IMG/VR virus record: IMGVR_UViG_3300008110_010375
DNA: 64,000 nt
Strand: one strand, 5' to 3'
DNA from: a virus
In this document: positions 1-64,000 of the stretch, in pieces
Layout of the letters: every line of letters starts with the position of its first letter
Numbering within the stretch: position 1 is the first letter of the stretch
The notes under the pieces: generated by a model
Databases searched by the model: none
Told to the model about the DNA's origin: nothing
Seen by the model: the letters and a program-made list of their open reading frames with translations, nothing else
Made by a program: the position numbers and the translations under genes

Positions 1-706
1 CACCGGTACTCTCGACGGCTCGCTGACGAATGAGATCACGCTGACCGGACTCTTCGGTCCAGTCCACAGGGTAACCACCACCAAGTCCCTGATGGACGAC
101 GGGAAGGTCGCGAAGCTCAGCATCAAGGTCATCATACTGAAGCACAAGAAGGAAGACAGGAAGCTCATCTCAAAGGCCAACTATCAGGACGAGGTGGACT
201 GGATAGTCTCAAACCCCGTGAGAAACAAGTTTTTGAGAAACCTCACGCTCTCAGCCGAGGGCAACACACTTTTATTGTTCCAGTTTGTTGACAAACACGG
301 TAAACTGTTGTATGATAGCATTAAGTCGAAAGATCCGAACAGAAAGGTGTTCTTCATACATGGCGGAGTCGACGCAGAAGACCGAGAGAACGTCAGAAGA
401 ATCGTTGAGAGCGAGTCTAACGCTGTTATCGTGGCTAGCTTTGGCACCTTTTCTACCGGCATTAACATTCGCAACCTTCACAACATCGTACTTGCTTCTC
501 CGTCAAAGTCAAGGATAAGGCTGCTGCAGTCGATAGGTCGAGGCCTTCGACTCTCAGACACCAAAGACTCGGTGACGGTGTACGACGTAGGCGACGACCT
601 TCGCCACGGCGACAGAACCAACTACACGCTCCAGCACTTGACCGAGCGCATGGAGATCTACAACTCCGAAGACTTTGACTATAAAATATACACGGTGGAT
701 TTATGA
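1..706 (+). CDS. uvsW: UvsW RNA-DNA/DNA helicase (5' truncated by window)
   Basis: Frame open from position 2 (TGTLDGS...GLFGPV); SF2 motifs ASFGTFSTGINI and LQSIGRGLR; lies upstream of gp55. Confidence 0.93.
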   Translation, partial: TGTLDGSLTNEITLTGLFGPVHRVTTTKSLMDDGKVAKLSIKVIILKHKKEDRKLISKANYQDEVDWIVSNPVRNKFLRNLTLSAEGNTLLLFQFVDKHGKLLYDSIKSKDPNRKVFFIHGGVDAEDRENVRRIVESESNAVIVASFGTFSTGINIRNLHNIVLASPSKSRIRLLQSIGRGLRLSDTKDSVTVYDVGDDLRHGDRTNYTLQHLTERMEIYNSEDFDYKIYTVDL

Positions 707-1269
707 ATAAGCCAGTGCCTAAACACTACGTCGACAACAAGAAGTTCTTTACGGAGATCATACACTACAAGCAGCGCGTGCTCGAGGCCAAGGAGCGCGG
801 CGATGAGAAGCCGCGGATCCCACCGTACATAGGTGAGTGTCTGTATAAGATCGCGTTTCGCCTGTCGCTCAAACCAAACTTCGTGAACTACACCTTTCGC
901 GAGGACATGGTGGCCGACGGGCTTGAGAAGTGCATCGCGTACTTCGACAACTTCGATCCTGAGAAGTCGAGCAACCCGTTCGCCTACTTCACACAGATCA
1001 TCTACTACGCGTTCCTCGCGAGGATCAACGGTGAGAAGAAGCACCTATACATAAAGCAGAAGACGCTTGAGAACTTCTACTTCGAGGGTATGCTCGCTGA
1101 GCAGGGCATGGACGGCGACGAGCGCGCGGTGAACGTCGACCTCGACAACGAGTACATGAAGAACTTGGTCTCCACCTACGACAAGAAGCAGGAGGAGAAG
1201 AAGGCTAAGATCAAGGCGAAGAAGACCGCCGGCAACCTAGATAAGTACTTTGGTGAGTTACCTGAATGA
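703..1269 (+). CDS. 55: Late-transcription sigma factor gp55
   Basis: HYVDNKKF, NFVNYTFREDMVADG and NPFAYFTQIIYYAFL motifs. Confidence 0.95.
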   Translation: MNKPVPKHYVDNKKFFTEIIHYKQRVLEAKERGDEKPRIPPYIGECLYKIAFRLSLKPNFVNYTFREDMVADGLEKCIAYFDNFDPEKSSNPFAYFTQIIYYAFLARINGEKKHLYIKQKTLENFYFEGMLAEQGMDGDERAVNVDLDNEYMKNLVSTYDKKQEEKKAKIKAKKTAGNLDKYFGELPE

Positions 1270-2336
1270 AGATCGCACTTATAACGGACACACACTGGGG
1301 AATCAGAAACGATTCTCCGGTGATGCTGAGCCAGATGAAGAAGTTTTTAGATGAAGTTTTCTTTCCTACGATCGATAGTCAAGATATCTATACTGTTATC
1401 CATCTGGGGGATCTTGTTGATCGCCGCAAGTACATTAATTATGTGACGGCGAAGCGCCTGCGCGACGACTTCCTTGAGCCACTTCGCCGACGCAACATCG
1501 ACGTGCACATCATCGCCGGCAACCACGATACGTACTTCAAGAACACGAACGACATCAACAGTCTTCGTGAGCTGCTTGATCGTAAGTATCCCAACATCAA
1601 CATATACGACAACGTTGCAGCGGAGATGATCTTCGCGGATAAGACCAAGATATTCATGCTGCCGTGGATCTGCGACGAGAATCGCGATCAGTGCATGAAG
1701 GCGATCGACGAGACCAACGCCCCGATACTGATGGGGCACTTGGAGCTCAACGGATTTGAGATGTACAGGGGACAGGTGAATGAACACGGCGATGATCCTA
1801 AGATCTTTGATAAGTTCGATCTCGTATGCTCTGGGCATTATCATACTCGCTCCTCTCGCTCTAACATTCACTACCTTGGCACTCCTGCTCAATACACTTG
1901 GTCTGATTACGGAGACACTAAGGGCTTTTATGTGCTGGATACGGAAACTCGAGGGTTGACATTTATCGAAAACCCGTATAAGATATTCTTTAAGTTTCAC
2001 TACGACGACATCAACAAGCAGATGGACGAGGTCTTGGTGTTCGACGCCGCGCAGTACAAGGATACGTACGTCAAGGTGATCGTCAAGAACAAGACCAACC
2101 CGTACTGGTTCGACCTTGTGATCGATAAGATCGAGAAGTCCGGACCCGCCGACATCCAGATCGTCGAGGATCACTTCAACCTGAACCTTGAGGACGACAA
2201 CGACATCGTCAACGAGGCTGAGGACACCATCACCATCATACGCAAGTTCGTCGACTCGATGAACGTGAACACCGATAAGAAGCGCGTTGAAAACATCATC
2301 CAGTCACTATACATTGAAGCGCACGAGATAGAATGA
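1266..2336 (+). CDS. 47: Recombination endonuclease subunit gp47 (Mre11/SbcD-like)
   Basis: Metallophosphoesterase motifs TDTHWG, GDLVD, GNHD, SGHYH. Confidence 0.95.
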   Translation: MKIALITDTHWGIRNDSPVMLSQMKKFLDEVFFPTIDSQDIYTVIHLGDLVDRRKYINYVTAKRLRDDFLEPLRRRNIDVHIIAGNHDTYFKNTNDINSLRELLDRKYPNINIYDNVAAEMIFADKTKIFMLPWICDENRDQCMKAIDETNAPILMGHLELNGFEMYRGQVNEHGDDPKIFDKFDLVCSGHYHTRSSRSNIHYLGTPAQYTWSDYGDTKGFYVLDTETRGLTFIENPYKIFFKFHYDDINKQMDEVLVFDAAQYKDTYVKVIVKNKTNPYWFDLVIDKIEKSGPADIQIVEDHFNLNLEDDNDIVNEAEDTITIIRKFVDSMNVNTDKKRVENIIQSLYIEAHEIE

Positions 2337-4048
2337 TCTACTTCAAAGCAATCCGTTGGAAGAACTTCTTATCAACAGGAAACGCTTTCACCGAGCTGAA
2401 GTTGAACCAGTCGGACACCACACTCATCGTAGGTGAGAACGGTGCCGGCAAGTCGACGCTGCTCGATGCATTGTCGTTTGTACTGTACAACAAGCCATTC
2501 CGCAAAGTCAACAAGTCTCAGCTGATGAACTCGATCAACAAGAAAGATACGTTGGTTGAGATCGACTTCGACATTGGGTCGAACCGATACCACATCAAGC
2601 GCGGCATGAAGCCGAACGTCTTCGAGGTTCACCAGAACGGTAAGCTGCTCAACCAAGAGGCGGCGGACCGCGACTATCAGACTGTGCTTGAGAAGCAGAT
2701 CCTAAAGCTGAATCACAAGAGCTTCTGTCAAGTCGTGGTGCTCGGCTCAGCCTCGTTCGTCCCGTTCATGGAGCTTCCCGCCGGTCAGCGGCGCGAGGTG
2801 ATCGAAGACTTGCTCGACATCCAGATATTCTCGGTGATGAACTCACTGCTCAGGGAAAAGATCTCAGGCAACAACGCCGCGATCACCAAGGTCGAGTACG
2901 AATGCGACCTGACGTCTGAGAAGATCAAGATGCAGACGCAGATCATCGAGAGCACGAAGCTTCTCAACGACACATACGTGGCGAAGCTCAAGGAAGAGCT
3001 AAATAAGAACACAGACAGGATAGAGGAGGAGCGCGATGCTGTTAAGCGACTCAGCGAGAAAGCAGTATCCCTTAAAGCCGAGATCGAAGACCAAGAGTCG
3101 ATCGGCGAGCGTCAAAAAAAGCTACAACGACTCGAGGTACAACTCGCTGATAAAGTTGCCAAACTCACGGCTGACATCGAGTTCTTTTCTTCACACGATA
3201 GCTGTCCTACATGCAAGCAGGACATTGACCATACCTTTAAGTGTGAGACTGTCGGTGATAAACAGGGCCAAGTTCAAGAAACACGGGACGCAATCGATAA
3301 ACTACAAGTGGAGATCACGCGAGTTCTTGATAGGCTACAATCCATCGCACGGGTGGCTGCTGACATTAATTCCGTGAACATCGAAGTCATCACCAAGAAC
3401 AACACGATCAGCAATTTGATCGACCAGTGCAAGTCGCTCGCGGCTAAGATCAAGGAGACTCAGGAGTACAACGATAAGCTCGTGATCGACGACGGCGTCA
3501 TGAAGGAGCTCGAGAGAACGCTCGGTAGACTCTCCGACGACAAGGCCGAGCTGCTGCGCGACAAAGACGCCCTCAACGTCGCGTCGATCATCCTCAAAGA
3601 TACCGGCATCAAGGCTAAGATCATCAAGCAGTACGTGCCGGTCATCAACCGACTCATCAACAAGTACCTGTCGGCGATGGACTTCTTCGTCAACTTCGAG
3701 ATGGATGAGAACTTCGAGGAGAAGATCAAGTCGCGATTCCGCGATGAGTTCTCATACGCATCGTTCTCAGAGGGCGAGAAGATGAGGATCAATCTGGCGA
3801 TCCTATTCACGTGGCGGGCGATCGCCAGACTCCGCAACAGCGCGTCGACGAATCTACTGATCATGGACGAGGTGCTCGACGGGTCGCTCGACTCCAACGG
3901 CACCGATGAGTTCCTCAAGATAATCAGCAACCTGACGCTCGACACCAACACCTTCATCATCAGCCACAAAGTGGATCAGATGGTGGATAAGTTCGCCAAC
4001 GTCATCAAGTTTGAGAAGCACAAGAACTTCAGTAGGATAGCGGCGTGA
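2333..4048 (+). CDS. 46: Recombination ATPase subunit gp46 (Rad50/SbcC-like)
   Basis: Walker A GENGAGKS, CPTC zinc hook, FSEGE signature, LLIMDE Walker B. Confidence 0.96.
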   Translation: MIYFKAIRWKNFLSTGNAFTELKLNQSDTTLIVGENGAGKSTLLDALSFVLYNKPFRKVNKSQLMNSINKKDTLVEIDFDIGSNRYHIKRGMKPNVFEVHQNGKLLNQEAADRDYQTVLEKQILKLNHKSFCQVVVLGSASFVPFMELPAGQRREVIEDLLDIQIFSVMNSLLREKISGNNAAITKVEYECDLTSEKIKMQTQIIESTKLLNDTYVAKLKEELNKNTDRIEEERDAVKRLSEKAVSLKAEIEDQESIGERQKKLQRLEVQLADKVAKLTADIEFFSSHDSCPTCKQDIDHTFKCETVGDKQGQVQETRDAIDKLQVEITRVLDRLQSIARVAADINSVNIEVITKNNTISNLIDQCKSLAAKIKETQEYNDKLVIDDGVMKELERTLGRLSDDKAELLRDKDALNVASIILKDTGIKAKIIKQYVPVINRLINKYLSAMDFFVNFEMDENFEEKIKSRFRDEFSYASFSEGEKMRINLAILFTWRAIARLRNSASTNLLIMDEVLDGSLDSNGTDEFLKIISNLTLDTNTFIISHKVDQMVDKFANVIKFEKHKNFSRIAA

Positions 4049-4686
4049 CCAAGAAGCAATATCTTAACAACTTTCATTCAACTGAACTCGCTGATAAGAT
4101 AAAGAAACTTTACAGCTGCGAGTTGATCACACACGATCAATATATGAATATGAATCCTAGAAAAAGTTTAATTTATCAGTATTTTACTATTGACACTTTC
4201 TACTATTTGGATATGATATTTGACAATGAAGACTACGACTATTACGATATAGGTTGTGGTGATAATTTTTTTAAGAAAATTTATAGCGACAAGTTTAATG
4301 TAATAGGTATAGATACTAATGATGATGCTGATCTTCACTGTACCTTTGAAGAATTTTTGAGTAAGAATAGAAACAAAGTCGATAGAGCCTTTGCCATCAA
4401 CTCTCTGCATTTTGTACCATTTGAAAGAATAAAAGATAGAATCATAGAATACATATCAATGTTCAAGAAAGATGGTAAAGGGCTAATCACGTTCAATATA
4501 GGTATGATGAATAGGCTTAATAAAGTTCATCAGACTAAATACGTATTCGTTGAAGCGATGCAGAGTTTAAAGAATGATCTAAAAGATAAAGTCGACTTCT
4601 TCTTCGTTGAAATAAGCGATGAAGGAGCGAACGGAATCGACGGTACCACTAAGATATGCTTCAAAGTTTTAGAAGAGATTGAATGA
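4045..4686 (+). CDS. Putative class I SAM-dependent methyltransferase, AT-rich
   Basis: YDIGCGDN motif I, VIGID, INSLHF; visibly lower GC than flanks. Confidence 0.6.
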   Translation: MTKKQYLNNFHSTELADKIKKLYSCELITHDQYMNMNPRKSLIYQYFTIDTFYYLDMIFDNEDYDYYDIGCGDNFFKKIYSDKFNVIGIDTNDDADLHCTFEEFLSKNRNKVDRAFAINSLHFVPFERIKDRIIEYISMFKKDGKGLITFNIGMMNRLNKVHQTKYVFVEAMQSLKNDLKDKVDFFFVEISDEGANGIDGTTKICFKVLEEIE

Positions 4687-5191
4687 TATGACAGAGATCG
4701 TAAAGTTTCCTAACCCCATACTAAGGATGCCGACGCGCCAGTTCAACTTCGTCAACCCAGAAGTTGATCCACATGAGCTCGTGCAGGAGATGCTTCAAGT
4801 TATGAACGACAACAAGGGTATAGGTCTGTCGGCGAATCAGATCGGCTACAACCTACGCGTATTTGTGATGCGCGGTTTAGAACAGAACTACGCCTGCTTC
4901 AACCCAAAGATCGTGAGCTTCGGCGAAGGCACGAACGTTCTTGAAGAGGGATGCCTATCTTTTCCCGGTCTGAACGTAAAGATCAAGCGATTCAACAGCC
5001 TGCGCCTAAGGTTCCAGACCGCGTCAGGCGACGTGGATACGATCAACGTTTCAGGTCTGACGGCCCGTGTCGTGCAGCACGAGATCGACCATCTAGATGG
5101 ATACGAGTTCTTCAATCGCGCGAATAAGTTTCATCGCGACAAAGCGTTCAAGAAGCAGAAGGAATACTTAAATGGAACTAGATCAGCATAA
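4679..5191 (+). CDS. def: Peptide deformylase
   Basis: GIGLSANQ, EGCLS and QHEIDHLDG motifs. Confidence 0.95.
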   Translation: MNDMTEIVKFPNPILRMPTRQFNFVNPEVDPHELVQEMLQVMNDNKGIGLSANQIGYNLRVFVMRGLEQNYACFNPKIVSFGEGTNVLEEGCLSFPGLNVKIKRFNSLRLRFQTASGDVDTINVSGLTARVVQHEIDHLDGYEFFNRANKFHRDKAFKKQKEYLNGTRSA

Positions 5192-5438
5192 GCGTCCTGG
5201 GTTCAGGATCAAAGACTACTTCATCAGCTTTCCGGAAGGTGAGTTTGTCCATGAAAACGACGACGGGACCATGTCATTAGATATTGACATTTTCCGTATC
5301 GATGGTAATAATAACCTTGTAGCCATGGATGAAGCCAGCAAAGACGCGGAGATCGAAGCCCTTCGGCCAGAGATCGAGGCGTGGGTAAACACAGCTCTAG
5401 AAGAAGCTATCAAGCGAGCCGAGGAAGAACATAAGTGA
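5172..5438 (+). CDS. Hypothetical protein
   Basis: ORF packed between neighbours with overlapping start/stop. Confidence 0.6.
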   Translation: MELDQHKRPGFRIKDYFISFPEGEFVHENDDGTMSLDIDIFRIDGNNNLVAMDEASKDAEIEALRPEIEAWVNTALEEAIKRAEEEHK

Positions 5439-5974
5439 ACATATTCTACATCAGTGAAGACCCGTTCGAAGCCGCCCAGATGATGGTCGACAAGCACGTG
5501 GTCAAGATGATCCTCGAGTCGGCGCAGCTTCTATCGACCGCGCACCGTCTCATCGACGGCGAGGAATTCGTCGGTCAGTCTCTCTCCGGTCGCAAAGCAA
5601 AGCGCTGGCGTCTTCCAGACTTTCGCGACGCGGTCTTATATCAAGCCACGCACATCAACCACCCGTCGGCGGTCTGGTGTCGCGAGTCCCGCGAGAACTA
5701 CAACTGGCTGTTCAGGCACTTCGCCGCGCTGATGGCCGAGTATACCCATCGCTACGGTAAGCACCACAAGTGCGAGGGTCAGCTCGCTGAGTACTTGATG
5801 CAGTCACCAAACAACATCGCCAAGGGCGGCTTGACCAAGATGCCTTCGGCCATGGCCGACGAGTACAAGATCAGCGACGACCCGTTGACAAACTACAGAA
5901 ACTATTATAAGATCGGTAAATCTAGAATGCATAGATGGACCAAACGCCAACCGCCGGAATGGATAGCAGCATGA
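5435..5974 (+). CDS. Pyrimidine-dimer DNA glycosylase (DenV-like) family protein
   Basis: MNIFY...DKHVVKMILESAQLLSTAH...HINHPSAVW...YRNYY pattern. Confidence 0.75.
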   Translation: MNIFYISEDPFEAAQMMVDKHVVKMILESAQLLSTAHRLIDGEEFVGQSLSGRKAKRWRLPDFRDAVLYQATHINHPSAVWCRESRENYNWLFRHFAALMAEYTHRYGKHHKCEGQLAEYLMQSPNNIAKGGLTKMPSAMADEYKISDDPLTNYRNYYKIGKSRMHRWTKRQPPEWIAA

Positions 5975-6372
5975 GCAAAGACTGGGTACACGACATCGCG
6001 ATGATGCATGAGCACTACAAAGTGCATCCCGTCATCGAGAACATGGATAAAGAAACCCTTGAGAAGTTTCTCAAGTTCCGCATCAACTTCCTCAAAGAAG
6101 AACTCGACGAGCTTCGCGACGCTGAGAACGCCGAAGACGTCGTCGACGCGCTCATCGACCTCTGCGTCGTGGCGATCGGTACGCTTGACACCTTCAAGGT
6201 GGACTCACACAAAGCTTGGGACGCGGTTCTGGAAGCCAACATGAACAAGAAGACCGGTGTCAAGGCGAGCCGCCCGAACCCGCTTGGACTTCCAGACCTG
6301 ATCAAGCCGGAAGGCTGGGAGCCCCCAAGCCATTCAAACAATTACGGTTTTTTAAGTAAAATCTTTGGTTGA
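5971..6372 (+). CDS. MazG-like / all-alpha NTP pyrophosphohydrolase
   Basis: LKEELDEL...DALIDL...VLEANMNK...DLIKPEGW. Confidence 0.8.
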   Translation: MSKDWVHDIAMMHEHYKVHPVIENMDKETLEKFLKFRINFLKEELDELRDAENAEDVVDALIDLCVVAIGTLDTFKVDSHKAWDAVLEANMNKKTGVKASRPNPLGLPDLIKPEGWEPPSHSNNYGFLSKIFG

Positions 6373-6397
6373 CATTTTAATCTACTCATTGTATACT
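6369..6397 (+). promoter_or_regulatory. Sigma70-type promoter
   Basis: TTGACA-17nt-TATACT upstream of the modification cluster. Confidence 0.75.
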
Positions 6398-6438
6398 ATA
6401 AAAGTATCCTGCGCTGAGCGCTTAATTCGGAGAAAAAT

Positions 6439-7023
6439 ATGAGTGACCTTGCTACCTACGCCGACAAGATTTTGTCGGCTGAACCTGTAAAAGTCCAAAG
6501 AACAGAAGAGCTAAATAAAAAGTTCACGGATATAGCGAATGAGATTTATCGCTGTCCTTTTCGCAATAAGAATCGTCGTGAATTTAAGACTGTGTTTGAG
6601 TCCGTCGAAAAGATGGTCATTGAACACGCACTATCAAAGCTCACTGGACTTGCGATGAACTGGCAATCTTTTGATCACACCAATCGTGATACATACGCTT
6701 GGGACGTGATTGATCTAGAAACTAAAAAAACTTTTGAGTGCAAGCGCTGGGCCGAGAAGTGGTTTTCATTCAACAATAAAGATATCTCAACGTTCACAAA
6801 AAACATCGACATCATCGACTACTTCGTGTCGGGCAAAGTGTTTCGCACGCCGTCTTTCTATACGGTGGCTTTTCACTTGGTAGCCGACGCGAAGTCGTTC
6901 GAGAAGTATGTTCGCCCATCACAGTACACAACAAAACTGTACTACGATCACCACACGGCTATGAAGAAAGGTGACGCTTTCTTTCGTGACCACGTCTATT
7001 TTGAGAATGGAACAGCAGCATGA
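6439..7023 (+). CDS. Hypothetical protein, possible PD-(D/E)xK nuclease
   Basis: GGAG RBS; WDVIDLETKKTFECK resembles a D...ExK active site. Confidence 0.45.
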   Translation: MSDLATYADKILSAEPVKVQRTEELNKKFTDIANEIYRCPFRNKNRREFKTVFESVEKMVIEHALSKLTGLAMNWQSFDHTNRDTYAWDVIDLETKKTFECKRWAEKWFSFNNKDISTFTKNIDIIDYFVSGKVFRTPSFYTVAFHLVADAKSFEKYVRPSQYTTKLYYDHHTAMKKGDAFFRDHVYFENGTAA

Positions 7024-7385
7024 CAGACAAAGAATCCGTGAAAGTGCTTCAAGAGTGCATCGACCTGCAGCTCAAGAAGTCTCAAGACTATCAGAACCCG
7101 AACTCAAACGTGGTTCAAGCCATGCACTACCGCCGCGGCATCGATACGATCCACGACACGCTTCAAGGCAAGCTCTATCGCGCCCAATCGCTTCTTGAGT
7201 CCGGCCGCGCCGACCAAGCGAACTTCGAGTCGCTTGAGGACACGTACAAAGATCTCATCAACTACGCTTCCTTCGCAGTGTCTTGGCTTCGCGGCAAGAT
7301 CGAAGGCCAAGATCCCGAGCGCGACATCTTCAACAAGAAGCGCGAGCAGTCAAAGTACTATTACGAGAAAGATCGCAACAAATGA
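7020..7385 (+). CDS. Nucleotide-modification-associated domain 1 (DUF1599-like) protein
   Basis: KKSQDY...KLYR...ESLEDTYKDLINYA pattern; adjacent to dCMP hydroxymethylase. Confidence 0.65.
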   Translation: MTDKESVKVLQECIDLQLKKSQDYQNPNSNVVQAMHYRRGIDTIHDTLQGKLYRAQSLLESGRADQANFESLEDTYKDLINYASFAVSWLRGKIEGQDPERDIFNKKREQSKYYYEKDRNK

Positions 7386-8029
7386 TGACGATCGACGAGA
7401 TACGACTTCGCTTCAAGTACGACTACGACCTCGAAGTCTTTGTGACCGATAAGTCAGGCGTCAGGATGCTCGAGATCATGAACGCCAGCTTCATCGCCGA
7501 TCGACCGACGATCTTCGGCACGATCAACGAAGACTACGTCAAGCGCGAGCTTGAGTGGTACGAGTCTATGTCGCGCAACGTCAACGATATTCCCGGCGGG
7601 CCTCCGGCGATCTGGCAGCAGGTCGCGAGCGAGAGCGGTGAGATCAACTCCAACTACGGTTGGTGCATCTGGTCGGACGCGAACTACGCACAGTACGACA
7701 ACGTAGTCGCCGAGCTTCAAAAGAACCCAGAGTCTCGACGCGCGACCATGATCTACACACGCCCAAGTATGTGGCTCGACTACAATCGCGACGGCATGAG
7801 CGACTTCATGTGCACCAACACCGTGCAGTATATGATCCGACACGATCGCCTGCACGCTCTCGTGTACATGCGTTCGAACGACGTCGTGTTCGGCTACAAG
7901 AACGATCGCGCTTGGCAGAAGCACGTGCTCGATCGCCTCTGCGATGAGCTCGGCTACGAGCCCGGAAACATCTACTGGAACGTCGCCTCGCTCCATGTGT
8001 ATGAGAGGCACATCGACCTTGTCCGGTAA
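7382..8029 (+). CDS. 42: dCMP hydroxymethylase (T4 gp42-like)
   Basis: SDFMCTNTVQY...MRSNDVVFGYKND closely matches T4 gp42, including the Asp that selects dCMP over dUMP. Confidence 0.9.
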   Translation: MMTIDEIRLRFKYDYDLEVFVTDKSGVRMLEIMNASFIADRPTIFGTINEDYVKRELEWYESMSRNVNDIPGGPPAIWQQVASESGEINSNYGWCIWSDANYAQYDNVVAELQKNPESRRATMIYTRPSMWLDYNRDGMSDFMCTNTVQYMIRHDRLHALVYMRSNDVVFGYKNDRAWQKHVLDRLCDELGYEPGNIYWNVASLHVYERHIDLVR

Positions 8030-8519
8030 GTGGATCGATAAGTACTTCAAGCTCGCTGAGCAGGTGTCGAGTTGGTCGAAAGACCCAAGCACCAAGGTCG
8101 GTGCGATCGCCGTCGGCGCGAAGGGTCAGATCCTGTCGCAGGGATACAACGGGTTCCCACGCGGGATCGAGGACAGTGAAGCTCGGCTGAGCGATCGCGG
8201 ACAGAAGTATAAGTTCGTGGTCCACGCCGAGCAGAACTGCATCTACAACGCGACGCTGAACGGGGTCAGCCTGTCAGACGCCGATATGTACATCTGGGGA
8301 CTTCCTCTCTGCTCGGAGTGCGCGAAGGGTGTCATCCAAGTGGGCGTCAAGCGCGTCTTCATGTGCTACCCTTCTGAGATCCCAAGTAAATGGAGCGACT
8401 CGTTCGAGCTGACGGCCGCTATGTTGAATGAAGCTAAAGTTGAGTGGAAGTGCTATGAATCGAGTCTTAGTAGTAGGTATGAACCCGTCGAACACTCCGG
8501 GAACGACGACGGGCGTTGA
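8019..8519 (+). CDS. cd: dCMP deaminase
   Basis: SKDPSTKVGA, GYNGFPRG, HAEQN and PLCSEC zinc motifs; TTG start inferred. Confidence 0.9.
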   Translation: MSGKWIDKYFKLAEQVSSWSKDPSTKVGAIAVGAKGQILSQGYNGFPRGIEDSEARLSDRGQKYKFVVHAEQNCIYNATLNGVSLSDADMYIWGLPLCSECAKGVIQVGVKRVFMCYPSEIPSKWSDSFELTAAMLNEAKVEWKCYESSLSSRYEPVEHSGNDDGR

Positions 8520-8832
8520 GCGCAAGAACTCAACGTTCGATCGCCTGCACAAGTGGTTCGATCACGCCGGCGTTCACTACTTCTCTTTCGTAAATACAAC
8601 CGACAAGCGCGGTGAGATCAAGCCGGTCGACATCGACTGGGATACACTCAAGCTGTGTCTCAAAGGTCACACCAAGATTATTGCACTCGGCGGCTTCGCC
8701 TCGACGGCGCTTGGCAGGCTAAATATAGAACACTACACTTTGCCGCACCCGTCACCTCGCAACAGGAAGTTCAACGACGCGGCCTATGAACCAATGGTCA
8801 TGGAAGACTTGAGAAGGTACGTTACAAAATGA
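8455..8832 (+). CDS. Uracil-DNA-glycosylase-superfamily small protein
   Basis: VLVVGMNPS (motif A-like), IIALG and LPHPSPRN (motif B-like). Confidence 0.65.
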   Translation: MNRVLVVGMNPSNTPGTTTGVERKNSTFDRLHKWFDHAGVHYFSFVNTTDKRGEIKPVDIDWDTLKLCLKGHTKIIALGGFASTALGRLNIEHYTLPHPSPRNRKFNDAAYEPMVMEDLRRYVTK

Positions 8833-10061
8833 AAGTTGCGATTCTCATGGGACGCGGCATCGAGGGATGCGGCGTCTCTAAGTTTACTATCGAGATGGCG
8901 AAGTACCTGCAGAAGCACGGTCACGAATACGTCGTCATCGCGGCCAAGGACAAGACTTGGTCGCGAAAGAACTCTCATGAGATGCCCAACCTCATGTACA
9001 TCAAGTTCGCCGAGGACGGCGCGGTCGATCACGTTGCCGACGCCTGCAACACCTGCGACTTGGTCGTCATCAACTCGCTGCCTCCGTTCGCCTACAAGAA
9101 GAACTTGAACTACGACGTCAAGGTCGCTGAGAACTTCCGCAAGATACTGCAGAAGATCCAAGCGCCTACGGTGTTGTTTCAACACGACCATAATAAGATC
9201 TCAATCACGCGCAACGACTGCCTTAAGGAATCTATCGAGAAGTCGAAGGCTCTGTTCGCCCACTCACCGACCGGCGACTTCGCGACGGTAGTCGAGTCGC
9301 TGTCTGAAGTCGGCGGGGTGTTAGGGTTCTTTGGCGCTGAGCCTGTGAAGCGTGAGATCTTAAACTTCCAGCCCGGGATGTATTTCGACGAGGTGCGCAA
9401 GAAGTACTGGAAACCCATCGAGCAGACGGACAAGATGTGTCACCGTTGGATCGGCCGCATGGCGCTGTGGAAGGGTCCGCGACTGATGTTCGACTTCCAT
9501 GAGAAGCACCTGCGCAAGATGAACGCGCTGACGATCCTCGAGGGCATGGAGAAGTCGCTGGCTTTCGTCGAGATCAAGCAGAAGTACTCATTCCAGTACT
9601 TCAACACCGAGAACCCCGACAACGTCGACTTTACTAAATACTACGGCGACACCGCGACAGTGTTCTCATTCTACAAGAACCATGAGCTGCTCGAGCGCCT
9701 CTCAAAGTCGGGATACGGGTACCAGCTCTCGCTTCTGGACTCAAGGTACATCAAGCGATCGATCGAGTACACACACTGCGAGGTCGCCGCCGCCGGAGCG
9801 ATTCCAGTCTTTCATCGCGGATACGGCGAAGCCTGCACGCATCGAGTCCTCGGCAAGCCCTTGACAGAATGCGCCGACAGTGGTACAATCTGGCTATCAA
9901 ACGACAACATGGAGCAGTGTGCTGATTTGATCGCGACGCTCAACACAGACGACGGCCTTCGCGACGAGTATCGCGAGAAGGCCTATGAGTTCTATAAATC
10001 ACACCAAGACGCAGACGCTGTCTTCGACGAAGCGTTCAAACTGATCGGAGAGGCGAAATGA
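8829..10061 (+). CDS. agt: DNA alpha-glucosyltransferase (T4 AGT-like)
   Basis: GRGIEGCGVSKF, QHDH, NFQP, RWIGR..WKG, RSIEYTH and REKAYEFY..HQD collinear with T4 AGT. Confidence 0.9.
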   Translation: MKVAILMGRGIEGCGVSKFTIEMAKYLQKHGHEYVVIAAKDKTWSRKNSHEMPNLMYIKFAEDGAVDHVADACNTCDLVVINSLPPFAYKKNLNYDVKVAENFRKILQKIQAPTVLFQHDHNKISITRNDCLKESIEKSKALFAHSPTGDFATVVESLSEVGGVLGFFGAEPVKREILNFQPGMYFDEVRKKYWKPIEQTDKMCHRWIGRMALWKGPRLMFDFHEKHLRKMNALTILEGMEKSLAFVEIKQKYSFQYFNTENPDNVDFTKYYGDTATVFSFYKNHELLERLSKSGYGYQLSLLDSRYIKRSIEYTHCEVAAAGAIPVFHRGYGEACTHRVLGKPLTECADSGTIWLSNDNMEQCADLIATLNTDDGLRDEYREKAYEFYKSHQDADAVFDEAFKLIGEAK

Positions 10062-11254
10062 AGCACGCAACAATCGTACCGCTCATAGGCGGTGAGACCC
10101 TAGGCTCTGAAAAAGCTTTCGGAAGCCGCCCAGTCTGGCTCGCTTCGTATGAAGCGTTTCAGGCAAACGACAGCCACCTGCTTAACTACTACAACAACGA
10201 GGTTCCGTATCACCTGATCGACAAGGGAAGCTTCCCAACCGAGAAGGTCGACGTCATCAGCACAGTGTGTCCATGCGCCGGCCTGTCGCAGCTGTCGCAC
10301 GGCTTCGGCGACCACAACCCGAACAACAAGTGGATGATCGAGACGGCGAAGTACGTGCTCGGCGAGCTTAAGCCCGAGGTGTTCTGGGGTGAGAACGCCC
10401 CAGGATTCGCAGGCAAGATCGGTGAGAACGTTCGCAACCAAGTGCGCCAGATCGGTCTCGACAACGGATACAGCATGACGGTCTACCGCACGCGCTCGCT
10501 CCTTCACGGGGTGGCGCAGGTGCGCGAGCGAGCTTTCTACTTCTTCTGGCGCGGCGACAAGGTTCCCGTGTTGAACTTCTACCAGCGCGAGCGTCCGACG
10601 ATTGAGGACACGATACTCAGCGTCACGTCTAACTTCCAGATGGATCCGATCAATCCAAAGACTCCGTCGAAGGACGATCCCTACTACCGCTTCATCCTTG
10701 AGCACATACACGGAGGCGTGAGTCATCGCGACTTCTGTAAGAACGTCGAGCCCGCCAAAGCGCGCGGACAGGACGTCTTATCATATATAGAACGCGTGGG
10801 CGTCGACTACGACGAGGTCGCCGAGTGGATGGGAGCCAACGGCTATCCCAAAGAAGTTGAGAAGTGCAAGGGTCGCAAGGCCAAGATTGCGGCCGGCGGA
10901 AACATCATGCGCCGCGGAACCATAGTCCCACGAGACTACATCGGCGCGTTCGTCGGTCACTACCCAATGATGCTGACGCATCCCGTCGAAGACCGCTACA
11001 TAACATACAGGGAAGCCATGACGATCATGGGACTCCCGCAAGACTTTGAGCTGCTCAACCCAAAGAAGAGCGCGAACCACATCTGTCAAAATGTACCAGT
11101 GAGCACCGCACATGACATGGCAACCGAAGTCCGTGAATATCTTGAAGGAAAGCGAGAACTCGTATCGTCTCGTCTCGCTTTCCAATACAACTTCTCTAGA
11201 ACAAATGAGTTTACTGATGAACGAACAACCTCTGCGCTCGATGCCTTCTTCTGA
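10058..11254 (+). CDS. C5-cytosine DNA methyltransferase-fold protein with atypical motif I
   Basis: CPCAGLS (motif IV), ENA (VI), QVRER (VIII), RYITYREAMTIMGLP (IX), QNVP (X). Confidence 0.8.
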   Translation: MKHATIVPLIGGETLGSEKAFGSRPVWLASYEAFQANDSHLLNYYNNEVPYHLIDKGSFPTEKVDVISTVCPCAGLSQLSHGFGDHNPNNKWMIETAKYVLGELKPEVFWGENAPGFAGKIGENVRNQVRQIGLDNGYSMTVYRTRSLLHGVAQVRERAFYFFWRGDKVPVLNFYQRERPTIEDTILSVTSNFQMDPINPKTPSKDDPYYRFILEHIHGGVSHRDFCKNVEPAKARGQDVLSYIERVGVDYDEVAEWMGANGYPKEVEKCKGRKAKIAAGGNIMRRGTIVPRDYIGAFVGHYPMMLTHPVEDRYITYREAMTIMGLPQDFELLNPKKSANHICQNVPVSTAHDMATEVREYLEGKRELVSSRLAFQYNFSRTNEFTDERTTSALDAFF

Positions 11255-11576
11255 GCTTAAGCACCTTGGGCTGGAAGATGTCGTGGTGAAAAAAAAGGAC
11301 TACAAGTACAACGAAGACCTGTACATTTCAGAAATCGCGGATTATATTGGTAAGACATACGGTGAGCACTACTCGCGGAACAAGTTCCAAGCGACTGAGT
11401 TCATCATAGATTCCGGTCACGGCACCGGCTTCTGCGTCGGCAACGTCCTAAAGTACGCGCAGCGCTATGGGCGCAAGGGCTCACCGGACGACTGGAGGAA
11501 AGACCTCATGAAGGTGATCCACTACGCGATCATCCAGCTTCACGTTCACGATACAACCTACGAGGACGACAAGTGA
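11241..11576 (+). CDS. DUF3310-like protein
   Basis: HY...GFCVGNVLKYAQRYGRK...DLMKVIHY; start uncertain. Confidence 0.65.
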   Translation: MPSSELKHLGLEDVVVKKKDYKYNEDLYISEIADYIGKTYGEHYSRNKFQATEFIIDSGHGTGFCVGNVLKYAQRYGRKGSPDDWRKDLMKVIHYAIIQLHVHDTTYEDDK

Positions 11577-11761
11577 ACAAGTTTCTACAATATGTAAAGC
11601 ATTCAAACATACACGTGTCGCTTAGCTTGAATCCGTTCAAGTGGCGCGTTATTATTGATTGTTCTAGACGCAGCGATATGGATCCTGGGCTGTTGCTAGA
11701 TTTTCTAATGATTTTAGGTCCACTAAAGATTGCAATGATCATCGATGACGGGAGTTGGTAA
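11573..11761 (+). CDS. Hypothetical protein
   Basis: Short ORF coupled to neighbours (GTGA overlap). Confidence 0.5.
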   Translation: MNKFLQYVKHSNIHVSLSLNPFKWRVIIDCSRRSDMDPGLLLDFLMILGPLKIAMIIDDGSW

Positions 11762-11763
11762 CG

Positions 11764-12630
11764 ATGGAAATCCAGATTAAAGTTGAAGAGCTGCAGAAGA
11801 AGAAACTCTTCGTGGCTACACCTATGTACGGCGGACAGTGTAACGGCATGTACGCCCGCTCGATGTGTGACCTCACTGCCATGTGCTTGAAGTACGGCAT
11901 CGAGATGCGCTCATACTTCTTGTTCAATGAGTCGCTCATCACTCGAGCCAGAAACTATTGTGTTGACGAATTCCTGCGCTCGGGTTATACTCACCTTATG
12001 TTCGTCGACTCGGACATCGGATTCAATCCCCAAGACGTGCTCGCTCTTCTCGCTCTCCAGACCGACGAGTCTCCATACGACATCATCGGCGGTGCGTACC
12101 CGAAGAAGTGCATCACTTGGGAAAAGATCAAGATGGCCGTCGATAAGGGAGTCGCGGATCAGAACCCAGCGCTTCTTGAAGACTTCGTCGGCGACTTCGT
12201 CTTCAACCCAGTGATGGAGAAGGGCGAAGCTTCCAAGTCGATCAAGCTCGACGAGCCGGCGGAAGTGCTTGAGATCGGTACTGGCTTCATGATGGTTCGC
12301 CGCGCGACCTTCGAGGAGTACGTCAAGAAGTACCCAAACATCATGTACAAGCCCGACCACGTCCGCACCGCTGAGTTCGACGGCACGCGCCGCATCGGCA
12401 TGTACTTCCAAGCCGAGGTCGACCCTGAGTCCGAGCGCTACTTGTCGGAAGACTACCTCTTCTGTCAGAACTCACGCAAGGCCGGAATGAAGGTTTGGCT
12501 CTGCCCATGGATGCACCTGCAGCACGCAGGCTTCTACACCTTCGGCGGCAAGCTCGCGGCTTTGGCATCTATCGGTGCCTCCGCGACGGCAGACCCCGCA
12601 CAGATCGCCGCAACAAAAGCAAAGAAGTGA
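11764..12630 (+). CDS. GT-A fold glycosyltransferase-like protein
   Basis: ATPMYGG, ESLITRARN, FVDSD (DxD), GTGFM and SEDY motifs. Confidence 0.7.
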   Translation: MEIQIKVEELQKKKLFVATPMYGGQCNGMYARSMCDLTAMCLKYGIEMRSYFLFNESLITRARNYCVDEFLRSGYTHLMFVDSDIGFNPQDVLALLALQTDESPYDIIGGAYPKKCITWEKIKMAVDKGVADQNPALLEDFVGDFVFNPVMEKGEASKSIKLDEPAEVLEIGTGFMMVRRATFEEYVKKYPNIMYKPDHVRTAEFDGTRRIGMYFQAEVDPESERYLSEDYLFCQNSRKAGMKVWLCPWMHLQHAGFYTFGGKLAALASIGASATADPAQIAATKAKK

Positions 12631-12646
12631 TTGGAGACTATACATT

Positions 12647-13309
12647 ATGAAGTTGAGTGACAACACCATCGCGATTCTCAAGAACTTCGCGACCATCAAC
12701 CCGTCGATCCTGGTCCGTCCAGGATCGACACTCTCCACCATCTCACCTCAGAAGTCGATCTTCGCGAAAGCTCCGGTCGAGGAGTCGTTTCCTCGCGAGT
12801 TCGCCATCTATGAGTTGAGCAAGTTCCTCGGCGTCCTCTCGCTCTTCAACGAGCCTGAGATCGAGTTTAAAGAAAAGTCGATGCTCATCAAGTCCGGCAA
12901 GCAGCAGATCAGCTACACATACGCCGAGCCGTCGATGATCGTCGGCGCGCCTGAGAAGGACATCACCTTCCCTGAGCCTGAGATCGACTTCAACATCACT
13001 CAGGAGGAGCTCCAGAAGGTCGTCCGCGCGACCGGCGTCCTCCAAGTTCCAGACGTCAGCATCCAAGGCAACAAGGAGAAGGTTCGCGTCTACGCCATGA
13101 ACGCGAAGAACCCGACCACCGACACCTTCAGCATCGACGTCGGCGAGACCGACAAGCACTTCGACATGATCTTCAAGGCCGAGAACATCATCAAGCTCGT
13201 TCCGGCGAACTACAACGTAAAGATCTCGTCGAAGGGTTTAGCCCTGTACACTTCCGATAAAATAAGTTACTATGTAGCTACTGAGTCCAACAGCAGCTAT
13301 CAGGGGTGA
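12647..13309 (+). CDS. 45: Sliding clamp gp45
   Basis: MKLSDNTIAILKNFATINPSI; upstream of clamp loader. Confidence 0.93.
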   Translation: MKLSDNTIAILKNFATINPSILVRPGSTLSTISPQKSIFAKAPVEESFPREFAIYELSKFLGVLSLFNEPEIEFKEKSMLIKSGKQQISYTYAEPSMIVGAPEKDITFPEPEIDFNITQEELQKVVRATGVLQVPDVSIQGNKEKVRVYAMNAKNPTTDTFSIDVGETDKHFDMIFKAENIIKLVPANYNVKISSKGLALYTSDKISYYVATESNSSYQG

Positions 13310-14247
13310 GCATGGAAGAGTTCCTTTGGGTCGAGAAGTATCGGCCAAAGACTATCGAAGAATGCGTCCTTCCCGACGAACTAAAGAGCACCTTTCAGAA
13401 GTTCGTGGAGAAGGGCGAGATCCCAAACCTACTTTTAACTGGCGGCGCCGGCGTCGGTAAGACCACGGTCGCTCGGGCCATGCTCGAGCAGATCGGCGCC
13501 GACTACATAGTGATCAACGGGAGTATGAATGGAAACATCGACACACTACGAAACGAGATCCTACAGTTTGCTTCCTCAGTTTCTTTTACTGGAAGCAGGA
13601 AATACGTCATCCTTGACGAAGCAGACTACCTCAACGCCAACTCAACCCAACCAGCTCTACGAAATTTCATGGAGGAATTCTCAAGGAACTGTGGGTTCAT
13701 ACTCACCTGTAACTTCAGAAACCGCATCATCGAGCCCCTACACTCTCGTTGTTCCGTTGTCGAGTTCAAAATTTCCAAAGCGGATCTTCCTCGACTTGCA
13801 GCTCAATTCTTCAAGCGCGTCCTTTCAATTCTCGATGGAAATGGCGTAAAGTATGATAAAGCTGTTGTTGCTGAGCTTATTCAGCGCCACCTGCCTGATT
13901 GGCGTCGCGTGCTTAATGAACTACAGAGATACTCCGTAAATGGAACCATCGACACTGGAATCTTTGCTAACCACGGCGCTTCTGCTTTTACTGATCTGGT
14001 CGACATTCTGAAGCAGAAGAAGTTCGGCGAGATGCGTAAGTGGGTGGGTGAGAACTCCGACATGGACTCGACCACGCTCTTCCGTAAGTTCTACGACACC
14101 GCCTACGAGAAGGTCAATCCCAAGTCCATCCCTGAGCTCGTCCTCATCATCGCCAAGTACCAGTACCAAGCGGCGTTCGTGGCCGACCATGAGATCAACA
14201 CGGCGGCCTTCCTCACCGAGGTCATGATGGCGACGGAGTTCACATGA
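13306..14247 (+). CDS. 44: Clamp loader large subunit gp44
   Basis: LWVEKYRP, GGAGVGKTT, DEAD, SRC motifs. Confidence 0.96.
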   Translation: MSMEEFLWVEKYRPKTIEECVLPDELKSTFQKFVEKGEIPNLLLTGGAGVGKTTVARAMLEQIGADYIVINGSMNGNIDTLRNEILQFASSVSFTGSRKYVILDEADYLNANSTQPALRNFMEEFSRNCGFILTCNFRNRIIEPLHSRCSVVEFKISKADLPRLAAQFFKRVLSILDGNGVKYDKAVVAELIQRHLPDWRRVLNELQRYSVNGTIDTGIFANHGASAFTDLVDILKQKKFGEMRKWVGENSDMDSTTLFRKFYDTAYEKVNPKSIPELVLIIAKYQYQAAFVADHEINTAAFLTEVMMATEFT

Positions 14248-14666
14248 GTCCATTCGACTTCGTCAACGCGATAAACACGACCAAGAAAGACCTGATCCGC
14301 GACTCGGAGAACCCCGAGCTCGCGGAGAAGTCGTACAACCCGTTCCTGATAAACAGGGCCCTGTCTTACTTCGTCGACACCCTGCTGTACGCGAATGAGA
14401 TGAACCTGCACAATACCGTCGAAAAACAGCTGCAAAACGATTATCTGATAAATAGTATCAGGAAAGGTAAGCGTTTCTCGAAGTGGGCGAAGGCCGTCGA
14501 GGAACCTGATGTTCAGTGCGTGCAGGAATTCTACAAGATAAGCTACAGACGGGCTCTAGATGTCTGCGGTGTCCTTACGAAAGAACAGATCGACCTTATA
14601 AAAGAAAAGTTAATAAAAGGTGGTACTGATGTTCAATCTAAGCCAGCTGGTCGAGGTTCGACTTAG
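14244..14666 (+). CDS. 62: Clamp loader small subunit gp62
   Basis: PFDFVNAIN, YNPFLINRALS, KRFSKW; synteny. Confidence 0.92.
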   Translation: MSPFDFVNAINTTKKDLIRDSENPELAEKSYNPFLINRALSYFVDTLLYANEMNLHNTVEKQLQNDYLINSIRKGKRFSKWAKAVEEPDVQCVQEFYKISYRRALDVCGVLTKEQIDLIKEKLIKGGTDVQSKPAGRGST

Positions 14667-15042
14667 ATCCCCAGAAGACTTCTTAAAAGTCAAGGAGACC
14701 CTCTCAAGGATCGGTCTCGCTTCCAAGAAAGACAACACCCTCTATCAGTCCTGCCACATCCTGCATAAGCAGGGTCGCTACTACATCGTGCACTTCAAGG
14801 AGCTGTTCATGCTCGACGGCAAGCCCGCCGACTTCTCAGAGTCGGACGTTGCCCGCAGGAACAGGATAGCGCTGCTGCTCGATGAGTGGTCGCTCGTCGA
14901 GATCGTTGATAAGTTCAAAGTTCAGGAGCCGGTGTCTCCCATCAATCAGATAAAGATAATCCCTCACAAGGAGAAGTCTCAATGGAACTTGGTGGCGAAG
15001 TACACGATCGGCGGTGGTCGAGCATCTGGACTGAAGGTTTGA
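14629..15042 (+). CDS. regA: Translational repressor RegA
   Basis: DFLKVKETLSRIG, LYQSCHILHKQGRYYIVHFKELF. Confidence 0.96.
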   Translation: MFNLSQLVEVRLRSPEDFLKVKETLSRIGLASKKDNTLYQSCHILHKQGRYYIVHFKELFMLDGKPADFSESDVARRNRIALLLDEWSLVEIVDKFKVQEPVSPINQIKIIPHKEKSQWNLVAKYTIGGGRASGLKV

Positions 15043-15065
15043 AGTGATACTATGGAAAGAACGTT

Positions 15066-16139
15066 ATGCTGAAGGTGCATCAGGAGTGGGATCCTCTTAA
15101 AGTATGTGTGGTAGGTAAGAACTATCCGCCCGAGTTCTACTCGTTCATGAAGAACGCAAAGATGCGCGATCTCTTTGAGAAGATCGCGCGCGAGACTGAA
15201 GAAGACTACCAATCGCTCATCAAGATCTTAAAGTCGTTCAACGTCGAGGTGCTTCGTCCCGACGTACCGGACGTCGTCCCGCAGGAGTACATCGATCAGA
15301 ACCTACCGATCCCAGCGCCGGTGAGCTCTATCCCGCGCGACCAGATGATCATGATCGGTGAGACGTTCTTTCTCTTCCCGTACTTCAGGGTGAACCAGAA
15401 AGTAAACTGGCGATACGAAGACCAGCGCCAGTTTAAGAACTTCGATGTATGCTGGCAGGGAATCCTTGACTACGTCGCTTCCAAGGGAAACAAAGTCGTC
15501 AACAAGCAGGATGACGAGGACTTAGCGTGGATCAAGGTCAACGGCATCTATAGGATAGGCAAGGACCTGTTCTTTGGATCGAAGGGTGAAATGTCGGACT
15601 GGAGGGTGCTCGACGCGATCGACATAATGAAGAACACATATCTCCAAGACTATACGACGCATGCAGTTACAACAGGCGGACACATCGATGGTGTATTTAG
15701 TCCTCTCAACCCAGGACTGATATTCAGCGCATACGACGCGGAGACATACGAACACACGTTCCCCGACTGGGAGGTGGTGTACTTTGAGCAGAACCGGATG
15801 AACGCCCTTGGCGAGTGGATGTATCTAAAGGAGAAGAACAACGGTAAGTGGTTCATTCCCGGTGTCGCCGACGACGATGAGATAATAGAGTACGTTGAGC
15901 ACTGGCTTCAAGACTGGCTGGGATACGTCGAGGAGACGATCTTTGACGTGAACGTCTTAATGATCGATCCAAAGAACGTCGTGGTTTCATCCTACAACGA
16001 GAAAGCTTTCAAAGCCCTTGAAAGACATGGGATCACGCCCCACATATCCCCTATGAGACACCGGTTCTTCTGGGACGGGGGAGCGCACTGTATAACCGCT
16101 GAGCTCCATCGCGAGGGCGAGAGGAAGACTTTCTTCTGA
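15066..16139 (+). CDS. Amidinotransferase family protein (copy 1)
   Basis: EWDPLK, PRD, GHIDG, DVNVL and GGAHC (catalytic His/Cys). Confidence 0.85.
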   Translation: MLKVHQEWDPLKVCVVGKNYPPEFYSFMKNAKMRDLFEKIARETEEDYQSLIKILKSFNVEVLRPDVPDVVPQEYIDQNLPIPAPVSSIPRDQMIMIGETFFLFPYFRVNQKVNWRYEDQRQFKNFDVCWQGILDYVASKGNKVVNKQDDEDLAWIKVNGIYRIGKDLFFGSKGEMSDWRVLDAIDIMKNTYLQDYTTHAVTTGGHIDGVFSPLNPGLIFSAYDAETYEHTFPDWEVVYFEQNRMNALGEWMYLKEKNNGKWFIPGVADDDEIIEYVEHWLQDWLGYVEETIFDVNVLMIDPKNVVVSSYNEKAFKALERHGITPHISPMRHRFFWDGGAHCITAELHREGERKTFF

Positions 16140-16148
16140 TCTTTTCTA

Positions 16149-16188
16149 TTGACAATTCTATGTAAATAGTGTAGGATCTAGATAATGG
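16149..16188 (+). promoter_or_regulatory. Early promoter with CTAGATAATGG extension
   Basis: TTGACA-17-TAGGAT-CTAGATAATGG. Confidence 0.75.
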
Positions 16189-16201
16189 ATTGGAGAACGA
16201 C

Positions 16202-16492
16202 ATGATCAAGAATGCGCTCGTGGCTGTCGCGTTACTGGCCGGAACCGCGTCAGCCCAAGCCGACGGGTACTTCCCTAGGCATGGACACCATCACCAGCAC
16301 TTTCGCCACAACAACGGGGGTGGAGACGCCGGTGCCGCCCTCATAGGAGGCCTGATCGGAGGCATGATCTTGAACCAGATGATGCAGCCCCCTCGTCCCC
16401 ACTACTACCAGCCTATGTGCCAGACGGTCTTCTTGGGACGGGTCTGGAACGGGTACACTTGGGTCGAGCAGTACCAGCGGATATGTGACTGA
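16202..16492 (+). CDS. Small secreted protein with glycine-zipper segment
   Basis: Signal peptide ending ASAQA, His-rich stretch, GAALIGGLIGG, C-terminal Cys pair. Confidence 0.65.
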   Translation: MIKNALVAVALLAGTASAQADGYFPRHGHHHQHFRHNNGGGDAGAALIGGLIGGMILNQMMQPPRPHYYQPMCQTVFLGRVWNGYTWVEQYQRICD

Positions 16493-16571
16493 AAAAACCT
16501 AATCTTTTCAACCACTTAGAAAAACTGAATCTTTTCAATGGCTTAGGAACCTCCCTCCTAAGCCATTGTTT
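16493..16571. repeat. Direct plus inverted repeats of TTTCAA-N4-TTAG (IHF-site-like)
   Basis: Copies at 16506 and 16533, inverted copy at 16559; hairpin CAATGGCTTAGGA/TCCTAAGCCATTG. Confidence 0.7.
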
Positions 16572-16611
16572 TTATTACATAATTTTTTTTCTTATTCCTA
16601 TCACTTTTTTA

Positions 16612-16654
16612 TTGACATTTCTGTAGAACTTTGATAAGATCTAGATAATGGCAA
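16612..16654 (+). promoter_or_regulatory. Early promoter
   Basis: TTGACA-17-TAAGAT-CTAGATAATGGCAA. Confidence 0.8.
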
Positions 16655-16875
16655 AAGGGAATAGAGACATGGACATAGCACAAGCCTCTCAGATCATAGA
16701 CAAAGTTCGCGCCGAGAACGGCTTCGGTCTCCTTGAGATGTTGGAGATCATGACCGACGAGTATCATTCGGGTGGTCTCGGATACTTCCGTGAAACATAC
16801 ACTCACGAAGAACGTACGGCCTATCTCATTCTTATGAACGGCTTTCGTGAATTCTTTGGTGAAAATAACGGTTGA
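16648..16875 (+). CDS. Hypothetical early protein
   Basis: ORF directly after promoter; alternative start 16669. Confidence 0.6.
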   Translation: MAKGNRDMDIAQASQIIDKVRAENGFGLLEMLEIMTDEYHSGGLGYFRETYTHEERTAYLILMNGFREFFGENNG

Positions 16876-16914
16876 CATTCTTATCAAAATAGTATAAGAT
16901 CTAGATAATGGCAA
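16872..16914 (+). promoter_or_regulatory. Early promoter
   Basis: TTGACA-17-TAAGAT-CTAGATAATGGCAA. Confidence 0.8.
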
Positions 16915-16933
16915 TTGAAAAGGAACCTAGACT

Positions 16934-17206
16934 ATGAAGAAAGACTTCGCCTCTGCGATCTCGTACATCCTCACTTCAGCTTCAAACGACGAGTTGAACT
17001 CGATCTATGAAGCCATTGTCAATCGTCGTCAGTCACTGTCGCGCACCGCCCGTGTCAAGTTCATGTCGGGCGACAAAGTGAAGTTCTCAGCGCGCGGTGT
17101 CGACTACTCGGGCGTCATCAAAGACGTCAAGATCAAGAAAGCTTCGGTCAAGATGACGAACGGTCAAACGTACTTGGTCCCCCTCAACATGTTGGAGGCA
17201 GCATGA
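16934..17206 (+). CDS. Hypothetical protein (SH3/KOW-like C-terminus)
   Basis: AGGA RBS; GDKVKF...GVI...YLVP. Confidence 0.6.
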   Translation: MKKDFASAISYILTSASNDELNSIYEAIVNRRQSLSRTARVKFMSGDKVKFSARGVDYSGVIKDVKIKKASVKMTNGQTYLVPLNMLEAA

Positions 17207-17394
17207 AGTACTACGTCCTCACCTTCCACGCGGTCAAAAACGATGGATCATACGGACCCATGTACGGCAATCCAATGATCTTTGTCACCCGCGAAGACGC
17301 GATCGAGTATGGTCGTCATCGAGTAGACTATTCAAGAACCGACTTCAAAGTAAATGAAACTATCGTCACCAAACACGTAGTAGGAACAAAATAA
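17203..17394 (+). CDS. Hypothetical protein
   Basis: GGAGG RBS, ATGA overlap. Confidence 0.55.
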   Translation: MKYYVLTFHAVKNDGSYGPMYGNPMIFVTREDAIEYGRHRVDYSRTDFKVNETIVTKHVVGTK

Positions 17395-18272
17395 TGGCAC
17401 ACTTAGTAGAAACGATGGCATACGCAGGCGAGACACCATGGCACGGCTTAGGCGTCCCAGTACACAACGACCTCACTCCGGCCCAGATGCTTGAGAAAGC
17501 TGGACTCGATTGGACCGTCGAGAAGGTTCCAACGTTCTGTGAGTTCAAGGACGAGCTCATCCCAACGGACGACTACGCTTTGGTTCGCTCAAGCGACAGC
17601 AAGGTGTTGACGACGGTCTCGGGCGACTGGGAACCAATTCAGAACCACGAAGCTTTCGAGTTCTTCAACGACTTCGTCATGGCCGGCGACATGGAGATGC
17701 ACACAGCGGGCTCACTCGACGGCGGTCGAAGCGTCTGGGCTCTCGCTAAGATCAAGGAGTCTTGTGTCGACATTAGGTTCACAGGCATTCGAGTGGTGTG
17801 CAACAACACGCTCACAGTCGCTCTTAACGGCACCACCGACATGATGGTACGCCTGAACCACCGCAACAAGTTCGACGCCGAGTCGGTCAAGCACACGATG
17901 GGAATGGCCAGCAAACGGATGGGCACCTACGTAGATGTGGCTAAGTACCTCACGACCAAGCGCATCACCGACGACACGGTTAAGAACTACTTCCGGACCG
18001 TTTTCCCATCGATGGTCAAGGACGACACCGACTACCTCGATCGCCCGCTCTCGCGTCCGGCGTCGATGGCGCTCGAGGTTCTCGAAACCCAACCGGGGGC
18101 CGAGTACGGTACCGGAAGTTGGTGGCAGGCGTTCAACGCGGTAACATATACCACTGACCACCTGCTCGGACACTCGGCAGACTCACGGCTTAAGTCGGCT
18201 TGGTACGGACAGAATCGCCAGCGCAAGATCAAGGCGCTTGAAACAGCAGTGGAATTCGCGGACGCGGCTTAA
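17394..18272 (+). CDS. DUF932 family phage/plasmid protein
   Basis: ETMAYAGETPWHGLG, AGLDWTV, IQN, TAGSL, IRVVCNNTL, NAVT. Confidence 0.85.
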   Translation: MAHLVETMAYAGETPWHGLGVPVHNDLTPAQMLEKAGLDWTVEKVPTFCEFKDELIPTDDYALVRSSDSKVLTTVSGDWEPIQNHEAFEFFNDFVMAGDMEMHTAGSLDGGRSVWALAKIKESCVDIRFTGIRVVCNNTLTVALNGTTDMMVRLNHRNKFDAESVKHTMGMASKRMGTYVDVAKYLTTKRITDDTVKNYFRTVFPSMVKDDTDYLDRPLSRPASMALEVLETQPGAEYGTGSWWQAFNAVTYTTDHLLGHSADSRLKSAWYGQNRQRKIKALETAVEFADAA

Positions 18273-18287
18273 GCCGCGTCTCCCTCG

Positions 18288-18295
18288 TATAAATA
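18288..18295 (+). promoter_or_regulatory. T4-type late promoter
   Basis: Intergenic TATAAATA; gp55 present. Confidence 0.7.
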
Positions 18296-18312
18296 GGAAC
18301 ATGGAGTGAACG

Positions 18313-18549
18313 ATGCCTAAAGTTACAGTAGAACTTGAATATGAACAGATCGACGCGATCACGCTCGGTGAACTCAAGTCTTCCTACGAGCAGCTCGTCA
18401 AAGACTGGGAAAACAACGTTCGAGTCTATGACGATCCCGACGATCACTGGAATCTGATGGTCGGCTTCGAGAAAGTGATCCAGTACTTCATGGTGCACAG
18501 TGAGTTCAACGACTACATGGCATCCTTCCCCCTCCGCAAAAGGGATTAA
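18313..18549 (+). CDS. Hypothetical protein
   Basis: GGAG RBS after late promoter. Confidence 0.6.
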   Translation: MPKVTVELEYEQIDAITLGELKSSYEQLVKDWENNVRVYDDPDDHWNLMVGFEKVIQYFMVHSEFNDYMASFPLRKRD

Positions 18550-19212
18550 ATGAAGCCAGTCGTTTCGGTCTACCACAATCACCCCTATTGTTCGACCGAC
18601 TCGGCTTTGGGCGTCGCCAACGCCCTGCAGGAAGAATTCGACGTCAAGTTCTTTACGAACGACGACTTCGACTTAGCTCTCGAGCGATCGGCCATGATCG
18701 TGTTCCCCGGAGGGTTGGGCGACGCCGATCAGTTCGATAAGATACTCGGCGACAAGAAAGAAAAAGTCAAAAGCTACGTTGCGAACGGTGGTAAGTACTT
18801 AGGCATCTGCATGGGTGCATACTGGGCAGACCACTGGTACTTCGACCTCCTACAAGATCTGGAGTGCAATCGCTTCATAAAGCAGACTAACAGCGAAACT
18901 ACCAGATCATACGGTACGGTCGTCGACGTGATTTGGTATGGTGTGAGTGAACCGTTGAAGATGTACTTCTACGACGGCTGTGTGATCGAGGGGACCGGCA
19001 GGTGTGAGATCGTGGCGAAGTACGCCTCAAATCACGGCTGGGCAGCGGTCATACAGGGAAACGTTGGTGTGATAGGAATGCATCCAGAATCGACCAAGCA
19101 CTGGTTCACTTACAAGACCCATAAGTACATGAAGGCCCTGTGGCATGAGGGACGGCAACACAACCTGCTCGCGGATGTGGTCGCCCGAATGATCAACGAC
19201 AGGGACTGCTAG
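18550..19212 (+). CDS. Class I glutamine-amidotransferase-like (BPL_N-like) protein
   Basis: FPGG, YLGICMGAY nucleophile elbow, HPE. Confidence 0.75.
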   Translation: MKPVVSVYHNHPYCSTDSALGVANALQEEFDVKFFTNDDFDLALERSAMIVFPGGLGDADQFDKILGDKKEKVKSYVANGGKYLGICMGAYWADHWYFDLLQDLECNRFIKQTNSETTRSYGTVVDVIWYGVSEPLKMYFYDGCVIEGTGRCEIVAKYASNHGWAAVIQGNVGVIGMHPESTKHWFTYKTHKYMKALWHEGRQHNLLADVVARMINDRDC

Positions 19213-19286
19213 GACGGGTAGCTTAAAGGTGAAGCCGGCCGCTCATAACGGTCTAAGTGTAGGTTCGAGTCCTACCCTGTCCACCA
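19212..19286 (+). tRNA. tRNA with CAT anticodon (Met or Ile2)
   Basis: GGACGGG/CCTGTCC acceptor, CT-CAT-AA loop, GGTTCGAGTCC T arm, CCA end. Confidence 0.9.
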
Positions 19287-19294
19287 TTTTTTTA

Positions 19295-19323
19295 TTGACA
19301 AACGTCGCACACTACGGTATAAT
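19295..19323 (+). promoter_or_regulatory. Consensus sigma70 promoter
   Basis: TTGACA-17-TATAAT. Confidence 0.85.
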
Positions 19324-19355
19324 GGAATATATAGTCTACAACATGGAGATACCCT

Positions 19356-19553
19356 ATGTCTATCTACCCAGCATCCTACAAGTACGTCGTGGAGTTCGAG
19401 AAGTTCTTCACCAAGGGTAACCTGAAGTCCCTAACCATCAAGGATCGGTTGCACTTCGCCACCGAGCGGGACGCGAAGGACTGGGTCGACGCCGTCGGCA
19501 AGCTCAACAGGGACGGCAAGTTTTTCAACTTCAAAGTGAGGAGTGCAGCATGA
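19356..19553 (+). CDS. Hypothetical protein
   Basis: GGAG RBS after promoter. Confidence 0.6.
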   Translation: MSIYPASYKYVVEFEKFFTKGNLKSLTIKDRLHFATERDAKDWVDAVGKLNRDGKFFNFKVRSAA

Positions 19554-19735
19554 AGTTTCACGAGTACTTAACCTACGCCATCATCGCGTTCATCGTCGTA
19601 GATCTCATCTACAGGCTCTTCAGCCAAGACTGGGGCAACATCGGCCTGTCGATCACAGCCCTCATCGGTTGGTTCTACGTCCAAGGCTACGAGCGTCAGG
19701 AGCGCCTCGAGCGCGAAGCGAAGTTCACGCCTTAA
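19550..19735 (+). CDS. Small membrane protein
   Basis: Two hydrophobic segments; GAGGAG RBS. Confidence 0.55.
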   Translation: MKFHEYLTYAIIAFIVVDLIYRLFSQDWGNIGLSITALIGWFYVQGYERQERLEREAKFTP

Positions 19736-20778
19736 TGTATAAGTACGAAGACGTCAGGGTGGTTCACCTTGAGATAACCGGCAAGTGTCAAGCCGGCTGC
19801 TCGATGTGTTCAAGAAACGATGAGACCGACAGCGACATCCTTGTGGCTCCAACCACTGCTGAGCTGAGCTACGAAGACTGTGTCAAGATCTTTCCAAAGG
19901 ACCTGATCAAGCAGCTCAGCGGCATGTATATGTGCGGCAACTACGGCGATCCCATCATCGCCAAGGATACGCTTGAGGTGTTCGAGTACTTTAGGTATGC
20001 TAATCGCGACATGGAGCTGAATATGTACACCAACGGTGGGGCACGATCCCCGACGTGGTGGAAGGACTTGGCCGGAATACTTCAGCACGGAAAAGGAAGG
20101 GTCGTCTTCGCGGTCGATGGTCTTGAGGACACAAATCACATCTACAGGGAGAACGTTCGCTGGAACAACGTCATGTCGTCGGCGAAGGCCTTCATCGCCG
20201 CCGGCGGCGAAGCGCGATGGCACTACTTGGTTTTCAAACACAACGAGCATCAAGTTGAAGAAGCGAGGGAGCTGGCGAAGAAGATGGGATTCGCCTCCTT
20301 CGTCGTCAAGCGAACGAGCAGGTGGCAGGGTCAGACCACGTATAAGCACCTGTCTCAACCTGAGAAGAAGGAATACGTTCACCAAGTCAACAACATCAAG
20401 GCGCAGATCGTTAAGATCTACGGATCATTTGATAACTTTGTGAATAAAACGAGTATAAGTTGTAGGGTGCAGAAGGAGAGGGGCATCTACATAACGGCCG
20501 AGGGGCTCATGGTTCCCTGCTGCTGGCTCGGTGGATCCGCCATCTACGACGCCGATAAGCGCTCATACAAAGAGGGTGAACTGTTTCAACACATGGGCGG
20601 CGATAAAAGCAACATCAACGCTAAGGTTCACGGGATAAAGAAGATCTTAGAGGACGGCTTCTTCGATAAGATAGAGAAGTCGTGGAGCTCAGGCTCCACG
20701 ACCAATGGTAAGCTTAAGACCTGCGCGAAGGTGTGTTCCGTGGATCACGACAACTTCGGCGAGCAATTCATAAAATGA
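19735..20778 (+). CDS. Radical SAM protein with SPASM/twitch domain
   Basis: CQAGCSMC; GNYGDP; TNG; C-terminal C...PCC...CAKVC. Confidence 0.88.
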   Translation: MYKYEDVRVVHLEITGKCQAGCSMCSRNDETDSDILVAPTTAELSYEDCVKIFPKDLIKQLSGMYMCGNYGDPIIAKDTLEVFEYFRYANRDMELNMYTNGGARSPTWWKDLAGILQHGKGRVVFAVDGLEDTNHIYRENVRWNNVMSSAKAFIAAGGEARWHYLVFKHNEHQVEEARELAKKMGFASFVVKRTSRWQGQTTYKHLSQPEKKEYVHQVNNIKAQIVKIYGSFDNFVNKTSISCRVQKERGIYITAEGLMVPCCWLGGSAIYDADKRSYKEGELFQHMGGDKSNINAKVHGIKKILEDGFFDKIEKSWSSGSTTNGKLKTCAKVCSVDHDNFGEQFIK

Positions 20779-21108
20779 TCACTGTGAGTTGTTCGACGCG
20801 CTAACGTATGCGTTCGCGCCAAAGAACGTAGCGACGACACCAGCTTGGGCTATGTAGAACATCTGCAGGAGCGATCCAAGCGCGGCAACCTTCTCTATAG
20901 ACACCAACGGTGAGAACAGTATGCCGGTGAAGATCACCATGCTGCCCATAGCGACCCACGCCATCTGGCGAAGCTGGTCTTCCTTCTTGTCCTTATTCTC
21001 AAACTCAATCATGTGTTCCATCTTCTTCATCTCGTCGTCGGAAACCACTCCGTCGCCGTCCGCGTCGTACTGGTTGTACTTTGAGTTCTTCTCAAGCGAT
21101 TTAGCCAT
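20779..21108 (-). CDS. Membrane protein with EF-hand-like loop
   Basis: DADGDGVVSDDE followed by two transmembrane segments. Confidence 0.6.
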   Translation of the reverse strand: MAKSLEKNSKYNQYDADGDGVVSDDEMKKMEHMIEFENKDKKEDQLRQMAWVAMGSMVIFTGILFSPLVSIEKVAALGSLLQMFYIAQAGVVATFFGANAYVSASNNSQ

Positions 21109-21112
21109 CAGT

Positions 21113-21397
21113 TCATCCCTTTGATTTTATCATTGACGTTAAGTTGTTGATCAACTCACCGCCGAAGCCTATCGATCCTGTGATCACTCCGGCGAACGCT
21201 AAAGCTATGACGATCATGGTCAAACATATCAGCCAGACGCTTGAGGTGCCAAGGTTGTCCTCGATCTCAATGATCTGATTCTTCAATATCTCGAGCTGCT
21301 CCTTAGGGTGTCCGTCGGCTTTATCGTAGTCCTGCAGCCATGGGTGCGCGGCGACTTCGTCGGACAACTTATCTGGAGACTTCCTTTTCTTCTTCAT
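21113..21397 (-). CDS. Hypothetical membrane protein
   Basis: One hydrophobic segment; operon-like packing. Confidence 0.55.
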   Translation of the reverse strand: MKKKRKSPDKLSDEVAAHPWLQDYDKADGHPKEQLEILKNQIIEIEDNLGTSSVWLICLTMIVIALAFAGVITGSIGFGGELINNLTSMIKSKG

Positions 21398-21828
21398 AGG
21401 AACTTAAACGCTAAGAATAAGCCGCTGCCGATGAAGACGATGAGAAAGACGATGGCGACGATGATCCAAACGGTTTCCCAGAACTCTTCCTTCCTGCGAG
21501 CCTCTTCCCTGCGCAGGCGCTCAGCTTCCTTCGCCGCTTCAACCTTCGCCTTGTAGTAGGCTTCACGTTGAGCCTTCGACATCTTCATTAGCGCGGCTTT
21601 TTCTTGCTCAGCTACGATCTCACGCATCGCCTGCTCGCGAAGCGCGTTGTTCATACGAACTACCTGATTGTTGATCTCGGTGACTTTGTTGCGAGCTGCG
21701 ACCTTGGAGTTGTTCTCAGCCTTGATTCGCTTTGAGTCGCGAACCGTATCGACGATTCCAAAGATTGAGTTGGTTAGACCCTTACCGATTGAGTTGCCGA
21801 ACTTCGCGGCTGACTTTGGATCCATCAT
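21394..21828 (-). CDS. Coiled-coil protein with C-terminal membrane anchor
   Basis: Charged helical region then hydrophobic tail. Confidence 0.6.
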   Translation of the reverse strand: MMDPKSAAKFGNSIGKGLTNSIFGIVDTVRDSKRIKAENNSKVAARNKVTEINNQVVRMNNALREQAMREIVAEQEKAALMKMSKAQREAYYKAKVEAAKEAERLRREEARRKEEFWETVWIIVAIVFLIVFIGSGLFLAFKFL

Positions 21829-21855
21829 GATTCCGTTCCTTACTTTTATTCCAAA

Positions 21856-21999
21856 TCATTCTGTATCTCTCTCAAGTCGCAGCCGAAGCTTCTCGGCTAT
21901 CTGTGATTTTTTTGTTAAAAAAACAAGCGCTCCAGACTTACTGTAGACGCTGAAGTAAACCTGCCCTGATGTGAATCTTCTTCTTACTATTAAATACAT
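21856..21999 (-). CDS. Small hypothetical protein (47 aa)
   Basis: MYLIVRRRF...ERDTE, translated by hand; immediately after minus-strand TATAAATA. Confidence 0.4.
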   Translation of the reverse strand: MYLIVRRRFTSGQVYFSVYSKSGALVFLTKKSQIAEKLRLRLERDTE

Positions 22000-22006
22000 C
22001 GCATAG

Positions 22007-22014
22007 TATTTATA
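22007..22014 (-). promoter_or_regulatory. T4-type late promoter
   Basis: TATTTATA on plus strand, heading the minus-strand membrane-protein operon. Confidence 0.65.
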
Positions 22015-22027
22015 AAGGTGAAACATA

Positions 22028-23212
22028 ATGGTGAACAGTTGGGACGAGTTTCAGCCGCTTCAGGAGTTGGTCCTCGGCAGCTTCTACGACAGGAGCTTCT
22101 TTGAGGATATACGAAACCCTAGGATCAGAGACGTGCTCGTACAGATCGCCGACGAGACGCAGGAAGACCTAGAGAACTTCAAAGAGAAGATGAAGTCACA
22201 CGGAGTCTCAGTTGTGCAGTACACGCCGGAGGAGCTCGGCTACAAGGAGAGCATCCTCGACTACGTCGACATATACGGCAGGCTGAGTCTCGAAGGATCA
22301 AACAAGCACAACTACCCGCTGAAAGCAAACATGCTTCCGGCGCCTCCGCTTGAGCCTCGAGACAACATCATAGTCATGGGAGATAAGATCTTCGTTAGCG
22401 ATCCAACGTACGCTTCTAAGAAGATATCTGAGAAGCTTAAGGAGACTTACGGCGTTGATAGCGTCGACGACTCACTCAGCGACGACAACACCAAGTTTCG
22501 TCGCGGTAGAGAAAACATACTATCTAGACTTAAGCGCACGATGGATCACGACGCCGTCGACCGCATGTCAGACGATGAGATCGATCGACACTCCGCAAGC
22601 ACCATGCTCACCGGCTTCTGCAGCCCTAACTTGACGCGCATAGGCTCAAAGTGCTTGGTCGATGTCGCTCAGACCGAGGACGCCGTACCATTTCTTGAGA
22701 AGAACTACCCTAAGTTCAAGTACGATAAGCTCAACCTAGGCGGACACAACGACAGCATCTTCGGCGTTCTAAAGCCGGGACTCGTCATCGCGTCTAAGTT
22801 CTTAGCCGAGTGCAAGCAGGAGAGCGTGTTTGAGAAGTGGAAGGTCATCTACTTCGACGATCCGGTATGGGACCGCGTCGGTAAGTTCAAGAAGCTGCGC
22901 AGGAAGAACCTAGGCAAGTGGTGGGTTCCCGATCAAGAGGACAACGACGACTTCACCTACTTCGTCGAGTACTTCCTTGAGAACTTAACCGGTCAAGTCG
23001 ATGAGACGGTGTTCGACGTAAACGTATTGGTTATCGACGACAAGCACGTCGTGGTCAACAGCGCGAGCAAGGAGCTGTTCAAGGTTCTACGGGAGAACGG
23101 CATGGAGCCGATCCACTGTCCGATAAGACACAGGTTCTTCTTCGACGGCGGATGGCACTGCTTGACGCTCGACACCATAAGGAAGGGGGAGCAGGTTGAT
23201 TACGGAATTTAA
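22028..23212 (+). CDS. Amidinotransferase family protein (copy 2)
   Basis: DEFQPLQE, PRD, GHND, DVNVL, GGWHC. Confidence 0.85.
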   Translation: MVNSWDEFQPLQELVLGSFYDRSFFEDIRNPRIRDVLVQIADETQEDLENFKEKMKSHGVSVVQYTPEELGYKESILDYVDIYGRLSLEGSNKHNYPLKANMLPAPPLEPRDNIIVMGDKIFVSDPTYASKKISEKLKETYGVDSVDDSLSDDNTKFRRGRENILSRLKRTMDHDAVDRMSDDEIDRHSASTMLTGFCSPNLTRIGSKCLVDVAQTEDAVPFLEKNYPKFKYDKLNLGGHNDSIFGVLKPGLVIASKFLAECKQESVFEKWKVIYFDDPVWDRVGKFKKLRRKNLGKWWVPDQEDNDDFTYFVEYFLENLTGQVDETVFDVNVLVIDDKHVVVNSASKELFKVLRENGMEPIHCPIRHRFFFDGGWHCLTLDTIRKGEQVDYGI

Positions 23213-23705
23213 GGAAGACGTTGAGAAGTGGATCGTCGACTGGGTCAGCGTATACAACGAGAACTTAAAGCACATCCCGTGCCCGTTCGCAAAGAAGGCC
23301 ATGCTCGACGGTCAGATCGAGTGGAGCTTCGTTGAGAGCATCGAGGAGCTGAAGGCACTGCTTCAAGAAGCATACTTCGACAAGGAAGTGTGGATGATCG
23401 GCTTCGATCCTGAGAAGATCGAAGCCGGTGGGCTCTCGGAGGAGGTGCATCGGTTCAACTCGGACTACATGCCGAAGGGAATCATAGCGCTCGAGGATCA
23501 CCCTCACGACAAGGAAGTCATACTCGGCGAACGGATGAACCAAGGAAAGTGGGGTTGGGTTGGCGTGCAGAGGCTCGCTAAGATCGACAGGGCGAGCCAG
23601 CAGCTCGCTAGAACGGGCTACTACGACCTATGGCCCGAAGAAACGTACGCCGACGTGGTCGCTTGGAGGCACGATGAGAAGCTCAGGAAGGTAGAATCTA
23701 GATAA
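23196..23705 (+). CDS. Conserved hypothetical protein (CPFA motif, DUF1415-like)
   Basis: PCPFA, EDHP, QRL, GYY motifs. Confidence 0.5.
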   Translation: MITEFKEDVEKWIVDWVSVYNENLKHIPCPFAKKAMLDGQIEWSFVESIEELKALLQEAYFDKEVWMIGFDPEKIEAGGLSEEVHRFNSDYMPKGIIALEDHPHDKEVILGERMNQGKWGWVGVQRLAKIDRASQQLARTGYYDLWPEETYADVVAWRHDEKLRKVESR

Positions 23706-23723
23706 GAGCTATTCACTTTTGTA

Positions 23724-23752
23724 TTGACAAAACCGTGAGTCGGTATTATATA
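23724..23752 (+). promoter_or_regulatory. Sigma70-type promoter
   Basis: TTGACA-17-TATATA upstream of hsp20. Confidence 0.6.
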
Positions 23753-23812
23753 TAACAGGTGGCCGCCTAATGGGGTCACTAAACATCAACCTTGCTTCAA
23801 CAGGAGGTCTAT

Positions 23813-24304
23813 ATGACTAGCTTCGACCCATTTTCGTTTCTCGATTCTAAGTTCTTCGTCGGCTATGAGCCGATGCTCAAGAGAGTCAACGAACTCTCGC
23901 AGACTGTATCGAAGGCGATCCCAAACTACCCACCGTACAACATCGTTAAGGTCGACGAGAACAAGTACGTAATCGAGATGGCAGTCGCCGGATTCGGCAA
24001 GCACAACCTCGATCTAGAATTCCAAGACGGCACGCTCGTGATCTCGGGCAACTCCGCGCTTGGCAAAGAAGACGAAGCAGCCGGTGAGTTCCTCTTCAAG
24101 GGAATCGCCGACCGCGCATTTACCCGCAAGTTCTCCCTCGCAGATACCGTGGAGATTAAGAACGCCGAGCTCATCAACGGCATGCTTAAGATCTGGCTTG
24201 AGAACATCATCCCAGACTCAAAGAAGTCGAAGAAGATCGACATTACTGATGCAGCGTCTGAGAACAAACCTTCCGACAAGCAGCTTTTAAAAGAAGACAA
24301 GTAA
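23813..24304 (+). CDS. Small heat-shock protein (IbpA-like Hsp20)
   Basis: NYPPYNI, IEMAVAGF, GIADRAFTRKF, NGMLKI. Confidence 0.93.
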   Translation: MTSFDPFSFLDSKFFVGYEPMLKRVNELSQTVSKAIPNYPPYNIVKVDENKYVIEMAVAGFGKHNLDLEFQDGTLVISGNSALGKEDEAAGEFLFKGIADRAFTRKFSLADTVEIKNAELINGMLKIWLENIIPDSKKSKKIDITDAASENKPSDKQLLKEDK

Positions 24305-24462
24305 TGCAAACGATCATAGGAAACATAGCTCGCTGGCTTGATCGCCGCGCGAAGATAATAAAGACTGTTCGCGAGCTTGAATCGCTCAACGATCGCGAAC
24401 TCTCAGACATCGGCATTCACAGGTCGATGATCTACAGGATCGCGAGGGACACAAATGTTTGA
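24304..24462 (+). CDS. DUF1127 family small protein (52 aa)
   Basis: Hand translation ...RELESLNDRELSDIGIHRSMI...; not in the ORF track. Confidence 0.8.
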   Translation: MQTIIGNIARWLDRRAKIIKTVRELESLNDRELSDIGIHRSMIYRIARDTNV

Positions 24463-24526
24463 TGCCCTCAGACTTCTCGTAGCATCGATCACCGATCGCT
24501 TCATCAAGTTTAGCTGAGGTGATCAC

Positions 24527-24583
24527 ATGTGGCCGTATACAGCAGATGAGCTCGTTATAATCAACGAAGGCTCAAAGAAGTAA
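24527..24583 (+). CDS. Putative micropeptide MWPYTADELVIINEGSKK
   Basis: Strong GAGGTG RBS, followed by terminator. Confidence 0.4.
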   Translation: MWPYTADELVIINEGSKK

Positions 24584-24584
24584 C

Positions 24585-24611
24585 AAAAAGGGGGAGCGAT
24601 CCCCCTTTTTT
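24585..24611 (+). terminator. Rho-independent terminator
   Basis: AAAAAGGGGGA-GCGA-TCCCCCTTTTT. Confidence 0.85.
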
Positions 24612-24613
24612 AG

Positions 24614-24642
24614 TTGACATTTAGACCGGTGTGTTTTATAGT
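24614..24642 (+). promoter_or_regulatory. Sigma70-type promoter of gp43
   Basis: TTGACA-17-TATAGT, ATG 7 nt downstream. Confidence 0.75.
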
Positions 24643-24648
24643 ATGACT

Positions 24649-27198
24649 ATGTCAAAGTTCTACACCAACGCTTTCTTGTTCCACGACTCGATCTTCCTTC
24701 GCGGCTTCGAAGAGGGTCGACGCGTGATGAAGACGATCCCATGCAAGCCGTACGTATTCGTGAACTCGAAGCGTCCGAACGCCGAGTTCAAGACGCTCAA
24801 GGGTCAGCCGGTCGATAAGCTTCAGTTCGATCGACCCGCTGAAGCGCGCGACTTCCTTCGCCAGTATGAGAACGTCAGCGGCTTTGAAGTCTACGGTATG
24901 ACGCAGTGGCTCTATCCGTTCCTCAACGACTACTATCCCGGTGAGATCGACTACGATCCCAAGATGGTGTCGGTCGTAAACATCGACATCGAGGTCGCCG
25001 CCGACGACGGGTTCCCCGACGTTCACGTGGCCGACAAGCCGATCACCGCGATCACCGTAAAGAAGAACGACATCTACGTCGTGCTCGGCTGCGGCGACTT
25101 CGTCACCAACGACGATAAGATCAAGTACTTGAAGTGTGAGAACGAAGAGAGACTTCTCCTTAAGTTCCTCGACGTCTGGCGAAGCGAGTGGTTGTCGCCC
25201 GACGTCATCACAGGTTGGAACATCGATAAGTTCGACATCCCGTACATCGTCAACCGCATACGACGTGTGCTTGGACACGAGATGCACAAGAAGCTCTCGC
25301 CGTGGGGAATGGTCGAGGAGCGCGAGATCATCCGCGGCAAGTCGGCGGCTCGAGGCGGCAACGGGATCGACGATCGCAAAGACGTGGTGTATGAGATCTA
25401 CGGCATCACCTCGCTCGACTACCTTGAGACTTATAAGAAGTTCTCGTTTAAGAACCAAGAGTCCTACCGACTCGACTACATCGGCGAGGTTGAGCTCGGC
25501 GTCAAGAAGCTCGACTACTCCGAGCACGGCTCGCTGCTTGAGCTCTATAAGCAAGACTATCAGAAGTTCATCGAGTACAACATCCGCGACGTTGAGATCG
25601 TATCGAAGCTCGACGACAAGCTGAAGCTCATCGAGCAGGTGTTCGCCATCGCGTACGACGCGAAGGTCAACTTCTCCGACGCGTATGGGTCCGTTCGCAT
25701 CTGGGACGTCATCATCCACAACTACCTCATCAACCAGCGCGTCGTCATCCCGCAGAAGCGCCCGAGCCACAAGGACAAGCAGATCATCGGCGGATACGTC
25801 AAAGATCCCCTGCTCGGCATGCACGACTGGGTGGTGTCTTTCGACTTGAACTCGCTCTACCCACACCTGATCATGCAGTACAACATCTCTCCTGAGACCT
25901 ATGCAGGCAAGCTGCCGCTCAGCGAGGAGACTTCGGTGCAGCGGATACTCGATGGGTACCTCGACGAGCTTCACGTTCGCAACGAGATGACCGCGAGAAA
26001 CTTAACCGTGACCGGCTCAGGCGTGATGTTCGAGCGCGATAAGCAGGGCTTCCTTCCTAAGCTGATGGAGAAGATGTACGAAGACCGCGTCGTGTATAAG
26101 AAGCGAATGCTTGAAGCCGAGCAGCAGTACCAGAAGACTCCGACACCCGAGCTTGAGAAAGTCATAGCGCAGAACAAGAACATGCAGCTCGCGCGAAAGA
26201 TTCAGTTGAACTCAGCCTACGGCGCGCTGTCGAACAAGTACTTCCGCTGGTACGACGACACGCTCGCCGAGTCGATCACGCTCTCAGGTCAGCTGGCGAT
26301 CATGTGGATCGCCCGCGACATGAACAAGTACCTCAACAAGCTATTCACGACGAAGGACGCCGACTATGTCATTGCATGCGATACGGATTCTATGTACATT
26401 ACGCTTGGCAAACTTGTCTCTAAATGCGGCCTTGAGGGGTCGCCGACTTCTGAGATCGTCAAATTCCTTGACAACGCGATTGAAAGTAAGATTGAACCTT
26501 TCATTGAGTCAAGCTACGGGCGTCTTGGCGGAATGGTTAATGCCTACGCCCAGAAGATGAAGATGAAGCGCGAGGCGATCGCCGACAAGGGTATATGGAC
26601 CGCGAAGAAGCACTACATCCTCAACATCTGGAACAACGAGGGTGTGGCGTACGCGGAACCCAAGGTGAAAGTCGTCGGCATCGAAGCGGTGAGGTCCTCG
26701 ACGCCTCAAGCTTGTCGCGAGAAGATCAAGCAGTGTCTCAAGGTCATCATGGGTAAGACCGAAGACGACGTCATCAAGTTCATCGCGCAGTTCCGTGACG
26801 AGTTCGTCAAGATGTCGTACGAAGAAGTCGCGTTCCCTCGTGGATGCAAGGGCCTCAGTGAGTATGCGGATCGCGACAGTATCTATAAGAAGGGTACGCC
26901 GATCCAAGTTCGCGGCGCGCTGCTGTACAACCACCACGTCAAGCAGAAGAAGCTCAGCACGAAGTATGAGCTGATCAAGGAAGGCGACAAGATCAAGTTC
27001 TGCTACATGAAGCTTCCCAACCCGATACGCGAGAACGTCGTCGCATCGCTCGGCGCTCTTCCTCCCGAGCTTGGTCTCGAGACGTATATAGACTACGAGC
27101 TGCAGTACTCAAAAGCTTTCGTCGAGCCGCTGAAGACGATCCTAGACGCGATCGGCTGGCGCACCGAGAAGAAAGCGTCGATAGAAAGTTTCTTCTGA
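24649..27198 (+). CDS. 43: Family B DNA polymerase gp43
   Basis: DIE exonuclease motif, SFDLNSLYP, KIQLNSAYG, DTDS, KKHY. Confidence 0.97.
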   Translation: MSKFYTNAFLFHDSIFLRGFEEGRRVMKTIPCKPYVFVNSKRPNAEFKTLKGQPVDKLQFDRPAEARDFLRQYENVSGFEVYGMTQWLYPFLNDYYPGEIDYDPKMVSVVNIDIEVAADDGFPDVHVADKPITAITVKKNDIYVVLGCGDFVTNDDKIKYLKCENEERLLLKFLDVWRSEWLSPDVITGWNIDKFDIPYIVNRIRRVLGHEMHKKLSPWGMVEEREIIRGKSAARGGNGIDDRKDVVYEIYGITSLDYLETYKKFSFKNQESYRLDYIGEVELGVKKLDYSEHGSLLELYKQDYQKFIEYNIRDVEIVSKLDDKLKLIEQVFAIAYDAKVNFSDAYGSVRIWDVIIHNYLINQRVVIPQKRPSHKDKQIIGGYVKDPLLGMHDWVVSFDLNSLYPHLIMQYNISPETYAGKLPLSEETSVQRILDGYLDELHVRNEMTARNLTVTGSGVMFERDKQGFLPKLMEKMYEDRVVYKKRMLEAEQQYQKTPTPELEKVIAQNKNMQLARKIQLNSAYGALSNKYFRWYDDTLAESITLSGQLAIMWIARDMNKYLNKLFTTKDADYVIACDTDSMYITLGKLVSKCGLEGSPTSEIVKFLDNAIESKIEPFIESSYGRLGGMVNAYAQKMKMKREAIADKGIWTAKKHYILNIWNNEGVAYAEPKVKVVGIEAVRSSTPQACREKIKQCLKVIMGKTEDDVIKFIAQFRDEFVKMSYEEVAFPRGCKGLSEYADRDSIYKKGTPIQVRGALLYNHHVKQKKLSTKYELIKEGDKIKFCYMKLPNPIRENVVASLGALPPELGLETYIDYELQYSKAFVEPLKTILDAIGWRTEKKASIESFF

Positions 27199-27842
27199 TG
27201 AAGCTACACACATCGCAGGGCGACGTCATCATAGACATACCCGAAGAATACACGAAGATCGGCATCAAGATCTCTGGTGGAGCCGACAGCGCCCTTCTCG
27301 CCTACATGCTTGCACTGTACAAGAAGCACGAGAGAGACGTAGACCTGATACCTATCACGGTCATCAACGCGATCAAGCCGCACCAGCACATCTTCGCGCA
27401 GAGGGTGGTCAAGTTCGTCGAAGATAAACTGAGCGTGAAGTTCAATCACCATCAGATAAAGCCTGAGCCGGTAGATCCTCAGAGGTACGGTGAGGAGCAG
27501 TCTATCTTCGTTAGAAGCTTGAGGAAGCAGGAGATAATCGAGACGCACTTCACAGGTATAACTGAGAATCCAGACGTTGAGCTTAAGACCGACTACACCG
27601 GCGATTCAACAAGAAACAAAGATCTTGGGTCTAAACCCACGAGAGACCTGTATTCATTCCATCCGTTCGCCAACATAAATAAGAAAGCCATAGCCGAACT
27701 TTATGAAAGCTATGGACTTATGGACACTCTCTTCGCGATAACAAGAAGCTGTGAAAACAGCAAGATTCACTTCACCGAACCACACTGCGGAAAGTGCTGG
27801 TGGTGCCTCGAGAGGCAGTGGGGATTCGGTAGGCTCGAATAG
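27198..27842 (+). CDS. QueC-like PP-loop ATPase (copy 1)
   Basis: ISGGADS; TRSC...HCGKCWWCLER zinc motif. Confidence 0.75.
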   Translation: MKLHTSQGDVIIDIPEEYTKIGIKISGGADSALLAYMLALYKKHERDVDLIPITVINAIKPHQHIFAQRVVKFVEDKLSVKFNHHQIKPEPVDPQRYGEEQSIFVRSLRKQEIIETHFTGITENPDVELKTDYTGDSTRNKDLGSKPTRDLYSFHPFANINKKAIAELYESYGLMDTLFAITRSCENSKIHFTEPHCGKCWWCLERQWGFGRLE

Positions 27843-27850
27843 GTGCAGCA

Positions 27851-28075
27851 ATGGCAAAAGAAACAGACGACTACGACTTCGGCTTTGAGTTCGCCGACGA
27901 CATGACGGAAGCGGTCGACACCGCTCAGAGCAAAGCACAGCAGATCTACGACGCGATCATGCCGCTTCTCAACAACCTTAAGCTCAATCCCGAGAAGCCG
28001 AATATTGTTTGGCCCGACCGCGTAAAAAAGATTGACAATTTTATCAAAAAGTTGGATAATATACTTAAATCATGA
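27851..28075 (+). CDS. Conserved hypothetical protein
   Basis: DFGF...PLLNNLK.NPEK..I.WPDR pattern; upstream of uvsX. Confidence 0.65.
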   Translation: MAKETDDYDFGFEFADDMTEAVDTAQSKAQQIYDAIMPLLNNLKLNPEKPNIVWPDRVKKIDNFIKKLDNILKS

Positions 28076-28084
28076 ACATGGAGC

Positions 28085-29155
28085 GTGAACTTGTCTCTCA
28101 TCAATCGACTCATTAAGAACTCAACCATCGACCAATCATCCGTCCTCACGGAAAGTAAGATCTACAACCGTAAGGATATGATCACAACTAGCGTTCCTAT
28201 GGTGAACGTAGCGCTCTCGGGACGCATCGACGGTGGATTGACACCGGGACTCACCATCATGGCGGGTCCATCGAAGCACTTCAAGTCGGCCTTTTCCCTC
28301 CTTATGGCCGGCGCCTACATGAAGCAGTATCCCGAGAGCGTTCTTTTATTCTATGACTCCGAATTTGGTACACCCAAGAGCTACTTCGATGCGTTCAACA
28401 TCGACATGGATCGAGTGGTTCACACACCGATCACGGACATCGAGAAGCTGAAGTTCGACATCGTCAAGCAGCTCGAGGAGATCGGTCGCGACGACAAGGT
28501 GGTCATCGTCATCGACTCGGTCGGCAACCTCGCGTCGAAGAAAGAAACCGACGACGCGCTCGAGGGTAAGTCGGTCGCGGATATGTCGCGCGCGAAAGCT
28601 CTCAAGTCTTTGTTCCGCATGGTGACGCCGCACTTGACGCTCAAAGATATTCCCTTGATCGTGGTCAATCACACGTACAAGGAGATGGCGATGTACCCGC
28701 GCGACATCGTCTCCGGCGGCACCGGCATCTACTACTCAGCCGACACGATCTGGATCCTTGGTCGTCAGCAGGAGAAAGACGGCAAGGACATCACCGGCTA
28801 CAACTTCGTCATCAACGTTGAGAAGTCTCGCTACGTCAAGGAGAAGTCAAAGATCCCGATCACAGTGTCCTACGAGGGCGGCATCAAGAAGTGGTCGGGC
28901 TTGCTCGACTTGGCGCTTGAGGGTGGATACATCGCGAAGCCTACCGCACAGTCCTATCAGTTCGTCGATCGCTCGACTGGTGAGCTCACCGGTCCGAAGT
29001 TCAAAGCCTCAGAGATCGAGGACAACGGCGACGCTTGGAAGACCCTGCTCTCGACGACGGACTTCGCCGAATGGATCAAGAAGAAGTACACAATCGCAAC
29101 CGGCTCACTCGTCAATCACGACGACGAACCACTGATCGAGGACGACGATGACTGA
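28085..29155 (+). CDS. uvsX: RecA-like recombinase UvsX
   Basis: AGPSKHFKS, YDSEFG, IDSVGNLAS, SGGTG. Confidence 0.95.
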   Translation: MNLSLINRLIKNSTIDQSSVLTESKIYNRKDMITTSVPMVNVALSGRIDGGLTPGLTIMAGPSKHFKSAFSLLMAGAYMKQYPESVLLFYDSEFGTPKSYFDAFNIDMDRVVHTPITDIEKLKFDIVKQLEEIGRDDKVVIVIDSVGNLASKKETDDALEGKSVADMSRAKALKSLFRMVTPHLTLKDIPLIVVNHTYKEMAMYPRDIVSGGTGIYYSADTIWILGRQQEKDGKDITGYNFVINVEKSRYVKEKSKIPITVSYEGGIKKWSGLLDLALEGGYIAKPTAQSYQFVDRSTGELTGPKFKASEIEDNGDAWKTLLSTTDFAEWIKKKYTIATGSLVNHDDEPLIEDDDD

Positions 29156-29348
29156 AGCTAACTACCCGCATGTTGAGAGGCGCATCGAGCGCTTAATGCT
29201 TCCGGTAGAAACTCAGATAATGATGTGCGACGACCAGAACGACTTGCTTCTTCTGGCCGTCGGTATGCTCCGCAAAGCCATCTTAATCTTTGACAACCAG
29301 TACAACGTCGACGGTAGGAAAGCAGTCATAGAAAGCTTCAACAAATGA
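29148..29348 (+). CDS. Hypothetical protein
   Basis: Coupled ORF between uvsX and gp41. Confidence 0.55.
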   Translation: MTEANYPHVERRIERLMLPVETQIMMCDDQNDLLLLAVGMLRKAILIFDNQYNVDGRKAVIESFNK

Positions 29349-29737
29349 ACAGTAAAGAGTTGTTTTCACTTGAAGACCTGCTGCCTGAAGTTTCCAATGA
29401 GCACAAGCTCGCCGTAACTCAGTGGGTCTTCAAACATGTTGTCGAACAAGCGAGAGAGGGCGGGTCTTATCGCTACTTGATCTATGATCGCCTTGGATTC
29501 GGGCCTGAAGCTTACGTCCCCCTGTGCAACGATGGGTTGACAATATCCAACGAGTTTGATATATCTCAGATGGATGAGATCAAAAAGATCGTTCGCGAGC
29601 ATGAGTACTCAGCACTCAAGCATATCCTCGGGATGTGTGACGAGCACGACTGCTACAAGGACGCGAGCTGCGGATGGCCGACCGATGAAGGCTACCGCCG
29701 CACATGCCACGCACACATGAAAGTTGATAATGATTGA
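29345..29737 (+). CDS. Hypothetical protein with Cys/His-rich C-terminus
   Basis: GGSYRYLIYDRLGF; C-terminal Cys/His cluster. Confidence 0.55.
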   Translation: MNSKELFSLEDLLPEVSNEHKLAVTQWVFKHVVEQAREGGSYRYLIYDRLGFGPEAYVPLCNDGLTISNEFDISQMDEIKKIVREHEYSALKHILGMCDEHDCYKDASCGWPTDEGYRRTCHAHMKVDND

Positions 29738-31109
29738 GCAGACTATACTCTCTCACCTGATATACAATGAGTCGTACGCGAGGAAGACGCTTCCCTTTCT
29801 CAAGGACGAGTACTTCCACAACTTGGCCGATAAGACCGTCTATCGCCTGATCGACGACTATGTCAAGAAGTACAACAGCACACCTACTAAAGAGGTGCTG
29901 ATGATCGAGCTCAACAACCGCGACGGTATGACTGAGAACTCGTTCAAGGAGTCGAAGCGACTCATCGAGGACCTGCAGGTCGACAACACCGAGCTCAAGT
30001 GGCTGCTCGACTCGACCGAGAAGTTCTGTCAAGAGAAGGCTATCTACAATGCTATCATGGCTTCGATCAAGATCATCGACGACAAGTCTGGAGCGAGCTC
30101 TACTGGAGCTATACCCACTCTCCTATCAGATGCCCTTGGCGTCAGCTTTGACGTTAGCATTGGCCACGACTACTTTCTTAACGCTGACGATCGATACGAT
30201 TTCTATCATCGCAGGGAAGAGCATATACCATTCGACCTCGAGTACTTCAATAAGATCACTAAGGGCGGACTTGTTAGAAAGACTCTTAACATTGCCTTGG
30301 CCGGCACGGGCGTGGGCAAGTCTCTTTTCATGTGCCATTGTGCTTCTCATAATCTGACGCAGGGTAAGAACGTACTCTACATCACGATGGAGATGGCCGA
30401 GGAGAAGATCGCCGAGCGCATCGACGCGAACCTGCTCAACGTCACGGTCGACGAGCTCGCGACTCTACCTAAAGACGCCTACGACAAGAAGATCGCACGG
30501 GTGAAGGAGAAGACAGTCGGTAAGTTGATCATCAAGGAGTATCCCACCGCTTCAGCGGGCTCGGCGAACTTCAGACACCTTCTCAACGAGCTTCGCATCA
30601 AGCGAAACTTCGTGCCCGACATCATCTACATCGACTACCTTAACATCTGCTCGTCGAGTCGCATCAAGGCCGGCGCCAACGTAAACTCGTACACATACAT
30701 CAAGGCGATCGCCGAGGAGCTTCGCGGCCTCGCCGTTGAGTTCAACGTTCCAGTGGTCTCCGCCACTCAAACCACTCGAGGCGGCTACGGGAATTCCGAC
30801 GTCGAGCTGACCGATACCTCTGAGTCTTTCGGTCTGCCGGCAACCGCCGACTTGATGTTCGCCCTGATCTCCACCGAGGAGATGGAAGACTTATCGCAGC
30901 TGATGGTCAAGCAGCTCAAGAATCGCTACAACGATCCGACGATTCACCGACGCTTCGTGGTTGGGATCGACCGAGCCAAGATGCGTCTCTACAACACCGA
31001 AGACTCAGCTCAGGACGGGATCATGGACGACACACCGGTATTCAACAAGACCACGTTCGGTGCCGCCGACGAGGATCGCAAGCGCAGGCTCAAGGAGTTC
31101 ATCACATGA
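29730..31109 (+). CDS. 41: Replicative helicase gp41
   Basis: AGTGVGKS, IDYLN, SATQ, SESFGLPATAD, QLKNRY. Confidence 0.96.
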   Translation: MIEQTILSHLIYNESYARKTLPFLKDEYFHNLADKTVYRLIDDYVKKYNSTPTKEVLMIELNNRDGMTENSFKESKRLIEDLQVDNTELKWLLDSTEKFCQEKAIYNAIMASIKIIDDKSGASSTGAIPTLLSDALGVSFDVSIGHDYFLNADDRYDFYHRREEHIPFDLEYFNKITKGGLVRKTLNIALAGTGVGKSLFMCHCASHNLTQGKNVLYITMEMAEEKIAERIDANLLNVTVDELATLPKDAYDKKIARVKEKTVGKLIIKEYPTASAGSANFRHLLNELRIKRNFVPDIIYIDYLNICSSSRIKAGANVNSYTYIKAIAEELRGLAVEFNVPVVSATQTTRGGYGNSDVELTDTSESFGLPATADLMFALISTEEMEDLSQLMVKQLKNRYNDPTIHRRFVVGIDRAKMRLYNTEDSAQDGIMDDTPVFNKTTFGAADEDRKRRLKEFIT

Positions 31110-31351
31110 TCGTCGACAACGATAACGACGACTACGCAGAAGTGGTAGCCGACTACATCATGACCTACTTGGTCCAGCAGCAGGCCGCCGGAAGAACCGT
31201 AGTGTACGAGTCTGAGATCTTCAAGCTTCTCGGATCAGAGATTCCCGAGGGCAAAGAGGATCGAGCTTTCGTGTTGAAAGAATACACTCAAGTCAAAGTC
31301 TCAGACAACGTCGTGTCGATGCAGGAATATAAATCTAGAATAAAAAATTAG
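31106..31351 (+). CDS. Hypothetical protein
   Basis: AAGGAG RBS, ATGA overlap. Confidence 0.55.
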   Translation: MIVDNDNDDYAEVVADYIMTYLVQQQAAGRTVVYESEIFKLLGSEIPEGKEDRAFVLKEYTQVKVSDNVVSMQEYKSRIKN

Positions 31352-31380
31352 TTGACATTTACTTCTACGTGATATATAAA
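31352..31380 (+). promoter_or_regulatory. Sigma70-type promoter
   Basis: TTGACA-17-TATAAA, followed by an ORF-free structured region. Confidence 0.65.
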
Positions 31381-31385
31381 AGATA

Positions 31386-31501
31386 AAGCAGACCCACACG
31401 GGCCTCATGCTCGTTATACTCTGCTTCCGCTGTAGACGAAACGTGGGATGGGCTGTCTATACGGGGTTTGGTGGTTTTCCTGACACAAGAAAAACCACCG
31501 C
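31386..31501 (+). ncRNA. Putative structured non-coding RNA
   Basis: Own promoter, several complementary segments, 3' hairpin GGTGGTTTT/AAAACCACC. Confidence 0.45.
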
Positions 31502-31519
31502 TTCTCAGAAAAAAAGTTG

Positions 31520-31548
31520 TTGACAATTTTTTTCTACTGAGTTATTAT
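31520..31548 (+). promoter_or_regulatory. Sigma70-type promoter
   Basis: TTGACA-17-TATTAT. Confidence 0.65.
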
Positions 31549-31588
31549 TTGAAAGTGGGACTCAGTCCTTTTTAACATGGAGTATATT

Positions 31589-31840
31589 ATGACTAGCACT
31601 GAACGAGTACTTGACGCATTGTACAACGGTGAGGAGCTCACCGCCAAGCAGATTAAGTCGCGCTACGGCGTGGCCAATCCGACGGCCATGATCACGCACC
31701 TCCGCAAGGAAGGTCACGCGATCTACTTGAACAATCGCAAGACCGCTCTCGGCACGACCGCGAAGTATCGCGTCGGTACACCCAGCCGCCGCGTGGTTGC
31801 AGCCGGCTACGCCGTTCTCGGCGCTGAAGCGTTTGCTTGA
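31589..31840 (+). CDS. Winged helix-turn-helix protein
   Basis: VLDAL..GEELTAKQI..RYGVANP...I..LRKEG. Confidence 0.7.
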   Translation: MTSTERVLDALYNGEELTAKQIKSRYGVANPTAMITHLRKEGHAIYLNNRKTALGTTAKYRVGTPSRRVVAAGYAVLGAEAFA

Positions 31841-31861
31841 TATATAGTTAGCCTAAACATT

Positions 31862-31884
31862 GAGGGGGCTTCGGCCCCCTCTTT
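31862..31884 (+). terminator. Terminator with UUCG loop
   Basis: GAGGGGGC-TTCG-GCCCCCTC-TTT. Confidence 0.85.
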
Positions 31885-31889
31885 AGTAT

Positions 31890-31964
31890 TTCGGAGTAGC
31901 ACAGCGGTAGTGCATTCGACTGTTAATCGAAGGGTCGCTGGTTCGAATCCAGCCTCCGGAGCCA
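31890..31964 (+). tRNA. tRNA-Asn(GTT)
   Basis: Cloverleaf, CT-GTT-AA loop, GGTTCGAATCC, CCA. Confidence 0.92.
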
Positions 31965-31965
31965 T

Positions 31966-32042
31966 CTGCCTGTAGCGCAGTCTGGTAGCGTACTTGATTT
32001 GGAGTCAAGGGGTCGTAGGTTCAAATCCTACTAGGCAGACCA
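31966..32042 (+). tRNA. tRNA-Pro(TGG)
   Basis: CTGCCTG/TAGGCAG acceptor, TT-TGG-AG loop, CCA. Confidence 0.92.
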
Positions 32043-32043
32043 T

Positions 32044-32102
32044 CGGGAGGGCGTGCTGGAAACAATCGCCGTAATTGAGGTTCAATCCTCAACTCCCGCC
32101 CA
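32044..32102 (+). pseudogene. D-arm-less tRNA-like element (GGA, Ser-like loop)
   Basis: CGGGAG/CTCCCG stem, CT-GGA-AA loop, TGAGG-TTCAAT-CCTCA T arm, CCA. Confidence 0.55.
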
Positions 32103-32118
32103 GTTTTAAGGAATCGAT

Positions 32119-32367
32119 ATGTTTGAGTGGTTCGTAGCTTTCTTTGGTATGTTCTCGGTCGATATCTTGCACGCGATCTACATCAAGAGTGTGCAGAACG
32201 ACAGACCAATCATAGCTTCCGGCTACGCGGCGGTCATATATGTTGCGGCGAGCTGGGTCACCATCAGCTACGTTGGAGACGCATGGATATTGATTCCGGC
32301 TACGTTGGGAGCCGCGGCAGGTACGTACGGCGGCGTCTTAATAAATAAAAAGTTTAAGTCGGTGTAG
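32119..32367 (+). CDS. Small membrane protein
   Basis: Three hydrophobic segments; AAGGA RBS. Confidence 0.6.
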   Translation: MFEWFVAFFGMFSVDILHAIYIKSVQNDRPIIASGYAAVIYVAASWVTISYVGDAWILIPATLGAAAGTYGGVLINKKFKSV

Positions 32368-32431
32368 TGTAACGGTAGCACAACGGCCTCCAACTCCGTT
32401 AGTCAGGGTTCAAATCCTTGCACCTTCGCCA
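32358..32431 (+). tRNA. tRNA-Trp(CCA), degenerate acceptor stem
   Basis: CT-CCA-AC loop, GGTTCAAATCC, GCCA; two acceptor mismatches (GTCGGTG/CACCTTC). Confidence 0.65.
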
Positions 32432-32446
32432 ATCTTAGGGGTACAG

Positions 32447-32647
32447 ATGAAAGACTTACAGGAATTTGATAAGTACATCGGCAGGAAGTACTCGGAAGTT
32501 ATGTTTGAGCTTAAAGACCTTGCGAAGGGTAAGTTTGTGTTCTCATGGCCCGATGGAACGCCGGTAGTATCTCGCGACGGCGACACAGTCTTAGTAATCA
32601 TCAACAACTCAGTCGACGGTGTAATTGTCAGGTTTGAAAACGGCTGA
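32447..32647 (+). CDS. Hypothetical protein
   Basis: ORF within tRNA cluster. Confidence 0.5.
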   Translation: MKDLQEFDKYIGRKYSEVMFELKDLAKGKFVFSWPDGTPVVSRDGDTVLVIINNSVDGVIVRFENG

Positions 32648-32656
32648 TAAGAATTC

Positions 32657-32704
32657 GGTAGGCAGTACTGTTGGTCAGGGGTTCAATTCCCCTTGCCCGC
32701 TCCA
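32657..32704 (+). pseudogene. tRNA 3'-half remnant
   Basis: AGGGG-TTCAATT-CCCCT T arm followed by GCCCGCTCCA; no matching 5' half. Confidence 0.45.
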
Positions 32705-32737
32705 AAAAGAAAGGGAGGGTTTTTGCCCTCCCTTTTT
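32705..32737. terminator. Bidirectional terminator
   Basis: AAAGGGAGGG-TTTTTG-CCCTCCCTTTTT between convergent genes. Confidence 0.85.
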
Positions 32738-32741
32738 ATCA

Positions 32742-34703
32742 TCAAAACTTAATCACAAGTCCGGCCATGATGTATGAGTTACCGTAGTTGGTACCCTGAT
32801 CGTATCCTGCCGAGACGTTGAAGTATACGTTGTTGGTGATCTTCTTCTTGACGATCACCTTGGCCCCGGTCACTTGACCGTATTGAGCGGTCTGCATAGT
32901 CTTCACCTCGATCGTGACGTCTTCACCGATCGTCTTCCTAGCGCCTACGTATGGATTGACGTAGGACTTAGATCCGGTCTCAGGTGGATTCGACAAGAGC
33001 GAACTTCCGCTTTCATTGACCGAGTCGATAGTGCTTGTGATGAAAGTCGAACCGATGAACGGTTGAACGCCGAGTATCTCATTGGTCGAATAAAGAGCGA
33101 TGTCACCGTAGTACAGAGACTGCTTGGCTTTGGAGCTGTTCTCCAAGTTCAAGGAAGATATAAACACGCGGCTGTTGTACTCCATCATCGAGTAGCCGAT
33201 CGTACCCTTCACCGTCACGGGATCCATGTTGGTTACCACGTAGACGCTGCCGGCATACTTATTGCCGCTCATAAGAGAGTTGTTGTAGTTGCCGCTCTCC
33301 AATCCACCGGCCTGACCGGCGAACCCAAGGATGTTACCCTCGCCAGACATCTGGTGACCGAAGCTCAACGCCTTGGTCGTGAGGGATCCTGAGGTGCTGC
33401 TCGTGACGAAGGTCGGAGCCGCCCATGATCCGTTCGGGGTATTGAATGGGTCGATCATGAATGGGTTGACTATCGCCGCGTCTATCATATCCTGCATACC
33501 GGCCACTGAAGCCGAATCGCTGGAAGTGGTGACGTTGGTCGTGACTTGGTTTGAGAACGAAGTCGTGGTGACCACAGTGTTGGTGACCGATGAAGTCGTG
33601 GTCGCCGTTCCGGCCGCAGTGGTCGTGGTGCCATTGCTCCACGTAGTCACGGTGTTAGGTGTAGTCGTGGTGTTGGTAGTCACCGGTGTCGTCGCCGTGG
33701 TGACTGTGGTGACCGGAGTAGTGGTGGTTGTCGTCGTTGTCCTATTGACGATGACCGTGTTGCCCTCACGTGTAGCTGCGTCTGAGTCAGACGATGTTAC
33801 CACCGGAGTACCGTAGGTGTTCACCGAAGTCGTGACGGTAGCACCTGTCGTTGAAGTTGAAGTGACGGTTGGTGTTCCCGGTGCCGTGCTTACGACTGTA
33901 GGCGATCCACCGCCGCTCGGTGCAACACCGCCGTTGTTTACGGTTGCGAGGATCGTTGTAGATGTCAAAGTGGAGGTGTAACCGCCCGCTTGTCCGGTCG
34001 TGGTACCACCAGTCGCGCTGTATCCGCCGCCGCTCATGTTCGCCGTGACGCCTGAAGCGTTGGTGACGCACGCAGCTGATCCACTGACGGTACCGCAGAC
34101 GCCTGAATAGTTGGTGCTTGAGGCCCAGCCCTGCGCCTGAACGCCGTTAGGGTCAACGCCGAACTCAGGGTTGTAGAGGATGTTTGCGGTACCGCCGTTG
34201 AACGTCAAAGTAGGCATCTGCCACTGTGGACCGTAGTTGCCGGCCCACCACGAACTGTCTGTACCTATGAGTGTTACTTTAACGTAAGCAGTCTGTGCTG
34301 CATCCGATGCTGAAAGAGTATAAGTATGTGTTATAGTAGTCCATGGCTCGGAGTTGTCTCCAGGAGCAGAAGACCATGAATTCATCTGTAGAAGATTGTT
34401 TGAATAAGTGCTTTGCGTCGACGTAATCAAAACACCAGATGAGTTATAGAACTCAAGCTTCACGTTACCGGTGTCGTGCTGCAGGTTGCGGCCGCCGCCG
34501 GCGTGGGCGTTGACGGAGAAGTCGAAGGTTCCGCCGGCCTGCATATTTGAGTCGAACACGATGTTCTGGCTAATAGTTGAATTAGCCTGATAGCTCATGT
34601 TGACGGTGTTGTAGTTGGAACCTGAATTGAACTGCGCGAAAGCTGAGGGCGCAAAAAGCATCGTCGCGGCCAAGACGACCAGCGCGTAGAATTTCTTAAA
34701 CAT
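32742..34703 (-). CDS. Autotransporter-like secreted protein
   Basis: Signal peptide ending AFA, Trp-containing beta domain, Thr-rich stalk, amphipathic C-terminal strands ending in F. Confidence 0.65.
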   Translation of the reverse strand: MFKKFYALVVLAATMLFAPSAFAQFNSGSNYNTVNMSYQANSTISQNIVFDSNMQAGGTFDFSVNAHAGGGRNLQHDTGNVKLEFYNSSGVLITSTQSTYSNNLLQMNSWSSAPGDNSEPWTTITHTYTLSASDAAQTAYVKVTLIGTDSSWWAGNYGPQWQMPTLTFNGGTANILYNPEFGVDPNGVQAQGWASSTNYSGVCGTVSGSAACVTNASGVTANMSGGGYSATGGTTTGQAGGYTSTLTSTTILATVNNGGVAPSGGGSPTVVSTAPGTPTVTSTSTTGATVTTSVNTYGTPVVTSSDSDAATREGNTVIVNRTTTTTTTTPVTTVTTATTPVTTNTTTTPNTVTTWSNGTTTTAAGTATTTSSVTNTVVTTTSFSNQVTTNVTTSSDSASVAGMQDMIDAAIVNPFMIDPFNTPNGSWAAPTFVTSSTSGSLTTKALSFGHQMSGEGNILGFAGQAGGLESGNYNNSLMSGNKYAGSVYVVTNMDPVTVKGTIGYSMMEYNSRVFISSLNLENSSKAKQSLYYGDIALYSTNEILGVQPFIGSTFITSTIDSVNESGSSLLSNPPETGSKSYVNPYVGARKTIGEDVTIEVKTMQTAQYGQVTGAKVIVKKKITNNVYFNVSAGYDQGTNYGNSYIMAGLVIKF

Positions 34704-34788
34704 GTCTATTTCCTCATTGGTTGGATGACGAGTCACTCAATCAATGCAGCATAGGCATGAAAAAGATGTTGTAAATAATAGTATACAC

Positions 34789-34796
34789 TATTTATA
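34789..34796 (-). promoter_or_regulatory. T4-type late promoter
   Basis: TATAAATA on the minus strand upstream of the autotransporter-like gene. Confidence 0.6.
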
Positions 34797-34809
34797 GTAA
34801 AGGGTTAAT

Positions 34810-35463
34810 ATGGCCTTTATAAACGCAAACGTTCCACCGATCGAGTGTTACGTACGCTCAAACTTCTTGCAAAATAGGCCGCATAAATTTGAGTCGACCG
34901 ACACCTATCTTCCGGCAGTTATAGTCGCGGTGTCATCCATCCCGCATCGAATACCATTATTCAACTTCATCATGGAAGACGGCGGCGTCTGGTGGCGTAT
35001 GCCAATTCACGCTTTCTGCTCACGACCTGACGTCGAGCAGCAGGAAGCACACAACCTCGTCTTGTGGGACAGCTTCTCCTATCACATATCCGTTAGTCGC
35101 ATCGACTTCTTTAAGGAGAAGCGTATGTGCTACACGGATAGGTATAAGAATCAAGTGTTCGGTAAGTATCTATTCACCCTTGACTGGGCGAACGAGGACT
35201 CCAACGTCATCGACGTTGGTTTCTCTGAGATTCCGGGACAACACAAGTGCGGTCATGTGATTCAGCTCGACAATGGCAACTACGCCATACAACCTAACAA
35301 CAGGGTTAAACTTTTTGAGCCGTCTTTTGTTACTAAGTGGGGACAGAATATAATCGAGCGAAAGTTAGGAACTGAGTACTTCAGCGTAGAGAATCAGCCT
35401 CGTTGGCTTCTTTCTGATGATGACAGGTTTGAGTATGATATGAAGGACACTTTAAAGAAATAA
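34810..35463 (+). CDS. Conserved phage hypothetical protein
   Basis: ANVPPIECYVR, YLFTLDW, HKCGH, QPNNR. Confidence 0.65.
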   Translation: MAFINANVPPIECYVRSNFLQNRPHKFESTDTYLPAVIVAVSSIPHRIPLFNFIMEDGGVWWRMPIHAFCSRPDVEQQEAHNLVLWDSFSYHISVSRIDFFKEKRMCYTDRYKNQVFGKYLFTLDWANEDSNVIDVGFSEIPGQHKCGHVIQLDNGNYAIQPNNRVKLFEPSFVTKWGQNIIERKLGTEYFSVENQPRWLLSDDDRFEYDMKDTLKK

Positions 35464-35476
35464 TTGGAGATTTGAT

Positions 35477-35884
35477 ATGAAGATAGGATTCACCTGCTCA
35501 ACTTTTGATTTGCTGCACTCCGGCCACATCCTCATGTTGAAGGAGTGCGCCTTGAACTGTGACTACCTGATAGTAGGCCTTCAGTCCGATCCGACACTTG
35601 ATCGACCCGACACAAAGAACAAGCCGGCGCAGGGAATGTACGAGCGCTGGACTCAGCTCAAGGGCTGCAGGTACGTTGATGAGATAATCCCCTACTCGAC
35701 TGAGGAAGACCTGATGAACCTCCTCGCGAGCCAGAAGATCGACGTCAGGTTCGTCGGCGAAGACTACATGGATAAGGACTTCACGGGAAAGCAGTGGTGC
35801 ATCGACAATAATGTCACACTGTTCTACAATAGTCGAAAACACAGCTACTCCACAACAAATTTACGTAGAAAGATGGCTCTATAG
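35477..35884 (+). CDS. TagD-like cytidylyltransferase
   Basis: FDLLHSGH, LIVGLQSDP, VDEI, YSTT. Confidence 0.88.
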   Translation: MKIGFTCSTFDLLHSGHILMLKECALNCDYLIVGLQSDPTLDRPDTKNKPAQGMYERWTQLKGCRYVDEIIPYSTEEDLMNLLASQKIDVRFVGEDYMDKDFTGKQWCIDNNVTLFYNSRKHSYSTTNLRRKMAL

Positions 35885-35889
35885 CCGTT

Positions 35890-35907
35890 TTGTCATCCTA
35901 CTGTAAT
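35890..35907 (+). promoter_or_regulatory. Pho box
   Basis: TTGTCAT-CCTA-CTGTAAT, 11-bp periodicity, upstream of pstS. Confidence 0.75.
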
Positions 35908-35960
35908 ATAAGCGAAATATATACGGATGCAGCAATAGGGCTGCGCATGAGGAACTACGT

Positions 35961-36833
35961 ATGTTAAAGAAAATTGCAGCGATCGCGATCGCAACATTGA
36001 TGTCAACACAAGTCTACGCCGGTGAAGCCACCGGTGCCGGATCATCATTCTTCTTCCCCCTCGCTTCTAAGTGGGCGAACGACTATAGCAAGAAGACTGG
36101 AAACAGGATAAACTACCAGAGCGTGGGTAGCAGCGCCGGCGTGAAGCAGCTCGACAACAAGACCGTCGTGTTCGCAGCGACCGACGTTCCTATGAAGCCG
36201 GAAGATCTCGACAAAAAGAATCAGGTTCAGTTCCCGATGGTAGGTGGTGAGATCGTCATCGCGGTCAACGTTGCCGGAGTCGATAAGATCAACCTCAGCG
36301 TCGACGTTATCGCGAAGATCTACGCAGATAAGATTAAGAAGTGGAACGATAAGGAGATCGCCGATCTAAACCCAAGCGCGAAGCTCCCCGATCTTCCGAT
36401 CATCAAGGTTCGCAGGAGCGATGGATCAGGCACTACTTGGAACTTCACCAAGTTCCTCGCGGATTCAAACGAATCTTGGAAGAAGGAAGTCGGCTTCGGA
36501 TCGACCGTTGAGTGGCCGGGAAACACAGTCGGCGCGAAGGGCAACGACGGTGTAGCTTCAAACGTGCAGCAGACCAACGGCACCATCGGATACGTAGAAC
36601 TATCGTACGCGAAGCAGAACAAGCTTACCGTAGCTGCCATCCCAACGTCGATAGTGGCGACCGTATACGCGGTGATGTATAAAACAAACGACGATCCCGC
36701 TGCAGCTAAGCAGGCGATCGACTTCTTCAGCTTCTGTCTGGCTTCAGACCAGCAGGCTTTGGATCTGGACTATAAGCCACTGAGCCCTGAGAAGAAGGCT
36801 GAGGTCTCGAAGGTCGTTTCTCAGATAAAGTAA
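35961..36833 (+). CDS. pstS: Phosphate-binding protein PstS (shortened)
   Basis: GAGSSF, YQSVGSSAG, RRSDGSGTT, KGNDGV, IGYVE. Confidence 0.93.
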   Translation: MLKKIAAIAIATLMSTQVYAGEATGAGSSFFFPLASKWANDYSKKTGNRINYQSVGSSAGVKQLDNKTVVFAATDVPMKPEDLDKKNQVQFPMVGGEIVIAVNVAGVDKINLSVDVIAKIYADKIKKWNDKEIADLNPSAKLPDLPIIKVRRSDGSGTTWNFTKFLADSNESWKKEVGFGSTVEWPGNTVGAKGNDGVASNVQQTNGTIGYVELSYAKQNKLTVAAIPTSIVATVYAVMYKTNDDPAAAKQAIDFFSFCLASDQQALDLDYKPLSPEKKAEVSKVVSQIK

Positions 36834-36885
36834 GGTGTCAGAAAAACCGTTATTTTTCAATGGGTTAGCCCTAGGAAAATAACGG

Positions 36886-36928
36886 TTGACATTTCTCCAA
36901 GATTGTTGTAATATCTAGATAATGGCAA
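36886..36928 (+). promoter_or_regulatory. Early promoter
   Basis: TTGACA-17-TAATAT-CTAGATAATGGCAA; IHF-like site at 36855. Confidence 0.8.
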
Positions 36929-37272
36929 ATCAAACGGAGACCTATACTATGAGAACTTCAACCTATCGATGCACCGTTCAAAGTCTCGATGACAAAGTCA
37001 TTGAGATGTATCGCACTCAAGCCAAGATCGGTAACATGTTTGGTCGCGCATACGACGCCTCGCTTCTCGCTTCTGGTTCAAAAACGCCGCGTTATACCAA
37101 GCGTCTGCGTGTTCGCGTTCGCGGCCGTCTCGGCAAGAACAGCCCGTACGCACACCTCTATAAGAAGGGTGGACCGCACTATCAGTGGACTTCACAGGAC
37201 ATTCGTCCCGAGCACGCTTCGCGCTTCGACGTCTACGTCCACGAAGTCTCAGTTCCTTTCACGGGGCGCTGA
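36922..37272 (+). CDS. Hypothetical basic early protein
   Basis: After promoter; alternative start 36949 with GGAG RBS. Confidence 0.6.
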   Translation: MANQTETYTMRTSTYRCTVQSLDDKVIEMYRTQAKIGNMFGRAYDASLLASGSKTPRYTKRLRVRVRGRLGKNSPYAHLYKKGGPHYQWTSQDIRPEHASRFDVYVHEVSVPFTGR

Positions 37273-37273
37273 C

Positions 37274-37453
37274 ATGAACGATCTATTAGTTATAGCCGAG
37301 CGCCTCGAGCGCATCGTCAGCCTCAAGGGAACTTTAGGCTACGACTCCGCCGACGTCGTCGAGCTGGTGCATGAGTACGCGAAGATGCTTCGCGAGCAAG
37401 CAGATGAGATTGAACGTAACTTTGTTATTGATCAGGGAGTACAAGATGGCTGA
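37274..37453 (+). CDS. Hypothetical protein
   Basis: MNDLLVIAERLE...; operon packing. Confidence 0.5.
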   Translation: MNDLLVIAERLERIVSLKGTLGYDSADVVELVHEYAKMLREQADEIERNFVIDQGVQDG

Positions 37454-37688
37454 CGACGTCTACACCGAAGAAGAGATCATGGAGAACTACTTGAAGTACG
37501 GTTCGTCCAGCTACAATAAGAGGCAGCGGATCATGGACTACATGGACGTGCTGCACACCGAGATCCTTCTCCTTCGCAGCCGCATCCAGCCCGAAGACAC
37601 CGGTCACCTGCACACGACGGTCAACGTTCTTTGGAACAGGCTGTCTGAACTTGAGAAGATGTATGACGAAACGCTCGTCGAAGTCTGA
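37446..37688 (+). CDS. Hypothetical protein
   Basis: GGGAG RBS; MADDVYTEEE... Confidence 0.55.
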   Translation: MADDVYTEEEIMENYLKYGSSSYNKRQRIMDYMDVLHTEILLLRSRIQPEDTGHLHTTVNVLWNRLSELEKMYDETLVEV

Positions 37689-37857
37689 CATGATCCGACG
37701 GGTTCGCTACGTCTTTGGTGAGCTTCCGGCCCGATACGAGATGAAGGCCTACGCCAAGAAGTATGGCTTCATCATGGTGTCGGGTCCGACGCTCGTCACC
37801 GAGGGTCAGTGGGAGGGCATGTACAAGTATGAGTTCGACGAACCTAGACAAAGATGA
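37663..37857 (+). CDS. Hypothetical protein
   Basis: Operon packing; start uncertain. Confidence 0.4.
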   Translation: MTKRSSKSDMIRRVRYVFGELPARYEMKAYAKKYGFIMVSGPTLVTEGQWEGMYKYEFDEPRQR

Positions 37858-38047
37858 ACGATTCAAGCGCGCGTTTTGGGACTGGTTCGACTCATTAAAT
37901 AAAGAGGAGAAGAACCGGTTCTGGTACTACACCGCCGACATGTCGAAGATCTACTTTTATAATAAACACTATGCCAAAGTACTCGCGAATAAACTTGAGA
38001 GCGACAAAGTACAAGACGTTCGAGCAGGGATGGAAGTTTCTTCATAA
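37829..38047 (+). CDS. Hypothetical protein
   Basis: FWDWFDSL...FWYY...YFYNK. Confidence 0.45.
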   Translation: MSSTNLDKDERFKRAFWDWFDSLNKEEKNRFWYYTADMSKIYFYNKHYAKVLANKLESDKVQDVRAGMEVSS

Positions 38048-38402
38048 CGTCGACGTCTATCTTCTAAACGAGATCTATAAGAAGTACTGTCGCTACAAGA
38101 AGTTCGAGAGCGTCATGCCGATCTTCTACGGAGAGTACACCGACCTTCACAGCGACGTCATAGGCTACTACGAAGGTGAGCGACTCATCGCGTTCAGCCT
38201 GATAAAGATACACGATTATGAGAACGTTGAGTGCGTTCAGTTCGCTTGGGACTATGAGAACCCTAAGCTTCGCCTAGGCATAGAGAGCTTGAAGCACGAG
38301 TGCGCCCTCTACAGGGACAAGGGATTCAAGTACATGTACCTCGGTGAGGCGGCTGAATACAAGAGCACCATCGACGGCTACGAGGAGCTAGGACCTATAT
38401 AA
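37971..38402 (+). CDS. GNAT-fold protein resembling the arginyl-tRNA-protein transferase C-domain
   Basis: YYEGERLIAFS...FAWDY.NPKLRLG...GFKYMYLG. Confidence 0.6.
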   Translation: MPKYSRINLRATKYKTFEQGWKFLHNVDVYLLNEIYKKYCRYKKFESVMPIFYGEYTDLHSDVIGYYEGERLIAFSLIKIHDYENVECVQFAWDYENPKLRLGIESLKHECALYRDKGFKYMYLGEAAEYKSTIDGYEELGPI

Positions 38403-38734
38403 TGGACATCTATCACGTATGGGCGAACAAGGCCGGCGACATCTCCGACGACAAGTGGGTCGCGAGGATGCGATCGTTCCTAGATCACTTGGTCGAAGAG
38501 GGTAAGATGGTGTCCTATCGCATCACCCGCTGTAAGATGGGCTTCCGCAGCTTAGACATTCCAGAGTGGCACATCATGATGGAGTTCACCGACATGGCGC
38601 AGATGGACAACGCGTTCAAGCGCGTCGCGAAGCGCGAGGGTGATCTCGAGAGGAAGCACGTTTCATTCAATCAGTTCGTAGGAGACGACATCCAGCATGC
38701 CCTTTACAGGGACTGGCCGGACGAGGTCACGTAG
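38402..38734 (+). CDS. DUF6614-like protein
   Basis: YRITRCKMGFR...EWHIMMEF...ALYRDWPD. Confidence 0.55.
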   Translation: MDIYHVWANKAGDISDDKWVARMRSFLDHLVEEGKMVSYRITRCKMGFRSLDIPEWHIMMEFTDMAQMDNAFKRVAKREGDLERKHVSFNQFVGDDIQHALYRDWPDEVT

Positions 38735-38801
38735 CTCAGCAGGATAGAGCATCGGTTTCCTAAACCGAGGGTCGGATGTTCGAGTCATCCCGTGATCGCC
38801 A
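38725..38801 (+). tRNA. tRNA-Arg(CCT)
   Basis: GGTCACG/CGTGATC acceptor, TT-CCT-AA loop, CCA. Confidence 0.92.
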
Positions 38802-38802
38802 A

Positions 38803-38877
38803 GCTGCCTTAGCTCAGTGGTAGAGCACTTCATTGGTAATGAAGAGGTCGACAGTTCAATCCTGTCAGGCAGCACCA
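38803..38877 (+). tRNA. tRNA-Thr(GGT)
   Basis: GCTGCCT/AGGCAGC acceptor, TT-GGT-AA loop, CCA. Confidence 0.92.
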
Positions 38878-38910
38878 TTAAATAGCAGATCGACAACTTG
38901 GGAGGATCCC

Positions 38911-39198
38911 ATGAGATACCTGTTACCCATAGCATTGATCTTATCCACGCCGGCGTTCGCTCAACCCTGCAGCGACGCCAACGAAGTTCATAAGCTTCTT
39001 GAGAAAGACTACAGCGAGAAGCCGTTCATCGAGATGGACGACAACCTTGGTCGTCACCTCGTCATCTACTTAAACGCGTCGACTCTTTCGTGGACCGCGG
39101 TCTCCTTGGATAAGGAGAAGAAAATCACGTGCGCGGTCGCAGCTGGAAGCAACTTCAAGCCTGCAAATCTCAAAGAATTCTTTGGTGACCCAAGCTGA
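38911..39198 (+). CDS. Secreted hypothetical protein
   Basis: GGAGG RBS, signal peptide ending AFA, Cys pair. Confidence 0.6.
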   Translation: MRYLLPIALILSTPAFAQPCSDANEVHKLLEKDYSEKPFIEMDDNLGRHLVIYLNASTLSWTAVSLDKEKKITCAVAAGSNFKPANLKEFFGDPS

Positions 39199-40018
39199 TG
39201 AGAAACACCTCACCCTCGTATGCTACAGGAGTGGCTACGGGGGTGACTTCCTATGCGCACTCATCGATGAAGCCCTAGGTAACTCTAGCTTTCAATCGAG
39301 GGACGGGAACAATCGTTACTGGTTCGACAACTACGTATTCTCGTCCTGCAACAATCAGATTAAAAGCCTTCACCACATATTCTCATACTACTACGGTCAA
39401 GACAGCGTTCAACTCATCGACCAGCTTCTGGGTAAAGCTGAATGGGTCGATGAGATCAAGACGATCTACGATATGTGCTACGATGAGAACGAACAGTTCT
39501 TCATCGACAACATAATCTATCACATCACGAGCGGCCTGAGGCTTCCCTTCAGATACAACGTTGGAAACCTTCACTACATGGGTGAGTTTCCGGCGTTCGA
39601 CGTTGGTAAGATACACAGCCCGATGAGCATCGTCACGCTTAAGACGGAGAATGATCTATACTTTCAGTACTTCCATTCCTTCTCACAGATCAAGACGAAC
39701 TTCAAAGTTCTTAAGCGCGCTCGAGTGATGAAGAAGGAAGTGTTCGACTGCGAACCTATATCGAACTCTAGGATCATCGACGCCGGCAAGCTGTTCTTTG
39801 AGGATTCGCTCGACGATACGATATCGGATACGCTCTCTGAAATCATCGGACGTGAAGTGAAGATAAACATCGATGAGCTGAAAAGATACAGGAAAGACAA
39901 CGTTGAAGTGCTCGCGAAGTACTTCGGCGACGACTTTCAATCGCTAGACGCGGCGTCTTTCAGGGAGAGGAAGCTCGAGCTTTTTAGGAGAGTGGCCTCT
40001 GGCCAAGAGCTTCAATGA
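39182..40018 (+). CDS. GxxG[DS]F paralog family member 1
   Basis: CYRSGYGGDFLCALI; DAGKLFF. Confidence 0.7.
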   Translation: MVTQADEKHLTLVCYRSGYGGDFLCALIDEALGNSSFQSRDGNNRYWFDNYVFSSCNNQIKSLHHIFSYYYGQDSVQLIDQLLGKAEWVDEIKTIYDMCYDENEQFFIDNIIYHITSGLRLPFRYNVGNLHYMGEFPAFDVGKIHSPMSIVTLKTENDLYFQYFHSFSQIKTNFKVLKRARVMKKEVFDCEPISNSRIIDAGKLFFEDSLDDTISDTLSEIIGREVKINIDELKRYRKDNVEVLAKYFGDDFQSLDAASFRERKLELFRRVASGQELQ

Positions 40019-41676
40019 CCAACAGGTTGATCTTCGTCACGTATAAGGGTGGAAACTGCGGCGACTTCTTCTGCTTCCTTTTGAATAAAGCACTGGGCAA
40101 CGTTGATCCTTCTTACCAAGACGACACGAATCGCTGCGTCTTTAAGAACACTGCCTTCATCGATCACGGCATCAAGGGACTCGAGGAAGTATTCAGGCGA
40201 TACAACGGGCACAAATACATCATGGCCATCGATCAGATGGATAGGACCGGCCTCGAATACTTAGACTGGACCAGAAGAATACACGACTTCTGCTACGATG
40301 AAGACCGAGATCAGTTCATTAGAAACGTGCGCGACTACATTGGTGCCAACTTACACGTTTACGATAGAAACACCGTCGCGAGCATACACTACTACGACTA
40401 CTTTGATGGATTCACTTTAGCTGACGTCTATCAGCCGTCGACCACGATTCAGCTGATGACTGAAGACCCGCTATGTCACGCGTACTTCTTCTACCTTGCG
40501 AGGTACAAGCAACGATTCAGACTAATAAGAAACGCACCTGATTGGTATGATTTCATGGACGATCCTCCTATGGTTAATAAGCTTCCCTGCGACGTGACCA
40601 TCGTCGACTCAGGCAAGCTGTTCTTCGGCTCGAGCTACGATGATGAAGCCGAATCGATCTTGACAGATTCGCTTGGAATTGAGGTTAAATTTGATAGAGA
40701 AGTGTTGAACGTCTACCGCCAAAGCAACGAAAAGATTTTAGTCGATGGTTTCGGTAAGAACTACAGGAATATGTCTCTTATCGAATTTAGGACTGCGCGA
40801 AAAAAGATCTTTGAAGAGAACGTGTCTGAGTTCGTCAAGCTTCGCAGCTCCTTGTCGATGAAAGACTATCCGCAAGACTTCAATGAATACACGCAGCTGT
40901 TCTTAAGGGAGATCGATGAATGGATAAGATCACACCGATTCGTCGAGTACTATGGACTCGAGCATTTCCCAAGAAGAGACGTGATCCTTGGGACGACACA
41001 CCAGCTCGACGAGATTCACTGGGCCCACAAGGGACGGATCGCCGTGATGAACGGCGAGTACAAGTATCACCGAAGGCTGACTGACTATAAAGTCAAGCAG
41101 GTCAGTCATCACAGCGAGCTCTTCGAGGGCGACGTATTCGTCGTGTCGATGCCGAGCTGCATAACAACGAACGGTCACAGAGACTTTGAAGACTTGCTCG
41201 ATCATTGCTTGGCAAAGAAGATCCCAATACACATTGATGGGGCGTGGTTCGGTCAGTGCAAGAACTTTGAGCTCGACGTCTCACATCCAGCCATCAAGTC
41301 GGTCAGCGTCAGTTTATCAAAAGCGCTCGGCATGGGCAGCAACAGGATAGGGATACGATACACGCGCGAGAAGGTGAACGGACCGATCTCAATCATGAAC
41401 GACTTCGGCTACGTAAACGTATCAGACATGTGGCTCGGCGTCGAGAGCATGCGTAGGTTCGGAGCCGACTTCTGGTGGAAGAACTACGGCGACCTATATT
41501 CTAAAGTGTGTGAAGACTTCAAGCTTGAGGAGACCGACAGTATACATCTCGGAAGGCGTGGTGGTAAATACTACGGGATTCGAACGCCGCTTAGGTTATT
41601 GATCGACGGAACGTTTGACATCCGCGGCACCGACGCTGGTCTCAATGATATCGAGAAGAATGAAAGAAATGATTGA
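40015..41676 (+). CDS. Paralog family member 2 fused to a PLP-dependent (fold type I) domain
   Basis: TYKGGNCGDFFCFLL and DSGKLFF; then IHIDGAW and SLSK (PLP lysine). Confidence 0.7.
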   Translation: MTNRLIFVTYKGGNCGDFFCFLLNKALGNVDPSYQDDTNRCVFKNTAFIDHGIKGLEEVFRRYNGHKYIMAIDQMDRTGLEYLDWTRRIHDFCYDEDRDQFIRNVRDYIGANLHVYDRNTVASIHYYDYFDGFTLADVYQPSTTIQLMTEDPLCHAYFFYLARYKQRFRLIRNAPDWYDFMDDPPMVNKLPCDVTIVDSGKLFFGSSYDDEAESILTDSLGIEVKFDREVLNVYRQSNEKILVDGFGKNYRNMSLIEFRTARKKIFEENVSEFVKLRSSLSMKDYPQDFNEYTQLFLREIDEWIRSHRFVEYYGLEHFPRRDVILGTTHQLDEIHWAHKGRIAVMNGEYKYHRRLTDYKVKQVSHHSELFEGDVFVVSMPSCITTNGHRDFEDLLDHCLAKKIPIHIDGAWFGQCKNFELDVSHPAIKSVSVSLSKALGMGSNRIGIRYTREKVNGPISIMNDFGYVNVSDMWLGVESMRRFGADFWWKNYGDLYSKVCEDFKLEETDSIHLGRRGGKYYGIRTPLRLLIDGTFDIRGTDAGLNDIEKNERND

Positions 41677-42328
41677 CTTTGGAAGCTTTGACTTCGACCT
41701 TGACTTAAAATCATTCCAAGATGAAGCTGAGCTCGCGCTCAACGGTCCAAGCGCGAAGGTGACTGGATCGAAGGGCCTCAATAAGTTCTACAATGTCGAG
41801 GGCGAAAGCAGGCGAAAGCTTATCGAATACTTCGACAATCACTTCCTCAAGAAGCTGATATGGCACGTCGAGTACTTCAACTCAGGCGAGCCGGCAGGTC
41901 TGCACACCGACGGCGCCGTATACAACGAGGGGTGCAAGACTGTTGTCGGCGTCATCATACCTCTCGCCTATAACACACATAAAGTCCCCTACACGGTGAC
42001 TTACGATCGCGTTCAGACCGAGTACAGGAAGCTTATGTTTAAGAACGGTGACATGCGTTATCTTGACACCGGCGAAATAGTTGAATATCGCGATAAATAT
42101 GAGTATGATCTGCTTAGTTTAAAGCATAATCCAAAAGGTACGCTCTACTACAAACAGTATGCCGACCTCAAAGTGCATGAGGAGTATGAATGGAAACTTG
42201 GCACTATGCTGATATTTGACACCCAGCGGTGGCACAGCTCATCTTGGTTCCTTTCAACACCAGATCTTCCAGATCATCTTGGTGAATACAAGAGATCAAT
42301 CATAGCTTTCGGTGACATAAAAAAATGA
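41669..42328 (+). CDS. 2OG-Fe(II) oxygenase-like protein
   Basis: LHTD...FDTQRWHSS...KRSI (HxD...H). Confidence 0.55.
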   Translation: MIDFGSFDFDLDLKSFQDEAELALNGPSAKVTGSKGLNKFYNVEGESRRKLIEYFDNHFLKKLIWHVEYFNSGEPAGLHTDGAVYNEGCKTVVGVIIPLAYNTHKVPYTVTYDRVQTEYRKLMFKNGDMRYLDTGEIVEYRDKYEYDLLSLKHNPKGTLYYKQYADLKVHEEYEWKLGTMLIFDTQRWHSSSWFLSTPDLPDHLGEYKRSIIAFGDIKK

Positions 42329-43191
42329 ACAAAAGAATTCTTGTCAACTATCAAGGTGGATACTGCGGAAGTTTCTTCTGCGGTTTAATCGCGCGTGCGC
42401 TGGATGTAGACCATATTTTAGAACATGATAATAAGATCAACATATACTACTATAGCAATAAAGACATCAAGACGATGTATGTTAAGACCTTTGGAAAACT
42501 TTTTGACATACGAAAAGGAGTGATCTCAAAAGAAGAGCTTAATGAGATCACTGAAAAAAAGTTAGATGCGTGTTACGTATATGCTAAGAATTTATATAAA
42601 ATTGTCGACGATGAAGATGAACAAGCATTTATTGAAAACATTAAAAGTTACTTTTCTGATTTAATGACTCTACAGAAGAGCGAGTATCTTATTGCGTCTA
42701 TTCATTACGCTTATAGATATAAAGACGTTGACATTCACGACATCTTTCCTGGTTCTACTATTCTTCATATCGTTACAGAAAACAAAAGACACGCAAGGTA
42801 TTTTCACCTTCTATATCACTATAAAACAAAAGACGATGAAACCGATAAAGTGCTTCAAAAAAATACTCTTACGTTGGAACAGATAAAGAAAGATTTTATT
42901 GATGTAATATCGCCCTCACCGTTTGATGACTCTTCTATTCATGTTGACATGGGTAAACTTATCTTTAACAGAGACTATGATCACTTCTCAGAGATTGAAC
43001 GTAAACTTTCTGAATCAATAGGAAAGTCCGTTGTGTTAGACAGAACCAAATTTTATGAATACGCCGATAGAAACATCGATATCATCAAAGGGATTTTAGG
43101 CGACGACTTCATGCAACAAACTGAGAAAGTTCAGATAGAGAAGTCGATCAAATTCATAGAAGGCGAAGTGCGTGTTAAGCGTCAACGATAA
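42325..43191 (+). CDS. Paralog family member 3 (AT-rich)
   Basis: NYQGGYCGSFFCGLI; DMGKLIF. Confidence 0.7.
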   Translation: MNKRILVNYQGGYCGSFFCGLIARALDVDHILEHDNKINIYYYSNKDIKTMYVKTFGKLFDIRKGVISKEELNEITEKKLDACYVYAKNLYKIVDDEDEQAFIENIKSYFSDLMTLQKSEYLIASIHYAYRYKDVDIHDIFPGSTILHIVTENKRHARYFHLLYHYKTKDDETDKVLQKNTLTLEQIKKDFIDVISPSPFDDSSIHVDMGKLIFNRDYDHFSEIERKLSESIGKSVVLDRTKFYEYADRNIDIIKGILGDDFMQQTEKVQIEKSIKFIEGEVRVKRQR

Positions 43192-44032
43192 AACGCTAGT
43201 TGTCGTAGGATATTACGGTGGCTACGGCGGTTCGTTCTTCGCTAATATCTTAAGGAAAAGCATAGATTATAACTCGCCGCAGTTCACGCCTATAAACGAT
43301 AAGAATGAATATGGATTTGATACTCGTGTTCTTGGAATTGAAAGATATACTATAAACACACTGATGAAAGCCTATGATCAAGGCTTCGATGTACTTCTGA
43401 ACATTAAACTTTTTGAAAACACCGGCAATAAAGAAGACGCTGAGTTCGGTAAACTGGTGAAGAGGATGTACATAGATTGCTACGACAATGATCGTTCGGT
43501 GTTTTGTAGAAATCTGACGTTGTATCTTAAAAAAAGACTTAGACTTAAAGACGGATACAACGTAATTAACTCACATTATTCTAGAAAATTTAGTGGTTTT
43601 AGCATATACGATGTATATGATAAAACAATATTTTTTCTCTTAAGCTCCGAACACTCCATGCGATCAAAGCATCATTTACTTTTCGAAATGCTCATGGACT
43701 GTAAGAAAGATCGCTTCAGCTATCCAGAATTAATTAAACAGAGCTTGAACTCGTTAGATGGTAAGATAGAGCCTCCAAAACCATTTGATTCCTGTGTTTT
43801 ATTGGATGTTGGAAAGTTGTTTCTACAAACTAAAAACAATGGAATCGAAGAAATAGAACGTATCTTATCTGAGTCTTTGAATATGAAAATAAACCTTGAC
43901 AAAGAGGCGATTGTCGAATATACTAATTCAAATATAAAGCTTTTGAACAATTTTCTAGGCATAGAAATAGAAGACGCCAGCTTTGACGATGTTAAACAAG
44001 CTATAAAAAACAAGCTAAAATCACTGATATAA
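43172..44032 (+). CDS. Paralog family member 4 (AT-rich)
   Basis: GYYGGYGGSFFANIL; DVGKLFL. Confidence 0.7.
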   Translation: MLSVNDKTLVVVGYYGGYGGSFFANILRKSIDYNSPQFTPINDKNEYGFDTRVLGIERYTINTLMKAYDQGFDVLLNIKLFENTGNKEDAEFGKLVKRMYIDCYDNDRSVFCRNLTLYLKKRLRLKDGYNVINSHYSRKFSGFSIYDVYDKTIFFLLSSEHSMRSKHHLLFEMLMDCKKDRFSYPELIKQSLNSLDGKIEPPKPFDSCVLLDVGKLFLQTKNNGIEEIERILSESLNMKINLDKEAIVEYTNSNIKLLNNFLGIEIEDASFDDVKQAIKNKLKSLI

Positions 44033-44035
44033 ATA
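44028..44035 (+). promoter_or_regulatory. T4-type late promoter
   Basis: TATAAATA upstream of the transglycosylase gene. Confidence 0.65.
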
Positions 44036-44107
44036 ATCTACCTCGTCTTCTCTTGACGGGAGAAATGCACCGCTGATGAAGCCGTGCATCAATGCTAAGG
44101 AGAAAAA

Positions 44108-44545
44108 ATGAAGAAACTAATAGTGGCTCTGGCAACGGGGCTAAGTATTATCGTTTCTGCATCAACCACACAAGCGCAAGACTCCGAAAAGATACAAACG
44201 CTGATTCAGAAATACGCCGCACAATACAACGTTCCAATACACTTTGCAGACTCGATTATCTTTGTAGAATCAAGATACAACCCGACGGTCAGAGGACAAA
44301 AGGGTGAGTATGGCTTAGGGCAGATACTCTGCTCAACCGCCAAAGGTCTTGGTCTAAAGAAAAAATGCGACTCGTTGAAAGACCCTGAAGTAAACTTACA
44401 GTACACGATGATGTACTTAAGATGGGCGCTCGATGAGTCAAACAACGACCTGTGCCACGCCGCCGCGATATACAGCAGCGGAAGCACCTATAAACCTAAG
44501 AAGCCTACACCATACTGTAGGTTGGTCATGGCACGGATGAATTGA
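44108..44545 (+). CDS. Lytic transglycosylase (SLT domain) with signal peptide
   Basis: VESRYNP catalytic Glu, GLGQI, DPEVN...YL. Confidence 0.85.
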   Translation: MKKLIVALATGLSIIVSASTTQAQDSEKIQTLIQKYAAQYNVPIHFADSIIFVESRYNPTVRGQKGEYGLGQILCSTAKGLGLKKKCDSLKDPEVNLQYTMMYLRWALDESNNDLCHAAAIYSSGSTYKPKKPTPYCRLVMARMN

Positions 44546-45099
44546 TGATTGAATTCAAAAGGGCGTTTGAAGCTAGCGGTACGACCAAGAAGAATCACGG
44601 GTACCATGACTTCTACGCTCAGATGCTTAACGGGGTAGACGTCGACTCAGTTCTTGAGATCGGTGTCTACCTCGGACAATCACTTAAAGCTTGGAAGATG
44701 ATCTGGCCAGAAGCCACGATCGAAGCGGTCGACTACGACATGCGATTCGGCGCCGACGTCGCCGAGCAATTCAACATCTACACGTTCGACTCAAGATCCA
44801 AGGAGTCGACAGACAGGTACATCAAGCGTCAGTACGACGTAGTGATCGACGACGGTCTTCACCACTGGGCGGCTCAGCTTCAAACGTTCGACAACTTCAA
44901 GCGATTCGCCAAGAAGTTCTACGTCATCGAGGACATCACCGGCGAGTACTCGCAAAAGATGCTTCTCGACAATATTCCCAAAGACGTGTTGGATCGATCG
45001 ACGCTCTTTGTAGCCTACGGTCCAACGCGAACCTTTAGGCACGGAAGCTACGTTGAACAAAACGCTCAATACAGGGTACTTTTTATAGACTTGCGTTAA
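44545..45099 (+). CDS. Class I SAM methyltransferase
   Basis: VLEIGV..GQS, DVVIDDGLH, YVIEDI. Confidence 0.8.
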   Translation: MIEFKRAFEASGTTKKNHGYHDFYAQMLNGVDVDSVLEIGVYLGQSLKAWKMIWPEATIEAVDYDMRFGADVAEQFNIYTFDSRSKESTDRYIKRQYDVVIDDGLHHWAAQLQTFDNFKRFAKKFYVIEDITGEYSQKMLLDNIPKDVLDRSTLFVAYGPTRTFRHGSYVEQNAQYRVLFIDLR

Positions 45100-45158
45100 A
45101 TAAACCACTCAGCGATGAGGTCTTAATGTTTTACATCTATCCAGAGAAAGAAAGAAAA

Positions 45159-45524
45159 ATGAATCACAGCACTTGGGGTTACCACCTTCTTCTCGACTGC
45201 ACCGCCGGCGACAAAGAGCTCATCTCATCGAAGCAAAACGTGCGCGAGTTCATCACCGAGCTCGTTTGGGCCATCGACATGGTGGCTTTCGGCGACCCAT
45301 GGATCGAGCGCTTCGCGACTCACTCTGCCGACAAAGCCGGCATCAGCTTCTGCCAGATGATCGAGACGTCGAACATCACCGGCCACTTCTGTGAGAACGA
45401 CGGAAACTTCTACATCGACATCTTCAGCTGCAAGCCCTACGCCGCGGAGACCGCGATGGAAGTCGTCGATAAGTACTTCAAGCCTACTAAGATTCGTCAG
45501 CACTACATCTCACGCGACGCCTGA
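45159..45524 (+). CDS. speD: S-adenosylmethionine decarboxylase proenzyme
   Basis: GYHLLLD, IETSNITGH, YIDIFSCK. Confidence 0.85.
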   Translation: MNHSTWGYHLLLDCTAGDKELISSKQNVREFITELVWAIDMVAFGDPWIERFATHSADKAGISFCQMIETSNITGHFCENDGNFYIDIFSCKPYAAETAMEVVDKYFKPTKIRQHYISRDA

Positions 45525-45539
45525 TTAGAAAGATTTGTT

Positions 45540-46112
45540 ATGAGCATTCCAGTGAACTACGGTCCAATGACAGAGATACAGATGCAGCCGGACGAGGTGA
45601 ACTACATCACCGGCTGCATTCAAAGCATGCCCAGCGACGGGCTCATGGTTGAGTGGGGATCGGGAGGATCCTCGGTCAAATGGCTTGAGACTATGACGGG
45701 AGACCAGCAGCTTGTGTCGATCGAACACAACCCGTCGTGGCACATGAAGGTGAGCGAGTACGTCAACACCCGCCCCGAGCTCAACGCGCGTTTCACCTAT
45801 ATGTTCAAACCTGAGCTGTTTGGCTACGAACACGGATACGCACAGATCGCAGAAGAACACCCGTTTGGTCTCGACGACTACATGTGGCCGAGCCACCCGC
45901 GCATCAAGCTGTCGGACGGCGACGTCTACTTGGTCGATGGGATCGCGCGCGGAGCGACGGCTCTTCTTGTCAAGTTGCTTTCGTCGAAGGAGGATCCGGT
46001 CATCTTCATCCACGACTACTACGGTGGACGCGAGAACTGGTACTCATGGGCTACCAAGCACTTCCACCGAGTTGAGAAAGTCGGTCACACCCTCGCGAGA
46101 CTCTACAAATGA
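45540..46112 (+). CDS. Methyltransferase-fold protein
   Basis: VEWGSGGS, SIEH, LVDG, FIHDY. Confidence 0.7.
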   Translation: MSIPVNYGPMTEIQMQPDEVNYITGCIQSMPSDGLMVEWGSGGSSVKWLETMTGDQQLVSIEHNPSWHMKVSEYVNTRPELNARFTYMFKPELFGYEHGYAQIAEEHPFGLDDYMWPSHPRIKLSDGDVYLVDGIARGATALLVKLLSSKEDPVIFIHDYYGGRENWYSWATKHFHRVEKVGHTLARLYK

Positions 46113-46618
46113 AGGTGAACATCGGCCGATACCCTAAGTCGCACAGCAAGAATCGCATGATCAAGGTTCAGATCGATCCGTGGGACACTTGGTCGATGGA
46201 TCACACCCTAGCTCACATCATCCATCCGATGCTCGTTCAGCTCCATGAAACTAAGCATGGTTCTCCCAACGTCGACGACGACGATGTTCCGGACGAGCTT
46301 AAGTCGACGTCGGCGCCTGAACCGAAAGACGAGTTCGCCACCGACGACAACCATCACAAGCGCTGGGACTGGGTCTTAGAGGAGATGATCTGGTCATTCG
46401 CTCAGGTCATCGACAACGACGCAGACGATCAGTTCTACAGCGGTAAGGCCGACATCAAGTTTGAAAAGAAGAAGTTGAACGGCAAAGTGCTTTATGAGAT
46501 GGTGAAGGGACCAAACGACACTTTTGTATTCGACAAAGAAGGCTGGGAGAAGTGGAATGCAAGGAAACAAAACGGGTTCAGGCTCTTCGGCAAATACTAC
46601 CAAGCGCTCTGGGACTAA
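46109..46618 (+). CDS. Conserved phage hypothetical protein
   Basis: DTWSMDHTLA...WDWVLEEMIWSF...GFRLFGKYY.ALWD. Confidence 0.7.
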   Translation: MKVNIGRYPKSHSKNRMIKVQIDPWDTWSMDHTLAHIIHPMLVQLHETKHGSPNVDDDDVPDELKSTSAPEPKDEFATDDNHHKRWDWVLEEMIWSFAQVIDNDADDQFYSGKADIKFEKKKLNGKVLYEMVKGPNDTFVFDKEGWEKWNARKQNGFRLFGKYYQALWD

Positions 46619-46746
46619 CCACAACTACTCCGTCGACGTACTAAAGAAGACGCTCTTTCAAGACGAGCTCGCTTTGGCGATGGCGAGAAGCGAGCGGGAC
46701 GAAGTGGTGTTCTATCTTACGAAGAGAATAAGAGAATTGATTGAGT

Positions 46747-47388
46747 CTACGAGTCAATGAACTCGTGATGGTCTAAGTAGAACTGACCAACCAGACTCTT
46801 GTCCTTCGGCATCATAGGGTCGTCGGGACCATCCCACCTCGTCGACTTCTTAACCATGAAGTGGATGTTCTTTGAATGCGCGAGATCACGGGCCTTTTCT
46901 ATGTCTTGTTCATTGAACGAGAATGGAATGTACTGCCACCGAACTCGAACGTCGAATTCCTTCGAGCCCATCTCGAGAATCTCGATGACCTGCTCGAAGT
47001 CGCTCTCCGTAAAGTTGACGCGATAACCCCCGGCGCTACCATAGTATCCATCAACAGCGAAGCTTACTTGGTCGTCAATATCGAGCATTGCGAAGAGTTC
47101 GCGAAAGAATTCTTTAGATTTACCGGATCCATTGGTCGAGATCCAGATGACTTTCCCAGCAGCTTTGAGACGCTTGACTACCTCGAGAAAATTGGGGTGG
47201 TATATCGGGTCACCGTAAGAACCGGAGAGGATGATCTTGTCGAAGGCGGAAGCGCAGTAGAAGTCAACGAGCTCCATCGTCATGTCGACGTTCGCGAGCT
47301 TCTCCTTCTTCTTCATGAGCGTTCGCTCACACTTAGGGCATTCGAGGCGGCATCTAGTGGTAAGCTCGAGGGCGGCGGTCTTAACCAT
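46747..47388 (-). CDS. Radical SAM core protein lacking SPASM domain
   Basis: CRLECPKC, GSYGDP, TNGS, FAVDG. Confidence 0.82.
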   Translation of the reverse strand: MVKTAALELTTRCRLECPKCERTLMKKKEKLANVDMTMELVDFYCASAFDKIILSGSYGDPIYHPNFLEVVKRLKAAGKVIWISTNGSGKSKEFFRELFAMLDIDDQVSFAVDGYYGSAGGYRVNFTESDFEQVIEILEMGSKEFDVRVRWQYIPFSFNEQDIEKARDLAHSKNIHFMVKKSTRWDGPDDPMMPKDKSLVGQFYLDHHEFIDS

Positions 47389-47713
47389 ACTCGACCTCCT
47401 GTCCATTAGTGATCATAAACGGGTTGTCTTTTCCGGCGTCTACCACCTGCTTTGAGCACTTGAGTCTGCAGAACTTTGGAGCCTCAGTCGCTCCAGACTC
47501 TATGTCTCCGATCCACTTCAAGAAAGCGGGATGCTTATGGAAGCTGCCTATGTCTTTCGCAGACTTTATCCTGAAGTCTTCGCCTGAGAAGATCAGCTCG
47601 TTGAACCTAGAGTCGTATTGAGGGACGTTGCAGCAGGGAACCCAATGACCCGTAGCCGTTATCTGGTGCTCCGAGTCGTTCCTGCACTTTGGGATTATCT
47701 GAGAGTTTCGCAT
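47381..47713 (-). CDS. Stand-alone SPASM/twitch-like Fe-S domain protein
   Basis: PKC...ITATGHWVPCC...CRLKC. Confidence 0.65.
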   Translation of the reverse strand: MRNSQIIPKCRNDSEHQITATGHWVPCCNVPQYDSRFNELIFSGEDFRIKSAKDIGSFHKHPAFLKWIGDIESGATEAPKFCRLKCSKQVVDAGKDNPFMITNGQEVEYG

Positions 47714-47721
47714 AATAACCA

Positions 47722-47750
47722 TTGACATTTACCACTAAACTATATATATT
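47722..47750 (+). promoter_or_regulatory. Sigma70-type promoter
   Basis: TTGACA-17-TATATT. Confidence 0.6.
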
Positions 47751-47769
47751 TGGACTATGGAGGTAGACC

Positions 47770-48030
47770 ATGGCATACGTAACGACGAGTGTAGATGTAG
47801 AAGTTTATCTGGAAAAGTTCGATGACGATGATCTCGTAAACGAGGTCAGAAGTCGCGGATACGAGGTATTCAACAAAAATGAAGTCAGCAATGTAAAAAC
47901 TAGCGATACCAGTCACTATGATAAATCTATAAGCGATCTCTACAACACTTATATGACTTGCTCACCGGAACTCTTTAATAGAGAACTAAAAAAGTTCTTC
48001 CGTGAGTATCTAGACGTAGCTTTCATATAA
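47770..48030 (+). CDS. Hypothetical protein
   Basis: GGAGG RBS. Confidence 0.65.
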   Translation: MAYVTTSVDVEVYLEKFDDDDLVNEVRSRGYEVFNKNEVSNVKTSDTSHYDKSISDLYNTYMTCSPELFNRELKKFFREYLDVAFI

Positions 48031-48035
48031 GCCAG

Positions 48036-49361
48036 ATGAAAGATGTTGACAAGTTCTTAAGCACTAAGAAACAATTGGACTCAATCAGTCCATCGATGTG
48101 CTATGCAAAGTGGTCGCAGGTTTCAGTAAAGCTCGGCGACGGCTTCACGCATTCATGTCATCATCCTAAGACGCATAAGATACCCCTCTCTGAAATAGAG
48201 AATAACCCATCGGCTCTTCACAATACTAAATATAAAAAAGAAGCGCGTCGTCAGATGATTGATGGCGTCAGGCCTAAAGAGTGTACATACTGTTGGATAG
48301 CAGAAGACTCTACAAAAGACGAAAACACTTTTAGCGATAGGATCAAAAAAAGCTCATATGATTGGTCAGCGGCGCTAGTTGATAAGATCGTAGCTGATCC
48401 ACACGCCGACATCAATCCATCTTTCATAGAGCTAAGCTTCAATAACACGTGTAACATGAAGTGCAGCTACTGCAGCCCAACGTATAGCTCGAAGTGGGCT
48501 GAGGAGGTAAAGCAGCACGGAGGCTATCCAACATCTTCCAACTTCAACGGAATCGACGTTTCAAAGCTTGTGAAGCAGAGGGACTACAATCCATACATCG
48601 AAGCTTTTTGGAAGTGGTGGCCTGAGCTGAGCAAAGACTTAAAAGTCTTAAGGATCACCGGAGGCGAGCCGCTTCTGTCTAAAAACACCTTTGACTTGAT
48701 CGACATGCTGATCGATGATCCAAAGTCCGACCTAGAGCTTAGGATCAACACGAACCTCAGCGTACCCAATGAGCTCATCGATAAGTTCATAGATAAGATG
48801 CAGCGCGTTCGATTGGCTAAAAAGAGAGTCTTCACCAGCTGCGAGGCGTACGGCGAGAAAGCCGAGTACATCAGGTTTGGTTTGAACTATCAGAAGTGGC
48901 ATGAAAACTGTGAGAAGATCTTACGAAGCCTGCCTGACTGCAGTCTTCAGATCATGAGCGCCTACAACGCTTTATGCACTACCAGCTTTGACGACTTTAT
49001 AAAAGACTTACTTTCGTTCAAAGGTAGAAACAACTTCTACGTAGATGTAGCTTTCGTGACGGATCCGTATCATCAATCTATTTTCATACTCGACGAATCG
49101 TTTGATCGATTCTTTAAAGATCACATCGAGACTTTTGAACGACACGGATTCTCAGCGCCTGAGACTAACAACGTCAAGCGAATCTACGACGTCTATAAGA
49201 ATAGAAACAGTCATCCGGCCGCTGACGTAAAGAGGGGAAGGAAAGACTTTGTTAAGTTCATAGATGAGCACGACGCTAGGAGAGGCACTGATTTTTTTAC
49301 GACTTTTCCTGAGATGGAAAAGTTCTACATCGACTGCATGAATAGAATGATCGGAGAATAA
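48036..49361 (+). CDS. Radical SAM protein with N-terminal twitch-like domain
   Basis: C..KW...SCHHP...ECTYCW; CNMKCSYC; TGGEPLL. Confidence 0.88.
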   Translation: MKDVDKFLSTKKQLDSISPSMCYAKWSQVSVKLGDGFTHSCHHPKTHKIPLSEIENNPSALHNTKYKKEARRQMIDGVRPKECTYCWIAEDSTKDENTFSDRIKKSSYDWSAALVDKIVADPHADINPSFIELSFNNTCNMKCSYCSPTYSSKWAEEVKQHGGYPTSSNFNGIDVSKLVKQRDYNPYIEAFWKWWPELSKDLKVLRITGGEPLLSKNTFDLIDMLIDDPKSDLELRINTNLSVPNELIDKFIDKMQRVRLAKKRVFTSCEAYGEKAEYIRFGLNYQKWHENCEKILRSLPDCSLQIMSAYNALCTTSFDDFIKDLLSFKGRNNFYVDVAFVTDPYHQSIFILDESFDRFFKDHIETFERHGFSAPETNNVKRIYDVYKNRNSHPAADVKRGRKDFVKFIDEHDARRGTDFFTTFPEMEKFYIDCMNRMIGE

Positions 49362-50015
49362 ATGAGAGCCAACATAGTAGCGTATACGAAGTCAGAGAGC
49401 TCGACGCTCGATGAGTTCGTCGCATACGTCGCGAGGGTGTCTAACCCATCGAACCAGCACAACGCACAGACTTCTTCGAAGCTGATTAAATACTTGATCG
49501 ATCATCAGCACTGGTCGCCTTTTGAGATGGCACACATCACGATGGAGATAAACACTACCCGTGATATCGCGCGTCAAATCCTCAGGCACAGGTCGTTCTC
49601 GTTTCAAGAGTTCTCGCAAAGGTACGCCGACCCGACCTCGACCCTCGGCTTCACATCCAGAGAAGCCCGTCTCCAAGATACACGAAATCGCCAGAATTCG
49701 ATACACACAGACGATGAATCTCTACAGGGAGAGTGGAGACTCAAGCAGCGAGAAATCATCGAGCAATCGTTTGAAGTCTATAGCTGGGCTATTCAAAACG
49801 GAGTCGCCAAAGAACAGGCTCGAGCAGTTCTCCCTGAAGGCCTCACCCTATCTCGTCTTTATATGGCTGGCTCTCTGCGCTCTTGGATTCATTATTGCCA
49901 GCTTCGAATGAAGAAGGATACGCAGAAGGAGCACCGCGAGGTGGCCACCGACTGCTGGTATGAATTGATCCGCATCTGCCCCTCACTGAAAGATTTGAAC
50001 CTCATCGCGCCATGA
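49362..50015 (+). CDS. thyX: FAD-dependent thymidylate synthase
   Basis: HWSPFE, RHRSFSFQEFSQRY, ARAVLP, TQKEHR. Confidence 0.95.
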   Translation: MRANIVAYTKSESSTLDEFVAYVARVSNPSNQHNAQTSSKLIKYLIDHQHWSPFEMAHITMEINTTRDIARQILRHRSFSFQEFSQRYADPTSTLGFTSREARLQDTRNRQNSIHTDDESLQGEWRLKQREIIEQSFEVYSWAIQNGVAKEQARAVLPEGLTLSRLYMAGSLRSWIHYCQLRMKKDTQKEHREVATDCWYELIRICPSLKDLNLIAP

Positions 50016-50497
50016 TCACGTTTAAGAACACGAAGCTCGTCGATAAACAGTCGCTGAAGTACTGCAGGTCTTTAGCAGAATACGTCATGAACAAGTTCTT
50101 CACCAAGCAAAAGCAGTCAAGGATGAAGATCAGCGTGAACTTCGTACAAGGTTTGTACGACAAAGAACACAGCTACGCCGACTGCGTATGGGAAGACGAG
50201 CATCGCTTTGGAAACGAGTTCACGATTCGTCTCGATCCAAAGCAAAAAATTAACCTTCTGTTAAATAGCATCGCCCACGAGCTTGTACACGTTAAGCAGT
50301 GGGCAAAGGGCGAGTACTATGAATTGGTACATGAGCCTAAGGTATATAAGTTCAACGGAAAGAAGGTCGACACAGGTAAGGTCGACTATTGGGATACGCC
50401 GTGGGAGATCGAAGCCCACGGTCGTGCAATCGGGTTGGTCGTACAGTGGAAGAGGGACAACAAGATTCCCGCTTCCAACCTCATCTTAGAAGACTGA
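50012..50497 (+). CDS. HEXXH metallopeptidase-like protein
   Basis: AHELVHVKQ...PWEIEA. Confidence 0.75.
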   Translation: MITFKNTKLVDKQSLKYCRSLAEYVMNKFFTKQKQSRMKISVNFVQGLYDKEHSYADCVWEDEHRFGNEFTIRLDPKQKINLLLNSIAHELVHVKQWAKGEYYELVHEPKVYKFNGKKVDTGKVDYWDTPWEIEAHGRAIGLVVQWKRDNKIPASNLILED

Positions 50498-50517
50498 CCC
50501 ACAACTAGGAGTAAAAC

Positions 50518-51132
50518 ATGAAGAAGTATTTCATCGTCGCGGCCATGCTCGCGACAACCTCTGCGTTTGCTACGGACTTGCCAAACAAGAACAAAGCGCC
50601 TGCAGCTCCAGCGGCTAAAGCTAGCTCGGACAGCTTGACCGTAACTTACGGCCAAGACCTTGCGACCAACTTCGGCGCGAAGTCGAACGACACTTACGGC
50701 GTGTCTTACAAGAAGAACCTCGGCGGCGGCATCAGCGTAGGCGGATCTCTCTCGACGAGCCAAGCCGCGGCTTCAAACCTCAAGCAGAACATTGAAGGTC
50801 AAGTGGGCTACGCTCTTCCTGCGATCTCAGGTGTCGTTGTTTCAGGTAAGCTCGGCGTCGGTCAACGCTTCACGACCACAAACTTCCCCTACTACGCGGC
50901 ATACGGCAACGCCGACTATAAGCTCGGTCCCATCACCGTCAACGCCGTGCAGTATCGCTACCGTGCGGCTTTCGACGCGGCCAACGACTACACGAGCCAT
51001 CAGATCGGCACCGGTGTGACGTATGACATCACCGACACCTATGCTGTTTCAGCGAAGGTGACCCGCTCGTACGATACATCGCTCAATGCAACCGGCGACG
51101 CGATCTCCGGCGGCTTGACGATTAAGTTCTAA
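50518..51132 (+). CDS. Outer-membrane beta-barrel protein
   Basis: Signal peptide then ATDLP, amphipathic strands, C-terminal F. Confidence 0.7.
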   Translation: MKKYFIVAAMLATTSAFATDLPNKNKAPAAPAAKASSDSLTVTYGQDLATNFGAKSNDTYGVSYKKNLGGGISVGGSLSTSQAAASNLKQNIEGQVGYALPAISGVVVSGKLGVGQRFTTTNFPYYAAYGNADYKLGPITVNAVQYRYRAAFDAANDYTSHQIGTGVTYDITDTYAVSAKVTRSYDTSLNATGDAISGGLTIKF

Positions 51133-52251
51133 GTGAAGCCCCTTTGCTACGCACCCTTCATAGGTCTGTACGCATCTAACAAGGATGGGTACGCGCCCTG
51201 CTGCGTATCAAAGAAGTTCAACGACGCCGGACCGGAGCAATTCTGGTCCGGCGAAGTCATGTCTAGGATAAGGAAGTCCCTCCTGCTGGGAGAGTTTCCA
51301 GACAGCTGCGGCCTCTGCGCAAAGAAGGTGGCAAACAGATTAACCAGCGACGTCGACTACTGGGCGCATGAGTATAAGATGGCGGGTGAACCCGATACGT
51401 CGGATCCGAAGCCTATAATACTCGACTATAGACCATCCAACCAATGCAACTTAAAGTGTAGGATGTGCGGATCGGCTGCGTCTAGCTCGATCGAGAATGA
51501 AGTCGAGGCGAATCCGGGGCTGGCGAAGTGGTACGGAAAGCCTAAGCCTGAGCTTAACATCAACGATAAGATGATAGAATACGTTCAGTCTCTCGACTTA
51601 CTCAAGGTAAAGATACTTGGCGGTGAGCCGTCGATCGATCCCGGTGTCTGGGACTTCATGGCGGCGATGGCGAACAGGAAGCGCAAGCCGACGCTTAAAG
51701 TGACCACGAACGCAACGAGTATAAACCCTAAGTTCATAGAGCTTCTCAAAAAGTTTGACAAGCTTGAGATGACGTTCAGCGTCGACGCGATCGGCGACAC
51801 GTACGACTACATAAGGACCAACGCAAGATGGAAGAACACCGAGCGTAACATCTTAAGCTTCATGTCCAGCAACGACTGCAAGGTAAGCTTCAACGTGGTG
51901 TTGACTCCCTTCAACATCTTCTCACTCGACAAGCTGGTGGATTGGTTCTACGACCTTTGGTTCAGAGGCTATAAGTTCAAAGTAAACTTCGATGATTCCG
52001 ACGACTTGACGACCAGCCTCTCATCGGTTTTAGTGGTGCACGTCGACGACGCCCTCAACTCCTTAAATATAAAGAAGCTGCAGGCGATAGGATCACTCGA
52101 ACTCATAAGCATCCTTGAGAAGTCTGAGTTCGATCATTCCGCGCATGAATCTTTCAAGCGATTCGCCGCCGCTCTCGACAGGGTTAGAAAAACAAGATTG
52201 ACAGATCTAGATTATAGGTTCCATGAGTACATTGAAGAAGCTTCCATCTGA
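51133..52251 (+). CDS. Radical SAM protein with N-terminal twitch-like domain
   Basis: C.APF...PCC...CGLC; CNLKCRMC; GGEP. Confidence 0.88.
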   Translation: MKPLCYAPFIGLYASNKDGYAPCCVSKKFNDAGPEQFWSGEVMSRIRKSLLLGEFPDSCGLCAKKVANRLTSDVDYWAHEYKMAGEPDTSDPKPIILDYRPSNQCNLKCRMCGSAASSSIENEVEANPGLAKWYGKPKPELNINDKMIEYVQSLDLLKVKILGGEPSIDPGVWDFMAAMANRKRKPTLKVTTNATSINPKFIELLKKFDKLEMTFSVDAIGDTYDYIRTNARWKNTERNILSFMSSNDCKVSFNVVLTPFNIFSLDKLVDWFYDLWFRGYKFKVNFDDSDDLTTSLSSVLVVHVDDALNSLNIKKLQAIGSLELISILEKSEFDHSAHESFKRFAAALDRVRKTRLTDLDYRFHEYIEEASI

Positions 52252-53617
52252 CACCTTCTGCATCCTACCATGGATACACCTAAGCACGAGACCCGACGGC
52301 TCGATGCGCGTATGCTGCACGGCGAACGCGTCGTCGGTCGGTCCTACGAACGATAAGGTTCACGGTGGACAGGTGGGAATCCTAAAGACCGAGGACGGCA
52401 AGCCCAACAACTTAAACGTCTCCGACTTCCTATCGAGCTGGAACTCCAGCTACATGAAGAACGTTCGCCTGCAGATGCTCGACGGTGAGAAGCCTCCGTC
52501 CTGCCTGAAGTGCTTCAAGGAGGAAGCGGCGGGCTACGTAAGCAAGCGCAAGTGGGAGACTGAGTACTGGTCGAAGCGCGTCGACATCGAGCGACTCATC
52601 GACAACACAAACTGGGACGGATCGGTTCCGCCTGAGCTCATATACATCGACTTGCGCTTCGGCACCAAGTGTCAGCTCGCATGCGTCATGTGCAGCCCTC
52701 ACGACAGCTCGGGTTGGATCAAGGATCACCAAGCGATCTTTCCACAGGTCAAGAACCAAGTACTCAAGCAGAACATGACGTGGAGCAACAAGGGATCTTT
52801 CAATGGATCATCCTACAACTGGCACAAGAACAACCCAAAGTTCTGGGAACAGTTCTACGAGCAGATACCAAACATGCAGCAGATCTACTTCGCTGGTGGT
52901 GAGAGCACCATCATCGAGGAACACTACGATATATTGGAGAAATGCATCGAGCTCGGCCACGCAAAGAACCTCGAGATCAGGTACAACTCGAACTCCGTTG
53001 AGTGGAGGGAAGATCTATTTGATCTATGGAGCCAGTTCAAGCTCGTGCGGTTTCACTACTCAGTGGATGACATCTTTGCGAGAAACGAGTACATCCGCTA
53101 TCCGTCGAAGTGGGAGCGCACTCAAGAAGTTTTTCACATACTTGACACGCAGACGCCCGACAACACCGAAGTGACAATCGCCTGCTCCGTGCAGTTCCTC
53201 AACGCCTACTACATCCCTGAGTTCATCAGGTGGAAGCTCGAGCAGAACTTCAAGAAGATAAACGTATGGCCTCAGACCGGCGGAGGCGTCAACTTTCACT
53301 TCGTCTATCACCCCGCCCACCTCAACGTCAAGGTGCTGCCCAAGTGGTTCAAGGCTGAGATACGTAGAAAGTACGAGGAGTTCATTCCTTGGTGGGAAGC
53401 GAACTGGCGAATGGGAGTGAGAGAGGACATCACCTACGACGAGTGGCGCAACAACAAGTACGGCGTCAAGACCCTGCACAGCATCCTCGACTTCATGGAG
53501 GCCGAGGACTGGAGCGTGCGTCTTCCCGAGACTCAGGAGTTCTTGAAGCTGTGCGACAAGCAGCGCGGGATAAGCTTCGAGGAAACGTTTCCAGAGATGC
53601 GAAATGTCTTTAGTTAA
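52223..53617 (+). CDS. Radical SAM protein with N-terminal twitch-like domain
   Basis: CILPW...VCC...CLKC; CQLACVMC; AGGE. Confidence 0.88.
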   Translation: MSTLKKLPSDTFCILPWIHLSTRPDGSMRVCCTANASSVGPTNDKVHGGQVGILKTEDGKPNNLNVSDFLSSWNSSYMKNVRLQMLDGEKPPSCLKCFKEEAAGYVSKRKWETEYWSKRVDIERLIDNTNWDGSVPPELIYIDLRFGTKCQLACVMCSPHDSSGWIKDHQAIFPQVKNQVLKQNMTWSNKGSFNGSSYNWHKNNPKFWEQFYEQIPNMQQIYFAGGESTIIEEHYDILEKCIELGHAKNLEIRYNSNSVEWREDLFDLWSQFKLVRFHYSVDDIFARNEYIRYPSKWERTQEVFHILDTQTPDNTEVTIACSVQFLNAYYIPEFIRWKLEQNFKKINVWPQTGGGVNFHFVYHPAHLNVKVLPKWFKAEIRRKYEEFIPWWEANWRMGVREDITYDEWRNNKYGVKTLHSILDFMEAEDWSVRLPETQEFLKLCDKQRGISFEETFPEMRNVFS

Positions 53618-54470
53618 GGACGCGATACGCCAGTACAATGAGTTTTGGACGGGCGACGTCGACCCTGAATTCTATGAGTTCGGCGGGCTTCCGATACCGC
53701 TTTCGTTCTCATGGAAGCGCGTCTGCGTCAACTTATCCGGAGGCGCCGACAGCGCCCTGCTCATGGCCGCCCTGTGCAAAGTCATAATCGACAACGGTCT
53801 TAACACGAAAGTCGACGCCATAAGCTTCGCCAGGTGCTGGAGCAATCGACCGTGGCAGCCGTTCATAGGCGAAGCGGTGTTTAAGAAGATCAAGTCGATG
53901 TTTCCCGACGTGGTCGGCGTTCAGCACAAACCCTTCATAGCACCTGAGCTTGAGCACGCGGCCATCGGCTTCTTGACAGAAGACAACAAGAGTGCGTCGT
54001 CGATAACCACGAGAAGCTTCAACGACTTTCACTGCTTCTACAACGAAGACGTCGGAGCGGTGTTTCACGGCAGGACCAAGAACGCCCGCGACCTTCAAGA
54101 CCATCCGTGGAGGATGCAGGTTCGAGACGATCCACGCGAGGAGGATATGATCGAGCGACTGGAGCACTCGGAGAAGTATGTCTTCAGGCCTCTGCTGCTG
54201 GTGGAGAAGGACTGGGTCGTCGATCAGTACATTAGGAACGATTGGATGGAGTTGTTCGACACGACTCGAAGCTGCGAGGCGAACATCGATGAGTTCAACA
54301 GGGGCTGGAGATACAAAGCGGAAGATCCCATAGTCGAGTGTGGTGTATGCTATTGGTGCGTCGAGAGAAACTGGTCTTTGAAGAAGACGTTTGGATCGAC
54401 GTTGGTCTTCGAGGAAGTGGCGGCGGATAAATACGGTAATGGCCAACCTATCGATAAACGAACTTCTTAA
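53604..54470 (+). CDS. QueC-like PP-loop ATPase (copy 2)
   Basis: LSGGADS; TRSC...CGVCYWCVER. Confidence 0.75.
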   Translation: MSLVKDAIRQYNEFWTGDVDPEFYEFGGLPIPLSFSWKRVCVNLSGGADSALLMAALCKVIIDNGLNTKVDAISFARCWSNRPWQPFIGEAVFKKIKSMFPDVVGVQHKPFIAPELEHAAIGFLTEDNKSASSITTRSFNDFHCFYNEDVGAVFHGRTKNARDLQDHPWRMQVRDDPREEDMIERLEHSEKYVFRPLLLVEKDWVVDQYIRNDWMELFDTTRSCEANIDEFNRGWRYKAEDPIVECGVCYWCVERNWSLKKTFGSTLVFEEVAADKYGNGQPIDKRTS

Positions 54471-55728
54471 GCCGGGACGAGAGTTTAGATCGGCAAAGAT
54501 AGTTGAGAAGATGAAGTCCGGCAGCCCATTTGAGCTCGACACCGGAACCAAAGTCGTTCTTCTCTATGATAAAAACGTTGAAGACATCCTTCTTGATAAG
54601 AACAAGCTTTCAAAAGCTAAGAACATAGAGTTCACGACCAAGACCAACCAAAAGATCCCGCTGACTAAGATAAAGAAGAACTCTGAGTTTGGTGGAGCTG
54701 GGGGATCAGGATTGGGCGCCAAGGGTACGGCTATCGCGGAGTCGCTTCACGCTCTGTACGCTCAAGCCATCTTCGACTACGGATCAACTTCCGTCGACGC
54801 TTTGACGAAAGCTTCGAAGACGATCGATGTGACCGAGAGTCTGAATGATATGCTCAGCATGCCCGACGACTGGATAAAGTCGGCCGAAGCTTCGGCGAAG
54901 ATAATTCTATCAAACTTCAAGAGCGGAAAGAAGGTTCGCTTTCACCGAGGCTCGAGGTGGGTCAAGGCGCTTGAAGAAACTTTCAACAGGTTGAACAAGC
55001 AGCACGGCTCGTTCTCAGACATCAACAAGTGGTCGCCCGCTGACATATACCTCATCAGTGAAGCGGGATCAAAGATCGACTTCAGCAAGGCGAAGAACCT
55101 CACCGACTTAAACTCAATGATGTTCAGCGCTCTCAAGAGCAAAGACGTAGTCGGCATATCTCTGAAGAAGGTCGTCGGCAACGGCCACCTCAGCTTCTAC
55201 AACGTAGGCGATAAAAAGAAGAAGATCGAATTCAAGGACTACACCGTCGGTAAGACTGGCTTCTTTAATTCAAAAGACACGTTCATATTCTTCGAGGTCG
55301 ACGGACAACTTCAGATGAGAACCTTCCCATCGTTCCAAGGTGAGATCAAGGGTAAGAACGCCAGTCAAGGTAAGATAGGCTACGGCGGAATCGCGTCGAT
55401 CATTAGAACTAAGCTGAACGCCACGGCCCCCGACATCAACGCGACGAAAGCGAAGATAAAGGCGAAAGACTCAGACTTTCTCAAGAGCTTCTACGAGCTA
55501 TACCTAACCTTAAGCAAGGACGGCGGCAAGGTCAAGTACGACGAGTTCGTCAAGAAGTCATACGAACTAAACGAGGAGTGGATGCTTTCAAAGTACCTCG
55601 GCTCCTCATTGATCGACGTGCTTCTCAAGACTAAAATCAAGGACGGCAGGAACCTGTTCGTCTCGGCGATAGTCGACTACGCGGCTTCTTCGACAGACCT
55701 ATCGGGTCCATTCGCTAAGATTCAATAA
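54439..55728 (+). CDS. Hypothetical protein, restriction-endonuclease-like
   Basis: AES...KWSPADIYL...GISLKK (PD...SxK). Confidence 0.5.
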   Translation: MANLSINELLKPGREFRSAKIVEKMKSGSPFELDTGTKVVLLYDKNVEDILLDKNKLSKAKNIEFTTKTNQKIPLTKIKKNSEFGGAGGSGLGAKGTAIAESLHALYAQAIFDYGSTSVDALTKASKTIDVTESLNDMLSMPDDWIKSAEASAKIILSNFKSGKKVRFHRGSRWVKALEETFNRLNKQHGSFSDINKWSPADIYLISEAGSKIDFSKAKNLTDLNSMMFSALKSKDVVGISLKKVVGNGHLSFYNVGDKKKKIEFKDYTVGKTGFFNSKDTFIFFEVDGQLQMRTFPSFQGEIKGKNASQGKIGYGGIASIIRTKLNATAPDINATKAKIKAKDSDFLKSFYELYLTLSKDGGKVKYDEFVKKSYELNEEWMLSKYLGSSLIDVLLKTKIKDGRNLFVSAIVDYAASSTDLSGPFAKIQ

Positions 55729-55749
55729 ATAGTTTTTTAGGGAACGCAC

Positions 55750-56397
55750 ATGAAGACTTTTACAGACTTTCTGACCGAAGCAGCCGGCGCCAAGCTCAAA
55801 CACCTTGAGCATCCCGAGGACAACGCCGTGACTTCAGCCGCCGGCTTCACCCACGCTTTCAAGGCGCTTCACGACGTTCACAAGGCGCTGAAGGGTCAGA
55901 AGAGCACCTCGCACGTCACCACCAAGCTCGACGGATCGCCGTCGATAGTGTTCGGTCGCCATCCTCAGACGGGTAAGTTCTTCGTCGCATCGAAGTCGGC
56001 GTTCAACAAGAATCCAAAGATCAACTACAGCCACGAAGACATCGATCGCAACCACGGTCACTCACCGGGACTCGCATCGAAGCTCAAGCAGGCGCTTGAG
56101 CACCTACCGAAGGTGACGCCTAAGAAGGGCGTCTATCAGGGCGACTTCATGCACTCGCACGACGACAGGCACGAAACTGACACGCACGTTCACTTCAAGC
56201 CGAACACCATCAGCTACTCAATCAAGAAGAGCTCGCCCGAAGGTCAGAAGGCCGTCAAGTCGAAGATCGGCGTCGCGGTTCACACCAAGTACGAAGGAAA
56301 GAGCTTGGAAGACATGCACGCTACTCCACACGTTGACCATGAAAACTTCAAGCAGCATAGAGATGTACATCTAATCTCTACACAGGCTAAGATTTAA
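55750..56397 (+). CDS. RNA-ligase-like (DUF6267-type) protein, N-terminal half
   Basis: MKTFTDFLTEA, HLEHPED, TKLDGSP (motif I), YQGDFM, FKPNTI.Y, HTKY. Confidence 0.7.
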   Translation: MKTFTDFLTEAAGAKLKHLEHPEDNAVTSAAGFTHAFKALHDVHKALKGQKSTSHVTTKLDGSPSIVFGRHPQTGKFFVASKSAFNKNPKINYSHEDIDRNHGHSPGLASKLKQALEHLPKVTPKKGVYQGDFMHSHDDRHETDTHVHFKPNTISYSIKKSSPEGQKAVKSKIGVAVHTKYEGKSLEDMHATPHVDHENFKQHRDVHLISTQAKI

Positions 56398-57314
56398 TGG
56401 GTGATTGGTCAAAATTAATAACAGTTAACTTTGTAGGTGGTTATTGTGGAGATTTCATTTGCTCTCTTGTGTATAACAGCTATTATGGCTCTCAAGTAGA
56501 TTTTTTTAATAGTGTAACCAAAGCTAAATTTAGTCCTAACATGGCGAGCTTTAAAAATATAGCTTTTGAAGGTGAAGGACTAAGAAACTTTGATATGATT
56601 ACTAATCTTTATTATAATAATGATTTTTATTCAACGTTCGTTAATGATATCAATAGAGTTAGTGATAATATAGATTTTTTTGATTATGCTTATTCCCATG
56701 TTGCAAAAATTTATAGAACTTGTTATGATCCCGACAAACAAACATTTATTAATAATGTTCTTGACTACTGCAGAAATGTAGTCCCTAGTGATCTAAAAGA
56801 TTTTACAATTATTACTCATCATTCTACTGATACTAGAATTCCAGAATTCAAATTTAGTAACATTTTTTTAGGATCACATAATATTGCTATTGTTAGCTCT
56901 GATTCAAAATTTGACAGATATTTTAGACTTTTAGGATATCATAAGTTTTATAAAAGATTATATACAGATAGAACATTAAAACAAGCATTTCAACAGATGA
57001 GAGCTTTAGAATCAGAATTTTTGATAAGTTGTGAAAGATCTGTTCTTAACGATATGGGTGAAATTAAAATTTACGTAGATAAATTTCTTTTCAGCAATGA
57101 CTTTACATATGTTAAACAAATGGAAGATATATTTTCTTCTATAATGGGAAAGCAAATAGTCTTTAACAAAGATGCTATTAAAACATATAGAGAAAACAAT
57201 AGAAAGATTTATTCACGATACTTAAACATCCCAGAAGATTTTGATCATGTTGATCCAATCAATGTATCAAAGATAAATGCTTTTATGGATGATGTAGAGG
57301 GTAAGAATGTCTAA
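56397..57314 (+). CDS. Paralog family member 5 (very AT-rich insert)
   Basis: MGDWSKLITVNFVGGYCGDFICSL; YVDKFLF. Confidence 0.7.
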   Translation: MGDWSKLITVNFVGGYCGDFICSLVYNSYYGSQVDFFNSVTKAKFSPNMASFKNIAFEGEGLRNFDMITNLYYNNDFYSTFVNDINRVSDNIDFFDYAYSHVAKIYRTCYDPDKQTFINNVLDYCRNVVPSDLKDFTIITHHSTDTRIPEFKFSNIFLGSHNIAIVSSDSKFDRYFRLLGYHKFYKRLYTDRTLKQAFQQMRALESEFLISCERSVLNDMGEIKIYVDKFLFSNDFTYVKQMEDIFSSIMGKQIVFNKDAIKTYRENNRKIYSRYLNIPEDFDHVDPINVSKINAFMDDVEGKNV

Positions 57315-57849
57315 TTTAACCAAAGAACACAGTGATGCATTTGAACATCACATGGCAAAAGCAAAAGAGATTCATGACAAGCAGCCTCATGACTTTCACG
57401 ACATCGTTGGGAAGCACGCCGAACACATCACGACGTACATAAACCAAACGGTGCGCAGCGGTACGAAGCCGACGACCAAGGGTCTTAGGGCACACATCGC
57501 GGCTAGACACCAGAAGAACATAGACGCGGTCAGCACACCAGCGGCCAAGGCGAAGAAGACGGAGTCGATGAACGCCGATCTCGCACATCACGACACCCAT
57601 GAGCAGCACTTTGTAAACGCTCTCAAGATACACCATCACATCCAAGCGGCCAAGGACATATTGGTCGACGGTTTGAACAAAGCCTCGAAGCAGCACAACC
57701 CACTCGAGCACCACATCGATGGGAAGGAGACGCATCCCGAAGGCTACGTCGCACATCACAATGGACAGTCGATTAAACTAGTGAACAGGGGCGAGTTCTC
57801 ACGAGCGAACTTCGCGGCGACTAAAGCATGGAAGACTGGTCAAAGCTGA
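57307..57849 (+). CDS. RNA-ligase-like (DUF6267-type) protein, C-terminal half
   Basis: YIN..VR, PEGYV (motif IV), KLVNRGEFSRANF (motif V). Confidence 0.7.
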   Translation: MSNLTKEHSDAFEHHMAKAKEIHDKQPHDFHDIVGKHAEHITTYINQTVRSGTKPTTKGLRAHIAARHQKNIDAVSTPAAKAKKTESMNADLAHHDTHEQHFVNALKIHHHIQAAKDILVDGLNKASKQHNPLEHHIDGKETHPEGYVAHHNGQSIKLVNRGEFSRANFAATKAWKTGQS

Positions 57850-58550
57850 TCACCATAAACTACCCGCACGGGTACCATGGTGACTTCATCGCATGCCTCA
57901 TAACCAACACCAAGCCGATTCTCAGCGAGGGCCTCACCGCGACCTACACGACTCCAGAGGTGACGTCGTCGTTCGGTGTAAAGAACCTCGATGCGATCGT
58001 TGGTATGCACCTAAGCATGGACTGCAGGCACGTCTTATTCGATGATGAGTCTGAGTTCGCCAGAAGACAGGTTAACTACTACAGCCAGCTTCACGGCGAA
58101 GACTTTAGGCAGAACTTGAAAGAAGACCTTCGCTGGAAGCTCGATCACCTGCACGGAGTGAAGACGGTCTTCAACACCCACTACTGCAAGCACCAATCTT
58201 TCCTTCCGCTGCAAGAGGTGTTTCCCGGATCCCTCAACGTCTACCTTACGCTTGAGAACCCCAACAACAAACGAATATATGACTTCTTGTTTGAGCATAA
58301 GATACTGCACCACTACAGAAACATGACGGCGTATAGGTTCTATAGAAACCATCACAGCGATCCTCGAGACGCCGAGAAACCCATATACGTCGACAGGCTC
58401 ATGGCCGAAGATGGATACGTGTACGCGAAGATCGTTGAGCACATGTTCGACAGCTGGTTCGACCTCGAGGCCTTAAGCGAATACAAGCGACTGAACAAAG
58501 AACTACTTCTACAGAATGGATACGAATATGAAGCTCTTGATCACTGGTAA
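57828..58550 (+). CDS. Paralog family member 6
   Basis: MEDWSKLITINYPHGYHGDFIACL; YVDRL. Confidence 0.7.
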   Translation: MEDWSKLITINYPHGYHGDFIACLITNTKPILSEGLTATYTTPEVTSSFGVKNLDAIVGMHLSMDCRHVLFDDESEFARRQVNYYSQLHGEDFRQNLKEDLRWKLDHLHGVKTVFNTHYCKHQSFLPLQEVFPGSLNVYLTLENPNNKRIYDFLFEHKILHHYRNMTAYRFYRNHHSDPRDAEKPIYVDRLMAEDGYVYAKIVEHMFDSWFDLEALSEYKRLNKELLLQNGYEYEALDHW

Positions 58551-59094
58551 CCCTGAGTTCGGTCTAGCCAGAGCGCTGCATGAGATATACCCCGACGCCG
58601 ATTTTATAAGCAGGAAGACCGGTCACGACCTATGTAAGAAGGAGCATAGGCGATGGGTCGCCGTCGAGTGCATCGGGTACGACGTCTTAATAAACAACTC
58701 CGCCCTACACGAGTTCAACCAGACCCTATTGCTCGAGGAGGTGTACACCGCCGCTCTGAAGTACAGCCATAACCTGCACATCATAAACATCGGCAGCACC
58801 ACGGACAAAACGAACTCATCGCGCGTCTGGATGTACAACGCCGAGAAGAAGGCGCTCAGGGACGTCAACAACACGATGGGTCTCGCGGCAAACTGGAGGA
58901 AGGATGAGGGGCCTAAGGTGACCTACATAAGCTTCGGTACGCTATCGAACAACCAGCACAAGCACCCCGATCGCAGGTGCATAGACATCGAGCAGGCGGC
59001 GAGGTATATAAAGTGGGTGGTGGATCAACCCAAGTACTTGTCTATAAATGAGTTGAGCATCGACAGGATGCAGAGTGACACATGGATCAGCTGA
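58528..59094 (+). CDS. Short-chain dehydrogenase/reductase-like protein
   Basis: LITG...GLA, INNS, INIGS, YNAEK (YxxxK). Confidence 0.75.
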   Translation: MKLLITGNPEFGLARALHEIYPDADFISRKTGHDLCKKEHRRWVAVECIGYDVLINNSALHEFNQTLLLEEVYTAALKYSHNLHIINIGSTTDKTNSSRVWMYNAEKKALRDVNNTMGLAANWRKDEGPKVTYISFGTLSNNQHKHPDRRCIDIEQAARYIKWVVDQPKYLSINELSIDRMQSDTWIS

Positions 59095-60191
59095 GCTGGA
59101 GCAACTACGACTTCACCAAGATACCGTTCGACAGGATCGTGAAGGTCGGTCAGCGAACGATGCTGTATCGCGATATGTTCGTGGTGAGCTGGATCCTTGG
59201 TAGGTTCTGCAACTACAACTGCTCCTACTGCTGGCCGTACGCAAACAGCCGCACCAAGGATCACCGACCGACCGAGCTCTGCCTCAAGACGATCGATGAG
59301 ATCAAGCGCCAGTCGCGAAGGAACGGCTTCAACAGCTACCACTTCAGCTTGTCGGGAGGCGAGCCGACCTTCCATCCGGGATACCTAGACATACTTCAGC
59401 ACCTAGCCGACGACGTCCCAAACTGCAACTACACCTCGGTCCACATGACGTCGAACTGCTCGCAGAGCATGAAGTTCTTTGAGAAGTACGTTCGCATCGC
59501 GTCGAACTTCAACCGAGCGTCGGTGACCGCGAGCTTTCACAAGGAGCACCTCAACACGCCTGAGAAGGTCGCGGAGTTCGCCGACAAGCTTGAGTTCTTT
59601 CAGAGCTGGGACATACAGGTCACGATCAACATGGTCATGGTGCCGCAGTGGTTCTATGAGCTCTACGACGAGGCGATGTACTTCCACGATCGCGGGATCA
59701 ACGTCACGCTCAAGCCGCAGAGCGACCCTAAGGCTTCGGTCGTCGTTCCGGGATACACCGACCACATGCTGCAGATCCTATGGAACGGGATGCCGCAGAG
59801 GTTCTTCACCGACACCAAGAAGAAGTTCATCAGGCCCAAGCCTAAGAAGCCCTTGGAAGACATCGCGATTGAGAACGACAACAAGGTTCCTCAGGACTTT
59901 CAGGTCGAGCTCACCGACGAGCTCGGGAACAAGTGGTACATGGATCAGTCGGAGAGGTTCAACGCCTTCAACTTCAATAAGTTCGAGGGATGGATGTGCA
60001 ACTCAGGATACCAGTCCTGCATCATCCGCGAGCCCGATGGGTCGATCAAGAGAAGCTACAGCTGCCACGACAAGCCGCTCGGAAACATCGAGACCGGATT
60101 CGAGCTCTTTCCTAAACCGGTCATATGCACGACCAAGACCTGCGTCTCAAGCGCGGACAGCAAGATACCAAAGAGGTTGATGAATGTCTAA
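59082..60191 (+). CDS. Radical SAM protein with C-terminal twitch/SPASM-like domain
   Basis: CNYNCSYC, SGGEPT, C-terminal C..G...C...C....C. Confidence 0.88.
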   Translation: MDQLSWSNYDFTKIPFDRIVKVGQRTMLYRDMFVVSWILGRFCNYNCSYCWPYANSRTKDHRPTELCLKTIDEIKRQSRRNGFNSYHFSLSGGEPTFHPGYLDILQHLADDVPNCNYTSVHMTSNCSQSMKFFEKYVRIASNFNRASVTASFHKEHLNTPEKVAEFADKLEFFQSWDIQVTINMVMVPQWFYELYDEAMYFHDRGINVTLKPQSDPKASVVVPGYTDHMLQILWNGMPQRFFTDTKKKFIRPKPKKPLEDIAIENDNKVPQDFQVELTDELGNKWYMDQSERFNAFNFNKFEGWMCNSGYQSCIIREPDGSIKRSYSCHDKPLGNIETGFELFPKPVICTTKTCVSSADSKIPKRLMNV

Positions 60192-60855
60192 CCAACAGTT
60201 TACGGTGAAGCAAGTTCCCGGATACGAAGCAAAAGTCAGGCGTGAGAAGATCGACGACGTCGATGAGTGGCTCTGGCCTTGGGACGACCAAGGCCTATGG
60301 CTCGGGCCGAGTCAGGAGTGGTCACCGATCAAGGAGCTGATCCTTGAACACTGCCCATCTAGACATACGGTGTTGCAGGCCGGAGGCGCCTGCGGCATGT
60401 ACCCGAGGCTGCTGTCGAACATATTCGAGCGGGTGGTGACGTTCGAGCCCGATCCGATCAACTTCTTCTTCCTATCGCACAACTGCAAGGACAAGCGCAT
60501 CACCAAGATCAACGGGGTCTTAGGCAACGAGAACAGGTGGTCAACCTTCTGCTACCCAGCGGAAAACAACCGAGGAACCGGATCGATCAACTTCAACGCC
60601 GACGATCCTACGGCCGGCGACACCGTGATGTTCCGCGGGGACAGCATGGTCTTTAAGAAGCTTGACCTGATCTACCTCGACATCGAGGGCGGAGAGTACA
60701 ATGCAATCACAGGATTGATAAATACAATTAGACTACATAAACCCGTAATCATATGTGAAAACGCGCACGCCGGACCATTAGACTACCTGACTCAGTTCGG
60801 ATACAAGGCGATCGCGCGATCTCACTCAGACACCCTAATGAAGATCGAAGAATGA
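60184..60855 (+). CDS. FkbM-family methyltransferase
   Basis: QAGGACG, FEPDP, LDIEGGE, ICE. Confidence 0.82.
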   Translation: MSNQQFTVKQVPGYEAKVRREKIDDVDEWLWPWDDQGLWLGPSQEWSPIKELILEHCPSRHTVLQAGGACGMYPRLLSNIFERVVTFEPDPINFFFLSHNCKDKRITKINGVLGNENRWSTFCYPAENNRGTGSINFNADDPTAGDTVMFRGDSMVFKKLDLIYLDIEGGEYNAITGLINTIRLHKPVIICENAHAGPLDYLTQFGYKAIARSHSDTLMKIEE

Positions 60856-62828
60856 GCACTAACGACACCGGAACTTCAGGGTCCCCTAAGGGCAGCAAGA
60901 AGCTTCAAGCTCGAAAGGTCAATGACGACATTGAGAAGAAGGGTGCCACGATCAGCGGCGGGAAGCCTAACCCGATCAACATCAATCCGGTTCAGGAGCA
61001 GGCCGAGCAGACGGCCGTCACAAACCTCAACATGAGGGCGCAGCCTCTCCATAAAGGGCACGTCAAAGTCATACAGGCGGTCGAGGACGAAGCCAAGCGC
61101 GTCGGCGGATCGGCCCACATCGTCACCTCGCACTCAGAGGGCGACGAGAAGAACCCGATTCCCGTGTCTAAGAAGATGAGCTACCTGCGCAAGGTGGCCT
61201 CCCAAGGCACGCACGTCATGTCGACGTCTAGGGAAGCACCGAGCCCGCTTCACACCGCGGCGCGTCTCAACAGGCACGCCCACCACCTAGTCGTGGTCGC
61301 GGGCAGCGATCGCGCCGGCGAGTACGAGAAGCTTCTCAACAAGTACAACGGTAAAGAGGGCCCTCACGGGTACTACAACTTCAAGTCGATCAAGGTCAAG
61401 TCGATAGGACGCGATCCCGACGCCGAGGGAACCGAGGGGATCTCCGGCACCAAGATGCGTGAGCACGCCAAGAGCGGGAACATCTCCGGATTCAAAGCGG
61501 GACTTCCACCTGAGCTGCACCAGCACGCGGAGGAGATGATGAGCGACATCAACAAATCAAGCAAGAAGAAGGTCAGGGAGAGCGTTGATGAGACGTTCAC
61601 CGAGAAGTTCATCGACACAGCGGACACCGAGAAAGTTCTCGAAGCGATCGAGACCGCACACCGCGAAGCCCTCGCCCGCAGGGGAGACAGGAAGAAGCTC
61701 GAGTACGTCGCGCGCAAGGACCAAGATCGCAAGACGAGCTCGGTGCCGTATCGCCAAGACTCGATAAAGAAGCAGATCGTCGACGAGGACGCGCTCAACG
61801 TTTCCCTCAACAACAAGTTCAAGACCGCTTCGACACCTAAGCTTCCGAATACAAAAGACTTCAATCCATCCATGTTCAAAGACAAACCAGCGGGCGCGAA
61901 GATGCCGAACACCAAAGACTTCAACCCACCGATGTTCAACAAGGAAGCCTACGGCAAGGGATACAAATCGCCCGCGGACAAGATCGCCGCTGCCGCTAAG
62001 AGGTTGGGAAAGAAGGACCCGCTTCAGGGCATGGCTGACGCCGCTGAGAGGCTCAAGCAGAACGCCGCCGACTATCAGAAGATAGTCGATAAAGACAAGA
62101 AGAACGAAGAGGTCGAGCGTGTCGATGAAGTCTCAAAAGAATTGATAGGTCAAGTGAACAAGAAGCGCACCCTGCAGAACATCCCGTCGAAGACTAAGAA
62201 GGCTTCCGACGTCCTCAACCGCGGTCTCATGCGCGCGGCTGGAATCAAGCCGCCGGTTCAGAAGGAAGAAGCCGTCGAAGAGGAGCGCAAGGGTCTTTGG
62301 GCGAACATCTGGGCTAGGCGCCGCGCCGGCAAGCGGATGCGCAAGCCCGGTGAAAAGGGCGCGCCGTCGGCTGAAGCTTTGAAGTCGGCTCAAGAGTCGA
62401 TTGAGATCGATGAAGCGGCGAGCGCAGGTTTAGCGGCTAAGGCGAGCAAGTCGGGCATATCACTCTCTACGCTACAGAAAGTCTACCGCCGCGGCGTGGC
62501 TGCATGGAACTCAGGACACCGTCCCGGCACCACACCACAGCAGTGGGGCATGGCTCGAGTCAACTCCTACATCGCCAAGGGCAAGGGAACATACGGCGGC
62601 GCCGACAAAGACCTTCACGAGATGGAGGAGAACTACTCTTCCAGCAACCCAAAGTACCACGCGGGATTAAGCGCGTCGACAAAAGCGGCACGCGTCGCAC
62701 ACTGGAAGCGTGCCGACAAGATGTCTGATCGCGATCCACGTGCTTACGAGCCAGCGCCGGGTGATAAGACCGCGAAGACGAAACCAAGCAAGTACACGAA
62801 AGCGTACCACAAGAAGTACGGAGACTGA
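60852..62828 (+). CDS. Cytidyltransferase-like domain plus multi-module basic C-terminal region
   Basis: PLHKGH, VAGSDR, ISGTKMR; then GLWANI and VYRRG.AAW...QWGMARVNS modules. Confidence 0.7.
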   Translation: MSTNDTGTSGSPKGSKKLQARKVNDDIEKKGATISGGKPNPININPVQEQAEQTAVTNLNMRAQPLHKGHVKVIQAVEDEAKRVGGSAHIVTSHSEGDEKNPIPVSKKMSYLRKVASQGTHVMSTSREAPSPLHTAARLNRHAHHLVVVAGSDRAGEYEKLLNKYNGKEGPHGYYNFKSIKVKSIGRDPDAEGTEGISGTKMREHAKSGNISGFKAGLPPELHQHAEEMMSDINKSSKKKVRESVDETFTEKFIDTADTEKVLEAIETAHREALARRGDRKKLEYVARKDQDRKTSSVPYRQDSIKKQIVDEDALNVSLNNKFKTASTPKLPNTKDFNPSMFKDKPAGAKMPNTKDFNPPMFNKEAYGKGYKSPADKIAAAAKRLGKKDPLQGMADAAERLKQNAADYQKIVDKDKKNEEVERVDEVSKELIGQVNKKRTLQNIPSKTKKASDVLNRGLMRAAGIKPPVQKEEAVEEERKGLWANIWARRRAGKRMRKPGEKGAPSAEALKSAQESIEIDEAASAGLAAKASKSGISLSTLQKVYRRGVAAWNSGHRPGTTPQQWGMARVNSYIAKGKGTYGGADKDLHEMEENYSSSNPKYHAGLSASTKAARVAHWKRADKMSDRDPRAYEPAPGDKTAKTKPSKYTKAYHKKYGD

Positions 62829-62829
62829 C

Positions 62830-63171
62830 ATGAAGACCTTTAAACAGTTCAAGGAAGAGGGCTGTGGCGACGACTGCGAGTGCAGGAAAGAGGGCATCGA
62901 TGAAGCCGCCGTCGACTCAAAGGGCTTCCGCAGCTCAACCGGCGGCTTGACCCAGAAGGGCCGCGACTACTACAACCGTAAGACCGGCGGCAACCTTCAG
63001 GCGCCTGTGACGACCAAGCCGTCGAAGCTCAAGAAGGGATCGAAGGCTGCCAACCGTCGCAAGTCCTTCTGCGCCCGCATGGGTGGCATGAAGAAGCGCT
63101 TGACATCGGCGAAGACCGCGCGCGATCCAGACTCACGGATCAACAAAGCGTTGAGAAAGTGGAACTGCTGA
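62830..63171 (+). CDS. Basic protein (DUF6321-like) with capsid-targeting-like N-terminus
   Basis: MKTFKQFKEE; GGLTQKGR, RRKSFCARM, ALRKWNC. Confidence 0.65.
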   Translation: MKTFKQFKEEGCGDDCECRKEGIDEAAVDSKGFRSSTGGLTQKGRDYYNRKTGGNLQAPVTTKPSKLKKGSKAANRRKSFCARMGGMKKRLTSAKTARDPDSRINKALRKWNC

Positions 63172-63353
63172 TGAAGACCTTCAAGTCTTACGTATCTAAG
63201 CTTTCAGTGCCGGCAGGAACAACCGGAAAGCGAAGGGAGTGGAACCCTCCCCTCGTCGGCGTGCGCATGGCCGATGGTAAGATAAAGAAGCTCCCTCCCG
63301 GAAAGAGCGGTAGCTCAGGCGGCGGCGGTGCCGGAAACGGTGGAGGCGACTGA
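63171..63353 (+). CDS. Small basic protein with Gly-rich tail
   Basis: MKTFKSY...PGKSGSSGGGG. Confidence 0.55.
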   Translation: MKTFKSYVSKLSVPAGTTGKRREWNPPLVGVRMADGKIKKLPPGKSGSSGGGGAGNGGGD

Positions 63354-64000
63354 TGGCACAGTTTAGGAAAGACACACACAAATACTTAGGCGACGGAACC
63401 ACCATCTTTGAGGTGATGATGCTCGCCGATCAGTACGGTAACCTCGTAGGTCCTGCAAACCCTTCAGGCATGGCGGTCGATGCATTTGGCCGTGCACGCA
63501 TGTCGACTCCTCTTACGCTGTTTGATTCTTCCCATCGCTACAAAGACAACGGACTTTGGTCAACTTCCAACACATCTACTGCAACATACAGTTTCAATGC
63601 AAACGCTGGGTTGATTGAACTTAACTTGGACACGACCGCGAACGCTGAGATCATCAGAGAAACCACCAAGGTATTTTCTTACCAGCCGGGAAAGTCCCTT
63701 CAGTCGCTTCACACCTTCGTATTCAACACTGCTAAGTCTGGGCTGCGGCAAAGGGTTGGATACTTTGGTGCGCTGCGGCAAAGGGTTGGATACTTTGGTG
63801 CACAGAACGGTATATTCTTGGAGCAGGATGGAACCAACGTATACTTCGTGGAGAGGTCTTACGTCGAAGGTTCCGTATCTGAAACTAGGGTGGCTCAAGC
63901 TAACTGGAACATCGATACGCTTCTCGGCGCCGTTTCATCGAGCCCATCTCAAATCACTCTTGATCTAACGAAAGCGCAGATCTTATTCATAGACATCGAG
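63353..64000 (+). CDS. Putative virion structural protein (3' truncated by window)
   Basis: Hand translation MAQFRKDT...DAFGRARMSTPLTLFD...YQPGKS...RVGYF; open to window end. Confidence 0.65.
   Translation, partial: MAQFRKDTHKYLGDGTTIFEVMMLADQYGNLVGPANPSGMAVDAFGRARMSTPLTLFDSSHRYKDNGLWSTSNTSTATYSFNANAGLIELNLDTTANAEIIRETTKVFSYQPGKSLQSLHTFVFNTAKSGLRQRVGYFGALRQRVGYFGAQNGIFLEQDGTNVYFVERSYVEGSVSETRVAQANWNIDTLLGAVSSSPSQITLDLTKAQILFIDIE
63742..63801 (+). repeat. Exact 30-bp tandem duplication
   Basis: GCTGCGGCAAAGGGTTGGATACTTTGGTGC x2, in frame. Confidence 0.95.

Follow-up and report, generated by a model that had tools for sequence, protein, structure and literature searches.

A gp42 and alpha-glucosyltransferase gene module with a linked C5-methyltransferase-fold gene in an uncultured T4-like phage

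Which cytosine modification is encoded by the dense run of nucleotide- and DNA-modifying genes of an uncultured T4-like phage, known from metagenomes only, and which of these genes take part in it? We analyzed a window of 64,000 nucleotides containing this locus. The original prediction had read the genes at 5971-12630 as one cluster making glucosyl-hmC and elaborating it further, and all the genes it named were recovered there on the + strand with short intergenic overlaps (Table 1). Glucosyl-hmC, the distance of the phage from the T-evens, the role of the MazG-like protein and the linkage of the C5-methyltransferase-fold (MTase-fold) gene stood up to analysis, but the part given to the GT-A glycosyltransferase did not, because its homologs are found in loci without gp42.

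Table 1. Features of the window discussed in the text.
Feature	Position	Strand	Evidence
gp55-like	703-1269		C-end carries hydrophobic-acidic clamp motif
MazG-like all-alpha NTP pyrophosphohydrolase (MazG/PRA-PH)	5971..6372	+	PF01503 9.4e-07; phrog_671 1.6e-18
Remote T4 DenB homolog (endonuclease IV, cuts dC-containing DNA)	6439..7023	+	hhalign probability 95.5%, E 1.4e-08
DUF1599-like (nucleotide modification associated domain 1)	7020..7385	+	PF07659 E 4.9e-05; phrog_1485 6.5e-14
gp42-type dCMP hydroxymethylase (5hmdCMP synthase)	7382..8029	+	phmmer 2.6e-89 to T4 structures 1B49/1B5E
dCMP deaminase	about 8001..8519	+	PF00383 1e-16
Mini UDG-like protein (~120 aa)	about 8455..8832	+	PF03167 E 0.0046, below cut-off
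DNA alpha-glucosyltransferase (AGT)	8829..10061	+	PF11440 2.9e-75, 353/355 model positions
C5-DNA-methyltransferase-fold enzyme	10058..11254	+	PF00145 4.3e-19
C-terminal tail of MTase-fold protein (…TTSALDAFF), putative gp45 sliding-clamp epitope	11225..11251	+	sequence motif
DUF3310 protein	about 11283..11576	+	PF11753 3e-09; phrog_480 2e-28
62-aa ORF	11573..11761	+	no family match
GT-A-fold glycosyltransferase	11755..12630	+	phrog_1574 1.6e-65
gp45 sliding clamp	12647..13309	+	PF09116 1e-12; 32% identity to T4 gp45
DNA polymerase	24631-27198		C-end …KKASIESFF, clamp motif

Extent of the module

The phage is indeed distant from the T-evens, its core proteins gp44-47 and gp62 presenting 28-34% identity to those of T4. 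The core synteny of T4 (gp55-47-46-…-45-44-62-regA) is retained, but the modification genes form, unlike in T4, a single block between gp46 and gp45. The module itself consists of the tightly packed, same-strand genes at 5971-11254. This arrangement was seen again in dozens of IMG/VR contigs (60-95% protein identity) and is therefore not due to chance. The triad of MazG, thymidylate synthase (TS) homolog and deaminase is a published marker of cytosine-modified viral contigs (bioRxiv 10.1101/2024.12.05.627091).

Cluster membership had also been proposed for the DUF3310 and GT-A genes, and here the proposal failed. GT-A homologs are located directly 5' of gp45 in related IMG/VR loci, and in 36 of 42 informative ones gp42, AGT and the MTase-fold gene are all missing. 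Stenotrophomonas phage DLP_6 carries a homolog (70%) between PDF and gp45, without gp42 or AGT. Other homologs were found in Cr30, the phiM12 group, an Ochrobactrum phage, a pelagiphage and cyanophages. DUF3310 is likewise present at many related loci without gp42, and homologs of the 62-aa ORF were found at loci with and without it. We therefore consider these three as lineage genes rather than parts of the module, the GT-A gene (phrog_1574) belonging to the core set of this T4-like group. The GT-A protein, for which a Pfam search gave no match, carries a DxD-like DSD motif, and its model matches GT-A glycosyltransferases, among them STIV A197, LH3, ColGalT1 and GlfT2. The start of DUF3310 is uncertain: ATG 11112 (with an overlap of 143 nt with the MTase-fold gene) or GTG 11283 (past its stop).

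Nucleotide-stage enzymes and glucosylation

The MazG-like gene, whose start overlaps the stop of a denV-like gene (ATGA), had been proposed to take the place of gp56. It is the sole candidate for dCTP clearance, and we retain this role for it as an analogue, without detectable homology to T4 gp56 (hhalign probability 1.5%); from its family, the enzyme would clear dCTP/dCDP as gp56 does in T4. The closest solved structure is DR2231, itself MazG-like. The MazG-like subtype accompanying gp42 presents 51-80% identity, whereas gp42-less relatives match at just 31-39%. The DUF1599-like gene is linked to gp42 at most related loci. Its PF07659 score (24 bits) is narrowly below the 25-bit cut-off. The N-terminal half of phrog_18404 matches the MazG-like protein and its C-terminal half the DUF1599-like protein, so that some phages encode them as a single fusion protein.

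The gp42-type protein presents 62-65% identity to T4 gp42. In alignment with the T4 dCMP hydroxymethylase structure 1B49, we located its catalytic Cys within GMSDFMCT, as well as the dCMP-specifying Asp. Its active site presents an Asp at the position of ThyA L143, retains the Asp of D169 and has an Asp at N177. By the criteria of PMC13326640, this sequence signature is of the hydroxymethyl type and not of the 5-hydroxy type, in line with the prediction of alpha-glucosyl-hmC from gp42 and AGT. The 5-hydroxycytosine clusters of RB69, DLP3 and RL38JI similarly group a TS homolog with sugar-nucleotide genes and DNA glycosyltransferases (GTs), but the enzyme studied here retains Asp169, the mark of the hydroxymethyl type, and the available part of that report mentions no C5-MTase-fold partner.

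The dCMP deaminase, whose start we placed at an in-frame ATG (8001), probably provides dUMP for ThyX. We examined the genome of a close relative (98% complete), which encodes ThyX, a single TS-family gene (no second ThyA-family gene) and a single PF00145 gene. A dNMP kinase like T4 gp1, which would make 5hm-dCDP, was found neither in the window nor in the relative genome; for this reason, we can only infer the complete replacement of C.

The AGT presents 39% identity to T4 a-gt and 41-42% to the a-gt of enterobacterial T4-like phages. At related loci its position is swapped for other GT and sugar-nucleotide genes, including UDP-galactopyranose mutase, epimerases and a UDP-glucose dehydrogenase-like protein. 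The slot 5' of the MTase-fold gene is thus a variable glycosylation cassette, filled by AGT in this phage, and the MTase-fold gene is invariably found at its 3' end.

Relative to the glucosyl-hmC pathway of T4 (gp56, gp42, gp1, cd, alpha-GT, beta-GT and DenB), the phage shares a gp42 ortholog with matching active-site signature, an AGT ortholog, the dCMP deaminase and a DenB homolog. It differs by a dCTP-clearing enzyme unrelated to gp56, by ThyX in place of td in the close relative, by an additional, constant C5-MTase-fold gene, and in that neither a gp1-like kinase nor a beta-GT was found. We consider it very probable that the phage DNA contains hmC bearing alpha-glucose.

Two further genes of the module are optional. 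The gene at 6439-7023 had been left unnamed in the original prediction. Its product gave no Pfam or PHROG match and no tblastn match against phage isolates, but a 6-sequence profile compared by hhalign to T4 DenB over 139 columns has the TYAWDV and VRxSxY motifs in common with it, and the ESM Atlas lead is Phage_T4_End_IV. This DenB-like gene is found at some related loci only. The mini UDG-like gene is present in about half of the related loci; its product carries GMNPS and HPSPRN motifs, and its nearest Atlas clusters form a viral family of ~120 aa of which 20-33% of members match UDG. It is a candidate glycosylase for deaminated bases.

The linked C5-MTase-fold enzyme

Linkage of the MTase-fold gene to the pathway was confirmed by a neighborhood survey: among the 60 informative loci (at least 3.5 kb upstream), 58 contain gp42 and the other two end at the deaminase. 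Four distant phages also pair the gene with hmC-type or dCMP-specific TS homologs. By the published criteria, the TS is of the hm type in Pseudoalteromonas phage XG4, polA-type phage L166 and contig L163, and in cyanophage S-TIM5 an Asp-for-N177 TS is located within about 3 kb. We are confident that the enzyme belongs to the module. The start of its gene overlaps the stop of the upstream GT (ATGA), indicating translational coupling. No gene supplying a nucleophile was found to be conserved alongside it. At some distant loci a second PF00145 gene adjoins it, which would be surprising in DNA that offers no C.

The AlphaFold model of the protein (pLDDT 85) matched MET1, M.HaeIII, CmoX (rank 3) and M.HhaI as top Foldseek hits. 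Across 130 cluster representatives (31-61% identity), the motifs PLIGG, PC(A)GLS, GENAP, HGxPQxRxR and QNVPV are invariant or near-invariant; the catalytic Cys, the ENx Glu and the RxR are invariant, and the cytosine-recognition residues are intact. The cofactor side is different. Of the residues by which CmoX holds the adenosine (Phe25, Glu47, Phe48 and Asp69), three of the four equivalents are not conserved: the aromatic stackers are lost and the ribose-binding acid is kept in just 31 of 130. At the position of HhaI Asn304 (Arg350 in CmoX), 128 of 130 present a Gln. This departure from canonical SAM enzymes makes a plain methylase seem unlikely, but the window's own protein may bind SAM, since it retains Glu32 (motif II) and Asp55 (motif III). 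Some relatives are eukaryote-like and fused to zf-CXXC, which suggests plain C as the substrate of part of the family.

CmoX is a phage DNA cytosine C5-carboxymethyltransferase (PDB 8YF3; PMC12783734) whose substrate is plain C, in phages without dCMP hydroxymethylase. Both proteins have the fold and a substituted motif X Asn, but the substitute is Gln rather than Arg, CPC replaces SPPC, the module contains no CmoA or CmoY genes, and sequence similarity is marginal (profile, E 1e-05). In phage clusters of MT, TET (5mYOX) and GT genes, a C5-MTase-fold gene also adjoins DNA glycosyltransferases and sugars are attached via hmC, which a dioxygenase makes from 5mC on DNA (PMC8256090; bioRxiv 10.1101/2023.12.21.572611). 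Here, hmC would instead be made as a nucleotide by gp42, leaving a methylase without obvious substrate. A Tet_JBP search of the relative genome gave no match, the control being silent too.

The C-terminus of the MTase-fold protein carries a probable gp45 clamp-binding motif, which is new here together with the non-canonical cofactor-side motifs. This hydrophobic-acidic ending was found in three of the 318 ORFs of the window: the gp55-like protein, the DNA polymerase and the MTase-fold protein. It is of the same type as the T4 epitopes of gp43 (SLDFLFG) and gp55 (SLDFLYEAND), among the gp43/gp55/gp33 set; the C-ends of gp43 and gp55 are known to bind the clamp (PMC2988020). The motif is kept after a variable linker in 55 of 62 T4-like homologs but occurs in 7 of 2600 internal stretches taken as controls, and the tail has pLDDT <50 in the model. 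We think that the enzyme is probably tethered to the clamp, with gp45 (start placed at ATG 12647) as the putative docking partner of this short motif. DNMT1 in eukaryotes similarly joins a cytosine-C5 fold to a short clamp-binding peptide by a flexible linker, although its clamp is PCNA and the tether described here is predicted from sequence alone. Maintenance methylation would not be the purpose, unlike in DNMT1, because the template here is hmC DNA.

Proposed pathway and rival explanations

From family membership, the MazG-like pyrophosphatase would strip dCTP from the pool, gp42 would turn dCMP into 5hm-dCMP, the deaminase would feed ThyX with dUMP, and the DenB-like nuclease, where encoded as here, would attack dC-containing DNA, which is tolerable only if phage DNA is free of plain C. 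AGT would add alpha-glucose to hmC in DNA. The MTase-fold enzyme, docked to gp45 by its tail, would scan newly made phage DNA, and its invariant Cys would attack a flipped cytosine-type base at C6; where this base is hmC not yet glucosylated, its 5-CH2OH could then undergo a SAM-independent exchange that yields a second, minor base. The likely product is alpha-glucosyl-hmC accompanied by a clamp-tethered reaction at C5. We give about even chances to the overall scheme, in which cytosine is replaced by hmC before replication and decorated afterwards with participation of the clamp-docked enzyme. The SAM-independent exchange is our best single guess at the chemistry, but a doubtful one; DNA-level hydroxymethylation or ordinary methylation of stray C rank close behind. 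In vitro and without SAM, C5-MTases are capable of hydroxymethylating C and of coupling thiols to hmC (PMC7176277). T4 does without any such enzyme. To our knowledge, SAM-independent chemistry by this fold has no natural precedent.

It is possible, although we rate it as unlikely, that the enzyme is an ordinary SAM-dependent C5-methyltransferase on the clamp, which methylates stray plain C in nascent DNA or one sequence motif. This is the simplest chemistry, and the fold and every catalytic motif are intact; this protein also retains the Glu of motif II and the Asp of motif III, and CXXC-fused relatives indicate an unmodified C substrate. Strict co-occurrence with gp42 fits an enzyme useful only where C is non-self, and a DenB-like nuclease is encoded; methylation would shield stray C from it and from host restriction, so that virions would contain glucosyl-hmC and trace 5mC. 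However, the family has lost the aromatic stackers and mostly the ribose-binding acid, its Asn304 has become Gln, a sequence-specific enzyme would cover just a fraction of stray C, and T4 achieves complete replacement by dCTP clearance alone. The original model, in which the GT-A and MTase-fold enzymes both elaborate glucosyl-hmC further, for instance with another sugar plus one more group, to give a new multi-step hypermodified base, appears very unlikely. T2 and T6 do add a second glucose to glucosyl-hmC, and the GT-A gene, with its DxD-like motif, is adjacent to and co-oriented with the module. Nevertheless, this gene holds the same position without the module in DLP_6 and other loci and extends to cyanophages and a pelagiphage, its structural neighbors are protein and polysaccharide enzymes, and a C5-MTase fold acts at C6/C5 of the base, not at a sugar.

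A weapon for shut-off or marking of host dC DNA, affordable only without plain C, is highly improbable. The intact cytosine recognition, the DenB-like nuclease as another dC-directed weapon accompanying hmC and the nearby UDG-like gene would fit, since C5-MTases starved of SAM deaminate C to U; but the clamp epitope points to clamp-loaded, replicating phage DNA, the gene is grouped with DNA glycosyltransferases rather than with the nuclease, and about half of the loci lack the UDG-like gene. We attribute the lowest probability to a non-enzymatic reader of hmC/C or fork scaffold, for instance one that recruits or times the glycosyltransferase. Its clamp tail and translational coupling to the upstream GT would suit such a role, but the family of that partner differs between loci, and the invariance of Cys, Glu and Arg over 130 clusters favors catalysis.

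Gene layout and extent of the module

The core genes of the window follow the order gp55-like, gp47, gp46, a block of extra genes, gp45, gp44, gp62 and regA, and this core order, from the gp55-like gene to regA, is identical to that of T4. The core proteins gp44–47 and gp62 present 28–34% identity to those of T4. The nearest records are IMG/VR contigs, including a close relative of 157.6 kb (98% complete; hereafter the relative genome) whose proteins are 93–97% identical across most of the region. A megablast search of the region against phage isolates yielded a single 80-nt match and nothing longer, which indicates that this phage has no cultured close relative. Within the block, genes are joined by few-base overlaps, frequently ATGA. 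All the gene families named in the original prediction were recovered at their positions, tightly packed as it had described.

Genes of the extra-gene block in the window
Feature	Position	Strand	Evidence
MazG/PRA-PH pyrophosphohydrolase	5971-6372	+	family match
194-aa protein, DenB-like by profile	6439-7023	+	no family match in direct search
DUF1599-like	7020-7385	+	family match
Thymidylate-synthase family, gp42-type	7382-8029	+	family match
dCMP deaminase	about 8001-8519	+	family match
UDG-like	about 8455-8832	+	weak match
AGT	8829-10061	+	PF11440 2.9e-75
C5 DNA methylase family (MTase-fold)	10058-11254	+	PF00145 4e-19
DUF3310	about 11283-11576	+	family match
62-aa ORF	11573-11761	+	
GT-A protein	11755-12630	+	phrog_1574

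We retrieved 80 IMG/VR loci with the MTase-fold protein and 80 with the GT-A protein, and homologs of all window genes were tabulated. Upstream sequence of at least 3.5 kb was available for 60 of the MTase-fold loci, and 58 of these contain gp42; the remaining two start at the deaminase, so that gp42 is expected past the contig end. In contrast, gp42, AGT and the MTase-fold gene are all missing from 36 of the 42 GT-A loci with sufficient upstream sequence. Stenotrophomonas phage DLP_6 also has no modification genes; there, peptide deformylase and gp45 flank a 70% identical GT-A gene. The GT-A protein has a genuine GT-A fold, and phages of Caulobacter, Sinorhizobium and Ochrobactrum carry homologs of it, as do cyanophages and a pelagiphage. 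DUF3310 and the 62-aa ORF are likewise present in loci without gp42. The module therefore spans 5971-11254 rather than 5971-12630, and the GT-A protein is a lineage gene, not a member of the hmC module. These loci do not support the earlier view of the GT-A gene as an enzyme of the cluster. The conserved linkage expected of the extra genes was confirmed for the MTase-fold gene and not for the GT-A and DUF3310 genes.

Even at 31–35% identity to the MTase-fold protein, family members in other types of phage adjoin deaminases and thymidylate synthase (TS) homologs of the hydroxymethyl type. In cyanophage S-TIM5, a TS with Asp in place of N177 lies within about 3 kb of the MTase-fold family member. 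No TS was seen near the gene in three other contigs that offer over 10 kb of context. This wider association is based on nine distant carriers, only some of which have enough flanking sequence; P0126, a distant member, located no IMG/VR relative when used as query. Some distant carriers also present a second PF00145 gene near the MTase-fold gene, either adjacent (L163:6086-7303) or about 4.8 kb downstream (L162:10093-11310), which is puzzling for DNA lacking free cytosine.

Several other features of the window were observed. Just 5′ of the module lie a phage peptide deformylase (4679-5191; PF01327, 4.5e-40) and a T4 endonuclease V-like pyrimidine-dimer glycosylase (5435-5974; PF03013). On the 3′ side of regA, a series of orphan genes of biosynthetic appearance (15066-23705) includes a DUF932 gene (17394-18272), a class I glutamine amidotransferase-like gene (18550-19212), a radical SAM protein (19543-20778) and two large ORFs without Pfam match; this run may represent a second route of DNA or nucleotide modification. 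Two stretches of low G+C (0.36 in 42001-44000 and 0.41 in 56001-58000, relative to a window mean of about 0.51) may contain recently acquired genes.

Predicted base and nucleotide-stage enzymes

The gp42-type protein (7382-8029) matches the structures of T4 dCMP hydroxymethylase (2.6e-89) and is 62% identical to T4 gp42, about twice the 28–34% of the flanking core genes (1266-4048 and 12647-14666). This high identity reflects either very strong constraint or transfer of the module among T4-like lineages. Alignment to 1B49 and the multiple alignment showed that the catalytic Cys (ThyA C146) and the Asp replacing ThyA N177 are both present, and that the segments FMCTNTVQY and FGYKNDRAWQ are identical to T4 at every residue. 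An Asp in place of ThyA N177 confers dCMP specificity. The alignment also places an Asp at the ThyA L143 position (GMSDFMC) and retains the Asp at D169 (RSNDVV). Some gp42-like enzymes yield 5-hydroxy-dCMP, and diagnostic residues are given in a 2026 paper (PMC13326640): the 5-hydroxymethyl type has an acidic residue at the L143 position and Asp at D169, whereas the 5-hydroxy-dCMP synthase of the RB69 gp48 type has Asn at D169. Judged by the residues described there, the window enzyme carries the hydroxymethyl signature; the D169 position has Asp rather than the Asn of a 5-hydroxy-dCMP synthase, and 5-hydroxycytosine is thus not predicted.

AGT matches PF11440 over its full length (254 bits for a cut-off of 25; model positions 1-353 of 355) and presents 39% identity to T4 a-gt across 411 aa. 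With a hydroxymethyl-type gp42 and a full-length AGT, the main base is predicted to be alpha-glucosyl-hmC; we infer both alpha-glucosylation and full replacement of C. To our knowledge, glucosyl-hmC has so far been a T-even speciality. This part of the module is a known pathway with a new member in a new phage group, and it appears as a transferable block within a large group of uncultured T4-like phages.

The 194-aa protein showed no Pfam match at E ≤ 0.01 and no tblastn match among 50,697 phage records. A profile built from six homologs nonetheless aligned to T4 DenB (hhalign 95.5%, E 1.4e-08, 139 columns; query residues 21-165, profile columns 21-167, on DenB 24-180 of 185), with TYAWDV and VRxSxY in common, and a protein-language-model look-up likewise indicated DenB (endonuclease IV). 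Since T4 DenB cleaves dC-containing DNA, the DenB-like gene argues for phage DNA that would itself be devoid of plain C.

The MazG-like protein had been proposed to replace T4 gp56. It shows no similarity to gp56 (hhalign probability 1.5%), so this replacement would mean an unrelated protein in the same role, presumably the clearance of dCTP. The protein is of the MazG/PRA-PH type, and DR2231, a MazG-like protein, is the closest relative with a solved structure. Proteins of the gp42-linked subtype are 51–80% identical, whereas gp42-less relatives match at only 31–39%. One PHROG family spans MazG and DUF1599 as a single protein, which links these two genes. The UDG-like protein scored 17.5 bits for a cut-off of 24.3 bits; it has GMNPS and HPSPRN motif-like segments and Atlas neighbors partly annotated as UDG, and its length of about 120 aa is smaller than that of known UDGs. 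Because the relative genome contains ThyX and a single TS-family gene (together with one PF00145 gene), the dCMP deaminase probably supplies ThyX. No T4 gp1-like dNMP kinase was found in the window by a Walker-A scan or in the relative genome; only a sub-threshold Thymidylate_kin match emerged. A search of the relative genome for Tet_JBP returned zero matches, and its control was equally silent.

A variable glycosylation slot

AGT was found in just about 40% of the MTase-fold loci, and the window represents the simplest version of a variable slot flanked by the deaminase or UDG-like gene on one side and the MTase-fold gene on the other. Alternative cassettes occupy this slot elsewhere. Some loci carry a GT4-like protein; others combine a beta-GT-like protein with genes for an epimerase/dehydratase and a UDP-glucose-dehydrogenase-like protein, or pair an uncharacterized 365-aa protein with a UDP-galactopyranose mutase. 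A further cassette encodes inositol-1-phosphate synthase together with two other proteins, one resembling a nucleoside deoxyribosyltransferase and one weakly similar to 5-hmdU DNA kinase (helical domain, E 5e-05, slightly below the Pfam cut-off). A recurrent family of 440 aa also occurs in the slot. The isolate Pseudoalteromonas phage XG4 presents the order gp42, sugar nucleotidyltransferase/kinase, two GTs and MTase-fold gene. Alternative cassette stretches were observed in five related loci (L048:5006-7985, L067:2187-4282, L056:3047-7954, L071:3906-8004 and L002:1329-5344), two GTs with a sugar nucleotidyltransferase/kinase being among them.

This variety suggests many distinct hmC decorations inside one phage group. 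The cassettes are of alpha-glucose, galactofuranose, uronate/pentose and inositol/kinase types, and their swapping points to rapid diversification of the DNA coat against restriction, glycosylase and CRISPR defenses. Such a modular arrangement, with interchangeable sugar genes in one slot, goes beyond the literature that we found.

Members of the family of about 440 aa (L163:3580-4902, L162:5426-6748, L075:2593-3912, L128:509-1786 and L167:5876-7189) have no Pfam match and a mutual identity of 23–32%. In these loci the gene immediately adjoins the MTase-fold gene, except in L167, where it is about 2.8 kb upstream. This family is a candidate DNA-modifying partner.

The MTase-fold partner and its candidate chemistry

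The MTase-fold family comprises 808 clusters at E ≤ 0.001 and 241 at E ≤ 1e-30, and our literature search found no paper assigning it a function. The window protein is modeled with a C5-MTase fold (pLDDT 85) and contains motifs IV (PC), VI (ENx) and VIII (QxRxR), as expected for PF00145. C73, E112, Q154, R156 and R158 show little or no variation across 130 representatives (31–61% identity), and the same applies to motifs IX and X. The cofactor side is different. In canonical C5-MTases, the Phe of SAM motif I (FxGxG) stacks on adenine; here the motif reads PL(I/V)GGxx(I/L)(G/A), with Ile or Val replacing this Phe. The ribose-binding acid of motif II is Glu32 in the window protein and is retained in 60–85% of the close clade, but only 31 of the 130 wider representatives have an acid there. 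In addition, PCQ is changed to PCA in the family, and the Asn of motif X GN(A/S)V (HhaI N304) is replaced by Gln (Gln344; Gln in 128/130).

Gln344 aligns with the Asn of HaeIII motif X and with Arg350 of CmoX, whose residue at this position contacts the transferred group (PMC12783734). The protein does not match a CmoX-type carboxymethyltransferase: CmoX presents SPPC, Arg350 and a nearby CmoA, whereas the window protein has CPCAG and Gln344, and no CmoA-like gene was found among the module genes scanned. Fusion to cassette genes in long homologs was rejected. The long relatives (P0060, P0064, P0081 and P0085; 598–1462 aa) have Lys/Glu-rich low-complexity tails, one with a zf-CXXC, and look eukaryotic or giant-virus-like.

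The protein ends in …TTSALDAFF after a low-confidence linker (tail pLDDT <50). We scanned the window for the clamp motif [STAGN][LIM][EDVNSQ]x[FYW][FLIMV] near the C-terminus of every ORF of 50 aa or more, on either strand; of these 318 ORFs, only three presented it: the gp55-like protein, the DNA polymerase (…KKASIESFF) and the MTase-fold protein. T4 gp43 ends in SLDFLFG and T4 gp55 in SLDFLYEAND, and these hydrophobic-acidic ends are interchangeable gp45-binding epitopes (PMC2988020). The …SALDAFF end matches gp45 ligands of the gp43/gp55/gp33 type, which carry such a C-terminal epitope after a flexible linker. The motif was found at the extreme C-terminus of 55/62 homologs from T4-like loci, relative to 7/2600 internal control stretches and 18/130 wider-family representatives. 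From this pattern, we infer that the enzyme would be tethered to the sliding clamp and act on replicating phage DNA. An MTase-fold protein that is an obligate partner, departs from the canonical cofactor site and carries a predicted clamp epitope is likewise new relative to the literature found.

hmC DNA offers this enzyme no obvious substrate. A host-DNA target is disfavored by the predicted clamp tether. Three activities on phage DNA fit about equally, and a tether would suit them alike because it would bring the enzyme first to the DNA emerging behind the fork. An exchange, independent of SAM, of the hydroxyl of unglucosylated hmC at its hydroxymethyl group has an in-vitro precedent (PMC7176277) and agrees with the altered cofactor side and with the location of the gene among those of hmC-acting enzymes; hydroxymethylation of stray C on DNA shares the same precedent, and plain methylation of stray C would also fit. 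We tentatively favor a SAM-independent role: it is possible, if somewhat doubtful, that the gp42-linked family represents a natural clamp-tethered enzyme that either exchanges the hmC hydroxyl, creating a new base, or hydroxymethylates stray C on phage DNA, as the constant companion of a hypervariable cassette for hmC glycosylation in hundreds of environmental phages. If true, reactions so far known solely as in-vitro side activities of C5-methyltransferases would here have their first natural role, and a clamp-riding DNA-modifying enzyme of a phage would be a new entry in the tool-belt of the sliding clamp. With its altered cofactor site and predicted clamp-binding tail, the enzyme is a tangible candidate for new DNA chemistry, accessible to cloning, and could serve as a tool for hmC labeling or enzymatic hmC installation.

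A strong sigma-70-like promoter match (9861-9889; TTGACA-17-TACAAT with an upstream TG) was also observed within AGT, about 170 nt 5′ of the MTase-fold gene, and a comparable match lies ahead of the DenB-like gene (6369-6397).

Follow-up and report, generated by a model that had tools for sequence, protein, structure and literature searches.

The DNA considered here raises the question of what a cytosine C5-methyltransferase could be doing in a phage whose cytosines should already carry a substituent at C5. Few DNA enzymes are understood as well as the C5-methyltransferases and, to our knowledge, their natural reactions all take the transferred group from a SAM-type sulfonium cofactor, either SAM itself or the carboxy-SAM used by CmoX. 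The window (the whole stretch of viral DNA analysed, 64,000 nucleotides) encodes an enzyme of this fold, referred to below as the MT gene product, in a cassette of genes associated with cytosine replacement. A first-pass annotation had left two readings side by side: either the substitution of cytosine by hmC is partial, or the enzyme has been repurposed to act on hmC. The genes of the cassette are as follows.

5935..6372, + strand: MazG/PRA-PH-like NTP pyrophosphatase, probable dCTPase (PF01503, E 9.4e-7)
7020..7385, + strand: DUF1599 (nucleotide modification associated domain 1) protein (PF07659, 24 bits, just below the cut-off of 25; phrog_1485)
7382..8029, + strand: dCMP hydroxymethylase, T4 gp42 type (E 3e-89 to 1B5E/1B49)
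8001..8519, + strand: dCMP deaminase, start approximate (PF00383, E 9.1e-14; phrog_174)
8428..8832, + strand: small UDG-superfamily-like protein (weak PF03167 match, E 0.0046, below cut-off)
8829..10061, + strand: DNA alpha-glucosyltransferase (agt), its stop overlapping the MT start (Pfam AGT, 254 bits; phrog_2888, E 1.9e-103)
10058..11254, + strand: C5-methyltransferase-fold gene, 398 aa (PF00145 and AF2 model; 'PLIGG/QNVP' phage family)
11283..11576, + strand: DUF3310 protein, start approximate, GTG (PF11753, E 3.1e-9)

The dCTPase role of the first gene is assigned on the basis of T4 gp56, which we take to belong to the MazG/PRA-PH-like superfamily. The AGT match spans profile positions 1–353 of 355, and the agt product is approximately 42% identical to agt of T4-like phages. 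The gp42 homologue, a thymidylate-synthase (TS) homologue, contains the motif RSND...GYKND, with D169 kept and an Asp at the position of ThyA N177; a D169N rule has been described for 5-hydroxy-dCMP synthases (PMC13326640). Since a dCMP hydroxymethylase, a MazG-like pyrophosphatase and a real AGT are all encoded, cytosine C5 should be occupied in the phage DNA, which bears out the earlier premise that hmC blocks this position, and we infer from gene content that the replacement of C by hmC would be full. Several smaller genes recur elsewhere: the DUF1599 gene is syntenic in related loci, the UDG-superfamily-like gene is conserved in many of them, and the DUF3310 gene comes after the MT gene in many T4-like loci. 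A GT-A-like gene at 11755-12630 was considered as a further member of the cassette and rejected. It also adjoins gp45 in DLP6 and in Sinorhizobium, Caulobacter and Pelagibacter phages, and no match to the MT gene was found in any of these; DLP6, the closest cultured relative, is without the whole cassette, MT gene included.

The product of the open reading frame at 10058-11254 is confirmed as a two-domain C5-cytosine methyltransferase fold that keeps the catalytic residues. It matches PF00145 with 69.5 bits (E 4.3e-19 in the Pfam search; cut-off 22) and its AF2 model has a pLDDT of 94.4. Structural alignment of the model gives Z 25.7 and an rmsd of 2.9 Å over 275 aligned residues for 1DCT (M.HaeIII), Z 25.5 for HhaI and 23.5 for CmoX; Dnmt2 structures also match (Z 19.6-21.1), below the DNA methylases at approximately 25. 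A mis-called start hiding a canonical motif I further upstream was rejected, as the frame has no upstream extension and homologues start at the same place. Its conserved elements, numbered by residue, are the following.

10076..10093, + strand: motif I, V7-P8-L9-I10-G11-G12, canonically F-x-G-x-G-G (structural alignment and mafft with CmoX)
10271..10279, + strand: motif IV, P72-C73-A74, the catalytic Cys followed by Ala and not by the usual Gln (130-sequence conservation)
10391..10399, + strand: motif VI, E112-N113-A114, canonically ENV (130-sequence conservation)
10517..10531, + strand: motif VIII, Q154-V-R156-E-R158 (130-sequence conservation)
10568..10957, + strand: target-recognition region of variable sequence (residues 171-300)
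11084..11098, + strand: motif X, C343-Q344-N345-V346-P347, canonically G-N-x-V-P (HMMER alignment to HaeIII)

Conservation was counted over 130 family representatives that share 28–61% identity. The catalytic motifs PC, ENA and QxRxR, described at first pass as intact, are present and conserved throughout. Motif IV reads STVCPCAGLS, with C73 in 129/130; motif VI reads WGENAPGF, with E112 in 130/130 and N113 in 128/130; and in motif VIII Q154 is found in 128/130, while R156 and R158 are both found in 130/130. Two neighbouring positions depart from the canonical sequences: A74 occurs in 108/130 and Gln never at that position, and A114 occurs in 124/130 and Val never. The mean top-residue frequency falls to 0.27–0.32 in residues 171-300, against 0.47–0.58 in the N-terminal subdomain, the catalytic core and the motif IX–X region.

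The cofactor side of the enzyme departs further from the canonical pattern. The motif I register is fixed by structure, with model residue 1 corresponding to M.HhaI 12, M.HaeIII 1 and CmoX 19, and across motifs I–III the register was set from the mafft alignment with CmoX, the positions at which the structural alignments start, and AF2 secondary structure. In this register V7 (in the context A4-T-I-V-P-L-I-G-G-E13) aligns with F18 of M.HhaI, F7 of M.HaeIII and F25 of CmoX, and L9 falls on the first Gly of FxGxGG. The reading VPLIGGE reported at first pass is thus correct and is near-invariant in the family: position 7 is I or V and never F, P8, L9 and G12 are each found in 126/130 and G11 in 128/130. 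With such near-invariance across 130 divergent representatives, the deviation is not due to chance. The F-x-G-x-G-G SAM loop is therefore absent from this protein, with L9 replacing its first Gly in those 126 sequences.

Further deviations, beyond those noted earlier, are the missing motif II acid, Q344-N345 in place of the G-N of motif X, and A74 for the Gln of PCQ. For the ribose-binding Glu of motif II, three plausible registers were searched (S30, Y31 and positions 32/33); no conserved acid was found at positions 29-35 in the 130 representatives, D/E occurring at position 32 in 31/130 and at position 33 in 18/130. The motif III Asp, D55, is largely kept (91/130). In motif X, C343-Q344 stands where HhaI has G303-N304; position 343 is C, A, T or S, Q344 is present in 128/130 and N345 in 125/130, and in the mafft alignment Q344 coincides with CmoX R350, the equivalent of HhaI N304 (PMC12783734). 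HMMER profile alignments to solved MTases begin only at approximately position 52-62, so motifs I–III are not recognisably canonical; an hhalign comparison of the family with E. coli Dcm gave an alignment in the catalytic core alone. These comparisons show what appears to be a cofactor pocket remodelled at several positions and near-invariant within the family. Taken singly, each change seems compatible with some altered mode of SAM binding; packing on adenine is still open to an aliphatic residue at position 7, and the amide of Asn is also present in Gln.

The family is large, with more than 2,352 clusters at 90% identity, and by its sequences the deviating motifs are a family-wide trait rather than a one-off. 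Members were seen only on phage or phage-like contigs. Related loci were gathered from IMG/VR by a family-specific DNA pattern (MGLP...QNVP), and a family member is present in 113 of the 118 loci. In the phage collection only 8 records match the 398-aa protein, none of them an enterobacterial T-even phage; cultured carriers include cyanophages of the S-TIM5 group and Pseudoalteromonas phage XG4. Identity among related loci is 61–70% for the MT gene, against 58–67% for gp44 and 38–48% for gp45, so by this measure the MT gene is as conserved as the clamp loader. One locus (L174) carries tandem paralogues of the gene. No published characterisation of the family was found in the literature searched, outside which lies Iyer et al. 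2013 (NAR), reportedly a survey of such gene neighbourhoods that may mention the association of MT with hmC.

Genome context was sampled in 106 related loci whose flanks span 8 kb or more. A TS homologue is present in 80 of these and has Asp at the N177 position in 80/80; the same link to a dCMP-specifying homologue is found in the unrelated backbones S-TIM54, XG4, L188, L196, L181 and L147, and on contigs G005, G008 and G009. Within the loci sampled, the MT family is strictly linked by genome context to dCMP hydroxymethylases. The MT gene itself lies at the end of sugar cassettes that vary between loci. Its first-pass description as coupled to agt holds for the ATGA at 10058-10061, which is common to the agt stop and the MT start and has GGAGAGG upstream, but not for a specific coupling to AGT: 55 of 105 family genes overlap the upstream gene by 4 nt, whereas that gene is AGT-like in only 25/105. 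The 105 upstream genes fall into 17 sequence clusters, and include those for UDP-galactopyranose mutase, an epimerase, UDP-glucose dehydrogenase, GT4, TAGT, a kinase-like protein and HNH. Sugar enzymes, kinases and nucleotide enzymes make up the neighbours, and no donor-synthesis gene such as cmoA stays beside the MT gene across contexts. No dioxygenase was seen among the cassette genes scanned; a search with PF12851 (TET/JBP dioxygenase) gave no match in G001 and G004-G007, nor in the control genomes.

Between the two readings offered at first pass, partial hmC substitution and repurposing for hmC, the sequence evidence leans to the latter, because the odd motifs are family-wide, the pocket appears remodelled, two residues adjacent to C5 are smaller and the neighbouring TS homologues are dCMP-specific. 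We tentatively propose, at somewhat less than even confidence, that the MT gene product is a post-replicative enzyme acting on hmC, or its glycoside, in the phage's own DNA without a classical SAM site. It would be catalytically competent, part of the cytosine-replacement cassette and derived from C5-cytosine methyltransferases. A sequence-defined hmC would be flipped from the helix and attacked at C6 by C73, and the enamine so formed would activate the 5-CH2-OX group for exchange, extension or removal of the 5-substituent, by analogy with the side reactions that C5-MTases carry out without SAM. The former SAM site would have become a polar pocket, formed by S30, an aromatic residue at 31, F34, N37, D/E38, Q344 and N345, holding the incoming group or the 5-substituent in place of S-adenosylmethionine, while Ala for the Gln of PCQ and for the Val of ENV, both smaller, would allow a C5 that bears a substituent to fit. 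The sugar enzymes next to the gene differ between loci but the pocket does not, which argues against recognition of the sugar itself. That this is the first natural class to use the covalent C5-MTase mechanism without SAM, converting hmC or its glycoside to a further hypermodified base, is a bolder claim, and one we regard as unlikely though worth stating.

An ordinary SAM-dependent C5-methyltransferase with an unusual SAM site, methylating cytosines that escape replacement by hmC, is an explanation we doubt but take seriously. Under partial substitution, or as a mop-up activity, it would protect from host restriction or from the phage's own cytosine-specific nucleases. The residues for methyl transfer at C5 are all intact, G11-G12 and D55 are kept, and the variable recognition region and tandem paralogues resemble those of multispecific phage methylases and ordinary anti-restriction methylases; co-occurrence with the hmC pathway is also expected if mopping up is useful only in such phages. 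This explanation must, however, accommodate a near-invariant Leu for the first Gly of motif I, the missing motif I aromatic and motif II acid, the Gln for Asn in motif X in 128/130 and the failure of HMMER to align motifs I–III to any solved MTase. Moreover, an accessory methylase is not expected to match the clamp loader in conservation, and T4, as far as we know, does without one.

It is improbable that the enzyme puts some other group on unmodified cytosine from a different donor, whether a SAM analogue (carboxy-SAM, as for CmoX) or else methylene-tetrahydrofolate or formaldehyde; with either of the last two, hmC would be formed directly on the DNA and gp42 thereby backed up. Where HhaI has N304 and CmoX R350, the selector is indeed a near-invariant Gln, small residues lie near the transferred group and the recognition region 171-300 aligns in part with its CmoX equivalent. 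M.HhaI and M.SssI accept larger groups once these same positions have been sterically engineered. The engineering of C5-MTases for other groups has been reported (PMC8829811). Against such a donor, no cmoA-like gene is kept adjacent across contexts, unmodified cytosine should be scarce in these genomes, and the CmoX signature of SPPC with an Arg at the HhaI N304 position is absent: the open reading frame has VCPC and Q344, where CmoX of S-B43 has SPPC and GRMVP.

More improbable still is a substrate other than phage DNA, with host DNA or RNA (as in Dnmt2-like tRNA methylation) modified during infection. During infection no DNA other than the host's would contain cytosine in abundance, and Dnmt2 structures are among the fold matches, but DNA methylases fit better, a recognition region so large and variable is what DNA enzymes typically have, and both the altered pocket and the embedding in an hmC and sugar cassette would be left unexplained. 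A non-catalytic protein that keeps the fold to bind hmC-DNA or flip its bases would suit the non-canonical cofactor site, yet it is the least probable of all, given the complete or near-complete invariance of C73, E112, R156 and R158 among 130 divergent sequences and the strong conservation of the rebuilt pocket as well.

A family numbering thousands, phage-only as seen, thus keeps its catalytic residues with a rebuilt cofactor site in genomes expected to be without free cytosine C5. Either cytosine replacement is only partial in many environmental phages, which then need a second layer of protection based on methylation, or there is new hmC chemistry in nature. The former would alter the way in which modification of phage DNA is deduced from sequence; the latter would yield a new DNA base and, for hmC mapping, a new enzymatic tool in a field where engineered methylases already serve for such reactions. 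SAM-free hypermodification, if true, would mean a new cytosine modification that is widespread in environmental T4-like and other large phages. The cultured carriers, S-TIM5 group cyanophages and XG4, make the question directly testable.

Compared with known systems, the window resembles the hmC pathway of T4 in encoding a gp42 homologue, a MazG-like NTP pyrophosphatase, a dCMP deaminase and AGT; we know of no gene with the C5-MTase fold in T4 or in its cultured hmC relatives. We likewise know of no natural enzyme dedicated to a SAM-free C5 reaction, such reactions being in vitro side activities of normal or engineered methylases. These offer the chemical logic for the family, a Cys–C6 adduct acting on the 5-hydroxymethyl group. 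The first-pass annotation had invoked this precedent, and the literature supports it: in vitro, C5-MTases without SAM derivatise 5hmC or remove 5-substituents (PMC8829811, citing Liutkeviciute et al. 2009, 2011).

With M.HhaI and M.HaeIII the family shares the fold over residues 1-365 (Z approximately 25, rmsd approximately 3 Å), the Cys of PC, the Glu-Asn of motif VI, QxRxR, motifs IX and X in place, and a variable recognition region between motifs VIII and IX. It differs in having (I/V)PL(I/V)GG for FxGxGG, no conserved motif II acid, xQNVP for GNxVP, PCA for PCQ and ENA for ENV. Unlike these enzymes, it is phage-only as seen and accompanied by a dCMP-specific TS homologue (80/80 of those found); since these neighbours are dCMP-specific, its expected substrate base would already be C5-substituted. 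Another close comparison is with CmoX, the DNA cytosine C5-carboxymethyltransferase of Synechococcus phage S-B43 (PDB 8YF3), in which R350, the counterpart of HhaI N304, determines the choice of cofactor (PMC12783734). Both are phage C5-MTase derivatives with the fold and part of the recognition region in common. CmoX keeps the SAM-adenosine contacts F25, E47, F48 and D69, has an Arg selector, matches PF00145 with 180 bits and is found alongside CmoA and a ligase, whereas the family in the window has V/I, Leu and no acid at the adenosine contacts, has a Gln selector, scores 55–74 bits and sits with gp42-type enzymes and sugar cassettes.

The window comes from a T4-like phage and encodes, among others, gp47/gp46-type recombination nucleases, a DenV-like glycosylase and a peptide deformylase. 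A close cultured relative is absent, megablast of the first 25 kb giving a single 80-base match; by clamp loader the nearest cultured phage is Stenotrophomonas phage DLP6 (64%). The features discussed here are as follows:
7382-8029: thymidylate-synthase homologue, upstream of MT, predicted to be a dCMP hydroxymethylase of the T4 gp42 type
8428-8832: 134-aa protein with a weak match to the uracil-DNA-glycosylase (UDG) superfamily (E 0.0046), encoded between the deaminase gene and the sugar slot and conserved in many related phages
8829-10061, plus strand: agt, alpha-glucosyltransferase gene
10058-11254, plus strand: MT, C5-methyltransferase-fold gene, 398 aa
11755-12630: GT-A-like protein (DSD motif, phrog_1574), upstream of gp45 and common to DLP6 (70%) and to T4-like phages of Sinorhizobium, Caulobacter and Pelagibacter; a homologue is named 'dpG-synthase-like protein' in one metagenomic record
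12575-15042: ORFs interpreted as genes for the sliding clamp, subunits of its loader and RegA; the 13306-14247 product has matches among phage-record genes annotated as clamp loader
17394-18272: DUF932 protein (PF06067, E 2.2e-31), downstream of the replication genes

The interval of MT holds one long ORF only, whose product matches PF00145 over residues 10-357. An AlphaFold2 model built from 79 homologues has a mean pLDDT of 94.4, and its residues 1 to ~365 superpose on M.HaeIII (Z 25.7) and M.HhaI (Z 25.5) with an rmsd of 2.9-3.0 Å. The first-pass annotation had described intact catalytic motifs, an aberrant motif I and an ATGA overlap with the upstream gene. All three are borne out: P72-C73, E112-N113-A114 and Q154-x-R156-x-R158 are present, motif I reads V-P-L-I-G-G-E at residues 7-13, and the overlap is there.

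MT belongs to a phage family, termed PLIGG/QNVP, with motif I as (I/V)PL(I/V)GG and motif X as xQNVP. In the structural alignments, model residue 1 is the first aligned position and pairs with HhaI 12, HaeIII 1 and residue 19 of CmoX, the DNA cytosine C5-carboxymethyltransferase of Synechococcus phage S-B43; V7 therefore takes the place of the motif I Phe (F18 in HhaI, F25 in CmoX), and L9 that of the first Gly in FxGxGG. Aligning the protein to CmoX with mafft gives the identical motif I register and places Q344 on R350, the CmoX equivalent of HhaI N304 and the residue that contacts the carboxymethyl moiety of carboxy-SAM (PMC12783734). CmoX contacts adenine through F25, F48 and D69 and ribose through E47 (PMC12783734). 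Conservation was counted over 130 sequences, namely the window MT and representatives of 50%-identity clusters that are 28-61% identical to it.

Cofactor contacts and their state in the PLIGG/QNVP family
Adenine stacking by the motif I Phe: I or V, with Phe in no sequence
Adenine contact by a second aromatic: F34
Adenine contact by the motif III Asp: D55, retained in most (91/130)
Ribose hydroxyl contact by the motif II Glu: conserved acid absent in all three plausible registers

Conservation reaches at least 117 of the 130 at each of P8, L9, G11, G12, S30, F34, N37, D/E38, Q344 and N345, so something is presumably still bound in the pocket, which, as judged from sequence, is rebuilt and not decayed. 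Ala replaces the Gln of PCQ and the Val of ENV, giving two smaller residues adjoining C5 of the flipped base. The N-terminal part of the family is non-canonical, since HMMER alignment of its profile to solved methylases begins only at position ~52-62.

The 7382-8029 product matches the T4 enzyme (E 3e-89), retains D169 and has an Asp where ThyA has N177. Retained D169 separates such enzymes from 5-hydroxy-dCMP synthases (PMC13326640) and thus sets the window homologue apart from them. Judged by gene content, the gp42-type enzyme, a MazG-like pyrophosphatase, a genuine AGT and the dCMP deaminase amount to the T4 recipe for 5-hydroxymethylcytosine (hmC) DNA. A synthase homologue is found in 80 of 106 family loci (at least 8 kb of flank), with Asp at N177 in 80/80. 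For the 26 without one nearby, whole-contig searches of three located an Asp-type synthase elsewhere on each contig. The sole exception seen is L092, where a truncated family gene has a canonical N177 synthase 5 kb away. Outside the T4-like backbone, the association with dCMP-specific synthases recurs in S-TIM54 and relatives, XG4, several other contexts and a phage contig of 293 kb that has terminal repeats (L129, L188). At L206 (contig G009, 24563-25270) a thymidylate-synthase homologue contains four in-frame TGA codons, and this phage may use a recoded stop codon.

Gene order is conserved in 80 loci that the MT protein retrieved from IMG/VR: MazG, DUF1599, gp42, deaminase, UDG-like, a variable slot, MT, DUF3310, GT-A-like, gp45 and gp44. 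In most of these, MT is 61-70% identical, on par with gp44 (58-67%) and above gp45 (38-48%); in the more distant ones it also exceeds gp42 (about 44-53%) and AGT (44-46%). The slot upstream of MT holds AGT in some loci only. Its other occupants include T4 beta-GT-like, GT1/GT4 and TAGT-like transferases, NAD epimerases, UDP-glucose dehydrogenases, UDP-galactopyranose mutase, and inositol-1-phosphate synthase-like and 5-hmdU-DNA-kinase-like proteins. Directly upstream of MT at L188:1947-8932, L129/L137 (the 293-kb contig) and L056:3047-6398 are genes for myo-inositol-1-phosphate synthase-like, FkbM methyltransferase and 5-hmdU-DNA-kinase-like (HMUDK_hel) proteins in a dCMP-hydroxymethylase context, which hints at phosphorylated or inositol-type hypermodification of hmC. 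L128:2470-3372 (minus strand) encodes a TET-associated glycosyltransferase homologue (TAGT, PF20691) in a thymidylate-synthase (pre-replicative) hmC cassette, not beside a TET gene.

In DLP6 (L212) the order is peptide deformylase, two small hypothetical genes, GT-A-like gene and gp45; the window block from peptide deformylase to the GT-A-like gene (5192-11754) is entirely missing there, and DLP6 is not among the eight records of the cultured-phage collection matching the MT protein. The 6-kb block including MT thus behaves as one unit, and the modification island looks like a single insertable cassette.

Homologues of MT number at least 2,352 clusters at 90% identity (E < 1e-5, word-indexed search) and 808 at 50% identity, 241 of them with E < 1e-30 (exhaustive search). 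ESM Atlas clusters of the family are 100% viral. Across 596 Gb of prokaryotic genomes a family-specific DNA pattern occurs just seven times, each time on a contig of a metagenome-assembled genome; four have T4-like phage neighbours and three show the gene alone. Matches in the cultured-phage collection are confined to S-TIM5-group cyanophages, Pseudoalteromonas phage XG4 and the more distantly matching Bacillus phage G; the family signature (PLVGG or PLIGG, ENAP, QNVP) is present in S-TIM54 and XG4. An IMG/VR contig of 142,917 bases carries two tandem paralogues of 398 and 406 aa (L174:1690-4106, minus strand), adjoining a Glyco_trans_1_2 protein, an AGT-like protein and a fused sugar-phosphate nucleotidyltransferase/APH-kinase protein, with a dCMP-type synthase elsewhere.

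Taken together, the comparative data show a predicted DNA enzyme that would flip out a base and attack it through Cys, with a conserved, apparently non-canonical second-substrate pocket and probable extra room at C5, in a family seen exclusively where CH2OH is expected on C5. C5-methyltransferases act in vitro on hmC without SAM, by thiol coupling or removal of the 5-substituent (PMC8829811). Because of these reactions, the pocket, the room at C5 and the genomic setting, the best fit, put forward tentatively, is that MT would act on hmC in phage DNA by such a SAM-free mechanism. The main rival, held to be only somewhat less probable, is a methylase that still uses SAM through a divergent site and methylates cytosines left unreplaced: it accounts well for the paralogues and for the variable recognition region, the family varying between motifs VIII and IX as sequence-specific DNA methylases do, but poorly for the pocket changes and high conservation. 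Transfer of another group to cytosine, a substrate other than phage DNA and a non-catalytic role are less likely.

No paper characterising or singling out the PLIGG/QNVP family was found in the literature searched. The work consulted on phage cytosine hypermodification covers TET-linked methylases, CmoX, hmC carbamoyltransferase and 5-hydroxycytosine glycosides, and one such paper mentions methyltransferases near glycosyltransferases in passing only. Scores against PF00145 are 55-74 bits for PLIGG/QNVP members, often from profile position 47-60, compared with 180 bits across the full profile for CmoX.

Follow-up and report, generated by a model that had tools for sequence, protein, structure and literature searches.

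Genes in pieces have been described in phage genomes for nrdA/mobE, gene 60/mobA and gene 43/seg (Edgell et al. 2010, PMC2988022). At gene 43 an endonuclease may have invaded a gene that was already split, and the two products 43A and 43B co-purify and are active (PMC2988022). The Aeh1 nrdA-a/mobE/nrdA-b locus divides one active site over two chains with a gene between them and neither intron nor intein (Friedrich et al. 2007; Crona et al. 2011, PMC3045599), and the insertion-derived tails of Aeh1 NrdA are essential (PMC3045599). T4 topoisomerase genes 39/60 with mobA exemplify a lineage-wide fission relative to intact relatives (PMC2988022), and Dassa et al. 2009 (PMC2677866) describe fractured genes with split inteins whose halves flank an intervening ORF in phage metagenomes.

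Here we analyze a 64,000-nucleotide stretch of viral DNA (the window) in which a gene of the DUF6267 family is divided into two genes with an AT-rich gene, the cargo, between them. As in split gp43, a conserved enzyme gene of T4-like phages is found in two parts and different phages have different occupants in the gap; in contrast to gp43, most DUF6267 alleles are spacer-free with an ATGA overlap, two of three occupants are non-nuclease accessory genes, and joint activity of the halves is a prediction where 43A and 43B co-purify and are active. The window shares its divided active site, intervening gene and lack of intron or intein with Aeh1 nrdA, but its insert neither encodes an endonuclease nor caused the split, and its halves are without insertion-derived tails. 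It differs from genes 39/60 in having no endonuclease or bypass element and in being split at a subdomain linker, and from fractured split-intein genes in having no intein sequence, the joined halves being 1–3 residues off intact homologues. Comparison with related loci shows that the gene underwent fission in a T4-like ancestor and that the junction was later colonized as a slot, and suggests that the cargo was passed on by homologous recombination. This gene fission, with its repeatedly colonized junction, is previously unreported, and belongs to the genes-in-pieces kind with no new mobility mechanism. Better sampling resolves here an order of events, fission first and passengers after, that was out of reach in older single-genome cases such as split gp43.

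A DUF6267 gene in two pieces

The window comes from a T4-like phage genome, with ORFs resembling, as judged by eye from their translations, recombination nuclease, clamp loader, DNA polymerase, UvsX, helicase and ThyX-like proteins. The nearest genome found, IMG/VR record G001 (157.6 kb, 98% complete), has 82–86% DNA identity around the locus. The original prediction had placed ligase motifs I and III in the left ORF and IV and V in the right ORF, with the insert coupled by TAATG on the left and by an RBS plus an overlapping ATG on the right; the ORF list, Pfam and PHROG matches, motifs and sequence bear out this layout:

55750–56397, plus strand: DUF6267 N-terminal gene (215 aa) with motif I K59-L-D-G, motif III-like QGDFM, a capsid-targeting-like leader in residues 1–10 and a His-rich composition (10%)
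55924–55935, plus strand: motif I KLDG (KxDG), K59 being the adenylated lysine predicted from the fold; KxDG is present in 49/49 split rows
56137–56151, plus strand: motif III-like QGDFM of the N-terminal gene
56260–57446, no strand assigned: tract common to the window and phage L081, judged recently exchanged from its near-identity
56353–56396, plus strand: left AT-rich flank tract, apparently brought in along with the cargo, an AT-rich relative being the source (identity to L082 versus L001)
56397–57314, plus strand: cargo gene (305 aa, 27% GC) of a multi-copy phage family with motif [YF]xGGxxG[DE]F and, from its fold model, a predicted sulfotransferase/P-loop-kinase fold
57296–57314, plus strand: Shine-Dalgarno-like AGAGGGT (57296–57302) and 8-nt overlap of cargo stop and C-terminal gene start (ATG/TAA), read from the sequence
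57307–57849, plus strand: DUF6267 C-terminal gene (180 aa), helical subdomain plus motifs IV and V, without a capsid-targeting-like leader
57307–57375, plus strand: right AT-rich flank tract, apparently from the donor lineage (identity to L082 and L127 versus L001)
57739–57750, plus strand: motif IV EGYV of the C-terminal gene
57775–57789, plus strand: motif V KLVNR of the C-terminal gene
57828–58550, plus strand: paralogue 6 of the cargo family (240 aa), which follows the C-terminal gene here and is found in empty-allele relatives too

The 55750–56397 product matches DUF6267/PF19782 model positions 2–196 (E 1.5e-64) and the 57307–57849 product positions 204–376 (E 7.6e-31), and PHROG 455 matches agree that these are two halves of one family. 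Aligned to intact 389-aa homologues, the joined halves differ by only 1–3 residues at the junction, and the two ORFs together equal one intact protein. An intact homologue modelled with AlphaFold (pLDDT 89) is best matched by RNA ligases, namely Naegleria RNA ligase 5cot (Z 9.2, rmsd 4.0, 185 aligned), RNA editing ligase 1 1xdn (Z 8.3) and T4 Rnl2 1s68 (Z 7.9), and each of the top 14 rows is a ligase. DUF6267 has the fold and motifs I, III, IV and V in common with these enzymes, but identity is 10–13%, a large helical insertion precedes motif IV and no C-terminal domain follows motif V. Fold and motifs, at moderate structural scores (Z 8–9), thus predict that DUF6267 is a member of the RNA/DNA ligase superfamily. 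A PDB sequence search with intact DUF6267 gave no match, and Foldseek with the intact model returned nothing at E up to 0.001, though ligases ranked first; DUF6267 was absent from the literature searched, where we found no published ligase activity. In the intact model the split point is the loop between strand 208–212 and helix 224–242. Alignment of C-terminal sequences shows conservation of motifs IV and V.

The leader at 55750–55779 resembles T4 capsid-targeting sequences, and its F4 and E10 are invariant in alignments, with low model confidence for residues 1–16; for the protein to be packaged, the leaderless C chain would have to ride on the N chain. Both halves are very rich in His (10% in the N half, 13% in the C half), against 2% in the cargo.

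The insert is coding end to end with overlaps at both junctions, and AT-rich codons run on into both flanks, as the original prediction had it; scored at third positions, they reach ~14 codons into the left flank and 20–25 codons into the right. The 8-nt overlap geometry on the right recurs in L082 and, with the other cargo type described below, in L128. A promoter scan gave counts at chance level. The insert has 27% GC (GC3 0.18) versus 0.52–0.54 (GC3 0.64–0.72) for the DUF6267 halves, a sharp step that might suggest an assembly chimera or a decaying pseudogene. However, the N half/cargo/C half layout recurs in the independent Logan assemblies L081, L082 and L083 (cargo identity 99% and 63%), which refutes a chimera, the frames are open and dN/dS is low, and we give either explanation practically no chance of being right.

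Empty alleles and the occupants of the junction

The original prediction held that the insertion had split the gene. Empty split alleles, divided at the same linker with no insert, occur at 24 distinct loci versus 50 intact loci in a sample biased to close relatives. In all nine of the closest viral loci (77–94% identity) the N-terminal ORF has its stop at the same position, and in the 8/9 that extend far enough the C-terminal gene starts via an ATGA overlap with nothing in between; the closest loci L001 (94% identical) and L003 (89%) are both split and empty. Every insert-free close relative is split, none with an intact gene, and nearly all empty alleles have the ATGA stop/start overlap. Standalone N-half homologues of 215–225 aa form dozens of clusters that end at the same motif. 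DUF6267 is intact in C48C1, the one cultured phage inspected.

Phylogenetic trees (quick IQ-TREE runs without bootstrap, with SH-aLRT as support) place the insert-bearing alleles as scattered tips amid empty split alleles. The N-half tree (84 rows) unites 45 split or N-only rows in one clade (SH-aLRT 99) and four further rows in a second, independent split clade with the same linker (support 97). In the N+C tree, from which junction codons were left out, the split clade has 23 rows (support 100) and the window clusters with L001 and L003, both empty (97). For the insert-bearing alleles, in groups named after the first tree was seen, monophyly is rejected (p-AU 1e-64), as it is for the two cargo types alone (p-AU 1e-5). 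With the halves already separate at 24 insert-free loci and insert alleles at the tips, the claim that the insertion split the gene falls: on these sequence comparisons the split predates the window's insert, which is not its cause. A gene that sits between two gene halves is no evidence of having caused their split.

The second fission is represented by L119:4001–5361 (P0182, P0183, P0166, P0186), also with an ATGA overlap. The empty split allele at L126:4646–4664, from the subclade that includes the type B alleles, has a 13-nt spacer and an altered C-terminal start instead of ATGA, and may preserve the trace of a lost insert.

Insertions have reached the junction on at least three occasions, and each type has empty neighbours in the tree. 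Type A cargo occurs in the window, L081 and L082/L083, with 63% identity between the two lineages. Type B cargo, another member of the family with 24% identity to type A, occurs in L106 and L128, whose copies are 55% identical to each other. The third occupant, in L117/L118, is an antisense GIY-YIG/NUMOD3 free-standing endonuclease ORF (L117:4676–5269, minus strand) exactly at the DUF6267 junction and with its own TATAAATA late promoter; it has no similarity to the cargo. The L117 allele is a classic endonuclease-in-split-gene layout, that of Aeh1 nrdA-a/mobE/nrdA-b.

Constraint on the two chains

Both halves are under strong purifying selection with no decay, with pairwise dN/dS of 0.03–0.13 wherever dS is unsaturated. 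Between L106 and L128, which both have type B cargo (cargo dS 1.4, N-half dS 1.6), dN/dS of the halves is 0.036 and 0.028, and because the halves stay constrained while ~900 nt apart, two separately made chains are indicated rather than recoding. Insert alleles thus serve as a natural control: recoding or read-through over ~900 nt is implausible, and both halves are constrained. Programmed −1 frameshifting in empty alleles was also rejected, as there is no slippery heptamer, a −1 frame stop lies just upstream and the mechanism is unworkable across an insert.

Because the active-site motifs are divided between the chains and both are constrained, the two chains are likely to reassemble into one nucleotidyltransferase of ligase fold. 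The alternative, that the halves are now independent and subfunctionalized and form no active ligase-like heterodimer, would fit the altered motif III in some alleles of the clade (QMEFM/QGEYM) and the restriction of the capsid-targeting-like leader to the N-terminal gene. Yet motifs I and IV/V, which form one active site in this fold, are kept on separate chains across the clade, the N and C genes are always adjacent and similarly constrained in the split alleles compared, and structural matches that span N-half helix 23–49 and C-half helices near 296–348 indirectly suggest a common helical bundle, making independent halves improbable. The fission site supplies a natural split point for a widespread, uncharacterized T4-like protein of RNA-ligase fold. 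The motif III-like segment reads QMEFM, not QGDFM, in the L096 N-terminal gene (4357–5004) and in one related N-terminal protein.

The cargo gene and its passage between phages

Over residues 1–303 the cargo model (pLDDT 93.6) resembles sulfotransferases and, less closely, P-loop kinases. In VIA-align comparisons the top 13 rows are of sulfotransferase fold, the best being 3rnl (Z 9.4, rmsd 4.3, 202 aligned), followed by NMP kinases (Z 6–6.7), and an Atlas search agrees with a sulfotransferase/P-loop fold; the sulfotransferase Pfam matched none of 100 cargo-family members. Examined for the canonical 5'-PSB and 3'-PB motifs of PAPS-dependent sulfotransferases, the family alignment has a loop GGxxG[DE]F and conserved H142, K183 and Y264. 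Together, these data predict an accessory enzyme-like gene of sulfotransferase/P-loop fold, and its dN/dS of 0.25–0.35 fits a maintained accessory gene. A profile search recovered 128 family representatives, with six paralogues in the window and six matches in the whole genome of G001. Members are often found directly behind DUF6267, in a neighbourhood of SDR, radical SAM and methyltransferase genes, and the cargo is probably part of this adjacent tailoring cluster. Direct scans of IMG/VR and cultured phages found no cargo, an alignment scan found L084-type loci only, and type B cargo was not found in IMG/VR.

The near-identical N-terminus ascribed to paralogue 6 holds as a common N-terminal motif (34 nt, 71% identical), but overall identity to the cargo is only 21–24%. 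Paralogue 6 is 67–68% identical in the empty-allele relatives L001 and L003 and forms a separate subfamily in the tree; we rejected an origin of the cargo by its duplication given the low identity and different subfamilies.

The flanks of the insert are mosaic. On the left, the window matches L082 at 36/42 nt versus 31/42 for L001, with the next 21 nt 21/21 identical to L001; on the right it matches L082 at 50/63 nt versus 37/63 for L001, and the AT-rich empty allele L127 at 38/47. Beyond the flanks the likeness reverses and the window is closer to L001 than to L082. Because the flanks resemble L082 over L001, they appear to mark where an import from an AT-rich relative crossed over. The residues R and T close to the N-half end were rejected as insert-specific marks, being present also in empty L095, L107 and L127. 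The window and L081 differ at 8 positions in the ~1190 nt of 56260–57446, a tract whose left end is set by only 17 nt of contig, versus ~199 in the next 1740 nt (~11% divergence), and cargo dS is 0.016 versus 0.39–0.51 for neighbour genes. By these divergences there is a second, recent transfer between the window and L081 lineages. Homologous recombination through the conserved halves explains both transfers.

In the ancestor of a large T4-like clade, DUF6267 underwent fission in the loop between its N-terminal nucleotidyltransferase part and helical C-terminal part to give two translationally coupled genes with an ATGA overlap. The simplest cause would be a small frameshift in the linker, the alternative being an ancient, since-lost endonuclease insertion. 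Fission opened an intergenic slot that tolerates insertions and was filled independently at least three times. The window's cargo may have entered this slot through a rare local rearrangement, in an AT-rich lineage, from a position just downstream of DUF6267; because type A subfamily members sit after intact DUF6267 (L084, L130) or after the C-terminal gene (L085), a short-range rearrangement would be enough to place it in the junction. Homologous recombination via the conserved halves would then have carried it from the AT-rich lineage to the GC-rich lineage of the window, as the mosaic flanks suggest, and later, by the same route, between close relatives. The cargo would be a passenger coupled at both ends without mobility machinery of its own.

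Searches of the insert for nuclease, intron, intein and transposon features found none. The ends have no terminal repeat or target duplication, Rfam gave no match at E up to 1, and the junction has no residues beyond those of intact homologues that could represent intein halves. A group I or II intron was rejected on the overlapping, end-to-end coding and the Rfam result; an insertion sequence or transposon on the missing transposase fold, inverted repeats and target duplication; and a homing endonuclease on the confident sulfotransferase/P-loop kinase model.

The original prediction also raised an undescribed kind of mobility, and a new mobile element able to split a gene and re-establish translation of both flanking parts would explain two different members of a multi-copy family at one junction and a recent spread with co-converted flanks. 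We consider it very improbable: the split is older than the insert, the fold is that of a transferase or kinase and neither nuclease nor recombinase, terminal repeats and target duplication are absent, and the dN/dS suits a maintained accessory gene. Other family members occupy ordinary gene boundaries, in many cases immediately behind the C-terminal gene, and proximity explains the repeated capture, while homologous recombination accounts for the spread.

An endonuclease could instead stand at the root of the clade, a GIY-YIG-like free-standing homing endonuclease having made the split and later been precisely deleted in most lineages. The L117/L118 ORF exactly at the junction and precedents such as mobE in Aeh1 nrdA (PMC2988022) speak for this origin, but L117 is a deeply nested tip with empty neighbours, empty alleles nearly all have a clean ATGA and no added tails where the mobE split left essential tails (PMC3045599), and the second clade underwent its split there without any element. 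We therefore think such an origin unlikely; if true, it would change only how the split arose, and the window's cargo would still be a late arrival. There is a similarly small chance that the junction is a target of L117-like GIY-YIG homing endonucleases and that non-nuclease inserts spread by destroying the target site, which would make the cargo a passive plug hitchhiking on an endonuclease conflict and the fission site a programmable gene-capture slot. Our preferred reading, which we consider likely, remains fission followed by passengers.

Other parts of the window show related features. Four more cargo-family paralogues are clustered at 39182–44032, two of them AT-rich (35% GC), and G001 has a matching cluster of four; the paralogue at 40015–41676 is fused to an extra domain of ~280 aa. 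Another AT-rich ORF (4045–4686; 32% GC, 213 aa) is coupled behind the recombination nuclease gene; AT-rich imports are not unique to the DUF6267 locus. The gene just upstream of DUF6267 (54439–55728) occupies a hypervariable slot that has mutually unrelated proteins in the loci compared (L001, L003, L004, L094–L096, L100, L106, L108 and L126). The window's gene in this slot belongs to PHROG 1462, with nothing firm from a Pfam search and weak Atlas leads to restriction endonucleases (0.85–0.86), and many of the slot's proteins have PD-(D/E/S)xK-like motifs, as judged by eye, some with capsid-targeting-like leaders.
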